The notes below the pieces were generated by a model. That model searched no databases and was not told the DNA's origin. It worked only from the letters and a program-made list of their open reading frames with translations. From contig OZ287753.1 in the NCBI GenBank assembly GCA_965649765.1, forward strand, positions 60,450,001 to 60,514,000: a stretch of 64,000 nucleotides of DNA, given 5' to 3'. Both the position numbers and the translations under genes were made by a program. The DNA comes from Bispira polyomma. Its lineage: Eukaryota. Position 1 is the first letter of the stretch, and each line of letters starts with the position of its first letter. Shown here piece by piece: positions 1 to 64,000 of this stretch.

Positions 1-3000
1 ATGTCACGTTCTATGTAATTGTAGATGAGTAAGGGGGATGTTGTTCTGATACAGAAAAGACACCCCAGACCTTCGAAAAGCATGAAAACCCAAAGTATTA
101 TAATCTAACTCCATAGAACCAACTAGGGCTTTTAATACAGCCCGGACTCTAACTTGAGTCAGAGGGATGTAACCATGTGATGTAGAAAACACAAAGAGAG
201 GAGAATCCTCAGAAACAGGAAATTTCAGGAACATAGCCTTAATGGCTGATACAGGGCACAAAGTAAGATCCCTCAAAACAGGAAGTTGAATATAGGCAGC
301 AGTAGCTCTGCTTTGTAATGTTTAGACCACTTTAACTTTAGTACACAATGGTTTTGATGAAAACTGACATCCTGCCGTAAAAACAATCTATGCTTATCAT
401 AGACTGAACTAGTAGTAGAAAGTAAATTACTGATTCTGAAAAAAAAAACAAAAAAAGCAGTTAAGAAAACAGCTTTAAAGATAAGGTCATGAGGCACAGA
501 AGAGCAAAGTGATGCCAAATGCCAAGGTTGATTAATAGTAGAAACATTTTTGATGACAGGACGTCTAGCAACAGTATTATCAATAACCTTCATAAGGCAA
601 GATACTCTCACATCCTCAAAGATGTGGACTGGCAAATGAAACCTAGTAAAAGAATACTTCAAAGAACTGATATGATTAACAAGAGTAGGATAAGCTAAAC
701 CTGACTGTGATAAAAGTTCAATTTAAGCCATGAGGACAGAAACTGTAACCTGAACCAAGGGCACACCATGTGTGACACAGAAAGTAATAAACTTTTTAAA
801 TATGTAATCATATAACTTCCTCGTGCGAGGACGAAAGATTAATGTAGCCCAATGATTTGCAGCCTGAAGAAGGCCATTGAGTCCATTATTATAGCCTGAA
901 GCACAAATTAAATATCTGTATTAAGTTCTAGTACGTCAACAGAAACATTACATACCTGCAAAGCAGGCCATTTTACAAGAATACTTTGCATATCAGTTGC
1001 AACTCAAACACGTGAGAAAGCATCAGCTAACTTATTATCCTGACCAGGAATGTGACATATTTGTAATCGAATATCAAACTGTGCTGTGAGAAACCATATG
1101 TTACGTGCAACTGTTAAAAGGTAGGGGTCAGTAGCCTTGTAGTAATTCAAGGTCTGCACCACAGCCATATTATCACAATAAATAACAACATGCTTGTGAC
1201 ATAAAATTGAACACCAAGTACGTAATGCAACTAACACATTAAGCATTTCCAAATAAGGAATATTAAAGATAGAATACGACATTGGTAGACCCAACTGATA
1301 ACAACAATTATTATACGCAGCACCAATACCAGTTAAACAAGCATCAACATAAATATGATGATCAATAGTGTTATCATCATGAAACACCACCACCCCATTT
1401 AATTTAGTAAGAAAAGCATTAAACCATGCAAGATCTAACTTAAAGTCCATAGTGAGCACAATAGAGCCTTTATCAGAAGCCTTCCGCATTTAGGCCAACA
1501 TATGATTTACAAACAGCCGAGCAGGTTTAACACATCGACTAATATACAACAGTTTACTCAAAATTGATTGCAATTGAGTTTTAGTTGCCTGAGACTTGCT
1601 AGACCAATCAGCACATAAATCCACAATTTCAGTAAGCTTAAGAGTAGGAATGCGAATGCAGCATTGTAATACATCAAATTCAATACGAAGACAAGTGACC
1701 ACCTTACCAGGTGGTTCTAGCTTATTACTGCTAATTGGCAATGCTAAATCTGACAGCAGGCCTAACAAGAACTGATAAGCTTCAGCTGATTTTTCTAACA
1801 AATCATGTATACCAATAATATCAGAATAATTCCACAGAGTATAACCTCTCAAGGTCATAAGATGCCTTACAAAATCTGTCATTATCTGACTATAAGTACT
1901 TCCATGCCTTAGGCCAAAGGGGACCACAGTGTCAATCTAATAGCTACCCTCAAAATATAAACCAAAATGACAATAATCATGTGGGTCTACCCGCAAATTT
2001 CTAAAAGCTCGTTCTAAATCCGCCTTGAAAATATAACAGTCACCAGTAACAGACATCTTCTTAATGCAATCAACCACTTGATCAATGCTAGGATAAATAA
2101 GACTAATTAAACCATTAAGAAACACATCTTTATCAATAACAGAGTTAACTGCAGCCTCTGGTGACCATGATAAGTCCACAATGACTCTTCTCTTAGAAGA
2201 AGTAGCTTTATGCCGAGCTAGCATTGGTGAAGTATGCAAACCTTTAATAGGAGCTATAGTATAGGAACCGACAATGGCTCCATGGTTAACTTTAGTGTTA
2301 AGATAGTGACAAATATGTGTAGCATAGGACTGAGCTGAGGTGTGATTATAATTTTTTGACTTAAGGTGAGAGACCATACTCATGCTCAAAGGGAACCCAA
2401 ACTCCAGAAACTAAAGTAATTGTTGGTCATGATAATGTTTAAAGTAGTGTTTCCAGTTAGTGATGTTGAGGCTAGAATGAACTGGAATACAAGGATAAAT
2501 GAAATTATAAGTACCCCCAAGCTCAGTAACAATGTTATACAAGTCTACCAGAGAATTATAAGCAATGTCATTAACCTCCATGGACTCAGGAAAAAGTACA
2601 GGTGAATTAGCTGTGAAGCCAAAACTTACTTGTGAAGGGTAAATAACATTGCAATAAATTGCATTTGCAATGTGACTAACTTGTACATACACACTTAAAA
2701 TAGTGTGAAACAATACTATGTTGTGCCAACATGATAAAATATAAAGATACCATAACTGCAAACATAACCAATATGCAGAAGTCATGTAATAATGCATGCA
2801 ATACCATGTGTACTACCACCACCAAAATATAACAACATACAGTGACTTATACAACACCAATACCAATAACATAATAACAGTCCGCTCAATAAGACAGAGT
2901 TAGCACTGTGATCCAATATATCACAAATGCCCGAAGTAACAGGAATAACACCATTGTCTAATACTGAATTATGACTACTACATGAATTATGACTACTACA

Positions 3001-3750
3001 AATTATCCCAGGAAGTAGTTTATGACCAACCGTAAACCCGGAATAAAAGTCAGTGTGTAAGTTATAATTACCACACAATTGTCCAACAGAAGGAACCCCA
3101 ATGTCTGAAACCACTACATCGCATAAAGTATAATTAGGTAGCTTGTCTACACTACAAGCAAAAAATTGACACAAATTGCAAAAGTCCTTATAAAAAGGAA
3201 ATATTTTGTGAATATTATGAGCATAAGCTCCCAAACCGGGTATATTACCATATACATGTTGACCATATTTGCTGATGAGATTACTACCACCTGTGGAAAA
3301 GTGTGCGCAAGTGGGATCACCCCAAACAAGTTTACTATGGCTAGAAAAATCCAAACCAAATGACTGACAGTTATGTTTACTGTCGACGGAAATTCCAAAT
3401 GCTCCCAAAGGGAGGTTGAAAAATCGCACAATGCAACCATGGTCTGACAACACCAAACCGAAAAAGTTTACCAAACAATGTGCACAATTACAGGTGCTTT
3501 CATACTGCAGATAATAACTGCGAGCATATAAACTGACAGTCTCACATAAATGATGACCAATGCTTTGAAAAACACCATTTTTACCAACAGAAATGGTATC
3601 AGAACCACAAGAATACGTATTAATAGTATCCAAAGAACGAACAGAAACTACATTGGAAGCATTAGCTTTGCAAGTGCTAGACCGGTCAGGTGTGTGAATA
3701 ACACCTAGACTACTATTATCCAGATAGTTAATAAAGTCACATATACACAA
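1..3750 (-). mobile_element. Decayed DIRS-order (Ngaro/PAT-like) retrotransposon: RT (~1490-2560), RNase H (1004-1489), tyrosine recombinase (1-~885, runs off the window)
   Basis: RT motifs RVIVDLS, DLERAFRNL, VPFGL; RNase H YVDACLTG, LEMLN, CDNMAVV, HIPGQDNKLADAFSR; YR CPVSA, HAFRRSG. Stops and frameshifts present. Right boundary approximate. Confidence 0.88.
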
Positions 3751-3827
3751 AACCTGTGAGGTTTGTTTACTGTATAAATGTTCATTTAAAATATTTACTG
3801 AAGCCTTTGTTTGTAGCTTCATTTCGT

Positions 3828-4425
3828 CTACACACACTTTGTGTGTACAATGGATGGGCCATTCTCATCGTATTCCTGCATGCTGATCCACATTTCTTGG
3901 AAGGTAGAGAGGGAGGCCAGGATGGAGCCTCCAATCCAAACAGAGTACTTCCTCTCTGGAGGTGAGGTGATCTTAATCTTTGTGGTGGAGGGAGCCAGGG
4001 ATGTGATCTCTTTCTCCATCCTATCAGCCATACCAGGAAACATGGTGGAACCTCCAGCTAGGACCATGTTGGCGTACAGATCCTTCCTGATATCCACATC
4101 ACACTTCAAGATGGAGTTATAGACCACCTCATGGATTCCTGCCCTATCCATACCTATTAAACTCGGCCGGAACAAGGCCTCAGGGCAGCGGAAGCGCTCA
4201 TTGCCAATGGTGATGAACTGACCATCAGGAAGGTCGTAGGTTTGCTCCTGGGATGAGGAGGAAGCTGCAGTTGCCATTTCCTTCTCAAAATCCAGGGCCA
4301 CATAGGCCAGCTTCTCTTTGATATCTCTTACAATTTCTTGTTCAGCAGTGGTGGTAAAGCGGAAGCCTCGTTCTTCCAGGATCTTCTTCAGATAATCAGT
4401 TAAATCTCTACCTGCCAGATCTATC
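3828..4425 (-). CDS. Act: Actin-A coding exon 4
   Basis: ORF 3828..4301 extends to a CAG acceptor at 4426-4427; 598 nt as in Actin-B. Confidence 0.92.
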
Positions 4426-7400
4426 CTGTAATATCATATAGTTTTTCTTTGAGGTCAATAAGCTATTTTTTTTAATTTTTTTTTTTAATTTGGATATTTA
4501 ACGTCCACTCTAGTACCTGTTTAGGTTATATTGGGAAGGGTAGTTGGAAACGCTGGAGGAAACAGTGCATACAGTTGATCAAGGTTCTGCACTGAAACCA
4601 GCGGCCCACAGTAAGGAACTACCACCTTTCCCACAAAGGCATCGACGGGATTCGAACTCACGCCGCCCAGAGGTGAGAGACCAGTGATTGTGAAGCGCAG
4701 TGCTTGCTAACCACTAGGCCACTGTGGCCCCGTGAACAAGCTATAACATACACGTTTAATACAACTAATTCAACCTTGTTTTTAGGGTTCTACTCTACTA
4801 CAATGGTATATTTATTTATCATATACAATGTTATAAATTACATTTACACAATTTGTAATATTGGGACAGTCTTGTTTTGTAATGCTTTGTCTACTTTCAT
4901 TATATAATTTAAAGAGTTAGTACTGTAGACACACAAATGCGCTTCTAATAAACCACATTGTGTGTGGTAGAGCTTATTTGTAACGATAGTACTTTATTTT
5001 TGTGGCCTTAAACTCGGTTTCTGGATAATATATTTGTATTTTTATCAGTACAACTAATATAGAATGATCTATAGTTTAATTGTATGCTGATTGATAAATT
5101 ATAATTGTCATCTTAGTAGGTATTTTGCGACATATTATACAAATATCAATGTGTATAATTGTAACAAAAAAAGACGACTATTTTTCAAAGTACACGCTCT
5201 ACAAATTCACATACAATTCACATACAAAGAAAAAATCAACACAGAAGTACACCACCAGAAAAAGGAAATTTCAGCATTATTTTGAATGATTTATTTTTCC
5301 AATTAAAATACAAAAACTGGGTTTATTTTCTAACAAAAAGAGTCCTTTGTATTCTTTATTTATACAACAAAAAGAAACATATTTCCACGAAGTAATAAAA
5401 TTTACAATGGTACTTGCATATAAAAATGTTTAAACCGACCACTAAAGAACAATTGAATGGCCGCTGTATGGGGTAAATGTGCTAAAATTGAAATTGTGAA
5501 TATAGGATAACATCTCATCAGCGCATTTATGTGTTTAAGTTCATAGACTCTTAATCATACACACCACTCGTGTAGATTACTAATATATACATCCCTGATA
5601 AAAGAAATTTTCTTATGATAGAAATACAATAGTCCATTATTTAAAAAAAATGATAATGTCTATAATTTAGGATATTTTTGCACTCACACCAGAATGATTT
5701 GTTCTGGAACATGTAGAAAAAGATGTAATTTAAAGGTTTACAGTGGTTCTTCTATATCTTTGACTTGTATGATATCTTACCTAAGGATAGCATTGGTTAC
5801 GGCAGACCCGTCATAGACAGGTACAGTGTGGCAGACCCCAGCCCCTACATCCAACACTTGACCAGTTTTCCGGCCTGAGGCATGCAGAGCTAACACAGCC
5901 TGAATAGCCACGTACATCGCTGGTGACTTGAAGGTCTCAAACATGATCTAAAACAGACAGGATCAAGTACCTTAAATGTATCATCTGAGAAAGTTCAAAA
6001 CACTAGAGTCTCAATAAACTTCTGTACATGTTTGACTTTCTGGGACTTTTTTCAGAAATGTTAATTTGTAAAACTGTTAAACATCACTGTAACAATGCTT
6101 TTGTTTAAGGTTTAGACCACGTTATATAATAAAAGAATTAATACGATAATGAAAACCTTTTGCAACATAAAAAGCTGGAAGTATTACTATTATTGTGGGC
6201 ACCTGGTAAATCCAATGTTTAGCAACCAACCTGATACACAGTCATGTCATCTACCGTGTTCTTTAACTTTTATTGTTTCATAGGCCACATCCTCGTGCTA
6301 AAGATCAATCATGAGGCTTAAAGATTGATCTTCTGTATCCCTGAGTTATCCTGTCACATTGTAAAGATAAATCTTTACAAACACAGATACATCAGGGAAG
6401 CCTAAAGATAACTCGAAAAGACAGAAGAATCGGGCCATTGTTACGATAACCTGGGAAGCCTAAAAATAACTCAGGGTTTGCAAAGCTAACTCGGGGGACG
6501 TAAAAAGTTGGCAGTACAGCAGGATTGAAATTGGGTCCAAAAATCACATAAAAGCCACTCGTGCAAGCAACTTCAGTTCATTCAGAAATTTTCAACAGTC
6601 AGAGAAGGGTGTGCATTTTAAGATACATATATAAAGGTTTTTGTTTGTTTCAAATATAAGTGATATTATAAGTTAAGATAATTATGCCACCAAAAAGAAA
6701 ACAACAAGGAAGAGGAGGATAGTTAAGAAGTAGGAGAGCAGGGAGTTCGACTTTTGGGATGTAGTGAGGGAACATCATTGCAGACGGACATCATTGCAGA
6801 AACTCAGCCGTCACAGCTGACACCGACAGATGTTCATGTCACAGTCACGGCTGGCAGGAGACACCAAGCGATATGGACTTAAAGGTTTCAGCCTTCAGTA
6901 GCCGTCATTCCAAAAAGGGGAAGATGAAGACTATGCTTCTGATAGATGCCGAGTAGGAGGCAGTTGTGGACTTTTTAAGAGTGAATGAGTTGTTGTACAA
7001 AAAGAAGGATCCTGATTATAAGGACACCCAAAAGAAGAACATTTTGTGGAAGGGGTTTTGTGATGAGAATGGGGTAGACCACGTGGAAGTCAAGAAGTGG
7101 TTCCAGTCGCAGCGGACTATGTTTGGGAAGCAGTCAGTCCCAAAGTCTAGCCAGGCTCCGCCACAGTTCACCCAGAGGCAGATATGGGTCACGGGGACCT
7201 TCGACTTTCTCAAGCCACCCTCATTAGACAGCCATAAAAGACCGCTTAATTCAAACCCATACCGTCGCTTCACTGGGGGCTGCACCAGGGTCGCACAGCT
7301 AGGTCGAGTCTTTCCTCAACACTATGCCCGGGGGCTGTGCATTCTGCGCATTACAGGCATGTCAAAGTCTCGAAATGAAATAGGACATTTGTTATAGCGC

Positions 7401-9936
7401 ACTTACAGAACACAGTGTCCTTTCAAATGCGCTTCCTCATGCGCAGTCACTATGGGCGCCGAGGTGCTTGGGGATGACCATTTATCAACATCCCCGAGGA
7501 TCTTTAATTTGCCACTGAAGATATTACTCAGTGACAGAGGACCGCCATTTTAAGTGGTCATCCAAGCCACTAGTCTTCTTATTCTTGCTTGTATATCTAA
7601 AACAGCTGTCACTTGTACTTGTAAAGAGGTAATTAAAACTTGTAGATTACTGGCAATCTGTAATGGTCTTTCTGAAATCATATTATCTGGTTGACTTTTA
7701 AAATTAAACTGACTGATTTTGTAATCAGAAACCCTTTATATAGTGTATCATGTGTAATTTGGAAGTATCGTGGCCCCCCGAGAGTGTGATTGGTAGGATT
7801 GGATCTGGAGAAGGAAAAACCACCCCAAGTTATCGTTAGTCATTAATTTGGCATTCCCCGGGGTTCAGTCGTGGGTGCAATTTTGTTTCCAATGTACACC
7901 ACTCCACTCAGCAAGATCATTGCTCATACATACAAAAACAGAAACTTTCATATTATGCTGATGATACCCAATTGTACATCCACCTTGCACCCGATTCTAC
8001 CCAGGCAGTTTTCACATCCTTACAGAACTGCTTGCTTTTAGGCGAATTCAACGTTTTCTCACCAAATCAACTGCAATCACTGTTGCCAACGTCTTGGTCA
8101 GCAGCAGGCTTGATTACTGCAACTCTCTGCTCCATTTCCTATCTTAGACGCCTTCATAACGTTCAACACTCACTGGCTCGCATTGTGGCCAAAATTTCTT
8201 ATATTACTCCTGTACGCAAGTCACTTCACTGGCTCCCAATAAAATATTGTGTTGCTTTCAAAACTGCAACAATTTTATACAAATTTCTAAATTCTGGATT
8301 ACCCCTGGATTACCACGATAGATTAGACCTATCGTTGTATCCGTACGAATTATCTTTAGCATTGTAAGCAGTTCTCCCGAGTTATTTTCAAAAATTGGGG
8401 CTGTAGGGGACGCAGATATTTCGTCCAGGATCCAATCAGCTCGATTAATCTTGCCATCTAAGGACCAATCGTGCTTTATCGGATCATGCTTCAGACCTCC
8501 ACTTGTGAAGCACAACGATTATAGTCGTGGAATGTAATGTTTCCCACCCTTTTTCAAATTATCGGGAGCAAATGACGTTTGCCCCCCGATCCCAAATCGG
8601 GGCCAACTCCCGATCACTCAGCTAAGTGCAACAACCCCTTTACCAGAGTCCGCTCTCTATTGGCATTAAAGCCTCGGTCAGCAGCACTCAATGTTTTCTA
8701 GAGTCACACTATCAACCACACACATACACCTACCTAATAATTAAGACCACCATATCTATAGGGCCACGATGGTGTATTGGCAACACATTTGCCTTTTACC
8801 TATGTCACCATTAGAATCAAAATTAGAGCCACACAACCAACCACAATTATACAGACACAAATGTACGTCCACCCAGTAAATTACCTTTGTCATCTTATCC
8901 CTATTAGCTTTAGGATTCAGTGGGGCAGTATTGGATGCTTTTATGTAGCCAAACAAACAACCACACATACACCCACTCAATCACAAACCATTACACATTT
9001 ACATATTCGAACTTTTGATAGCATTTAAATATTTATTTAAAGTATTCCTATGTTATATTTTTTCTGTGCTTTTTCTGTTTAAAGTTAAAGCAAAGTAATA
9101 TTTTGGTTGAAATCACTTTATCTTAATTGTAATCTCTTTTCGCAGGAACACAGCTTTTAGATTAGTTAGCCAATCTTTTCTTCTCAGAAAAATGTCTTTA
9201 TTACCGAAGTTACAAAGCTCACAGTGGTTGTAAAGATATACAATAATTTAGGTCCTCCTTAAAAATGTCATTTGCTGATTCATACCTGTATGAAAAAATT
9301 TATGTTGTCAGCTTTAAAGCTACATGGAGGAAACAGATATTTACTAAGGCGTCATATAACTGGAAGTGGCTACACTGAGATAAAAGGGTAGGCACTCTAT
9401 AATTACTGAAAGCAGTTATCACATAAAAGTCAGTTTGGAGTGAGTATTAAGATGAGTTAGTGTCCTTACAGGTGTTTGGGATAAAAAGTGATTTGTTTGG
9501 GGGTAATAAGTTATGCTATAGGATTACACTGGGACAAGGTAAATGTCAAATTTTGTTAACTGAAAAAGGTGTTGTCAGAGTTAAGTATAAGAGTTACAGG
9601 GAATTATGAAATAGTTTGTTCTAGAAAGTTATCAATTAAATTTAAATTGTTGTATTAGTTATATGTAAAGAACAGTGATTATGTTAAACATTAAAATTAA
9701 AGGATCATAAATAAACAAATATGGAAAATGGTGATTTTGTGTTTATAGAAATATCAACATACAGGACCTAGTGTTTTACTTATATATAACAAAATCAGAC
9801 ACATACAGACAAATAAAAATATATGATCATTTGTCTTACCTCTGTCATCTTCTCCCTGTTGGCTCTAGGGTTCAGTGGGGCCTCAGTCAGCAGTACTGGA
9901 TGCTCCTCTGGTGCTACCTTCAGCTCATTGTAGAAG

Positions 9937-9972
<36 letters not shown>

Positions 9973-12900
9973 GTGACAATACCATGCTCAATAGGATTCT
10001 TGATAGTGAGGATACCGCTACTACTCTGGGCCTCAGTCAGCAGTAATGGATGTTCCTCTGGTGCTACAATCATCTCATTGTAGAAGGTGTCATGCCAGAT
10101 ATTCTCCATATCACTCCAGTTGATGATAGTACCGTGCTCAATAGGGTTCTTGATAGTACGGATACCTCTGTTACTCAGGGCCTCATCTCCAATATAGCAG
10201 TCCTTCCCACCCGCCATCACTTCCTGGTAGTACAGAATGGAACAAAAGAAGTTTAAATCATCCGAATCACTATACTTTACAAGTACCAGAAGGTGGGTGG
10301 TCTGTCATTATGTGCAGGAGACAAAGCAATAATTCGCTGAAAATAAGATTCCCCGTGATGCCACCCCCCTAAAGACTTTGTTATTTTTTACCAACAATAA
10401 GTACATGGACAAAATTGGCCTTCTAATTTTGGTTGTTAGGGTGAGGATTGTTTTTTTTTTATATGTCAAAAAATTTTTTTTCAATATACAGTAATGTGTA
10501 TCAAGTGGGTGTATGTTTTTTTGCTTTGCATTTCATGAGTTTAAATGGAATATTTATGACATCTTTGGATAGAAAATACATGACCAGAAATATCCTTTTT
10601 AAACTTTGATTATTTTTCAAAGAAAGTTAATCAATCATCTGTAAAATAATTTTTCATATAAAAAATATGTTGGACGTTTCTGTAACTAGTGACATGCTTA
10701 ACACTAGTTAATTGATCTGAAGACAGTCCCTTATGATACGAATTCAGCTTGAAGATTGGGTTGTACTTGCCACGGTGTGATGATTCTCCAGCCCTTGAGA
10801 GATGACCATACTATGTAGGAGTGGGAGAAAAGTGGAACTTTGTAATGGTGAACAAGGACCATATTCACAAACTTTCTCAGAATGCAATTATTGATCTGAA
10901 GACAGTCCATTATGATACCAATTCAGCTTGAATATTGGGTTGTACTTGCCACAGTGTGGTGATCCTCCAGCCCTTGAGAGATGAACATACTATAGGAGTG
11001 GGAGAAAAGTGGAACCTTGTAATGGTGAACAAGGACCATATTCACAAACATTCTCAGAATGCAATTATTAGAATATTCTTAGTTCTCAGCCAATCAGTTT
11101 TTGGGAAAATACTTTTAGCCAATCAAATTTCTTGAGACAAAAAGGCAAACAATCATTGTGAATACTAGCCCTATTCTTATGTAAGGACTGAAAGTTCTGC
11201 ATTTTCCCAATGATTGTAAAAACACTATTGTCAAGACAAGGCAGAAAGAATCAGGTCAGAAGAGAAAGTGTTCTGAGAAAAACATGAGGGAAAACTACAC
11301 TGTGTCAAGAACAAGGTAAACAAAGGAAAGGGCAAAGTGTGTGATTACACCAGAAATACTTCATGTTAGTGTTATGTTTTGATTGTGAAAGTACCAGGTT
11401 TGCCAGGGAGGGGACAAAGGATAAACAGGTGATTACCATGAACAGTAGTGAAGACACAGTCTACAGTTAAACCTCTTGTGCAACCTTTGCCATATTATGT
11501 GGTATTCTGTATGCAGACTGCTACAATAGACAACATTCAGAAAACTGTACTGAGTCACTTCCTAGCTGATGCAATAATGGACACTAAAACTGCATTGTGG
11601 GCCAATAATTATTGTTGTGCAATTGGAATTAAAACAAAATATCAGGACTTGGCAAAAAAGGTCAGAAAAGAAGCCAATATCGATGATATTGTATATTCTT
11701 TGCAACTTGAAAATAAACTCAATAAAATGTCATATTTTGTTATAGTCCCTTAAGTTTAAGCATGATATCTAATTAAGGCCCTTCTAAAGAACTCAATAGT
11801 ATCTCTTTTTTGAAAGACATAACCAACTAGAACATTGTTTAAAAAGTATGCTTGAAAAGACTAGCTTTCTGTTTTTCAAAAAAACTGGTTGTTAAATCAG
11901 CAAAATATTTTGTATGGCCATAGGTTTCCTATCTAGTAAGTTTAAATCTGGGCCTGTATTCAGTAAAGGTCTCCGACTTGTGGGGTTTTTCCACTATCAC
12001 AAAGTATCCGGGAGAGGCCCTGATTATGCGATCGGGACCAATCCTTGGCATTTCCCCACAATGTTTTAAAAAAAGGGCACGAAAAAATGCGCCACCAGAA
12101 CTGCTTGCGATCCAATAGATAGGTCGTAAGCACATTATGATCCAGTCATTGGACACTAAGATAAGTTGGCTGATGAACAACTGATCCAGATCGAAATCTT
12201 AGTATTACTAATTGGCAGGTACTGTTTTCATCAAATGCTATATAAACGAGGGCTCAAACTTAAATCCAGACAGTTTTAATTCAGAAGTTAAGTGATCAAC
12301 ATGATTCCACAAAGAATAATAAATATTGCAAATGGAATTGCAAACGGCTGTAATTGCCTACATGCAAGTACAAGTGATGGCTAATATGGACATCGAAGGC
12401 AGGAGAAGAAAATTAAGAAGGCAAAGGGAGACACTGAAGCTACAGCCTAAGACCAAGGTTCTGAATCAAGCCATGGCTCAGCAGAAGCGTGAAACATGCC
12501 CACTACACAGCACTTATGTCACGCCTGGAGCCACAAGATCTCCAGTCGTACCTCAACATTATCAGGATCCCCCTGACGTATTCCAGGAGATGGAGAGGGT
12601 GGGGCACAGGATACAGAGACAGACCACCTGGTACAGGAAGGCACTGTTCCCTGGCTCAAGATAGCTATCACATTGAGGAATTTGGCCACTGGGGAGTCCT
12701 GCACATCGCTACAGTACTCGTTTGTAGTGGGCAGGTCAACCATAACTAAGTTTGTGCCACAAATTTGCCAGGCCATCATCGACGAGTACCAGTAAAAATT
12801 CCTCACATGTCCCACCAGCCAGGACGACTGGAAGAAAGTCAAGTCCATGTTCCGGAACACGTGGAACGTTCATAATTTCCTGGGGGCCATAGCTGACAAA

Positions 12901-15076
12901 GACATTGGTATGAGATGCCAGAAGAAGGATGGAAGCAAGTACTTCAACTACAAGGGGTACCACTCAATCGTCATGCTTGTCGTGGTAGATGGGATTACTG
13001 TTTCCTGTGGGTCAACACAGGTACAAGCGGCTCATGTTCGGATGGCCAGATTTTGAACATATCCAAACTAAAGGAGAATATAGAAGACCACTCAATCAAC
13101 TTTCCCCCATCCCCCTAAAACAATTAGCATTGTCAGAACCCCTGTCCCCTACTTCATCCTAGGAGATGACGCGTTTGCCCTAAAGACATGGTTCATGAAA
13201 CCGTACTCCCGACGAGGGATGGACATTAACAAAAGGTTATCTAATTGGTATTTTTGGAAGTCATCTATTGGCAGCGTTGACTTCTTCATAAGGGTGGTTA
13301 TAACAGCACATTTTAAAGCACCAGGAAAAGTTCCAGTAAGTAGAGAAAGATTAAATAGCTTAGTGATAGTTGATGCTAGAATATATTCTGCATGGGAAAT
13401 CTTTAAAAAATTTTACTATGTCATCATTATTGACGAGAAGGAGAAAACATAGGCATAGGCTCAGACGAGAAACTTGATGCCATGTTTTGATCTGGAAAAC
13501 TGTCTCTTATCTTTTTATTTTGTGCTAAAAAGAGGACAGAATTATTACAGAGGGATTTAACTGAGATGACATTAGTTTTGTAAGTACCTTATTGTGTTCC
13601 TTATTTTCGTGGCATAAATTTTATGACACCAGACAGGACCAATCTCAATACGCTGTGCCTTGTAAAGCAGAGATACAGGGTAAAAATGTTACATTTAGTC
13701 CAGAAAAACATATCAGTTGCATTTTACAAGTGCAAATGGTACAGCACGATTATCTTTAATGATATCTTTATAAGCTATCCAATAGTATAGTTTTTCCAGG
13801 GTATTTCACTTAGGGCCTCTGATAAAGGCTTACATTTTATGTATCTAACATATAAGTTTTATATCCATGCTGATAGTATTTTTGCCCTTTTCTGAATATG
13901 ACTTGTAAATATAAATTGTTAAAAACATACTGTATGTCCCAAAATGGGGGACCTTAGTAGTAAACATGTTACCATGTTTAGTACAGCGGGGTTAAAAAGT
14001 ATTAGATATCCATTTGGTTTACTATGTAAATTATATTCTGTCCTCTTGCCACTCATATGCAAAGACATGCCTGTAGATATTCAGTTACACCTTCTTTTTA
14101 TAAAAAAAAATTTCTCGTATTATTTCTGTAACAATAAAGGAATAAATTATTACAAATGTATAGTAAACTAGTTGTAGGTGTCTGTATCAAACAGTTTCAA
14201 CTTTCTGGTATATAATATATAAAAATACATTTGTGCACTTAGCTATTAATAAACTTGTATAATAATAATGTACTTAGTACATATACCACAACCAATGATT
14301 CCTTAACAAAGAAAGAGACCAATAATTCACAGTTTAGTAAACATGAATTATATGATATTTTTGAATATGTTAGAACAGATTAATGTGTGTATCAATACCT
14401 AAAATATGTATTGTAAAACTAGTATATATTTCTGTTCATTCATGTTTTTCTTTTATATCTATCTTTTTTTCTTAAACCATTGTACTAGTACCAATGACTG
14501 TACGAAGTAAGTCAATAATAATAAACCATTTAATTCAAGAACAAAAATAACACAGAAATTCAGAAACGTTTCTAGAATTTATGGGACAAGGCGCGGCCAT
14601 GTTGATTTTGGTGTATAAATACATTGTTTAGATTTAGGGATAACAGTTATTCCAGAATATTTTATCTTTCATTTTGATAACTACTTGTAATATGGCCACA
14701 CTCTGTCCAGTTAATTATTGACTAAACCTGGTCTGGGCAGAATAAATAGGTGGTCATTTAAAAACCACCATCGATCATTTTGAAACTGCCAAAGTCAACA
14801 CTTGGATCAGATACAATGATGTGTCAATTAGTCATCAGTTTCATTATCTGTTTAATTTAACAAAACTAGAATTGACTCTGTTTCAAAATCACCTATTTAA
14901 ATTTAATACTGACGCCTTTCCCTTGACTTCTATCATTGGCTGAGACAACGTACCTGGTGACGTGGTCGACCAACTATGGAAGGGAACACAGCACGTGGTG
15001 CATCATCACCAGCAAAACCTATCTTAGACATCCCAGAGCCATTGTCAAATACCAAAACAGATGCTTTTTCAGCCAT
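3828..15076 (-). CDS. Act: Actin-A, divergent actin paralog, 423 aa; join(15076-14954, 10223-9840, 5947-5781, 4425-3828)
   Basis: Four exons translate to actin; all junctions are GT-AG at the same positions as Actin-B. 123+384+167+598=1272 nt, open frame ending IVHTKCV-TAG. Confidence 0.88.
4467..4731 (-). mobile_element. tRNA-derived SINE in Actin-A intron
   Basis: A-box TGGCCTAGTGG, B-box GTTCGAATCCC, A-rich tail; TSD gtcaataagctat (4454-4466) / gtgaacaagctat (4732-4744); absent from the matching Actin-B intron. Confidence 0.85.
5781..5947 (-). CDS. Act: Actin-A coding exon 3 ([16 protein letters not shown]...[24 protein letters not shown])
   Basis: Manual translation; 167 nt as in Actin-B; TAG acceptor and GTAAG donor. 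Confidence 0.9.
6683..7230 (+). mobile_element. PIF/Harbinger-type Myb/SANT(MADF)-like ORF remnant
   Basis: [25 protein letters not shown]...[11 protein letters not shown]...QRQIW....DFLKP pattern; disrupted N-terminal part. Confidence 0.7.
7370..7575 (-). mobile_element. SINE fragment (core plus L2-type 3' tail)
   Basis: Minus strand has a GGATGAC..TTAAAATGGCGGTCC...TTAAAGATCC core and an AAGCGCATTTGA...GCGCTATAACAAAT tail. Confidence 0.5.
7848..8305 (+). mobile_element. L2/CR1-type LINE RT fragment, internally deleted
   Basis: [31 protein letters not shown] motifs across frames. Confidence 0.8.
9840..10223 (-). CDS. Act: Actin-A coding exon 2, 128 codons, with in-frame 150-nt duplication
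   Basis: CAG acceptor at 10224-10225, GTAAG donor at 9839; two copies of the PIEHG...EEHP.LLTEA block. Confidence 0.88.
10711..11069. repeat. Tandem duplication, about 179-bp unit x2
   Basis: attgatctgaagacagtcc...gaatgcaattatt at 10711 and 10890. Confidence 0.85.
11950..13237 (+). mobile_element. PIF/Harbinger element, left TIR plus transposase pseudogene (~12301-13237), 3' truncated
   Basis: [43 protein letters not shown] motifs; putative TIR GGGCCTGTATTCAGTAAAGG at 11950. Confidence 0.85.
13238..13410 (-). mobile_element. L2/CR1 LINE fragment
   Basis: Translates [34 protein letters not shown], the RT N-terminal region. Confidence 0.65.
14954..15076 (-). CDS. Act: Actin-A coding exon 1 ([18 protein letters not shown]...RPRHQ)
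   Basis: DNGSG phosphate-1 motif; donor GTACG at 14953; upstream acceptor at 15102-15103. Confidence 0.9.
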
Positions 15077-15628
15077 GGTTTTGTGTGGTGTACAAGGATG
15101 CCTAAAAGTAAGCCTACATAATACTACTAACTGAATTACTATATAAGGAAACATAACTTTATCTTATTGTATTAGTGTTATTACTAAAATACATATAAAG
15201 TTACTAAGTTATTATAGTATGCTTTAGGGTGCTAAGACCTTTAAGCTATTTTGTATAAGAGTCAATTTATTTTATACCAATGTAAATAGGAGGTGAATGC
15301 ATTAAAGAATACACGAATTTCAGCCTTTTGGCATATTTTATTTCCATACTTTCAAATTAACTGCTAAACATACGGATAATCAATGTGGCTACAACAGAAA
15401 CATGTTTAATCTTATATATGTTTATTCAAGACAAATTCTACAACTCTAAGCTAGCATATGTTCAGAAATACATGTATTGATACAACTATATACTTTTTCT
15501 TATCTGTCCTGTTATTTTGCTGTAAACTAAACTGGATTATTTTACATAAATATTTGTTTAGAATTCTATTACACCCCTGTACAATTTGAACACAATTGTA
15601 ATAAGAAAATGGTACAATATGCACTCAC

Positions 15629-15721
15629 TTTTACACAGAGAGAAATAGTCCTTTCAGAGTTAATCCAACCTTAGATCTCGACAGACTGTTCCCTTTCATT
15701 GGCTTTGTGACCAACTTATAT
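15629..15721 (-). promoter_or_regulatory. Actin-A non-coding 5' exon and core promoter
   Basis: Block aligns with 33106-33200 and 55122-55210; ends at donor GTGAGT. The ancestral TATA position reads TCACAAA; a TATAAG lies at 15715-15720. Confidence 0.6.
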
Positions 15722-16205
15722 CTGCATTCTGACAATTTCAGTTTTTTAGATTACAGTTCTTCTGATACATACTTATATTTAATACATAAATAGAGATTTA
15801 TTAAAGCCAACTTTTTTGCAACTAAAAACGAGCCATACTAATAAAAAATATGGCTCATATGAAACCCAAGAGGTTTGCATTGCCATCATAGTTATTACTA
15901 ACCTTTGATAAAATAATTATTTAAAGACGCATCTTGATTTATTATTTTTCTTTGACATGTTTTTTGTTGTTGACATAATGTAGTTCCACTTAGTATTTAT
16001 CTAGGTAAGGATGTGGAATAGAAATAACACATGTATGCCATTCTACTTAACATTAAACAGATCAAGTAACTTTAAATCTAGACTCTTTGTCCTAATTTAT
16101 GACTTTTCTAAACAGTATCAATTTAAGTTTACCTGTGTTATAGACACACGTTTTAGGGGGGTGGGGGGTGGGGGGGGGGGTATTCTTATGTGCATGGTGT
16201 GTTAA

Positions 16206-16215
16206 CCTAATAAGG
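16206..16215. promoter_or_regulatory. CArG box upstream of Actin-A
   Basis: CCTAATAAGG about 500 bp upstream of the conserved 5' exon. Confidence 0.4.
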
Positions 16216-18089
16216 ATACTCCTATTGAATACACTTAAAATTGATGTTGATGTGAAATAGATTTGGAACCAAGAACTGTCAGCCTCCTAAGGAAACATAC
16301 AAACTTTGGATATACTTGTATATGGTAAGGTTCATGTGAGAAATCTTATAGACTGATCTTGCAGGTAACAAATCAGGAAGAATATAACACCAGGGGGACA
16401 CATCAGGGTATCAAGTGCCCCCTTTTTCCTAAAAAAATCCTATCTTACAAAAGCAGCTTACATATTTTTTATATAGACTTAAAATATATAAACAAAGCTT
16501 AGCTTCAAAGGTTATAGTTACTCACTACTCACTAAAATTTCCTTCCATGCATGCTTAGGACTATTAAGATATATATTAAGGCGTGTTTAGCTACTTAGGT
16601 AATATTAATATCTTCTTTGCACTTGGTCTTCAAATAAATCCACCTTCTTAACTGTACATAGGGGGGCATAAGAGAATTTAATTTAAAGGGTATAGTTACT
16701 TATTCATCTGGTATATGAGCTTTGCATGTAGGCTCAGGAGCAGAAAATTCAAAGATCAACTCCTATACAACTTTACTCAGGACTATTAAGACAAAGTTTT
16801 AGTTACTCAGGTAAGATTAACCCAGGTAATCCTGTCATAAATTCAATCAGCTAAAGAAACACTAAAAGTATGAACTGTTGTTTTGAGATAATAATGGAAC
16901 CATCAAAGACATATCTTAATTGCTATTACTAGCAGTGTGTTTGTATATATAGACCAGATGGCTTCATCACTGTCCATTGTAATTTAATTTCTTTGTATAT
17001 TCTGTATAACAATGGTGGGCCCATGCGTATCACTCAGAATCCCTCATTATGGGAACTCTGACACTCGAGTGGGTACAGCTATTAACAACAACCAAAAAAA
17101 CTTGTATGCTGTTGGGAATTTTTTGGTGTGGTATTTGATACCCCCATGGAGGGGAGGTAAGTGATAGTCTCTGTAAAAAAAGGGCAAATGGGTGGGGGAA
17201 TTTGGATGGGGGGCAAATGGACGTATACCGGGTTGGAGACCCACAATCAATATATCAGTGACTGTGTCAGCTAACATAAAGATACATAGTAAATAGGCCA
17301 TACAGGTCTCCACATAAATTTATTATGTGCTGGACTGTTTAGATTTTATAAGCTTGTGACAACTTTTAATGTGATAAGTATAGGATTTATTTAGTTATTA
17401 TGGTAAGTATAGGATTCATTTAGCTACTGAATGTATTATTGTTTTTAAGAACTTGTTGTTTTTATCTTCAAGTGCATCATTCTAAAAGTGATAGAATTGG
17501 TTCATTTTATTATGATTAGAATTTTTGTAAATAAAAATCCAACAGCTTGGTTGGTTGGGTAAGAATCTTCTGAACCACTGAAGCACAGTAAGATCCTGAA
17601 AAATAAAAGGAAAAAACATCAGCTATTAATAAATAAACAATGTAACCTATAAGCACATAGCCAATACTCATATGAATGGCATATATAAACATATATGAAC
17701 ATCTGAAGCATAACATGACATAAGACAAAACTACTTAGATAAGTTAGTATGAAAAATGCCAACATTTCATTCGCCAAACAAAACTGATGTCTGATGGTAG
17801 AAATTATAAACTTCCAAAAAATCCCATCACCAAGCAACAATATGATCAGCATCTGTGAGAGACATAAAGATCCCGTCATCTGCACAATAGCATATCCCTA
17901 CTAACTAATGTATATACAAACTGTTATCTACACTTCTATTTTCACAATAAAAGAGTGTATAACATAACAAAATAGACATATAACCCTTGTAATATAGAAT
18001 ATTGTGTTAACATAAACAAAATAGTAAGATTACAAAATTGAAACGTCTTATCAGTAATAACAGCTTGAGCTGACAAAAAAGGATCCAGC

Positions 18090-20450
18090 TTTAAAATGTC
18101 ATAGTATCCCGAGAAACAAGTTTAAGACAGAATCAGATAAAGTGTCAAGAGACTTTCGAGAACCAAACATTCAAGACTTGATGAAGAGACATAACATTTG
18201 AAAGACCAAATAAGAGGCCATAGCCCTCACCTCATGGGTCTTCCCTTGAGAGATGTGTTACACTTCCTGATCAACATATCTGTAAGAATACAAGAAAGAT
18301 TGATTCAGGAGAAACATCTTTTTAATGAACCTGCTTCATAGAAGCAAGTAAAAATTTTAAGAAAACTGATGTTAAGTCCTTAGTTCTGGTAGGCAAAACA
18401 TTAGGACGCTCAAATCCTCAACTAAGGCATCCCTACAGGAGATGTGCAAAAGTTGGGAAGACCACGTGTATGAGAATCAGGCCAAACCGAAAGGGAACTG
18501 ATTGTCAGGCAGAAAAAGCAGGTGAACAGTAACCCAAGATCAATAAGATTGAGACTTTGGAGAAGAAGGAGTCCATGCCTGAATGTCATTTCTCCTTTAG
18601 ACCTGGACTAAATCCATCAAGAAGAAAAGGTCCTGTGTAGGCTATATTAGCCTTAAGCTCTAAACCTTCAATATACTAACACCTTGAAACCAGTTTTAAA
18701 TCCTAGTGTAAACTAAGTTTAAAATTTAGCCACAAAGCCAACAGACAATGATAGAAAATCCACCTTGTGTAAAATTTCCAAGATACTCGAAATTGTGGTC
18801 TGACTGGAGATACCACACAAAGGTTTAGGTACTCTAGACTGTTGTGGAATCTATTGTTGAATGACTAGTTCGACAAGCTGACCCACCATGACAGTACTAG
18901 TAGAGACCTGACGGAAAGATCTACTAGAACACAGAACCATGGCATCCCTGGTCATCCTGGAGCAATGAAAACTATCTGGCAATTGTAAGTGACAAGCTTG
19001 ACTGAAAAATACAGAGGAAGCTCAATCAGTTTGATTGCAAATGTGAACGTGTAGCCTATGACAACATTTTCAGGTTGCAATGAACACCCCTTAGTAGAGT
19101 GGACAATATCCAAACAATGTTGTACCTCCTGGATAGGAAGTCAACAAGAAAATTAGAATACCAGTAAGCTAAGAATGAGTCTGTATGTGTACCAAAGCTT
19201 GGTATTTGTGCATACCCTAACCCCCACCAGGGGCACATATTTCTAGAAAATCTGTGACTCCTAGCTTGATCTTTATCAGATATGACACCCTTGTGGTGTT
19301 ATCCGTATCAATAAGAACTAGCTTATTCTAAGCTTGTTCTTAAAAAGTATTTTAGAGTCGAAAAACAACTTCATTTCCAATAAAATGAAAATGTACTTAT
19401 CAGGAAATCCACAGAACACTTACACGGAGACTGTCCCTGTGATTTCCCCAAAACCACTCTGGGAAACCTTGAGAAGCACAATGCGTTCTTCCTGGTACAG
19501 AAGAGAACCCACAAGCATAGTAGAAATTGTTCCACCATTCCAAAAAGAAAGAACACAATAGAATCAAATAGAATCCCCATATTAAGAGAATGATGAAAAT
19601 TCCATAACCATCAGAGATACTATTGGAAGGGCATGAAGTGACTCCTTGACAAAGGTATTTCTCTCTTCATGGCAACCAAAATCGAAACTACTGATTCCAT
19701 GGTAAATGTTTCCTATTACTTGTTTACATCAGAACTCCACCATAGTGTTGTCTGATGACACTAGAACAAGTTTGTTCTGAACCCCAGACTGATAAATCTT
19801 TAAGGCCGGAAACACAGATTTCATCTCTAAGAGATTTATATGGAGATGAGCCTCTGAGAAGCTCCCAAAGACCACTAGCATTGAGGTTTTCTATGTGAGC
19901 TCCAGAATCTTTCTCTGAGGCATCCAAAAACAACAGAACACTGTGTTCTTCCGAATGGACTTGTTATTCCTCTAGATGGAGTGGAAATGTGACAGGAAAC
20001 ACCAGAAACAAATCCTTGAGATATCGAAAAATTCAGAGATTTTGAGCTAAAATTTTGAGTTAAAAAGTTTACTTCCTCCACAATCCTCGAATGAAGAGTT
20101 GACATGATCGAAAAGAAGAGTCCCTACTGACATAAGCCTGAAAATTGACAAATAATGTAGGTGTTTCTGAAAATTAGGATTTCAAAAACATCAACCATTA
20201 CCCTTTGACAAAAGACTTCCGGAAATATAGAAACCTATTGAAGCTGTGCTTACAACAGTAGCATTGCCTTTGTCAGTACATGTGATACAGAATTAAGATC
20301 AATAGACTAGCCAGTACAAAGTTTTGAAACTATCGACTATAGAAACCTATTCTGGTTACGCTGAAACTGGCGGTATGTGGATTTACAAAAAACGGCAGCT
20401 CCCACCAAAATTCTAGAAAACGTTAAATATACACGAATGTCTAGACAATT
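18090..20450 (-). mobile_element. Heavily decayed DIRS1-like retrotransposon (RNase H, MTase-like region, tyrosine recombinase)
   Basis: FLDASEKDSGAHIENLNASGLW (RNase H), LHALPIVSL (YAFPP-like), THEVRAMASY (YR HxxR box). Boundaries approximate. Confidence 0.7.
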
Positions 20451-21220
20451 GATGTGAAGAAGTAGGAAAACTACCCTGAGATGAACTTAACATGTTTTCC
20501 ATACCTGAAGAAATTGTCATCCAGTTGTATAAACTTTGTCATCCATCTTTGAGCAAGTTCCGCGTGAAGTGGAAACCCAGGAACCGAAACTTGGCCGTCT
20601 GTCCTCCATTTCCGCAAAGGAAAGTTGAAATGGAAAGAAGCAGCATTCAATTGGTATGTATTTCTGTGTGAACTGTCAAAAGCCCCGAAAAACCTCGGAA
20701 AATCCCCGACTACGGAAACTGTCGAGTGTCCCTATTGAAGTTGTAAGTCTATGGTATACTATGGAACTTGGCCCTCTTCTGGGAATTTGGACAAGAAGTT
20801 GTAAAAAGTGATCATCCACTCAGGGCAATACCTTGGAAGGAAACAAGATTCAGATCTCTAAAAATCACCTGGTAGCAGGGAAATGCTTGAAAGATATGAC
20901 TGATGACTTATGGAAATTTACTGAAGAACCCTGTAACTGTAATCCCAGACATCTTCTAAATCAGGGACTGGAGGAAAAAGTTGAAGTTCTAATGAAGTTT
21001 CCTGGCAAACTGTAGAAGAAACAGGAAAACTGGAACTGCTGACGAAAAGTTTAAATTTGTGTAAAGGAATAAAATATTCCTGTGCCAAACCTTAAAATAT
21101 TACCCATGACAACTCTCCTGGAGTAATAAAACCCCTCAAGACCAATCCTCAGAATGATGAGACTGCACATTTCTAAAGATGCAAGACTGTGACAATTTAA
21201 AAACTGTGTAAGGACCCAGC

Positions 21221-21557
21221 AGGGTCTTTTCTGAAGACAGCCTGGACTGCAACTGAGGATCTATAGCTGTGAAGGACAAGACAAGGTCTTTTCTGAAGGC
21301 AGCATGGCTGGAAAAGCAGATCTAAGGATGCAAAAGAACAAGACGAGGTCTTTTCTGAAGACAGCATCGCTGAAAATAGTTGATCTGAAGCTGTTAAAGG
21401 ACAAAACAGTGTCTTTTCTGAAGGCAGCATGACTGAAAACCGTTGATCCAAAGGTGTGAAAGAACAAGACAGAGTCTTTTCTGAAGACAGCATGGCTGAA
21501 ACCGTTGATCTAAGGCTGTGAAAGGACAAGACAGGGTCTTTCCAGAAGACAGCATGG
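21221..21557. repeat. Minisatellite, about 63-bp unit x5.3
   Basis: gtcttttctgaag(a/g)cagc recurs near 21223, 21286, 21348, 21411, 21474 and 21536. Confidence 0.9.
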
Positions 21558-21998
21558 TATGGCACTGAAGAAGCTGTGGACCTGCACAGGTCTCCATGGA
21601 GTCATAGACCTGTCATGGACTCCATGGACAGTTCATGTAGTTGTGGACCAGCCATGGACTCCATAGAGTTGTGAACCTGTTCTGTCTACTATGGGGTTAT
21701 GGGCTGTCCATAATAATTATGAATTATGTGTATAATTATGTGGGCGTGCAGGGTCATTGTCAGTACACTTACGTGAGGTCCTATGGTCTCCTGACGAAAA
21801 ATCTCCACCTACACATTCCTGGCCTGTAGGTAAATCGTGGCCTCCTGACAAAAAATCAAGGCCTCTTAAAGGCTCTGTAGAAGTCTGTTTTGTAGATGTG
21901 TGGTTACTAGGCCCAGTAACAGTAGAAGACTTAGCCTTGTTAGCTGGTTTCAAATAAATGCCAGGGATGTGATCCTGCAAAAAATTTCCAGTACTTAT

Positions 21999-22503
21999 GG
22001 CCTAGTCACACCTACACGTGCTAGCATCCCACAACATATCAAAGCCATATAAACTGAAAACTTGGTAGTTTTGTGTCAGACGTCATTTCCACGAAGGGGG
22101 AGTCAATTGTGACATTTTTTTTACTACTACCTATCTACTGTATGCTGCTTACAGCTGCGTTCTGCTGCGTTTTGCTAGCTAGTGAAACATTCTGCAATGA
22201 ATATAGACGAGTGGAGACAATCTCACTACTTACTGCTATGTAATGCTACTTATACAAACAAGTGGAGACGTCCTCGAGAAACGGAGAGCTCTGTCACGAT
22301 TATTTCAAAAAGTTTGAAATAATCGTGGCAGCAGACCAAACAGACTTTTCTGAAACAATATTATCCATTAAGCAACGTCTGGGAACGAATACACCAGGGA
22401 TCTTCACTGTTTGCATCACCCTCTGCTACGTCTGTATTAGGTTTTTAAACAATTGAAAACGTCACACACACGTAGCTCCAGCACATATAGGTGGGACTGG
22501 GCT
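21999..22503. mobile_element. Harbinger/Tourist-like MITE
   Basis: Imperfect TIRs GGCCTAGTCACACCTACACGTGC / AGCCCAGTCCCACCTATATGTGC (reverse complement). Confidence 0.7.
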
Positions 22504-22527
22504 ATAAACAAGCCATCTGAAGATTAA

Positions 22528-23440
22528 AGCCATATGTAGTTTCTTCAGGGCGCTTAGCCTTCTGAATTGTAGATTTAGCATTGTTAGTAGGCTTTAAATG
22601 AGTGCTCGGGTATGACCCTGCAAAACATCTCTGTCACTAAACAAGCCATATGTAGTCTCTCCAGTGCATTTAGCCTTCTGATCTGTAAATTTAGCATTGT
22701 TAACATCAATACTAGCACTTGTGTAAAGCCATTATAACTTGCAAAGTAACAAACTTTACAAAAGAATAAAATAAAAACTTTAAAATGGATGTGTACACCT
22801 GGACGGTCAAAAAAATTGTGAGGATTCAAACATCACATGACCTGGTCAAGGTTGGTTTAACAAGTACACCACTGAACCACAGGTTTAAGGCAGGATGATA
22901 GCATTTTTCGGCTATTTGACCATGGTTTAGTTGATGGCCATCAACTATAGCGTCCGTAAGGACGAGGCAAGTATTTTTATGCAATAAAAAGTAATAAATG
23001 GCAAAGTAATAGCTTTCCAAATTTCAAATGTAATAATAATTGATGGCAGGTAATAGACCCCAACCCTGGCATTAAGGCTGCAATCAGAGGACATATGCCA
23101 TAAAGGGTAGGGAAGGCCCAGATAAAGTGTATTTCCTGACTTTTGCTTATTATATTGGAAATTGAGTTTACTTCCTCCCCCATCTGTTGAACATACGGAC
23201 ATCCATGTCTAACTGAATAGTCACAGTGGGTGAAATGTCTTAGATATTGGAGTTGGTTATAATGGTTGTGGATTTGTACACTTCTGATATGTTCAAAAAT
23301 CCTTTGTCTAATGGGTCTTTTAGAACCCAATTTTTGGTCACATATTTTTTACATGTGATAACATTAGTAACTGTCAGTATAAAAATCAGCATCTAATGTG
23401 CAACTTTGTGTCTATTGTATGGTCCTTTGTCGAGGACTGA
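22528..23440 (-). mobile_element. Penelope-like element 3' fragment (GIY-YIG remnant plus downstream direct repeats)
   Basis: TNVITCK..GSKRPIRQRIFEHIRSV...QEIHFIWAFPTL resembles the PLE endonuclease C-terminus. Confidence 0.6.
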
Positions 23441-23469
23441 CTGGTGGTGAATTGAAGAGTAATCAAGAT

Positions 23470-23665
23470 TTTGACACTAGTTGGGTTTTATGCCACTTTC
23501 AACAACACTGGTCATATCGCGATAGCCAGGATTAGTGGGGAGGGAAACCAGTGCTATGCACTATAAACCATTGATCTGTGGAAAGTACCTTACCAACTTT
23601 CTCGCATTAAGAAGGCATCAGGATTTAATCCTCAGAGATGAGAGGCCAGTGATTTTAAAGCTTAT
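23470..23665 (-). mobile_element. Degenerate SINE related to the 4467-4731 family
   Basis: Shares gaggccagtgatt, ggaaaccagtgc and gtcatat tail segments. Other fragments at 27345-27398 and ~52365-52480. Confidence 0.5.
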
Positions 23666-24884
23666 AGGCCTAGTATTCAAAATACACACCAGTACCTTAT
23701 GGTTTATTATTGAGGGTTGTGATAAGTAAACTTGAAATGTCACATTATTGCCTAACAATGGATTGCAGTATACAACAATATTGGAATTCCCAAACGAGCA
23801 TATTGTCAGCTTCCTTCTCATCGATGAAACCCAGATAGAGCTTCAATATTACCACTAAGATTATTGAGTCACACAAATACTCTAGTAAGTTTAATGGCTT
23901 AATTTTTCAGATAGCACACAAACTAATGGAAATTTACCTTGTGACCCCAACTAACCTTGAATTCAAAGCTGGTTCAATCTGACCAGTGAATTATATTCTG
24001 TGACCCTGGTTTCCCATATGCTCACAATACATTCGAAAATCAGAAAATTTCGGAAAATTTGTCATAGACCCTAAACAAGATACCTTGTGGGTAGAAAATG
24101 AGATCTAAATTGTTTTTATCTTGCACCGTTTTCGAGATAATGAACATTTTCATTTGGAATCTATACCAAAATTTATAAACCTCAAAACTAAAAATCTGAG
24201 GCATATGCAATGAACAAATTTTAATATACATGTGGCAGGGCATATTACAGACTGATCTCTTCAGTAGTTCTAGAGAAAAAGATTGTAAAACGAAGTCCTA
24301 TTTGATTGCCCCTGATGAAATCTTCATTATATCAGATCAAAATATAATTGTCAGATAGAAAACATATTGCATCAGGCCACTACACACCTCTCTGCCTTAA
24401 TACTGAAGTTATTTCATTGTAAAGTTCCATTTGTACAAGAAAAATAGGAAAAAATTTAAAAAAAATTTTAGTAGATCTACGTAATGGCCTGATCCGTATG
24501 CCAAGAACAATTTTCATCCTTTAGCCCAAAGGTACCTGTAAAAAAATCATTGAGTCTGTAGCCCCTCTAGCTTCAGAGAAGCTGTTGTAAGCGTAAGAAA
24601 CCCCATGGAAAAAAGTCAGTGACTTTGTCTGCCGCCTTAAAAACTGTTTGGAGGAAAATATTTGTTTGATTTCTGTAAGTTTGCTGTATAGTACACCATT
24701 TCATAATAGCTCATCCCATGTTTTCGATAAATACAATTGAACTTTTAAACACGATCCCACCTTTTCCTTATAGCCCATCCCTTTTATAACTGAATAATCA
24801 TAAAAATAAATCTTAAATTTTAAAATTAAACTTTTAAATTTTAACCATAATGAAATTGTCATGTACAATTTTAATGTAAATATT

Positions 24885-24890
24885 TTTATT
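24885..24890 (-). terminator. Actin-B polyadenylation signal AATAAA
   Basis: 180 nt after the stop; conserved in the Actin-C 3'UTR (51256-51261). Confidence 0.55.
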
Positions 24891-25069
24891 GAAACAGTGA
24901 ACTAAACATACTCCTTAGAGTTTACAAAAGCTATATGTAACACCAACAAATATATAACAACTATTGCACAAACTTTTGAGTTCAAAATAAAGCCCAACTG
25001 AATGAACTATGGTTTGCTTTTATATATTATTGTTCAGCCAGAGAGTTCAGGTTTCTCTCTTTCCATTTC

Positions 25070-28664
<3,595 letters not shown>

Positions 28665-31600
28665 TCACATTAACTGACATTGAAGTCCTAAAAACTCACA
28701 TATTTGTGACCTTAAAGTGGCCCTAATTTGCTTAAGAGTGGGTTTAGGGTCAACTTAAAAGTAGAATCTGGTTTAGGCCCTTGTACATACATATGCCAAA
28801 TTTGAATTTTATCCATAAAATACTTTTTGAGTTATGTCTATGGTGGCAACGGCACAACCTGACTGAATCCACTATATCAATATATGCCCAACCTTCGTCT
28901 GGCCATATAATTAACAAAGCCATGAATAGTTATGTTGGCTACAATAGAATTCTTTAACGTTTTTGAGGAGAATTTCTGAGACAACACACGAGACAATGCT
29001 TAGCACCTTATATTGTTAGTGTTCTGATATGAATAGCCTAACAAGATGAAAAGCCTCCCGGTACATCGCCACACTAATATTCAATTGCAATCACTTTTAC
29101 TCTAGTTATGTAGGTGGCTTTCTCATGTTTGAAATCCAATTAAGGTAATTAAATACAATGTGGCATCTTAGCCTTTATGAATTTGTGAGATGATAAACTT
29201 ATGGTTGACTGGCTTTCTAGCGGCAACTTATAATCCCAATTATATACCAAGTTGTGTGGCTGAGGTAATCATCAAGTAATCTTGATATAATTGGATTAGT
29301 TGGATTGTAATCATGATTCTGATTCATGTCGTTAGCAGTGATAAGTTGAATTGCTCACTTAATTATAATTAAGGAATGTTTTTGTTAAAACACATCTTTT
29401 TAAAGCAGCTATAAAAGATTTTTAAATGTCAAAATAACTTTGTAATAACCAAATTAAGTTTTCTCTTGATAAAACCCTAGCTGTAAGCAGAGTCATTAAG
29501 TTTTAATTTAGTACTGTTTCCTGAAACAGTATATATATTTATTGTACTGCATTATATAATTATATATACTCAATGTTTTATTGTAAAGCGCTTTTGAGCA
29601 TTTCTATAAACGGACAGGGCACTATATGTATCTGGTATATTATTATTATAACATTATTTATGAAAAAACTTTTAAGTTCTGGTATACAAAACTGATGGAA
29701 CACACTGGGTTTTTTTTTGTTACATCTTATATCTTATTTTATTTCATTATATCTTCAATACTATCACAATTAGTACAATTAAAATCAACACATTTATTAT
29801 CTATTATAAAGAAAACAATATGCCTTAAATCAGGCCTCGTCCACCAAACTGGAATACCCTGTTTTTTAATGTTGTTATTAATATCATATCTCTCTAAAAC
29901 TACCATACATAATACCTTCACAATTAACATATTTATTCCTTGTTATATCAGCATTATGGTGTTAAAGTTGCAGCCTATTACCGTACAAAATTGTAAATGT
30001 TTTGAAAAGTAACCCAACTGTGCTCAAAATAGGCCTCGTCCCTAAATACTAGACAGGATATCGTACAGGACTCCAAGACGAAAGTAACAGGCGAGGTTTA
30101 TTCCTCGGGTGAGGCTTGTCATCTCAGGACACCGGTAGTTATAAGAAATACAAGAAATGAAATGACGTGGCTATGCATTTACACATATACATATGTAGTT
30201 TATAGATAAGTATGAACTTCCTTTTCCAGTACTAGTTTTTGTGAAAAAAAATATAGGAATTGAAATCTAAACAAAACATACAGAAGTGATGTGATCTATG
30301 TTTAAATTTATTTGTAAAACTACAGTATAAGCTTTTCTATATATTTCCCCCAGTATTTTTGTGCAAACTTAACAGCTTTATTTCATATAGATGTATTTTT
30401 TTAGCAAAAGTCAATATAACAGGTCCCCCACCTTAATAGTCATTTTGTCTATGGACAGGGCTGTGCATTATTATATTTTATGGTGGCTGTACGTTTGTGA
30501 TGGTTATGGTTAAATAAGTAATCAAAGCTATACATTTAGCTATATGCATTGGTTCTGATATACTTTATACATGTTATTTCTTTACACATTGCCACTCTTA
30601 ATATTTATTGCCCCATTTAACAATGGGACTTGACACATATTACTAGTGGTCTATAAAAAGTAAAACAGATGTTTAGAGCTTTATTTTTGAAACATTTCTA
30701 ATGGTTTGAATAGTTTTAAAAAATGTCAACTAAAAATAATGAAATATAGTAATATATTTTCACTAGTCCCGCATGATCGTATGCTGTGAAATATTTAAAC
30801 ATGGAGTTTAATACATGTGATTGCAAATTTAGTGTGGTTATAGACAGGGGTTATAGACAGGGGACCCGTTAATAGCACAACTGCTATAAAACAGGCTCTG
30901 TTTAAAAATAAGATGTTAATGGTGGAATTGTTCTTTTAGGCCATCGCGTCCCCCTACTTAAACTGTCAAGCAGTAGGTACCTGGTAGTAATATTGTTAAA
31001 TGTAGGTAATTCATAGTCTATTGTATTTTTGTTCAACTGAAATGTGTAGGTTTAACACAAAGTATATATTATTTGTTACTAATGTAACAAATGTTTTATG
31101 GTGTATTTTAATAAAATCCCTAATGAGGCTGATGCATCTTATTACTAATCTTCAAGGTCACACAGAACTGACATGTGCAGTCAAACAATGTTCATTAGCA
31201 CTTTGAATCAAGTTATTTTATATCTGTTTTATATCTAACACAGTAATATGTTATGTAGGTATCAGCCTAAGCCCAATATGAATAATAAAAAATGAAAGGT
31301 TTATAAAAGAATCATCTTCTTATTTTATTTTACTTACTTTAAACTTTCATTAGGTAATAGGCCTAGCTTATCTTTCAATGGCATCGCTTCAAAACATACT
31401 AAACTATTGGCAAACTAGGAGCTTGTCTGCTACCAACTCTTACAAAAACTGTGGCAAGGGAGTGAGCACCCTTAGTCAGTCGAGCATAGATGGATGTAAA
31501 AGGGTTAATAAATTATAATACCTGGGATGCAAAAAAAAGGGTTAAAATAGTGGCTTTGTATGATGACAAAAATGTTTTAAAACTTTGGTCTAGAATATTT

Positions 31601-31948
31601 TAAGTTTTCTGTGAATATCATATGTTGAAGTTAAAAGCCTAAATATATGTTGAATAGCCAAGGGCAAATTCTATTTGTGTCTATAGTAAGTACCCAACTT
31701 TCATGTACATATTATGGTCGAGAGTGTCAAAGGTTCATGTGTACTGGGTCTGCTGTTTGTCAGCTATTGGTCTATGTAAAAATTGTTTTGGTGAACTGAA
31801 GGTTACTGGATTGTCATTGAAAGCCAGTGGGTTTAAAAATACTCTCTGTGAATCTATGCATACATAGTTGGTCTACAAAGGTTATGGAACTTTTTAAGTG
31901 TGCATGTGTTAATATGCTACATGAACATGTGTGTTTATATAAACCCCT

Positions 31949-32645
31949 GGGCTCATATTCAAGAAAGGGCTTAGCCTGGACTTAGGCTTAAAGGTAAGAC
32001 TTTTGTTATAACTTTTGGAAAAAAAGGTCAAGTCCTTGGTCTTAGACTTGGCATTATTCACAAAGCAGTTAAGCCCAAGTTTTAGCTTAACCAAAGGCCT
32101 AACTTTAAGACAGGTAGGTAGTGGGCTCAACTTTACAGTAAAAAGCATTACGTTTTTTCTACATAACTTTTACAAAGAAAGCATTGTACTTTTGCAGTGT
32201 ATTATAAACTATAAACATTTAACGTTGATAATAGGACATATTATATCAAACAAACCTAATCTTAATTTGTCATGAATCAAACAAAAAGTGATATAATTCA
32301 TGACATTTTGAATCATAAATTATTTGAAGGGGCGTAGCCAGTTTTAGGTCTAAGTTTAATAGAAAAAAATTGTGTTAATTGATATTTATTGTTTTTACTG
32401 TAGGGTGTTCATATAGGCCCAAACAATTATACAGTAGATTAGTGTGTAAAAATGTAGCTAATATTGTGTATTATTGTAAATGGAGCAATATAAAGTTAAG
32501 ACTTTTGTCTTAACACAGTCTTAGCTAAGCCTCCTTTCGTGAATACTATTTAAGCCCAAAACTTGGCAGAAACAAAAGTCTTAGATTTAAGACTGGACTC
32601 AGCCTAAGTTTTGGCTAAGTCTAAGACCTTTCGTGAATACGGCCC
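31949..32645. mobile_element. Harbinger-type MITE, uninterrupted copy, in the Actin-B 5'UTR intron
   Basis: TIRs GGGCTCATATTCAAGAAAGG / GGGCCGTATTCACGAAAGG (reverse complement); internal sequence matches the interrupted copy at 33864-39670. Confidence 0.8.
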
Positions 32646-33105
32646 AGTATCAGCATACTAAGTATGGGAAACTGTCGAGAATCAGAAGTTTCTTTAAAGT
32701 TAATAGTCCAAGCTGAAGGCGAGGAGTTTAAATTCACTTTACAAGGTGGCAGGGAGGACTGCCTAGATTCGCCCCCCACCCCCACCCCACCCCACCCCCT
32801 CCACTTAAAAACCCAATATTTGTTAAAACTTTTAGTATTTTATGTTATAGGGGCAAAGTTATTTATATTTCCATGATGTCTAACACATAAATACGTTATG
32901 TAGGTATTAGCCTCAGCCTACCCAATATGAATAATCAAAAATTAACGGATTCGAAAAATTAAAGCTTGGTTCATAAAAGTATTTCTTATTTCACTTTACT
33001 TAACTAAACATTTTTCACTGGTACTGACACCTTGTACAAAACATTACATTGTTGTTTTTTTCTGATTAATATGCAATATTGGAAATAATATTAGACCCCA
33101 CTGAC

Positions 33106-33195
33106 CTTTATACACACAGAGTAAAATATAGTCCTTTCAATGCTAGTCCACGTCCTGGTATCAACAAAACTATCCCTTCCACTGGCTTTATAAAC
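33106..33195 (-). promoter_or_regulatory. Actin-B TATA box (33187-33193) and non-coding 5' exon
   Basis: TTATAAA, then a block conserved among paralogs ending AAAG|GTCAGT; matches the orphan acceptor just before the ATG. Confidence 0.7.
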
Positions 33196-33607
33196 CAACA
33201 GGCTCTGCGCATTCCAACTATTTTACTTTGTCGGTGTCAGTACTTCCGATAGTTCTATTTGCCACAGTGAATGTGTGTGTGTGTGTGTAGGTGTTTTCAT
33301 ATATACTAAAGCCAACTTAAGTTGTCAACCAAAAACTAGCACTATTCATTGGGGTTCATTGTTTAGTTGTGTGGCTCAGGAAATTACCCACTTAATATTT
33401 ATTAGTAATATAAAGTTATTGTAAAATTGATCATCTAAGTTCTTAATCTGCACACTATATACATATATATTGATCACAATTAACATATATGTACTTTAAT
33501 TTTCTGAACATTGTCACTTTAAGTTTACTATAGGGCTATGGGGACACTGAGAGAAGTTCTGACACTATAAGAACAGTCCCTCCCATGTGTGAGCGTTGTG
33601 ATTATTA

Positions 33608-33665
33608 CCTTATAAGGGAGCACCGCGATTACATACGCCTGTATGTGCTATGTGACCAAATAAGG
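33608..33665. promoter_or_regulatory. Two CArG boxes (SRF sites) upstream of Actin-B
   Basis: CCTTATAAGG (33608-33617) and CCAAATAAGG (33656-33665) both fit CC(A/T)6GG. Confidence 0.6.
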
Positions 33666-33899
33666 GTAAAAAATTGCTGAAAAATAAATAGTTGACAACA
33701 TTGTGGGAAACTAAATTCCATGCTTATATTAGGTGGGCACTCAGTGCATGGTTGTAATAATGGTAATACTGCCCTCTGACTCCGGCTGTCAAGGTCCGAT
33801 CCTCACCTCTCCCCACACACACACACACACATATATGGACAGTACAGTCACAGAAGGCCTATAGGGCCCGTATTGACGAAAGGACTCAGCCTGGACTCA

Positions 33900-34673
33900 A
33901 TGGCCTTACAAACCTACAAACCGCCGACTGCACGACACTACAATAAAATCAAATAGAAATAAGATCATATATAATGGTAATTATTTAGACTGCTTACTAC
34001 ACGCCATTGCACCACACTGCAAATGATTTTGTAGCAGCAATCTCTTTAAAAAAAGACTGTGTGTCGTTCCTTATATTGTCATGCAGTGGCGTCCCCTGTA
34101 GTGCAGTGTCGTGGGTATACGGAAAATTGCCCACCTAGAAAATTGCCCTCCTAGAAAACTGCCCTCCTTCAATTTTGTGGGGTGGAAAACTACCCTCCTT
34201 GCCTTAGTTTATATACTTGGGAAAACAAGAGAGAAAAATAAAACACATATACAAAAAAATGATATATTTATTATAATAAAAATATTCTGGGGAAAACATT
34301 CATATACATATAGATATATGTACAAGAGAAAAATAAAACATTCATATATACAATATGCATGATAAAAAATGTGCTTAGTAAAGTCTGATACTCTGATAAA
34401 AGATAACGGTAACTTACCATAGCTGCCCACTTTTATATTTTTTTATATATATTGTGATACAAAAACATGTGATACAAAAACAAAACAAATGTTACCCAGC
34501 CCTCTGGTGGGCTTATAAGTCACTCAAAATACTTATACAGTTGTGTTTGACTAGTTAGTGTTCCCAGGACAACACTAGACTATACCACACTGCACAACAC
34601 TGCAATTGGCCTTTGAGAAATCTCTAAAAAAAACATCGCACTGTGTCGTGTTGTGGGAAGTCTGTAAAGCCCT
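33900..34673. mobile_element. Nested MITE with TCA target-site duplication
   Basis: TIRs ATGGCCTTACAAAC / AGGGCTTTACAGAC (reverse complement); TCA at 33897-33899 and 34674-34676. Confidence 0.7.
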
Positions 34674-35199
34674 TCAGGCTTAAATCTAAAATTTTGTATT
34701 AACTTTTGATAAAAAAGGCTGAGGCTTTTGTTTTAGGCTTAGGTATATTCACAAGGCAGCTAATCCTAAGTTTTAGCTTAGCCAGGGCTTAACTTTACAG
34801 TAAACTGATTTAAGCTTTTCTACTTAACGTTTACAATTTAAGCATTGTATTTTTACAGTGTATAAACCAAATATAAACATTTAAATTTTATAGTATGATC
34901 CTAAATATCAAACAATCCCAAACTGTCATGAATCAAAAAGTGGTATAGTTCCTGAAATATTTTGAATCATAAATTCTTTGAAGGGACTTTAGTCTAAGTC
35001 TATTGAAAACAACTTTTCAAGTGATATTTATTTAATGTTTACTTTGGGATGCTCATATAGGCTGATTATATCGTATATATTATATAGTATGTGTAAAAAT
35101 GTAAATAATATTCTGTATTTATTGTAAATAAAAGAATATATGTCAAGAGTTGAGCCTGGAGTGTGGAAGCGTGTGTTAGAATAAATAGCTTGTAGATAT

Positions 35200-35629
35200 T
35201 GTTACGTTCCTTGGGGGATGATTTTCTCAAGTCATGCTCTGTCATAAATGGGTTTTTATAACACAGTTCCAAATGAAAGACTTCAATATCTTTTCCACAT
35301 TTAATGAGCTATATTTGTTTGTACATTTTTTACAACTATTTATTTACAACTCTTTACAAGTTTTTAACTATTGCTCTTAATACACACTCTCCACCCAAAC
35401 CCAAAAACAAGACTCCCTTTTTAGCCGAGTTCCCCCTTTCATAGACTTTTCATACATTTTAACCATCCGGGATATTATTTACACTAAATATATATATACC
35501 AACGATTGAACATTTATACACTTGGACAGACTCGGGCTCGGTCAGACGCAGGTTCGGTCAGACTTGGGTTTGGTCAGAGTCTGGCTCGGGTCAGACTTAG
35601 GCTCGGGTTAAACTCGGACTCGGGTTACA
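35200..35629 (-). mobile_element. Probable solo LTR inserted in the Gypsy 5' LTR
   Basis: TGTTAC...GTTACA termini; internal ctcgggtcaga subrepeats; no clean TSD. Confidence 0.4.
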
Positions 35630-38535
35630 GAACTTTGGCTCTTTGTGCCATGACACAAATATGTGTAATCTATTTATACCTAAAAACATGAGCTAAAAAT
35701 ACCCAACAATATACATGGTGGCAGATGTGGGATAAAACTAGATTGTCTACATTTAATGATTGACATATTATAATCTTGGATAAATATTTGAACTTCAAAA
35801 GATATAAATACAGTGCCGGCACCATCATTAGACTGGGATTCAGGAAACATCCCAGAATCTTGGAAAAGATTTAAGCAGCTTGCTCAACTAACTTTTAAAG
35901 GTTCACTGAAAGGCAAGAAGGAGGAAGAATTGTGTGCCCATCTTTTACTATGGGTATTGGGAAGGAGATAAAGGGTCAAGATGGGTATAATACCTGGGAG
36001 AGCACTGTTGGTGATGATAAAAAAGCTTGCCACATATGGCACAAAATTTGAGGATTACATCACCCCAAAGGCTAACACTTTAATCTTTGCCCAATACAGG
36101 TTCTAGAGCAAGGGCAAGTCTTTCGACCACCTTCTCATAGATCTAAAACTTCTAGTAAAGAAGTGTGGTTTCGACAAGCCTGATGAAATGGTCAGGGATA
36201 TGATAGTCAGACCTAACCCTTGACAGAGCTGTAGATTTGTCGATGGCCCACAAGCTGCTAGTCCAGTCCAAGCTGTAGGCCATGAAAGGATACAACCCAA
36301 CAGTACATTTTGTATATGCTGTTATCACCAATAGAATGACATCAAGCCACACAGGGCAACACAAACAACAGACTCTGCAGAAACAAACTCAGTGTCCCAA
36401 CTGTGGGATTAGCCATTTGAAATCCAGCATTTTTCCAGCAAAAGGGAAGAAGTGCAACTTTTATCACAAGATACACCACTTTGCCGAGGTTTGCAGAGCT
36501 AGTAAAAGTATAAAAAGTTCACAACTGCTGATTCTGATGGCAACAACTGAGAAGACCAACAGAGCAATTTCTATGTGGAAATGGTGCATAAGTCATAGTT
36601 ATCAGACACTGCTGATCAGGTGTTTACAAGCATAAACACTGACAATGATCAAATCAATTTCAAACTTGATACGGGAGCCTAGGTCAATGTTATACCAAGT
36701 CGGATCTTTGAAAGTCAGTTTCCAAATACTGCATTTATGAAGACAGACCTCAAGCTCTTTGGCTGCAGTGGCAAACCACGAGACGTACATGGTATTTGTA
36801 CTCTGTCATGTACACATAAAAGCCTGGACCTGAAGTCCTACGTTGTGAAAACAACAGCACCACCTATTGAGAGCATGTATTGACCTGAAATTTTTTGATC
36901 TTGTACTTTTAATCAACACAGAGCTACAAAATTCTATGAAAGAATATACTGATGTTTTCCAAGGTCTAGGATTATTTCCTGGTGAACATTCCCTGTTAAT
37001 GGAGAAATCAGTTTCTCTGGTAGTTCACCCACCATGTAGGTTACCACACGCTCTACATCACAATATGTGCAAAATAATTGGCAACCTTCTGACCAGCCAA
37101 GGTCTTAAGCCATATCCATCAAAGGTGTCATGCATTTTGAACATGGAACCTCCAAATAAGAACTGGGAACAATTCTGGGCATAGTAAACTACATGTCAAA
37201 GTTTTTACTTAAGCTCGCCGAGGTGACAAATCTAATGAGAGACCTACTAAAGAAAAAGACTTCAGGAATTCATTTGGGAGTCAAATATGGACAAGGTCTA
37301 TGAGCAAGTCAAATGTCTCATCACGAGAGGACCAGTGCTGACATACTATGATGTCACCAAATATGTGCATGTTCAGACTGACGCCTCTCAACATGGCCTC
37401 GGAGCAGTACCACTACAATCCAGAAAACGTGTTGCTTTTGCTTTCAGATCATTGACCAGCTCAAAAAATTACACTTGAAAAGGAGCTGTACGCAATATTG
37501 TTTGGGTGTGAAAAGTTCCATCAGTTTATTTGTGGTGAGAATGCCTTCATCCAAATGGATTACAAGTCCTTAGAATCCATCCTAAAGAAGCCACTGGCTC
37601 AAGAGTGCCACATGAATTAAGAAAACCAAAGCCGTCTTTTTGCGACAAGGAATTCCTGTAACACCTCAGAAAGTGCAACATCCACGCTTCTGGTGTCAAC
37701 AAAATCAAAGTAAATACTATGACAGGACGGTCAAATCCTTAAAACCACTGATTCCAGGCAAAAAAGTCCAAATCCAACGTCTAAATGAGCAATGCCAACC
37801 AACTATGGTGCGGGCAAAAGCAGCAGCAGAAAGGTCTTACACAGTGGACAGCAAAGAAGCTGTTCTACAGGTGAAAGAGGATTCACCTAAACCATAAAAC
37901 CAAAGAACATAGAGGAAATGGTAGAGCAGAACAAATACAAAATGATTCTCAGTCACAAGAATGAGGTCACTCAACCAGTTCTCAACAAAAGACTTCCATT
38001 AGACCAATCGCAGCAGAGACAGCAGCCCTATGTAACTGGAAGTAAAAGAGTGGTTCAACAACCCACAAGATTTCAAAGTGGTGAACATTCAGTCTTTTGG
38101 GAGGGGGGCTTTTTTCCCTCAATAAAGTAATGTTCTCTGTATTTTATTTTGAAGACTAAAAGTTCAGATAATAGGTATGTCTATTAAATTAGTTACACTT
38201 AAACTCCTGTTTGGGTGATACCTATTGTTAAAATCGGGTGTTTCTTTTTAAAGAATGTACTGTCTGCTTTCTGGGCCACATTATTGAATGACCTTGTTTA
38301 ATAAATTACTCAGTTCAAGTTTACATTGGTACATCATATTCAGTAACTTTTAAATATATATTACATTTATTCATCAAAATTATGATATAAAATTATATTA
38401 ACATAAGATTGCATCGCCTTACCTTTATTTATAATTATAATGGGTGTATGTGTATTTAGAAATTTAAGATGACTTTAAACAATACTTGAAAATACAATTT
38501 GTTACCCTCACCTTACTTTTCAGCAGTTTAAGTCA

Positions 38536-38632
38536 GAGAATTGCCTCAAATCGGGTGTTTTCTTAAGTAATAGTCCTCGCCTTCGGCTTGGACCATTAAT
38601 TTGAAAGAAACACCTGATTCTTGGCTATTCTC
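38536..38632. repeat. Long imperfect palindrome with a CTTCGG loop; related copy at ~32666-32740
   Basis: GAGAATTGCC..ATCGGGTGTTT..GTCC..GCC TTCG GC..GGAC..AAACACCTGATT..GGCTATTCTC. Confidence 0.7.
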
Positions 38633-40650
38633 CTACACAGAGAACTGGCCATGTTGTACAAGAAGATTTGTCTTCTATTATTATGTATCCTTACTCAATA
38701 TGTTATAGAAGCTTAATGTGTGGTTAGTTAGAGTACAGATAATTGGGTATCTTTTTTTAGGTGTGTACTACAGTAACAGTAGATTTGTGTCACATAATTA
38801 TGTCTACCTTACTTAATATCTTACAGAGGTTTATTGTGAAGTAAAAACAATTTAATTACTTAATGGATACAGTGAAAAAGGGGGGCGGGAAAAAGTAACT
38901 TCTGAGCCTAACTACTAGTAAATATCAGTGTTAACACGTAAAAACTTAGCTGCTTGAATATTCCAACATACACATGAAAATATTATACATATATATTTAC
39001 ATAAATTTGTGCCTCCCATGTTTTATCTGCCACTGAAGGGATATGTGTGCTGGGAATGAGTCATTTCCACAAACAGATAAAAGTATGTTAAAAAACTATC
39101 CAGTTTAAAAACCTGCTGTGCAAGATTTATCTAAAATGCAATGGAAATGTTGCTATGTTTTATCAACACTGTCCTAGCACAGATTGTATAACATTACTTC
39201 TAGTTTAACTTTTAGCCTTTCTGAAACTATTCAAAAAAAAAAAAATAGTCATAATTTTCTGTGTCACATATTTAAATAGTATTATTCATTGTTGAATATA
39301 TTAAAAATAGGGTATGTAATATTATAACTAGATTTCACAACACTCGGTATATGTATGTGTGTGTGTGTGTGTGTATTTGTGGATTACTATAAACAGTAGT
39401 TGTCAAGAGTTGAACCTAAAGTGTGGACGTGTGTGTTTTAATAAATTGCTTAAAGATATACTACTTGTCTTTATTCTCATGAACTCAACAGATAGTAATA
39501 GCCACACAAAGCTTTACAAAGTTATTTTTTGTCTTATTATTGTCTTAGCTAAGCCTCCTTTTGTGACTATAATTCAAGCTCAAAACTTAGCTAAAACAGA
39601 AGTCTTTTGATTTAAGACTGAACTTAGCCTAAGATTTAAGTCTGAGACCTTTTGTGAACACGGCGGTCCCTGTAGTTTGCAGTGAAAACCTTCACCAACT
39701 ACCTTTTACTTCTTTCCTCCACTGCGAAACTTTCCATTTTGATATGATACCCACATGTTGAAAAATCCAGCCTATTTTTTACAGACGTTAGGTTGGAATG
39801 ATGTACTATATGTTAACCAATTTGCCATTATTAAAGAATGGCTGGGAATTTATTTTGTCCCTAATAGATTAATACAAATTAAACTTTTCACTGGGAATTA
39901 ACTTTTACTATTGAAATTGATTAAAGCAAAAATTAATCCCAGGTAAAAATTTCAATTTATACAGTAATAAAAATATATTGGTAGTTTTCCTACTATATGC
40001 ACTGTGAGACACTTTTGACAAGCTTTTTAACTTCCAGTAGAACTATTTTTGACAATATTCCACTGTTGGCAATTATTTAAATATTAGGTAATTGTTTGAA
40101 AAAAAAATGATTTTGTTTAGAGTCATGGAGCTATAGTTAAATCCCCAGGCCCTTCATAACCCTCTTTTCAAATAGCTGCCTAAAGTCCACCTTCCACTTA
40201 TGTGAGTTAAAAAAAATGATGGCCATGCATTTATGGCGATTAGCTGGTCGCATAGAGATCCCCCAAAATAACCAGGATAATGTCTTGAACCCACAGGGAT
40301 TTTCTTTTAAAATTCTAGGTAAGCATAGATCTCCACGGCCATTGTGGAAATTTAGGAATTTTTTCTGCAATAAAAGTGGTACAGCAGATGGCATCGCTAT
40401 ACTTTCCTACATACGTGATATGACCAAAACTGACTTCGACTAAATACAGGAATTACTTGGTGATGAAACGTGCCAGATACATGATGTGTTAGCAGAGATA
40501 ATCTCAACGACAGCGTAAAAGTGGGAGCCGGCCAGGTTAACTACTGGTATACACTAGCTAACAACACTTGAAGTACCCCAGATTCAAACACTGTAAATTG
40601 ATTTACATTTACAGTAGTACTTTTTTCTTCATATTTCTATTTATATATTG

Positions 40651-40947
40651 TGTCATGTACGGGTTTAGGGAGCCAAAGAAAGGCTAACCAACAACAGCTT
40701 TTAGTAACCAACAACACCTATAAAAGCAGAGTCAGCACGTGAATCTAGGCTGCTCTCTCCAGGTGGAAGGAGAGAGAAGGAGGAAAAAACCTGGGAGGTG
40801 AAATGTGTGAAATTATATATAATGAGAAGTGAAAATGGAATACTAATGTACCAATAATAAATATGTGAAACTAAAATTAAAGTTTGAAAAAGAATTAAAT
40901 AAAACTGAAGCCATGAAATCAGATGTCTCTTTAATGTTTTTATGACA
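40651..40947 (+). mobile_element. Possible solo LTR
   Basis: TGTCAT...ATGACA termini with internal TATAAAA and AATAAA; no TSD seen. Confidence 0.4.
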
Positions 40948-41961
40948 TTAATAATAATAGGTCCTGGCTAGCACGCCTCTCATTGTGCTGCTGGGCGAGT
41001 GGCCTCTCCTTTGAAGCTACACCGACCCAACCCAACTGTTAGTGTACTGGACTATTAACTATGAACATCCAAAGAGCCCAGGGTTCAAATCCCAACCAAA
41101 ACAGCCTAAAAGGACTGTAGTTTACAATTGTTTATTGTACAAAATGAAAAGATTGAACTAATTATAGCTTTCCTATGAGATCTTATTTTCTTTTTTTTAA
41201 ATTAAAAAAAAACCTTTTAATATGTCATACTTTATTATATATTTGTGATAAATTAAATTCTTTCACACTAATGAAACCACAGACTGTGTTAAACATTAAG
41301 CTTCCTCATAATATATCTCCTACTAGCTTGATAAATGCATATCACATGTGTGTCCTTTTTCAAGCAGGCCTTATATACAAAGATTTTCCACCTACAATCT
41401 TATAACATCTCGACCTTTGCACCTTGAGTCAACCAACCAATATTAAATTCAGTCAAAAATACATTTCAACAGAGGTAGTCTTGTATTTGCCCCAAATTTC
41501 CTTACTCTATTAAAAAATTCAAAAACTATTGGTTTGAACAGGCACGTCCTCCCACCCACAGTCCCAGTAAATCTTAAAAGTTCAGACACTGTTCTGTCAA
41601 ATTGATTGAAGACTTACGAAATATTCTTGGATTGTTGTTGATTAGAAAGTGCCAGACATAGAATAAGGCTCAGTAAGTGTCATTAGATTAGATGAAATTG
41701 CCTTTATATTTGGTGATACATGGTAAAAAAAACTTACAATATACAGCAATGTTTTGTTATACTCACACATGATCTGTATGATCAGTGAGTCTTAGTTTTA
41801 ATTTTTTTAAAGTTTTTTTTCAACTACCTGATAATTTATGTCTTAACTATACCAGTATTCCATATGATTTGTAATAAAATGTGTCTCGAATGTTATTTTA
41901 AGAAACTCTTAATAATTTAACCTAAGAAAACATCAAGAGAGCCTTATGGACAGGCTATTAT

Positions 41962-42017
41962 ATAGATAAACACCAAGTGGCACTACATAATGTAAGTGCC
42001 ACGGGGTGTTTATCTAT
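41962..42017. repeat. Palindrome / hairpin element
   Basis: ATAGATAAACACC..GTGGCACT.ACAT / ATGT.AGTGCCAC..GGTGTTTATCTAT. Confidence 0.8.
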
Positions 42018-43054
42018 TATAAAACCCAACAAAAACAACATTTTTGAATAAAAATTGAATATAAATTAAGAATGCATCTTTAAATATTTACTTTACTAAA
42101 TGGTAGAAAAAACGCTACCACTACATTATTTTCTAATGTTACATTTTTCAAAAATAATGTAGTGACAGTTCAATGGCAATGCATACGGCTTGGGTTTTAT
42201 ATTGAGCTAGTACATATAAATTGGTGTGTGTGTTCCATAAAGTCAGATTGGATGCTGTGTAACTTAAGTGGGAGGAGGACCAGCACTAATATAATTATTT
42301 TATATGCTGGCTTGACTTCTCTGTTATTGTATGTGTATATACTGTGACTTATTTGTCTGTACACAGACTTCACTCAGCAAACAAATGCATTAATTTATGG
42401 TTTAACTTAATTTTATCTAACATCCAAAAAAATTGTACTCATGTAAACAAAAATGTGTATAAATATGCGGGGCTTGTTTGTAGATATTCGTGGGCGCAAG
42501 TATATGTTATCATTTAATAACAAGGCTCTCTAGTTTACTTTGTTCTGATCATTCCACAAAATGTTCCATTAAAGAAAAGCATAATACATGTTAAGACTGG
42601 CTCACAAGTCTTTGTATTTTATCCTTATCCTCCATTCATGAAGTCATTATGATTCTGCTATATGAATTAGGCCAGTCTTCTTTGTGCTGCAAATACTTTT
42701 CTCAGCACTAGTATCTATTTAAAAAGTTAAATTGCCCTCACACAATGCTTGAGAGAAAATGACTTGAAGAAAGTCTAAATACATGAAGGTCTCTTTCAAC
42801 ACATTAATTATTACAGTTACTTTGTAGGAATAAAGTAGTTTGTTTTCTATAAAAGAAGTACTTGTGTACCACAATAATATCAGGTGACCTGTAATACTTC
42901 GAAGTCTGTTTTACCTGTATGGTTATGCATTTCTCTAAAACTGCTACATTATAACTTAGTTATTTTTTCCCCATTTTTTTGATATTGTAATATTAGAGTC
43001 TCGCGTCTACTCTTTTTATAAGATAGTATATGATAGTGCACAAGTGGAAATTTT

Positions 43055-43288
43055 AGGTGGAATTTGTGTTTTTTTTTTACTAATCTGCCATTTAGAAATT
43101 TGCACAAATTAATTTTCTCTATCGGACCTCATAGATTTATACAAATTCAAATTTGCACCGGAAATCAATGTTCATTATTAAAGGTGGAATTTGTGGGGGT
43201 TTTTTTTTACTAAGCTGCCATTTTTAAGAAATTTGCAGGAATTAATTTTCTCTATCGGACCTCATAGATTTATATAAATTCAAAATTT
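43055..43288. repeat. Tandem duplication, about 127-bp period
   Basis: aggtggaatttgtg...tctctatcggacctcatagatttat occurs twice. Confidence 0.8.
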
Positions 43289-43619
43289 CTATTTATACAG
43301 TTACTCCTGAGATAGATATTTTTAATAGCGTAGAAATAATAACTTTATTAACAGTCCACTAAACTAGATTTAAAACTAGAACTTGTGTCAACTGGACGCA
43401 GGTGTATCCTGAGAAGTCATCCATCACTACATATATGCAAAACGAGCCAACACATGCAGCATATATTGTAGCGTGTTGATACAAGCCAGAGAAAGGCTAT
43501 GTTTTTAGTTACAGTCACCTGATTGGCCCCACTAGTCAGGTGGACCCTACTGTTTTCCCATTCTTTCTCTCCAAAAAACATTCTTCAAGTTGACACTCAT
43601 GAGTCAACATACACACTTT

Positions 43620-46600
43620 TCATAATGGCTGCAACTTGTATCGTTTTAGTCTGTGTTTTGGGGATTTTGTTTGCTTTTAAATGAAAAATAGTATGCTAAG
43701 CAAGGACAGCTTTCAAAACAATATCTTACTTGCTGTACTATTTTTTGAGTGTTTTGACAATCACATTCGGCCCATCGGAAAACACTGTCCATTCAGCGTT
43801 TCTACTACTATGGCGGAACCAAACGCAGATCGTCGATTCAACACAGGTTCATTATTTGATACCACCCCCTCCCCCACGCCCCCTATGTCGAACATCCCCA
43901 GTACAGACAGGAACCAGTTAGCGTCTATTATAAAGCGTCTATATCGTCTGGATGACCAAATCCAGGAGGTGAAAAGCGTTAGGCAGTGTTCTCACTATAT
44001 ATCCCGAACCTCATCTATTTACAGCTCCCCACGTAGATCAGACAGACTAAATAGAGGGATGTCTGGAACTTCCCAACAAGACAGTTATCACACTATTAAT
44101 AGAGTAGGCAACTGTTACCCAAATATATGTCGTAGAACTTATAAAAGTGCCCAAAAGTATACGGTTGTTCTCAATAAAACCGTACTGTTTTTAATCTCAT
44201 CTGTTGGGTGTTACCAAATCCAAGCAGCTGGACTTGGACTGAGAAAAAGTAGCTGAACAACATGATTCACAAAAAAACACCCAAGTTTCAATAGTTTGTG
44301 AGTTACAGGCTAAAACGTCATTGAAGCATACATTAAATACTCCTTAAATACTTTCTTAGCTATACTCCTAGACCTAAAAAACGTCATGTTGTAGCAGAGG
44401 AAAAAATAATCAAGGAGTTATTTGTACAACATCAAAGATATTCTAGTAAAAATATCAACTTGTAAAATAACGTATGTATCAAATTGTAATTAAATCGTAA
44501 TATGATTGCAGTTTCACTTTGATTGATCTTTATATGAAGCAATACTTCATTAACAATAAAATAACCTAAATATTATAAAATTTGAAAAGTAATTCTTGTC
44601 GAGAGCCAGAAAAATTCTTGTTAATTCTTCAATTGTATGTTATGTTTAGTACTATGTGTGTGGTCCATGTGAGTGTGTATTTGTTCCTATTTTGTTTAGT
44701 TAAATGTTGTCTCTCTCAGTTGCTGATAAATATAAACAAACAAGAAAATGTTGCTATTATGATTGTTGAAATTTCAAAAATAAACTTTTTGTTAGTAAAA
44801 TTAGACACGAGTTTCAACTGTCATGCTAAAACTTCATTGTATAGAAACGCTATGAACAATACTTATGTACAGCTACATAATACAAAACCTGGTAAAGTTG
44901 TGATGGTATTTCAGTTAGAAAATAGTTTACATTTAAGATGACAGATATCGGTACTATTGACAAGGTTATATTCAGTTCCTTCAATTGTCGAGGTTTACAA
45001 GAAAAGAAAAAAAGAGCATACATATTTCAGTGGCTAAATTCTGTTTATTCTGGCATAATCTTTTTGCAAGAAACTCATAGTTTAAGAATAAATAAAGACT
45101 CCTGGGAAAAAGTGTGGGGTGGCAAAATATTTTTTTGTCATGGGACATCACAAAGTAAAGGTGTAACATTGCTAATTCCCCAAAAATGGAAGTTTAGCTA
45201 CAGTGTATATTTGGTGTCAAAGGATAAAGAAGGTAGACTACTGATAGTGAATTGTTTAATTGAAGATATTCCCTTTGTCCCTTTGCTTTGGTAAATATTT
45301 ATGCTCCCACAAAAGATAAGCTTGATGCCCAATTGAAATTCATTAGTGACTTTAGAGAAATATTATGTAATCTTAATTACAAAAATATAATCATTGGAGG
45401 CGATTTTAATACCTGTTTGAATCCTGACATTGATAAAAAAAGGTGGCAAAACAGAAGTCACTTCACAATACACAAAAGAAATAGAACATATGATAGATCA
45501 TCTTAATTTAGTGGATATTTGAAGACTACGCAATCCTCAAGAATCAAAATTTTTAAAAAGAGAAAGGACACGGGCCGGGCTAGTTCAATCTAGGCTAGAT
45601 TTTTGGCTTATTCCAATGCATATGATGTATGAGGTAACTGATTGTACTATAAAGCCAGGAAATAGGTCTGACCATAGTATAGTAGAAATGAAAATAAAAC
45701 TAGGTGAATTTCAAAAACGTGGACCTACCTACTGGAAATTCAAGAATAGGTTACTCTGCGATAAAGAATATGTAGACATGGTAAAAAAGAAATAGAGTCA
45801 ATCAAGAAAAATGTTTTTATTGAAAATAGAAATACCCTTTGGAACTTTACAAAATGTCAAATACGAACAGTTACAATCTCATAATGTATTAAAAGATCAA
45901 AAAAAAAAATAAAAATAAGGAAAAGAGTTTATTAACAAAATTAGAAAATTTGGAAAAGGAATTAGCAAAAAGTGAAGAGACGCTCATTGAGTACTATGAT
46001 ATTAAAAGTGAATGGGAAAATTTGGAAAGGGAAAAACAGAGGAGATTATGCTTAGATCCAAAGTTAAATGGGTGAAAGAGGGTGAAAAAAATACAAAATA
46101 TTTTCTGAACTTAGAAAAAAAGAATTATAATGTTAAGTATATTAGAAGAATTATCAAGGATAATGGTCAAGAGATTACAAAGCCGAATCTAATATTGAAT
46201 GAACAATTATCTTTCTTTAAAAACCTATACTCTTCAAAAATAGAAAATACTGATACAAAACAGGTACCATTCTTGAATAATTCTAACCTAACAAAATTAA
46301 ATGGTATTGAAAAGGATCTTTGTGACACAAAACTCGATATTAAAGAAATCGCCAATGCACTGAAACAATTGCCAAATAATAAATCCCCAGGTAAATTTTA
46401 TAAATTTTTCTGGACAGACATTAAAAATTTACTTTATGATAGTTTTAATTTTTCGTTTTTAAGTGGCACTTTATCAGATGACCAACGTAGAGCAATAATT
46501 AATCTTATTCCCAAGGATGGTAAAGATCTTCGACATCTTCGTAACTGGTATCCCATTAGCATCTTGAACACAGATTATAAGATATTAACTAAAGCCCTTG

Positions 46601-48800
46601 CCAATAGACTACAACAGGTTCTTCCAAAATTAGTCAATAATGATCAAGTAGGGTATATAAAGGGTAGGTATATTGGACAAAACATTCGAACTATTGATGA
46701 TATAATAAGGTATACAAATTTAACAAATAAATCTGGTTATATATTGTTAGTTGACTTTGAAAAAACATTTGATAGCATTGAATGGTCTTTTCTTCTCAAA
46801 ACCTTGGACACTTTAAACTTTGGTAAAGTTTTCCAAACATGGATTAAAATATTATACAATGACATCAAGACATGTGTAAGTAATAATGGTTATTTCTCAA
46901 AGTATTTTAACCCCAGAAGAGGAATTAGACAGGGATGCCCCATCTCAGCTTTATTATTTATCCTAGTTGTAGAAACCATGGCCAACCACATTAGAGACAA
47001 CGATCAGATAAAGGGAATTACTGTAAAGGATGAGACTTTCAAAATTGTCCAACTTGCTCATGACACCTCACTTTTTCTGAGTAATATATCATCAATAACA
47101 AATGCCTTGGAAACATTTGGTACATTCTACACTTACTCTGGACTCAAAATTAACTTAGAAAAGACAGAAGTTATTCCTATTGGTTCTGCCAAGTTTAAAG
47201 CACTACTCTTGCCAAAGAAAATCAGTAAATTAAAGGTCAACTGTAAGCCTTTCAAAACATTGGGGGTTTGGTTTTCTCAAGATGAGAAGGAAATGGTAAA
47301 GTTAAATTTTGAAAACAGATTGAGGTCTATAGAAAGAATTCTGCAAATATGGATTTCCAGAAATCTATCTCTAAAAGGCAAGATAACAATAATAAAAACA
47401 TTACTTATACCCCAAATAAGTCACATATTGTCCATATGTTACTGTCCTGTGTACATTCTTGAAAAACTGGAAAAAATATTCTTTGAATTCCTGTGGAATA
47501 AAAAAACAGCTAAAATAAAACGATCCACAATTATAGCAAATTATGCTGACGGTGGTTTAAGAATGCCAGATATTTATAGCATACATGTTTGTGCCAAAAT
47601 AAAATGGATTCAAAGGTTAGTTTCAAATGAAAATATACACTCTAGGTGGAAAAACCTGATGTGGTACATGTTAAATATTGATAAAGAACCAATAAACAAG
47701 AAACTTCCTCTGATATTGTCAGAAAGGTCACTAACCTCATTCCACAAACAAACATTAGAGTGTTAGCATAGTATAAAAATTCGAAAACCAGAAAATATCG
47801 CTGAAATTTTGAAAGAGTTTATTTGCAACAACAAGCATATATGTGCAAATGGTAAACCCCTAAACTCCACTAGCTTAAGAATACCAAAAAGCAGTCTTGA
47901 TATTAGAATTTTGACCTAACTAATGGAGAAGGCACCTTTTTATTGTATGCAGATCTAAAAAGAAAATATACTTGGGTTATTGGCTTATATAATTACAACA
48001 TTATTTTATCGGCAATTCCTAGTTTATGGAAAAAAAGAATAAGAGGGTTCCCTTACAGTGAAAATCTTTGTAACTATACTTCCATCAGGATAAAGGGAAA
48101 ATTAGTAAATTTACAAAAAATAAGTAACAAGGCTCTCTATTGGGAAATTTTGAGTGAAAATGTCAAAGATCCAACAGCAGTTAATGTATGGATAGATATT
48201 TTTCCATTTATGGAAACAGCAAAATGGAATCCATATTTTTATCAATACAGGCATAGGGTCATATTTGCAATCATTTCAGTACAAAATAGTAAATAGAATA
48301 TTAAATTGCAACCACACTCTTTATAAATGGAAAATTACAGACTTTGTTGTACAAAGATTAAGCGCTATAAAAGTACGATTAGATTAGATTAGATTAGATT
48401 AGACTCCCCCTTCTGCAATTTGTGCAATGATCATATTGATACATTGGAACATCACTTGTACCTTTGTGTCTATAGCAAAATCTTCTGGGAACATTTTGAA
48501 AATTGGATTTTAAGTTTCTTAACGTTCAGTTACAAGGTTAGATTTACAATTTGTGAAATAATGTTTGGGATAGGTGCAAAAGAATTTACAAGATTACCTG
48601 CAACGGAAAGGGCAGCCAATATTCTTATATTACTTGGTAAATGATACATAAACATGAGTAGAACTTTGAAAAAACCTATCCTGTTTGATGAATTTAAAAA
48701 CATAAACAAGAATAAATTTTCTCTTTATACTAATATATATATATATATATGAACTCTGTTACTGAGATAGATGAAGTAACTGAAGGTATTTTTTTGAATA
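43620..48800 (+). mobile_element. L1/Tx1-type non-LTR retrotransposon, near full length and inactivated: ORF1 remnant (~43810-44000), ORF2 APE (44938-45900), RT (46012-47766), C-terminal Cys/His knuckle (~48410-48480)
   Basis: APE SFNCRGL, FLQETH, NIYAP, GGDFN, SRLDFWL, SDH; RT PISILNTDYKI, DFEKTFD, GIRQGCPIS, QLAHDT (mutated YADD); CAICND..TLEHHLYLC. Multiple frameshifts. Confidence 0.93.
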
Positions 48801-49001
48801 TATTGTACACTGTTAACAGAAATTTTTAATTACTTTTTGTTATTAGTAGGAGAAAAGGTATTATTATTAAGGTATAAAAAATAGCACAGAGATAAGCTAC
48901 GATTAATCTTTGTTATCAGTGATTGTGTTTGTAGATTTCAGTAAAACTCGTCATTATTGTCTTCATTATTGTCCTTGTCTTTTTGTGTTTGTATTGTAAC
49001 C

Positions 49002-49129
49002 NNNNNNNNNNNNNNNNNNNNNNNNNNNNNNNNNNNNNNNNNNNNNNNNNNNNNNNNNNNNNNNNNNNNNNNNNNNNNNNNNNNNNNNNNNNNNNNNNNN
49101 NNNNNNNNNNNNNNNNNNNNNNNNNNNNN
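49002..49129. other. Assembly gap (N run)
   Basis: Run of N bases. Confidence 0.99.
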
Positions 49130-49923
49130 TAATACTTTCTGAGTTATACACATAACTAATCACTTATCCCAGCTTGCATGTTTTTGTTTTATTTTTTGGG
49201 GGGTGGGACCAAAAACAATCTTCAAATAATACCTAATTGTCAACCTTTAAAACAAATGTCAGCGATAGTATTGTGGATTTCCATACAAAGTTTTTCCATT
49301 TTAATGCAAATATGGAAAAACAGTTGTCAAAAAAAAGACTTCACTTGTTTAGTCATACAATATCATACAATATCACCCATATTGCGTGACTTCTTAATTT
49401 ATTTGCTATTTACTTCAGATTTCTCAGAGAATCAAATTGCGATCTACATACAAAGAATAACATAGTGTAAAGCAAAAAGAAAAAAAAGTTTGAAAATATA
49501 TAACATTAAATCATTTGTTCAAGATATATAAATCATAGTATTTACAATAGTATTTAACTTTACTTTTTTTAGCATATTACTCCTATTTTTGGCCGCTGAA
49601 AGCTTATAATTATTTCAGCCCCTAATACATAGCAAATCCTGAATATTTCCAACTTTGTTACTTCATTTTATTGATCACATCAGGAAACCCATCGTTTTAA
49701 TTAAATGTCCATGTGTACCAATTTTTACGTAACTATAGTTTTCATTTGAAAATATATGTGTATTTGCCATTTTGAAAGCTCAGGAATTTCCGTAATTTTC
49801 TAATTTATGTGCCAGTTTCACTGAGTCATAAGGAAATAAATCAATTCTGTGGACATCATATAGTTATGTTGAAGTATACTTATATACTGGTTGTATATAA
49901 TGAAGTCTATAGCTTCCCTGTAA

Positions 49924-50890
49924 TGCCGTGGTCACACTGAGTACGTTTTGCTTATGTTTAAAATGTTGCAAACGTGAGGAATCCCAAGTAAACAAAGTCA
50001 ATATTTTGAGCGTAAATGAGCGTAAGCCAAAAATTACGTCCAAGCCGCTTCTATTACGCCCATAATTGCCTTACGTTTTTATTCCGCTTACATCATTTGG
50101 GATGCGTTTACTTCGCTTTAGCCACTTTTCTCACGCTCCAAGCATACTTCAATTATGCCTATTACATCCCTCACACATTCATTTCGTTCATTGCATTTTT
50201 TATGCATTGAATAGATCTGGGACGTTTCACTTATGCAAGGTACATTTTTGCATCTGTATATATAGGAGTCGATCGTACATATTTTCTTCATTATTTGAAT
50301 TTCATTCTACTGTTCACTGGATTTTTCAACAACTTCATCTCTACCACCATCAACTGGGTTCAAAGCAAAAAACTAGTCCATCACAAGTACATCACCAATA
50401 CATTACAAGTACTACTATGGATACCGTGAGGAAGTACATCACAAGTACATCACCAATACATTACAAGTGCTACTATGGATACTGTAAGGAAGTACATCAC
50501 AAGTATATCACCAATACATTACAAGTGCTACTATGGATACTGTAAGGAAGTACATCACAAGTACATCACCAATACATTACAAGTGCTACTATGGATGCTG
50601 TAAGGAAGTACATCACAAGTACATCACCAATACATTACAAGGGCTACTCCTGCCCCTCCAAGTATTGATTGGCATTACAAATGTTCTGCATCGCTTGTAC
50701 GTCACCAATACATTACAAGTGCTACTCAGGCAAGATTTGGTAAGAAACTACATCACAAGTGTATCACCAATACATTACAATGTTTCATCTTTTCTAAAAA
50801 ATGTCTGCCATGTCCGTCCACCCTTGGGGTTTATCTGGAGCACATATAATTCCACCGCGGTATTCCACCTCTATGGCACGTCCAATTTCC
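49924..50890. mobile_element. Harbinger remnant hosting the 58-bp array
   Basis: TAA plus TGCCGTGGTCACACT TIR-like start; minus-strand transposase-like fragment EIGRAIEVEY...PQGWTDMADIFRKR at ~50780-50890. Confidence 0.5.
50379..50780. repeat. Minisatellite, 58-bp unit x~5 plus partial copies
   Basis: tcacaagtacatcaccaatacattacaag at 50381, 50439, 50497, 50555 and 50613. Confidence 0.92.
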
Positions 50891-51441
50891 CTGATAATAA
50901 TTGCAATTAATTTAATTTACTTTAATTTATTGGATTACTTTAATTTATTTATTTTTAATTGTACATATCCATATTTTCAGAGAATATTTACAGGAATATG
51001 TGATGACTAAGATTTCACACAGACATAGGACACTAAACACACGAGATGGGTTTGAAAAAACTGATATGTATGTACAGGAAACAGCTTTCATAGCCTATCC
51101 CCAGTTTTCTAAAAATATAGTTGACATTTTTAACACATAACCACCTTTTTAAGGCCCATCCCCTTTATAACTGAATAATCATAAAAATAAATCTTAAATT
51201 TTGAAACCAGGGTTAAACATCAGGAGATCGTCATGTACATTTTTATGCAAATATTTTTATTAAAAGAGTGAACAAAACATCCTCGTCAGAGGTTATAAAA
51301 TATATATGTAACACCAATAAAATATATAACTGCTATTGCACAAACTTTTGGGTTCTAAATAAAGCCGAACTGAATGAATTATGGTTTGCTTTTATATATT
51401 ATTGTTCAGCCAGAGAGTTCAGGTTTCTCTCTTTCCATTTC

Positions 51442-53801
<2,360 letters not shown>

Positions 53802-54499
53802 GGTTTTGTGTGTTGTAAGGTGTCTGAAAAAAGTGAAATAGTTTGTGAGATATAAAGGAAAAAGTGCTAAACTCACACAATTATAACCTTAAACTAGCCC
53901 TAATTTGCTTATGAGTGGGAGTTTAATGTCACCTTAAAATTGGAATTTGGTTTAGGCCCTAATACATACATATGCCAATTGGAGTTGAGCAAAAAAATAT
54001 GGTTTCCACTTTCTCATGACACTATTGGGTATTTCAAAACCTACGTAGTCTAGGGGATGAATAGCACTTCACCTTTTTGTACAAATTAAAGCCATTTTGG
54101 AAAGCTGTATTTACTTATTGGATAGAAATATGTAAAGTAAAAAAAATCAACTCAAATGAACACATCATATATAATTGTTTCTTGTTTAACTAAGATATCT
54201 CCAGCAACAAATTGGCTAAGAGAGGCCTATACAGAATTGGGGATATTTGAGATTTAAATAGTCACATGATAAGTCTAAAAAATCTAAAGTATAAATTAAA
54301 TATTAACTTTCTGAAATGCTATTACAGTCAAACAACTATTTAGTCTATGTATAAATGGTAACAAAAAAGGGGATAATTGAAAAGTGGTACAACCATATAT
54401 TCCATTCTATATCAATATTAATCAGTTGCACGAAAGGTAACAAAGATGTATATCTTACCTTGTGGCATTCTGACACTTACAATAGAAAGAACCAGTTAA

Positions 54500-54730
54500 A
54501 ATGTAATTAAGTACTTAACATTAGGAGTGAAAAAGAGATAGCGAAATCAATATATAATGCGTGCTTCTACTCAATGTTAGATAATTTATATGTATGGACT
54601 CAATTTAAAATTATATACAGAAAAATTGGCCCTAAAGAATATATGTACAAATTAAAAATATCAAATTCAGATTTGTGTAGAATTTGTGGAGAAAACATAT
54701 TTTTTCACATGTGCCAACAATAACCACAAT
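54500..54730 (+). mobile_element. L1/Tx1 ORF2 C-terminal fragment
   Basis: YVWTQFKIIYRKIG..YMYKLKISNSDLCRICGE. Confidence 0.5.
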
Positions 54731-55121
54731 TTAAATATTTTTCGATTACGAAAGATAATAAAGGATAAGTAATTTAGTACAAGAATATGTCTCAAAAACA
54801 AATAAATTATTTAAAATGGTCATTTTGGAAAAATATGTTTTTAGACTTCTAAATCAGAAAAGACAAAATCCAAGATTTAACAAAACCCTGTTCAGTGGCA
54901 GGCTGACAAAAATACCTTTGGAACATTGATAAATGGTCATCATCAAGCCTCTGTCTGTAGTTGGGGGAATAAGAGTTACTGCTGCTGGTTGGTTATGCAT
55001 TCGCAGTCCCCAAACAGTTTTAAAAATTAGCAATTTGAATACCATATTAATCTCAGATAAATGTACAAAGTATAAATTTTAATATATAATACAATATGTA
55101 AACAATAGACGATCCACCAAC

Positions 55122-55208
55122 CTTTACACACAGAGAGAAATCTAGTCTTTTCTATGCTTGTCCACGTCCAGGTCTCCAGAAAACTGTCCCTTGTACTGAC
55201 TTTATAAC
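55122..55208 (-). promoter_or_regulatory. Actin-C TATA box (55201-55207) and non-coding 5' exon
   Basis: Same conserved block, donor AAAG|GTTGGT. Confidence 0.65.
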
Positions 55209-56050
55209 CAAGGCTCTGCACATTCCAACAATTTCACTTCCTATATGTCGCTAATAAATCAATTGGGCGTACATCATAGACTTCTGTTGAAGTATATATA
55301 CTTTTATTAACAGTGTTCTTGGTCATATATAAGGAATTCTTTAGCCTTCCTGTAAGAATCTTCTGTGGGAATTTTTTGGACAAGTGAAATTCTCTGGTCT
55401 TTTACTCCAATTATCAGCTGTTTTTTTTTTAACATATATAAAACAGTCATAAAATATAACCTATATTTATAACCTATAAGTGTGTATCATTTACTTCCTG
55501 TGGGAAAGTTCTGTGATTTTTATTTCATATTAAAATTTTACCACATTAAAAAATACAATTCATCATCACTAAAATTTTGCTTGAAACTTTTTAAATTTGT
55601 AGAAAAAAAATCACAAATTTATTAGTATATGACTATGATGTAGTAAGCTTGAAAGGTCTCCTTTTTTTACTCTGTATACTTATTTAATATATTACACATT
55701 TTTACAAGTTAGCTAGTCGACTTTTAATAAGCTGAATAGAGTTTCAACATTTAAATTGTTTAAATATGTGTATTTAACCTTTTTGCACAAGTGTATAAGG
55801 CCATCCAGGGTTGTCAAGGGTAGCCAATCCCTCTTCAGGGATTACAATCTGTATTATATGCAGTATGAAACCTTTGGTTACAATTAGACAGAAACAATGT
55901 TATATTTAAATTGTGTAACGGTATTGGAGCGGAAGGAAAAGTAAGAGGTGTACAGGTGAGTCATAAAGGAGCACACAATATCAAATCTTTTGGGAATTTA
56001 TTAAAGATACACACATTTATACTTTTATTAATAATCCCCTTCAACATTAA

Positions 56051-59000
56051 TGCCCCAGTTCCACCGGATTTCAGGTAAGCAGTCGTTAGGAATTTGGTTT
56101 TGCGTAAAGTTCACGTGGTATTCGCTGAGCTGAGATTACATACAGAAACATACAAAAACTGATGTGAGAGTTGACACACAAGAAATTTGTAATTTTAAAC
56201 TGTTTAAAATTTGGACACGCAAGAGCTGTAAAACTGTGGTATTGAAACGTGAACTTTTGCATGAGCATTGCGACTTTAAGCGTGATTTAACGTCAGTATA
56301 CGTCACAATGTGTGTATTTGTACATTTGTTCTCGCAAAGACACGTCAACTGTTGCATCATGTCGCCACGTTAATAGTCGCAATTCTATGTTTTGCAACGC
56401 AGCTGTACGTTTAACACATAAAGACTCACAACGACCGGCAAGCTCTTGTAAGCCTACGTTTGATGCTGCAAAACTATATGATTGAACACGCAGGTTCTCG
56501 CAAATGTAACCTTATTAGAAGCAAGCTCCTATTGGCCCACATTACGTCTCACATGTGATAACCCAAGATTCTCCACATGTATTGTATGGCTATGCAAAGC
56601 CACGCACTGTAGTGTAGATATAGCAGTGAAGAAGTGTGGATGAGTTTTTGGATTTATGGGATTTTTTGATGGTGTGTTTTTAATATATGTTCTAATATTT
56701 GTGGATTTACCGTTTTGATTTGTGATACTTTATAATGGTGAGAAGGAGTAATGGAAAGAAATGTCAGCCTGTTGAGATCATTGTCCAGCCTGTTGAGGTC
56801 ATTGTCCAGCCTGTTGAGGCCGAGACTGTTGAGACTGAGACGTGTCTGTTAATGTGGTAGGTGTGACTGGTAATGAACTACCACTATCTTCATGTGCAGG
56901 CCTAAGCACTGCAAAAAAGAATAAAAAAGCAAGTGTTAAGTTGCTCTGTGACCAGGAGGACGACATTATCAAGTGGGTGAAACTACAGAGGGTCCTGTAG
57001 GACAAGGAGTCCCGTGAGTATAGTCTGGCCAACACGGAGAAGCTGGGGATTTAGAACTAGAAAGCAGAGGATTTCAACCTGACAGGTATTGTGATTCTTA
57101 ATTAATGTTTGAATTTAGTCATTCATATGTGAACAATGATATGTAATGCTTTTACTGTACTGATAACTGATGAGCCCTGTTATCCAAACATATTGGGTAA
57201 TCAATACAAGTGTTATTTACTTTCAACAAGTGATCAGCTCCGCCAGTTGCATGAGGTGCTGCAACTCCTGGACAAATATGTGTAAGTAAATTGATATGTT
57301 TCTTGTGTAAAATGCAGTGGAACTTCCATTATCCGAATATTTTATTTTACTATGTTGTGACCGTGGTTTCATCTGTTCTTTATTATAACATGTGCCATTT
57401 ATTGACATTTCCATTATCAGAATTAACAAATTATTTACCCAATATGGTCGGACAATCAAGGTTGTACTGCATACGTGTGTAAATACCAACTAAATTTAAA
57501 TTGCTCAAGGTCAGGTTGGGATTGTGAAACTTAAATTGCTTAAACTTTGCTCATAAGTGGTCCTACGTGTTTGGAATATGAAACCAATGTGTAGCTGATC
57601 AAGGCCTGTGTACTAGTAATGTTTTAATATATTCACATTTGACCAAGGTCAAACTGGCTTGTCAAAGTTTGAATATTGACAATATTTGAAATATCAAAGC
57701 CACTTGTCCCATTTAGAGGTACCTGATGGAAATTATGTGGTTGTGGGTTCAGTTCTTAATGCTTGCCTTCAGTGGGATAATTGAAACAAATTTGGAGGGT
57801 TGAAATCATTCAAAATACATAATATCCTTCCAAAACATTTAATCTTCATTAAATCTTTATTTGTAACTCCCCCCCCCAAAAAAAAAAAAAATTCAACACA
57901 GACATGTAGTAAATGATAAAAACTGATAATGTAGTAAATGTTCAAATTTTTATGTTATCATACGATCCTGCTATGGAACTACACTCCTACTGTTGTAATA
58001 TATCTTAAGTAATTGCCTGTCAAAACATCGTCCATGTCATGCATGTCCACTCCTTGTCAGACGAATTGTATTAGGAACATTATGTTGAAGTTTGGTGGTA
58101 AGACATCGAAATCTGTTGCACAATATGCCAAAAGCATTTTCCACCACACGTCTGGCCCGTGACAGTCTGTAGTTGTATACTTTGTCAGCATGGGTGAAAT
58201 TTCTGTGGCCAAATAGTTTCATAAGAGTCTTAGTCAGGGCAAAAGCATCATCTGCTAACAGAAGGTAAGGCACCGATTCAGAATCCCAAGGTAGCGGTGT
58301 GAGTAGAGGAACAGTAACCCACTGATTCTCCAAAGCAGGTTTTAAGGGTGAATGGTTCCACAGCTGTGCATCACTGCAACTTCCATTGGCACCAACATCA
58401 ATCCACATAAACTTGTATTCAGCATCTACCACTGCCATTAGTATAATTGATGTGAAGTACAGAGATCCGGGACCTTTTGGTTTGACAATGGCCACATGTT
58501 TCCCATCTAAGGCACCAATGGTGTTATGAAAGTTCCATCTGTTGGCAAAAAGAGTAGCCACATCATGCCAACTGTCCTCTGTACCAGATGATTTTAGATA
58601 TGGTATCATGTGCCATTCTGGAAACCATACATCAGACTGTGATAGCTTTGTCCAGGGGCCAAATATCTCATGGTAATAGCCAACATCAACCCAACATCAA
58701 ATACTGGTCTGTGGGTGTTATAGTTGTTTGTTTGACGTCTGAGTCTGCCTTCTAGTCTGTTCATCAGTTCCCTGAAGAACTGTGGGTCACAACGAATAAA
58801 GTTTCTGTAACTAGCTCGATCTACCTTGAGTTCAGCCATTAGGTTTTCATAGTAACCATATTGTCTCCGTCTTAGAAGCCATGGCCTAACCCACACTGTC
58901 CTGTCCCTCCTTTGAGCCCTCTGACAAAGTTGCAACAGATCTACAATATTATTCAAACCTTGCACTTGCAAATTAATAGCCTGATTAAAAACTAGTTGTG

Positions 59001-59663
59001 GCTGCAAAACAGCCTCAGCCATTCTTGGCCTTATGAAGTAAAATTTTTTTTTTTTTTTATTTTTTTATTATTTTATTGTAACAAATGTAAGCTTCTTATC
59101 AAATGAAGACTGACAAGTGAATGGACATGCTTTGCGTACATTTCTTAATATATAGCTACTTACTGGTGCGGCAAGCCATTTGATAGAAAACGTAAAGTAA
59201 CATACATATACTTTAGAAAAGTCGTCTGACTTAATTAAGCGAGTATTGACGTAATAGACGTGATGGAACGTCAATGCAGGTATCATTTGACATAAGTTTA
59301 CCTACATTGACGTAATAAACGTAACCTTACAGAAAACTATGTACACATACACACAACGTAATAAATGATGTGGCTAATCGTAATATGACGGCTTTTGACG
59401 TATTCATATATGACGTTGTACAGGTATTTGCGCGTCTTTGCTTAAACATTTTGACATAATAGTTTGCATCACTTGCGAGTCTTCACATGTTGTGACATAA
59501 CAAAACGTGGATCTCCACGTAAGAGAACGTTTTTGATGTAATGAAAAATATAAATCGACTTCTGCATAGGTTTTTCCAATTGAGCATGGACTTTTACATC
59601 AAATATTTGTGTCAACCTTGAGTGGTTATCATAGATTAACGTACATCCGGTGGGACTGGGGCA
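56051..59663. mobile_element. Full-length decayed PIF/Harbinger transposon: Myb/SANT-like gene (+, ~56736-57090) and transposase (-, 58037-59022)
   Basis: 19-bp TIRs TGCCCCAGT[T/C]CCACCGGAT; TAA TSD at 56048-56050 and 59664-59666; GALDGKH, GSCSDA, ADDAF, RARRVVENAFG motifs. Confidence 0.93.
58037..59022 (-). pseudogene. Harbinger (HARBI1-like DDE) transposase, split by a deletion/frameshift at ~58607
   Basis: ORFs 58606..59022 and 58037..58609. Confidence 0.9.
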
Positions 59664-59859
59664 TAAGGTCACCCTAATCAAAGGCTATTGAGCCCTGTTT
59701 GCATACTTATGTTGACCTTAACTTGAGGGTTTTAATATATCTATTTATACTTGCTACTACCACGACTACTGAATATTTTTACACCATTTGTATACAATGT
59801 TTATATGTATAATACTAAAAAAACAAACCCAATGTAGTGTTTTTATTTATGTTTTTGTA

Positions 59860-62420
59860 GCTAGAAGGATGAGAAAGTTTTAGCCACTATGCAGGCAGTA
59901 GCTGGAGTAATGACCAAGTAACACCATATTGCATCAGACCTAAAGTCACTATGTACCTTTTGCATGTTGTGACCAAAGGCCCAAGAGGCCCCAGACCTAT
60001 GTGGGATTCAAACCCACAAACTGTGCTATTGAGGCCAGGAGCTTGTACACCTGCGCTGTGATTACCTGCCTATCCTTATTAAATGTGAACTGAAATAGGG
60101 ATTCCCCGTTAGAAGTGTTAAAAGGCAGTTTTTCCCTCAAAGCACTAACAGGACAAAACGTGGTACCCGGGATGGCAGGAAGCTGAACCACCTGCATCTG
60201 GCCTGGTGTTTGCATGTTCTTAGTGCACTTGGTGAGTATATGCGCCCCAGGCACACCCCATACCACATCCTCCTGTATTGGGAACCTGGAGGGCTGAAAC
60301 TGTCTGGTTGAGCTAGGTACCAGTGTGGCTAATCTATAAAAGCCAAAGAACCGTAATATTATGATGGTTTTGTTTGGTTCTGCATCTTTGTTACTAGTTG
60401 AAAACCTCTTTTACCCTGTATCTTAAGGGGGCATTAGTGGACTTAATCATAAAGGCAAGTTTATTCTGTGTTAAAACTTGCAAGAGAAAATTATACATAC
60501 TAAAATAATGCTTAAGGACTATCAGGTACCCTGTTAATGTTGGACCCCTGAGCTTGTGTCGGGCTAGAAATTCCAAGAACATTATAATTGACTGTAATTC
60601 TGAAAGAGAGTTGATCTGCAGGTGTGACAAGAAAGTGACATACAGCCTGAACTTTACTTGATAGGCTGTCTATGTTTTAGGGTGAAATAAAAACCTGAAA
60701 AAGCTGAACCTAGAATAATTAAATATCATAATTAGGCATTAGCCAGTCCATGCTGATATGCGACCATGTACATGTTTTTTAGGAACTCAGTCTAGGTTAT
60801 ATTAATATATTTATAATTATCCCATCTTGACAGGATATCTGCACATTGTCTACTACCCTAACGTGATGTATTGTAACCTCTATGTTATATGTTGCCAAGA
60901 GTAGCCAGAGTGTTCTAGCACAAGCTGTAGAAAAAAACCTCTACATTGGTATTTATTCAACACATGAACAACTGCTAAGTTGTCAGAATTTATGCAATTT
61001 TTTTTTTGTTTTCCACTGCTCACCGCATAACCTGAAAGCTACTACCAGATTCACCATCTCAAAGTGCACTATACTAAGGCTATTTTTAAACCACTCTGGT
61101 ATATATGCTGTGTAAACATTGTTATCCCAGTAGGCACTAGACCATTAAGGTATGCATCTACATACACCTGTTCTGAGAGGCTGTCCTCTTTATGAGTGAC
61201 TGTAACCCCTGCTCCTTTGCTACTAGTTAAAAAAAATCTTTTACCCTGTATCTTAAGGGGGCATTAGTGGACTTAATCATAAGGGCAAGTTTTGTGTGTG
61301 TAGAAACTTGCAAGAGAAAATTATACATACTAAAATAATGCTTAAGGACCATCAGGTACCCTGTTAATGTTGGACCCCTGAGCTTGTGTTGGGCTAAAAA
61401 TTCCAAGAACATTATAATTGACTGTAATTCTGAAACAGAGTTTATCTGCAGGTGTGACAAGAAAGTGACATACAGCCTGAACTTTACTTGGTAGGCTATC
61501 TATGTTTTCGGGTAAAACCCTGAAGTAACATGTGTGCCAGCACCAAGTAATGTCCTTTTAAAACTTCTGTGAGGGGGGCAGGGTTGTTTGAGGCGGTGCT
61601 TCTGAGCACAGAAAAGACCTTATTAACAAATATCCTGGCGCATTTAAACGCATCTGTGTATATAGATTAGTTTTCCCAGTAATTTTCTAGTCGTGTGGAT
61701 TCTATTCCTCAAACTGAGGCACAGTTGTTTCACTTCATTGAGCTTTTCCTGGTATATATGTATAGTGAAAATGCCTGTGCTATCGTTTATAATGATACCA
61801 AGTCAAGTAAGACTATCTGTGGGTGTAGAAACCTTGTCTTGAATGATCGGCAAGTCGAGCTGCAGTATTAAACAGTGGTAAAAGCTTTAGTAGCCTTTCC
61901 ATGAGGCGCAACTCCAATGCAGTCTTCCAAATACGAACAGACCCAGAAACGATTTGAGTGCATTAAATATGCGGCGCAGTCCATAGCCAGCTGGCATGCA
62001 TATTCGCACATTTCTGGCCTAACGGCACGCTAATGTCCACATAGTATTTATCTTGCCCCTTGAGGCCGAGCACTGCATAATCTAATGGGTCTGTCCTTAA
62101 ATTTCTGTATGCCATTTGTATACTATATCATCTGTAGTGGGGTACTTTACCTGAAAGCTAATTTTGTCAAACACATCACAAGGTATACCTGCGTTTAAGC
62201 TACTTCTCTCGGGCCAGGATAAATCAAATATTATCCACCTAGAGCCATCTGGTTTAGATTTTGACCTAAGGGGAGAAATATGTAACTTATCAAAATGAAC
62301 ACTGCTTGGGGGACCTACCATAGTAGGGCTGTCAACAACATTGGGGGTTGCCCTTTGCTGTACCTCCTCTTGTATGTAAGAGTCCGATCTAAGGAAATCT
62401 AACAACGACAAGTTATGTGA
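59860..62420 (-). mobile_element. Decayed DIRS-order retrotransposon (RT, RNase H, YR) with a duplicated YR N-terminal segment
   Basis: RT ISPL..KPDGSRWIIFDLSWP; RNase H IVHFEMVNL; YR TKNMQ...CPVSAL, SGASWAF, RSDAIW. Confidence 0.8.
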
Positions 62421-62435
62421 TCTGATTTCCAAAAT

Positions 62436-63458
62436 AAGGATTATGTAAAAATTTGAATATGGAAATATCATGTACTTAAGGTTTAAGATTTTAGTAGAGG
62501 TTTCAATTTTTGTTCAAAGTATGAAGTCAGGTTCTATATACATTATGATATGCTAGGTCTAGCTGCCCTTTTGCCTGTTCAGTGCACTGGCGTCTCTGAA
62601 TCTGAGGATGACAAGTATGTTCCATCTGTTCTCACTTACATAACTCCCCCACTGGTCCAGAGTGCATAGATCCACACACAAAACATCTATCCCTACTACT
62701 CCTAGTGTTATTTTAGGGTCCATACTGTGTTTTGGCAGTAGTAATCTTGTGTACATAATGTAAAGGACTTGAAACTAAGACTTTGACTGTAAAGCTGTCA
62801 AAAACTGTCAACCTTAAATAATTTTTGTCCTACACCCACCAAAGACTAAACTAATATTAAGCCTCTTGGGCTTGTTTACCAAGAGTTAGTGGTTTGGGCA
62901 GCAAACCATTGTGTTGCCTTAAATATAGCTAATGAGCAATGTGCATGGATTGCTCCTATTTGTGGGCAACACTTTGTTTACCAGAGGAAGGGGTGTCTCT
63001 ATTTGTGGGTGACAGTTTGTTTACAAGAATGCCCTCTTATAAGGCTGGTATAAATAAGTAAAGTCAGCTTAGGTAACTGAGACCTGATGCTGCTCATACT
63101 GTACACATTCAACTTAAAACATAACAGACATCTATAATGAGTTGTTTTATAGACATTAGCAACTACTAAAGAAACATATTCTGGATTAAACTTTACACAC
63201 ATTAATAACTACTGAAAGATATTCTGGATTAAATTATGAGGTTAAAAATCAGCCCTTTGTTATATTTTCTGGTTTAGTACCAATACATGTATTCTCAAAA
63301 TGAACTTGAGTCAAAATTTGTACACAACTCAAATAAAGATTATGTAAAAACTCTTTGTGTATGGAAATATTATGTACTTAAGGTCCCATTCATTTTAGTG
63401 GAGGTTTAAATTTTGTATTTAAAGTATAAAGTGAGTTTCTATATGCATTGTATGCTAC
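62436..63458. repeat. Dispersed direct repeat of about 125 bp (62436-62556 and 63335-63458)
   Basis: gattatgtaaaa...atggaaatat.atgtacttaagg...ttctatat.catt..tatgcta in both copies. Confidence 0.7.
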
Positions 63459-64000
63459 ATTTGCGAACATAACACTAGTTGGGTCATAATACCATCCATC
63501 GTACTTATAAAAACTAAACCATATGGAAATGAACAAGAACATATTTAACTAAATGAAATTTTACTGTACTTAAAAAAAACTTTCATTATGTCAAGACATA
63601 TGTGCATAGACAGGTATTGTGATTTATGAAAGCCTGATAATATACTTTAAGAATATTAAGAAGGCCAAGATGTACCAGTTACTTTTTGGTAACATTTGCC
63701 TATTTCAGTAGTTTGTGATTCGAACTTTTTTTGAAAAAAAATCCCAAACCTGCACTTTATGTGAATTACCAGTAAAAAACAGACATGGTGAATATGGCTG
63801 TTTTTGTCAGACACAGCCTGATATTCTTTTCATTCTTAAAAGGGTGCCGCCATTGAAAAGGCACCGCCATCCTAGAAATATTATGTAAAGCTTTCATGGA
63901 TTGGCTGGAAGTAATTCACCCATCAAAACTGAGGGGGGGGGGGGGGGTGTCAGATTTTCCTAAGCATATAGTTGCCATATCAATGTAAGTGTATTTCTCA

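What the first reader, a model, noticed from the sequence alone, without database searches (positions are those of the whole stretch)
3828..15076. Actin-A substitutions fall on toxin-binding pockets and filament contacts while catalytic residues are kept
Seen (Actin-B numbering): Y69N in both copies, D157A, R206Q, Q59L in copy 1; S141A, Y143H, T148K, Y169S, P172T, H173N, F375V; T194E, Y198F, S199R. The D-loop GVMVGMGQK becomes EVMAGGK (2-aa deletion), the plug FQPSFLGME becomes FRPSLIGMD, and the acidic N-terminus is lost (MAEK). D11, S14, K18, Q137, D154, H161 and R177 are retained. Established: Y69/D157/R206 line the latrunculin pocket; Y143/T148/Y169 line the barbed-end cleft used by the D-loop, WH2/gelsolin-type binders and marine macrolides; residues 194-200 contribute to the phalloidin/jasplakinolide site. 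Inference: a toxin-insensitive or self-selective/non-polymerising paralog beside a canonical copy. Caveat: overall divergence is high, so some hits are expected by chance.
Basis: partly seen in the sequence, partly recalled or inferred. Interest (0 to 1): 0.7.

Follow-up and report, generated by a model that had tools for sequence, protein, structure and literature searches.

The report
Fast-evolving actin copy, altered stacking face
This is the only still-open member of a young, fast-evolving set of four actin gene copies in an invertebrate, likely an annelid worm: its changes pile up on the surfaces actin uses to stack into filaments, not on toxin pockets, so it likely polymerises poorly with normal actin and is probably not a toxin-resistance adaptation.

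Summary
Every listed substitution is real, but the toxin reading fails its own test. With 73 of 375 sites changed, latrunculin (3 of 16, expected 3.1), phalloidin (3 of 16) and macrolide-cleft sites (5 of 27, expected 5.3) are hit at chance level. Filament contacts are enriched about twofold (12 of 30, expected 5.8, P=0.0055; P=0.017-0.04 on other readings of the duplicated segment). Actin-A is one of four A-type genes in a nine-gene tandem array; the other three are broken. omega is 0.62 in the A clade, 0.075 in the B clade and 0.016 in canonical actins: relaxed, not neutral. Actin-A carries an in-frame 50-codon duplication whose first copy decays while the second is held (12 vs 2 replacements, P=0.013). 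The host is not a nudibranch or sponge by COX1. Best reading: a young non-canonical actin with a remodelled stacking face; a slowly dying gene is the main rival. Expression could not be tested. The scan noted filament-defective actin paralogs before, only in Asgard archaea.

The parts
15629..15743 (-). 5' non-coding exon and core-promoter region of Actin-A; splice donor GTGAGT kept; the TATA-like TATAAAG of B-type genes is replaced by CACAAAG (15703-15710), a change shared with paralog A1
   Evidence: 69% match to the same region of gene C; alignment of seven copies; function inferred
14954..15076 (-). Actin-A coding exon 1 (residues 1-41; [11 protein letters not shown]-terminus, C17S, A19I); 5'-UTR intron acceptor at 15102
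9840..10223 (-). Actin-A coding exon 2 (384 nt against 240 in Actin-B): shortened D-loop plus internal duplication
10035..10184 (-). Duplicate copy 1 of residues 57-106 (50 codons), decaying: 12 unique replacement changes
   Evidence: 87% nucleotide identity to copy 2, so not an assembly stutter; TGAGGCCC at all three junctions
9885..10034 (-). Duplicate copy 2 of residues 57-106, held: 2 unique replacement changes; K61S, R62S, L67I, Y69N, R95K against B
5781..5947 (-). Actin-A coding exon 3 (residues 122-177): remodelled cleft and W-loop (S141A, Y143H, T148K, A155V, D157A, I165V, E167D, Y169S, L171V, P172T, H173N); omega 0.26 among A copies
3828..4425 (-). Actin-A coding exon 4 (residues 177-375, stop)
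25070..28622 (-). Actin-B, intact 375-aa gene with the same three coding introns (41/42, 121/122, codon 177); sister clade and comparison gene
51442..53801 (-). Actin-C, B-type pseudogene (most of exon 4 deleted, acceptor AG lost, frameshift)

Best explanation
Actin-A is the only open-frame member of a young four-gene actin subfamily whose amino-acid changes are concentrated on the subunit-stacking surfaces, so it likely binds ATP as an actin fold but likely polymerises poorly, or not at all, with normal actin. Shown: origin by tandem duplication from the B-type genes; relaxed but non-neutral evolution; enrichment at filament contacts on both sides of the long-pitch interface (D-loop shortened, K61/R62 changed; M44 pocket Y143H, T148K, I165V; W-loop E167D, Y169S; H173N; F375V); an in-frame 50-residue duplication near the start of the subdomain-2 helix. 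Inferred: once redundant, the ancestor was freed from filament duty, the interface was rebuilt early, and the new cleft sequence was then held, as for a monomeric or minor structural non-canonical actin (a nascent Arp, possibly germline-restricted); the decaying duplicate copy is predicted to loop out at the pointed-end face. Any latrunculin insensitivity would be a by-product.
For: Shared codon-177 intron and alignable introns and promoter tie A to B; A+B clade 100% and A clade 100% bootstrap. omega 0.615 (A), 0.075 (B), 0.016 (canonical); omega=1 rejected for A, 2dlnL=11.8; terminal branch of Actin-A 0.38-0.49 with intervals reaching 0.76-0.96. Contacts taken from two whole sections of one cryo-EM paper (10.1101/309534): 12 of 30 changed, expected 5.8, P=0.0055, 3 of 374 circular shifts as high. 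Two-paper list 17 of 42, P=0.0007, and 0 of 45 other divergent actins as enriched. 8 of 23 long-pitch contacts are non-B in every A copy available at that site. Exon 3 omega 0.26 vs 0.65 elsewhere, P=0.044. Copy 1 vs copy 2: 12 vs 2 replacements, P=0.013. Neutral survival of the frame over dS 0.08-0.10 is 2-5% from substitutions alone. All splice sites kept.
Against: No expression or protein evidence. Three of four A genes are broken, so the subfamily is dispensable at least in part. The enrichment weakens to 11 of 30 (P=0.017 and 0.040; 10 and 18 of 374 shifts) if copy 1 is used in part or whole, and to P=0.065 without the 165-173 cluster; about ten site sets were tested with no correction. 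The first, larger contact list was drawn from passages found with terms I chose after seeing the substitutions. Contact substitutions are not more radical than the rest (mean BLOSUM62 0.42 vs 0.10). M44, R39, D286, D288, E195, G268 and R290 are kept, so polymerisation is not excluded. Low exon-3 omega could partly reflect gene conversion among A copies (tree length 0.45 vs 0.88-1.0). No surface-versus-buried control was possible without coordinates.
Confidence: 0.5

Rival explanations
1. A gene on its way to death: ordinary birth-and-death turnover of a redundant actin, with the duplication as a de facto inactivating lesion and the contact enrichment a passing result of lost constraint.
For: A1 (stop at codon 37), A2 (exon 1 not found, 1-bp deletion, donor GT to AT, stop in exon 4), A3 (exon 1 not found, stop and truncation in exon 3, frameshift) and C are broken. 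omega is 8 times that of B. TATA-like box lost. A 50-residue insertion beside the D-loop. Birth-and-death is described for primate actins (PMC3690210, abstract).
Against: omega significantly below 1; asymmetric decay of the two duplicate copies implies selection after the duplication; frame and all splice sites intact over a branch on which neutral survival is 2-5%. A very recent death would leave all of these signals in place.
Confidence: 0.3
2. A self-selective actin: both faces of the long-pitch interface changed together, so it forms its own filaments that exclude canonical actin and bind a different set of partners.
For: Partner residues changed on both sides: K61 with E167, shortened D-loop with Y169S, T148K, I165V, F375V. 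New cleft sequence held among paralogs. Several core contacts kept.
Against: K61S/N with E167D removes a salt bridge and R62S leaves D288 unpaired; nothing here shows compensation. The insertion sits at the pointed-end face. Lateral contacts are not enriched (5 of 19, P=0.30).
Confidence: 0.12
3. An adaptation to dietary or environmental actin toxins, like Chlamydomonas NAP1 or the proposed Chromodoris and sponge actins.
For: Y69N and D157A hit 2 of the 5 cited latrunculin H-bond residues; 1 of 45 other divergent actins is as enriched there; Y69N matches the change in the divergent Halichondria actin (PMC12444908, section 6); position 206 is non-Arg in all four A genes.
Against: No toxin set enriched under any null; toxin-only sites 6 of 51, expected 9.9. 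R183, T186, R210, K213, E214 and 13 of 16 phalloidin contacts including I75 are kept (copy-2 reading). Y69N is only in A3 and A4; Y143H and Y198F only in A4. A resistant back-up must form working filaments, yet this interface is the most altered. Host is not a heterobranch or sponge by COX1; diet unknown.
Confidence: 0.08

Closest known systems
Drosophila Arp53D and other young non-canonical Arps (PMC8291977; passages read)
   Same: Lineage-specific duplicate of cytoplasmic actin, fast-evolving fold, altered N-terminus; Arp53D's fold alone was judged too divergent to co-polymerise with actin in vivo
   Different: Actin-A arose by tandem DNA duplication with introns, is younger (dS 0.27 to B), has no N-terminal extension but an internal 50-aa duplication, has no shown retention across species and no shown positive selection or expression
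Latrunculin-resistant divergent actins: Chlamydomonas NAP1; proposed Halichondria panicea and Chromodoris actins (PMC12444908, section 6)
   Same: Substitution at Y69 (Asn, as in Halichondria); sits beside canonical actins
   Different: NAP1 forms resistant filaments and is induced by the toxin; here pocket sites are not enriched, the filament face is, and neither induction nor exposure is known
Birth-and-death actin families with many pseudogenes (primates, PMC3690210; abstract only)
   Same: Many copies, several broken, strong constraint on the core set
   Different: Here a whole subclade shares a rebuilt cleft sequence under partial constraint

Membership tests
Conventional (canonical) actin | Near-invariant sequence under strong purifying selection | tested here: not met
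   81% identity to B; omega 0.615 vs 0.016
Conventional (canonical) actin | ATP-site and catalytic residues kept | tested here: met
   D11, S14, K18, Q137, D154, H161 kept; 2 of 25 nucleotide-site positions (recalled list) changed, A155V and D157A
Conventional (canonical) actin | Intact D-loop, W-loop and plug contacts | tested here: not met
   12 of 30 contacts changed, 2-aa D-loop deletion, 50-aa insertion
Young non-canonical actin-related protein (Arp53D-like) | Derived from cytoplasmic actin within one lineage | tested here: met
   Shared intron, tree and flanks; A-type exon 3 found only in this array
Young non-canonical actin-related protein (Arp53D-like) | Faster evolution with residual constraint | tested here: met
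Young non-canonical actin-related protein (Arp53D-like) | Retained in related species | tested here: inconclusive
   No hit above 82% among the 120 listed, which was crowded by fused actins; the alignment search returned nothing; no close relative of the host is held
Young non-canonical actin-related protein (Arp53D-like) | Expressed, often in the germline | not testable with these tools
   No RNA data were available for this stretch
Toxin-resistant back-up actin (NAP1-like) | Substitution at latrunculin H-bond residues | tested here: met
   Y69N, D157A
Toxin-resistant back-up actin (NAP1-like) | Excess of change at toxin contacts | tested here: not met
Toxin-resistant back-up actin (NAP1-like) | Forms filaments under toxin and is induced by it; host exposed to toxin | not testable with these tools
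   Needs biochemistry, expression data and ecology
Pseudogene | Stop, frameshift or lost splice site; omega near 1 | tested here: not met
   Open 423-aa frame, all GT-AG; omega below 1

The most novel reading that the evidence does not exclude
A newly born, self-selective actin: both faces of the stacking interface were rebuilt together, a 50-residue loop was added to subdomain 2, and the protein forms its own latrunculin-insensitive polymer or filament cap, caught so early that its parent gene, dead siblings and alignable introns still lie beside it.
Probability: 0.12. Interest if true: 0.65.

Novelty: new member of a known kind. Interest (0 to 1): 0.3.

Why it matters
Divergent actins and young Arps are common, so the gene type is not new, and the headline toxin claim does not survive its permutation test. 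What is useful is the snapshot: parent clade, derived clade and dead siblings lie in one array, and the early changes fall on the stacking face. If the gene is expressed, it is a clean natural series for asking which interface changes take an actin out of the common filament pool, and whether latrunculin-pocket changes in divergent actins are adaptive or incidental.

Tried and rejected
Toxin-pocket enrichment: rejected under four nulls. Assembly artefact for the duplication: rejected, copies differ by 13%. Conversion of copy 2 by a B-type gene: unlikely, copy 2 keeps the A-type K95 and E121 and the asymmetry holds with A1 and A2 as outgroups. Removal of one copy as a 150-nt intron: by eye, one GT..AG pair exists in register, with a weak donor, and it would keep the decayed copy; not supported, not tested. 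Sequencing runs: 3 holders in one study, no RNA holder listed; no evidence either way. No reads or contigs could be laid, so polymorphism and fixation of the duplication are open. Ortholog searches: one search was dominated by fused multi-actin records; (alignment of exon fragments) scored nothing and was uninformative; the Atlas gave no answer. Branch rates come from three-point distance decomposition, not from a branch-site model. Literature: no paper with the macrolide residue terms, so the macrolide, cytochalasin, wide latrunculin and nucleotide lists are recalled; no paper held all terms for an annelid actin expansion; PMC13751303 was irrelevant. The COX1 tree was the quick tree with a long query branch and did not place the host.

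Full report
Observation. The window holds three minus-strand actin genes. Actin-A splices (GT-AG throughout) to a 423-aa open frame, Actin-B to 375 aa, and Actin-C is a B-type pseudogene with most of exon 4 deleted. Actin-A has an in-frame tandem duplication of residues 57-106 in exon 2; the copies are 87% identical and the 8-mer TGAGGCCC lies at all three junctions, which suggests slippage or unequal crossover at that microhomology (inference). Using copy 2, Actin-A differs from B at 71 sites plus a 2-residue deletion (73 of 375); using copy 1, at 82.

Toxin pockets. Cited sets: latrunculin H-bond residues Y69, D157, T186, R210, E214 (PMC10744787, passages) and 16 phalloidin contacts (PMC7360965 and PMC12570480, passages). 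The wider latrunculin, macrolide, cytochalasin and nucleotide sets are recalled; two searches for a macrolide list found nothing. Results on the copy-2 reading: 2 of 5, 3 of 16 (wide latrunculin), 3 of 16 (phalloidin), 5 of 27, 5 of 18, all toxin contacts 12 of 64 against 12.5 expected; no P below 0.25, also when stratified by exon. A null weighted by site variability in 45 divergent actins (36 non-redundant domains kept from 75 that passed coverage and identity filters among 256 alignments to the hits, plus 9 loci of this genome) gave the same answer; the lowest P was 0.10 for the five H-bond residues, where 1 of 45 was as enriched. R206, S199, T194 and Y169 differ in 60, 55, 53 and 42% of those actins. 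Y69N plus D157A may still weaken latrunculin binding: a review notes Y-to-N in a divergent sponge actin and Y-to-H in NAP1 (PMC12444908, section 6 read). D157 is also a nucleotide-cleft residue; yeast D157E raises nucleotide exchange and turnover (PMC2397485, passage).

Filament contacts. A 42-residue list from passages of 10.1101/309534 and PMC7247010 gave 17 of 42 (expected 8.2, P=0.0007), with 0 of 45 other divergent actins as enriched. Because I had chosen the search terms after seeing the changes, I rebuilt the list from two whole sections of the first paper: 12 of 30 (expected 5.8; P=0.0055 uniform, 0.0048 weighted, 3 of 374 circular shifts), 11 of 30 on the hybrid and copy-1 readings (P=0.017 and 0.040), and 8 of 25 without residues 165-173 (P=0.065). 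The signal is real but moderate, rests largely on the D-loop/W-loop interface, and is uncorrected for about ten sets tested. That face also binds profilin, cofilin, gelsolin and WH2 motifs (recalled, apart from the W-loop naming), so altered regulation is part of the same picture.

Genomic setting. A genome search gave 88 matches from 126 candidates. The window lies in a tandem array on contig C6 of four A-type and five B-type genes; no further actin exons lay in 30 kb on either side of the 214 kb examined. A-type exon 3 occurs only in this array. A and B share an intron in codon 177 that the 7 canonical genes modelled lack, and their introns and 5' non-coding exon still align. A1, A2 and A3 are broken. 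Of Actin-A's replacements, 32 are shared by every A copy available at the site (N-terminus, C17S, A19I, T148K, A155V, D157A, I165V, E167D, Y169S, L171V, P172T, H173N, R372T and others), 13 are private, 25 partly shared, and 1 lies in a masked codon.

Selection. Codon-model omega: 0.615 (four A genes), 0.075 (four B genes), 0.016 (seven canonical genes); omega=1 is rejected for A (2dlnL=11.8). Counting estimates: A vs B dN 0.104, dS 0.269; Actin-A's own branch 0.38-0.49. Exon 3 evolves more slowly among A copies (0.26 vs 0.65, P=0.044), though conversion may contribute. After the duplication copy 1 took 12 replacements and copy 2 took 2 (P=0.013; 12 vs 3 and 13 vs 2 with A1 and A2 as outgroups; synonymous 3 vs 1), which points to selection on the protein after the insertion and to copy 2 as the structural copy. 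Neutral survival of the frame over dS 0.08-0.10 is 2-5%. The TATA-like box of B genes is replaced in A1 and A4 while the non-coding exon's donor is kept.

Host. The mitochondrial COX1 reads under table 5; its best matches are annelids at 73-76%, listed gastropods 71-73%, with no close match among the 120 listed. The gene blocks cox1-cox2-atp8-Y-G-cox3 and atp6-R-H-nad5-F resemble the annelid order (recalled), but genes lie on both strands and a quick tree did not place the long branch. So: a protostome, likely an annelid, not a nudibranch or sponge; diet unknown.

Mechanism and verdict. Shown: duplication from the B clade, relaxed but non-neutral evolution, concentration of change on the stacking face, no excess at toxin sites, an in-frame insertion with asymmetric decay. 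Inferred: loss or strong change of co-polymerisation, a monomeric or minor structural role, looping-out of copy 1. It works like a young non-canonical Arp such as Arp53D (PMC8291977, passages), but retention across species and expression are untested, so membership is open. A recently or nearly dead gene (0.3) cannot be excluded. Earlier scan notes held nothing on actin in this genome and only archaeal actin paralogs elsewhere; they did not change the reading. No supplements were read; residue tables in figures, which are not held, could refine the contact lists. Interest 0.3.

Noticed in passing
G000 C3:56,985,001-57,065,000 (L044-L051), C4:31,470,001-31,580,000 (L058-L068), C14:470,001-560,000 (L069-L077); at least 17 places on C2, C3, C4, C5, C6, C9, C10, C14: A 54-56 kb unit, 97-99% identical between chromosomes and often in head-to-tail pairs, carries an intron-bearing actin pseudogene (frameshift near residue 145, 31-residue deletion) with nested reverse-transcriptase elements. 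It looks like a recently active giant mobile unit or segmental-duplication family; no transposase was found in 8 ORFs scanned. Termini not examined.
   Followed up: partly
L021-L024 (C2:96,852,469; C10:28,906,028; C14:21,853,006; C1:99,266,277), L029, L033, L035, L038: Further divergent actin lineages at 55-83% identity, four of them intronless and open; the genome holds an unusually varied actin family.
   Followed up: partly
window 25070-28622 and L009-L012: B-type actins are themselves a derived clade with S155A, I151L, L153F, S271A, T278S and an intron in codon 177 absent from the 7 canonical genes modelled.
   Followed up: partly
window 8881-8926, 52866-52934; L025 4225-4541: Degenerate copies of the 3' end of exon 2 lie in intron 2 of several actin genes, so this segment duplicates locally again and again.
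   Followed up: no
window 1-2800 and 60000-62500: Decayed DIRS-like retroelement remnants (recombinase-like and RT/RNase H-like frames; one Pfam RVT_3 hit); the first lies between Actin-A and paralog A3, whose exon 1 was not found.
   Followed up: no
window 6957-7397, 12323-13452, 58037-59064; 44926-48296: Harbinger-like DDE_Tnp_4 and MADF remnants, two of them in Actin-A's introns, and a LINE with an RVT_1 frame.
   Followed up: no
window 27422-27778: 15-bp minisatellite in Actin-B intron 2 that gives open repetitive frames.
   Followed up: no
G000 C75 (L042-L043), 15,503 bases: Mitochondrial genome with genes on both strands and a long-branch COX1 with no close relative in the protein collection.
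   Followed up: partly

Follow-up and report, generated by a model that had tools for sequence, protein, structure and literature searches.

Conventional actin has a near-invariant length of ~375 residues and, to our knowledge, few proteins vary less in length. As a rule, actin-related proteins (Arps) are set apart from actin by insertions in their surface loops, and we know of no step-by-step documentation of how such insertions were gained. The mammalian ACTL7 and ACTRT genes represent one set of lineage-specific Arps derived from actin. Similarly, the testis-specific Arps of Drosophila are described as lineage-specific 'orphan' Arps of actin origin (bioRxiv 10.1101/665299). In a literature search, we found no account of an actin that carries an internal tandem duplication. 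Here, we analyze a gene with this feature, Actin-A, in a 64,000-nt stretch of the Bispira polyomma genome (GenBank assembly GCA_965649765.1, contig OZ287753.1, forward-strand positions 60,450,001 to 60,514,000), hereafter the window, in which all coordinates are counted from the first letter.

Actin-A and the tandem duplication in its second exon

Actin-A is a member of the actin family (PF00022). The gene lies on the minus strand and comprises four exons with 423 codons and a stop, as confirmed by a check of the gene model. Exon 1 (14954..15076; 41 codons) ends in GRPRHQ followed by the donor GTACGT, and exon 2 (9840..10223; 128 codons), which carries the duplication, is bounded by the acceptor ctaccag and the donor gtaaga. 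Exon 3 (5781..5947) closes with the bases AG beyond its translated residues, and exon 4 (3828..4425, including the TAG stop) opens with G and reads from IDLAGRD to HTKCV. Exons 1, 3, and 4 are supported by tblastn and translation, and all four exons by the model check. The exon pieces match the Pfam Actin profile in order, at positions 2-40 for exon 1, 45-104 and 55-116 for two adjacent matches in exon 2 (upstream and downstream copy of the duplicated unit, respectively), 116-169 for exon 3, and 184-409 for exon 4, with every match above the 27-bit cut-off.

The original observation of an open 423-codon frame with GT-AG junctions holds throughout the gene. All three introns (3/3) use GT-AG, the model contains zero stops or frameshifts, and a check of stops, frameshifts, splice dinucleotides, and the start codon found no disabling lesion in 1272 nt plus 12 splice bases. 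The spliced protein was joined in silico, and this sequence underlies the codon counts and the frame-survival simulation described below. The introns, at 4.7 and 3.9 kb compared with 0.4 and 1.7 kb in the neighboring copy B, have been enlarged by inserted elements. A degenerate relic that duplicates the 3' part of exon 2, including a donor gtaa, sits within intron 2 (8881..8960, minus strand).

The duplication is 150 nt long, head-to-tail, and in frame. Reading along the minus strand, an upstream copy, c1 (10177-10028), which corresponds to actin residues ~59-108 and aligns to residues 47-109 of solved actin chains, is followed directly by a downstream copy, c2 (10027-9878). As had been noted from the sequence, the heptamer GAGGCCC occurs at three sites in the exon with a spacing of exactly 150 nt: at 10178-10184, where it spans the codons for actin E57-A58 and the first base of the next codon, at 10028-10034, where c1 ends, and at 9878-9884, where c2 ends. 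The earlier translation of exon 2 across both copies, including LLTEA, was reproduced as written. Tandem Repeats Finder reports a single array at 9878-10185 (period 150, 2.1 copies, 87% matches, no indels, score 476), and a direct comparison of c1 with c2 finds 20/150 mismatches (13%), again with no indels. Across the window, the heptamer is observed 9 times versus 1.67 expected, an excess that arises because the actin copies supply it.

A single-copy actin was expected to contain the heptamer twice, and it does: the pair lies 150 nt apart in copies B (27893 and 28043), D, and E, and in copies C and F one of the two sites carries a single-base change. GAGGCCC thus flanks the unit in single-copy B, D, and E and is present three times in Actin-A, and an origin of the duplication between two pre-existing 7-nt microhomologies is supported. 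A 261-nt query spanning the duplication junction (9963-10223) has one occurrence in the 1.04-Gb genome, and all other actin exon 2 copies there cease to match where the unit ends. The duplication has no second instance in this genome. It is also old, with an age of ~0.06 neutral substitutions per site, or approximately four fifths of the length of Actin-A's own branch.

A divergent subfamily within the actin cluster

Actin-A sits in a tandem actin cluster with the canonical-like neighbors B, D, E, and F. Together with three further neighbors, G1, G2, and G3, it makes up a divergent subfamily of four members that is monophyletic with 100% bootstrap and, also with 100% support, forms the sister group of the canonical-like actins nearby; Actin-A has the shortest branch within it. 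The nesting of Actin-A among this species' own clustered actins, together with 81% identity to copy B once c1 is excluded, identifies it as a recent offshoot of actin and no member of the ancient Arp1-Arp10 classes. The other three members of the subfamily are pseudogenes: G1 carries a TGA in exon 1, G2 has a 1-nt deletion and a GT-to-AT donor in exon 2 as well as a TAG in exon 4, and G3 has a truncated exon 3 and a +1 in exon 4. The canonical copy C is also broken, with exon 4 deleted. In the divergent subfamily, the D-loop, the phosphate-2 loop (DVGAGV), the W-loop, and the N-terminus are already altered. The earlier description of Actin-A as an intact actin is correct with respect to the frame and splice dinucleotides, but the gene is not a conventional actin and belongs instead to a divergent subfamily with altered loops. 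Upstream of the coding region, Actin-A shows homology to its sister G1 only and has no promoter in common with copies B-F.

Among indexed sequencing runs, exon 2 occurs in two, both from one sample and unclassified in kind, and in no RNA run. A further 22 runs contain 3/31 exon 2 words, which represent a universally conserved piece of actin. Word-based protein searches gave a best match of 83% identity for exon 4, with no orthologue or transcript-derived fragment, and a best match of 72% identity for the junction piece, to single-unit exon-2 ORFs only, with no second actin carrying the duplication; this blank is weak because the length window of the searches leaves out full-length 423-residue proteins.

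Unequal evolution of the two copies and its possible explanations

We examined selection by codon likelihood, with the polarity of changes taken from extant paralogues and with likelihoods summing over unobserved states. On the terminal branch of Actin-A, omega is 0.58 versus 0.07 in the canonical-like neighbors. This value is not significantly below 1 (2dlnL 2.78) and is indistinguishable from the 0.65 of the broken sisters (2dlnL 0.11). When equal age is imposed on the two copies, c1 shows an omega of 2.1 and c2 one of 0.38. A model with equal omega for c1 and c2 is rejected (2dlnL 8.36, 1 df, p ~0.004), as is one in which both are neutral (2dlnL 8.61, 2 df, p ~0.013). The comparison of dN/dS between the copies, proposed at the outset as a test of the gene's status, thus gives a divided answer: the copies differ from one another, but the branch as a whole is inseparable from 1.

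Codon counts follow the same direction, with 12 replaced codons in c1 versus 2 in c2 (two-sided binomial 0.013). Both replacements in c2 sit at the junction (QSKR to QSSS), and c2 otherwise remains near the family sequence. Residues private to c1 amount to 12/50, and those in the rest of Actin-A to 25/372. The asymmetry between the copies rests on 14 codons and could also have come about if a sister copy converted c2 early on. Adjacent double substitutions account for three of the changes in c1, and single-step codon models overestimate omega for such changes. In simulations of neutral evolution since the duplication (0.185 substitutions per codon), the frame, start codon, and splice dinucleotides all remain intact with a frequency of 0.04, before indels are considered; frame survival after a recent death (0.05 neutral substitutions per codon) is 0.41. 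The unequal evolution of c1 and c2, taken together with a frame survival of ~0.04, suggests that selection probably acted on the Actin-A protein after the duplication.

Our preferred explanation, to which we attach about even confidence, is that Actin-A looks intact and belongs to a divergent actin subfamily that is specific to its lineage and under weak constraint, and that the gene carries the 150-nt duplication and experienced selection after that event. Replication slippage or unequal exchange at the GAGGCCC microhomology would have generated the duplication. Since then, c2 has kept the family sequence, and a quarter of the c1 residues have been replaced. Judging from known actin structure, c2 would take the native place in the actin fold, and c1 would form a looped-out insertion of ~50 residues in the subdomain-2 helix near the pointed-end face. 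Such an insert would be expected to hinder normal filament contacts, like the insertions in Arps. Selection on the protein, combined with a native c2 and an inserted c1, would make Actin-A either a fast-evolving actin-like gene or an example of the first stage of the decay that killed its three sisters. A functional neo-actin is a possibility, and the most specific version of it, an expressed functional actin-like protein in which c1 is a new positively selected surface module (omega ~2) on subdomain 2, seems to us unlikely.

The most serious rival is that Actin-A is a cryptic pseudogene that ceased to function with the duplication or later and whose frame has stayed open by chance, a reading that we consider plausible although we rate it below even. 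The duplication itself may have been the disabling lesion, by disrupting the actin fold. An omega that cannot be separated from 1 or from that of the dead sisters favors this reading, and gene death is common in the cluster, where three sisters and canonical copy C are broken. The expansion of the Actin-A introns by inserted elements and the absence of exon 2 from the indexed RNA runs point in the same direction. A gene that died at the duplication, however, should have decayed alike in both copies, whereas equal omega (p ~0.004) and neutrality of both (p ~0.013) are rejected, and substitutions alone would have left its frame open with a frequency of only 0.04. A more recent death is easier to reconcile with the open frame, given a survival of 0.41, yet no stop, frameshift, or lost splice dinucleotide is present anywhere in the gene. 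Actin-A also illustrates how little an open frame by itself says about function.

It had also been suggested that one 150-nt unit is spliced out as an intron of recent birth (10067 to 9918, minus strand; ATT-GTAGCA to CTGAAG), which would restore a protein of normal length. This pair is indeed the sole GT..AG pair exactly 150 nt apart within exon 2, and its removal would be frame-neutral. The putative donor, however, scores -4.6 on a rough consensus score, compared with 5.7 to 6.3 for the real Actin-A donors, and the putative acceptor is purine-rich, without a pyrimidine tract, and scores -1.2. Splicing here would remove the greater part of the conserved c2 from the mRNA and leave the greater part of the fast-evolving c1 in it, which is opposite to the observed constraint. 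Nor is the change of AGG to AAG special to the second copy, as had been proposed: AAG before GTAGCA is common to 4/4 members of the divergent subfamily, so the AAG-GT that the intron needs predates the duplication. We judge the candidate intron to be unused as a main form, and the explanation as a whole to be very improbable. The remaining in-frame GT..AG pairs of this exon whose use could remove c1 are all weak by the same rough consensus score. Finally, an assembly or collapse artefact is extremely improbable, as was argued originally from the divergence of the copies: nothing was found for it beyond the general fact that tandem repeats can be mis-assembled, 20/150 differences without indels are not expected of a misassembled identical repeat, and two runs of one sample, which may be the same as the assembly's, contain 84% of the sampled exon 2 words.

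Comparison with actins, Arps, and other internal duplications

Actin-A has the same fold family and exon structure as conventional actin (PF00022), including copies B, D, E, and F, and its profile matches follow the same order. It also keeps the DNGSG phosphate-1 loop, Q137, H161, and the GGS/T adenosine motif (LAGGSTM). It differs from conventional actin in its length of 423 rather than ~375 residues, with residues ~59-108 present twice, in a D-loop that is two residues shorter, and in the absence of the acidic N-terminus. The phosphate-2 loop reads DVGAG in place of DSGDG/DAGDG, with the second Asp changed to Ala, and the W-loop reads YDGSAVTN in place of YEGYALPH. The two hallmarks of conventional actin, a length of ~375 residues and very strong purifying selection, are both missing from Actin-A, with its 423 codons and its omega of 0.58 versus 0.07.

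If expressed, Actin-A would provide an example from nature of an actin fold that accommodates 50 residues of its own sequence twice, in which one copy is held by selection and the other is free to change. Should the functional reading be true, the gene would offer a snapshot of an Arp-type insertion born from actin's own sequence. If unexpressed, it would represent gene death at an early stage in a tandem cluster, instructive but commonplace.

The Drosophila testis-specific Arps and the ACTL7/ACTRT genes resemble Actin-A in being recent, lineage-restricted derivatives of actin whose proteins evolve fast and whose filament-contact surfaces are altered. The insert in Actin-A, however, is a tandem copy of its own segment and not novel sequence. 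With respect to the mutation itself, FLT3-ITD in human leukaemia is a microhomology-bounded, in-frame internal tandem duplication. Like this class, the Actin-A duplication is head-to-tail, in frame, and within one exon, with its breakpoints in a pre-existing short direct repeat (7 nt in Actin-A). It differs in being germline, fixed in the assembly, and 13% diverged, whereas FLT3-ITD is a somatic gain-of-function change. With respect to the protein, the Matthews laboratory reportedly engineered tandem segment repeats in T4 lysozyme. Actin-A likewise has a segment doubled within a folded domain, in which one copy would be native and the other accommodated as an insert. The lysozyme repeats were designed and span approximately one helix; that of Actin-A is natural, covers 50 residues and parts of two subdomains, and is read from sequence.

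A tandem duplication within exon 2 of Actin-A

Actin-A is a minus-strand actin gene, and its exons were placed by tblastn with an intronless actin from the same genome as the query. With refined limits, the four exons lie at 15076-14954, 10223-9840, 5947-5781, and 4425-3828 (all −). Joined in silico, they form 423 codons followed by TAG, with donors GTACGT, GTAAGA, and GTAAGA and acceptors ..ACCAG, ..TTTAG, and ..TACAG, which bears out the open 423-codon frame and GT-AG introns of the original prediction. All exon pieces match the Pfam Actin profile in order (positions 2-40, 45-104, 55-116, 116-169, and 184-409), the second and third matches corresponding to the two copies of a repeated unit.

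Within exon 2, the heptamer GAGGCCC occurs three times on the minus strand (10178-10184, 10028-10034, and 9878-9884) at a spacing of exactly 150 nt. Tandem Repeats Finder reports a single array at 9878-10185 (period 150, 2.1 copies, 87% matches, no indels, score 476). The upstream copy of the unit, c1 (10177-10028), differs from the downstream copy, c2 (10027-9878), at 20 of 150 bases; both are in frame and read through, and the junction is translated as ...LLTEA/QSSSGIL.... The duplication is real and far above chance expectation, as predicted, and because the copies are 13% diverged, an assembly artefact in which an identical repeat was collapsed or expanded is ruled out. In an alignment with solved actin chains, the piece 9963-10223 covers residues 47-109 and stops matching at the start of the second copy, which anchors the unit at actin residues of about 59-108.

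In the single-copy paralogs B, D, and E, neighboring canonical-like actins of the same cluster, the unit has the heptamer at each end; in C and in F, one of the two sites differs by 1 base. The duplication junction therefore sits in a pre-existing 7-nt direct repeat, as the predicted microhomology-bounded event entails, and this is the pattern expected of slippage or unequal exchange, either of which would have produced the 150-nt duplication at this microhomology. When a 261-nt query spanning the junction (9963-10223) was compared with the whole 1.04-Gb genome, the only full-length match was at its own locus; because none of the remaining 37 matches extends past query position 196, where the first unit ends, the event is confined to Actin-A in this genome.

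Several further features of the gene were observed. Three double substitutions at adjacent bases occur in c1 (10028-10177, −; CTC to CGT, GAT to AGT, and AAG to ATT) and one in c2 (AAG to AGT), a notable clustering of changes within 150 nt. Intron 1 contains two direct repeats of ~180 nt, head to tail (10712-11068), that are apparent in the sequence although Tandem Repeats Finder does not list them at score 80. Intron 2 holds a 143-residue ORF (6966-7397, +) with a MADF DNA-binding domain (Pfam E 5e-5), probably a piece of an inserted element; nearby ORFs at 7972-8367 and 12326-13118 have no Pfam match.

A divergent actin subfamily

The genome contains well over 100 actin-profile matches, and the tandem cluster that includes Actin-A (window at C6:60450001-60514000) extends over ~190 kb with every copy on one strand. 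Five canonical-like copies, B to F, lie downstream of Actin-A. B, D, E, and F are intact, with proteins 99% identical among themselves. Most of exon 4 is gone from Actin-C (51445-53783, −), a probable pseudogene in which exons 1-3 are present and an internal deletion leaves the last ~38 codons of exon 4. A run of 128 N at 49002-49129 marks an assembly gap or masked stretch.

Upstream of Actin-A, and of the window, are three copies, G1, G2, and G3 (G000:C6:60377583-60439515), that have its peculiarities: a D-loop two residues shorter, DVGAGV where DAGDGV is expected, YDGSAVTN in place of YEGYALPH, a non-acidic N-terminus, and the C-terminal end HTKC. All three are broken: G1 carries a TGA in exon 1; exon 2 of G2 has lost 1 nt and its donor reads AT instead of GT, with a TAG in exon 4; and in G3, exon 3 is truncated and contains a stop, while exon 4 has a +1 insertion. 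A distance of 14-17 kb separates exons 3 and 4 in two of the three copies. Actin-A is 81% identical to Actin-B when c1 is omitted. Since its sisters carry the same peculiarities and are all broken, Actin-A is the sole intact member of a divergent, mostly dead subfamily rather than the conventional actin with an added module that had been proposed.

Degenerate relics of the exon 2 3′ end and its donor are found in intron 2 of Actin-A (8881-8960, −), C, D, and F, and they show that the same exon end was tandemly duplicated earlier as well, an older event common to both subfamilies. Each intron 2 has one or two tandem copies (~52840-52930 in C; outside the window in D and F), and the Actin-A relic ends in /gtaa. 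In intron 2 of Actin-B, a minisatellite with a 15-nt unit (GGGACAAAAGTAACC-like; ~27700-27790, −) stands where the other copies hold the relic.

Selection on the gene and on the two copies

Nei-Gojobori omega is 0.04-0.08 for most pairs among B, D, E, and F (0.21 for the near-identical pair D-E, from 12 differences) and ~0.4 for Actin-A against these four. On the codon tree, the divergent subfamily is monophyletic (100%), with Actin-A as its shortest branch. Our own GY94 branch-model likelihood on this tree, with c1 excluded, gave omega values of 0.07 for the canonical clade (B, D, E, and F), 0.49 for the subfamily stem, 0.65 for G1-G3, and 0.58 for the branch of Actin-A itself. Because the last value cannot be placed significantly below 1 (2dlnL 2.78) or told apart from the 0.65 of the sisters (2dlnL 0.11), Actin-A could be dead on this measure alone.

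The two copies, whose dN/dS had been suggested as a check, do differ. Relative to all paralogs, 12 codons are replaced in c1 (Q59L, K61N, L65R, I75T, V76I, T77I, D80S, K84N, H88D, L94M, K95I, and V103L), with 1-3 silent changes, vs two in c2, both at the junction (K61S and R62S), with 1-2 silent changes. Private residues number 12 of 50 in c1 and 25 of 372 in the rest of Actin-A. With equal age imposed, since c1 and c2 arose in one event, omega is 2.1 for c1 and 0.38 for c2, an asymmetry based on few sites; equal omega is rejected (2dlnL 8.36, p ≈ 0.004), as is neutrality of both (8.61, 2 df, p ≈ 0.013). The count of 12 vs 2 replaced codons gives a two-sided binomial of 0.013, robust to the adjacent double substitutions. 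The duplication is old, at 0.185 neutral substitutions per codon, with 0.04 on the Actin-A branch before the event. In neutral simulations over that age, the frame, start codon, and splice dinucleotides stay intact in 4% of trials, indels not counted. Together, the asymmetry and this low survival argue, suggestively but not decisively, that the protein was under selection during much of the period since the duplication.

The asymmetry could alternatively stem from early conversion of c2 by a sister gene that was still intact, but c2 has kept states specific to the subfamily as well as two private changes, and the closest extant copy is still eight differences away. Present-day selection is a separate matter from selection after the duplication: if the gene died recently, with 0.05 neutral substitutions per codon since then, 41% of trials still end with the frame open, and we regard the chances that Actin-A is alive today as about evenly balanced.

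The encoded protein and its relatives

The proposal that 150 nt are instead spliced out between 10067 and 9918, the sole GT..AG pair in exon 2 with that spacing, is disfavored: on a rough hand-made consensus score, the donor ATT/GTAGCA reaches −4.6 vs 5.7-6.3 for the real donors, the acceptor has no pyrimidine tract, and the fast c1 would be kept and the conserved c2 lost, the reverse of constraint. The AAG/GT it needs, thought special to copy 2, is common to the entire subfamily, and by consensus score no other in-frame GT..AG pair within exon 2 is convincing.

With the duplicated unit retained, the copy in the native position is most likely the conserved c2, and c1 probably fits between residues 58 and 59 as an insert of ~50 residues, which would fall in the short subdomain 2 helix adjoining the D-loop. 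The subdomain 2 face by the D-loop makes longitudinal contacts in actin filaments. The L65R replacement in c1 is radical, at a position buried in actin, and further changes lie in the sensor loop. Because the D-loop, W-loop, and N-terminus are already altered subfamily-wide, a non-polymerizing or capping-type actin-like protein is predicted, if one is made at all.

In a run index that includes no RNA run of the species, exon 2 was present in only two sequencing runs, of unknown kind and from one sample, with 84% of its words; other indexed runs matched only three universally conserved words. When exon 4 and the junction piece were used as queries in protein word searches, over a length window that excludes full-length proteins, the best identities were 83% and 72%, respectively, and the doubled unit appeared in no further actin, a blank that is weak because of that window. 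In the literature, we found no actin with such an internal duplication described. Of the functional neo-actin originally envisaged, the duplication, the intact frame, and suggestive selection after the event stand, and the conventional actin background does not. Actin-A is a variant that combines known kinds, a divergent actin paralog and a microhomology-bounded in-frame tandem duplication. The closest concept that we found is that of the lineage-specific, fast-evolving, actin-derived Arps, such as the Drosophila testis-specific Arps (bioRxiv 10.1101/665299), to which Actin-A may be likened.
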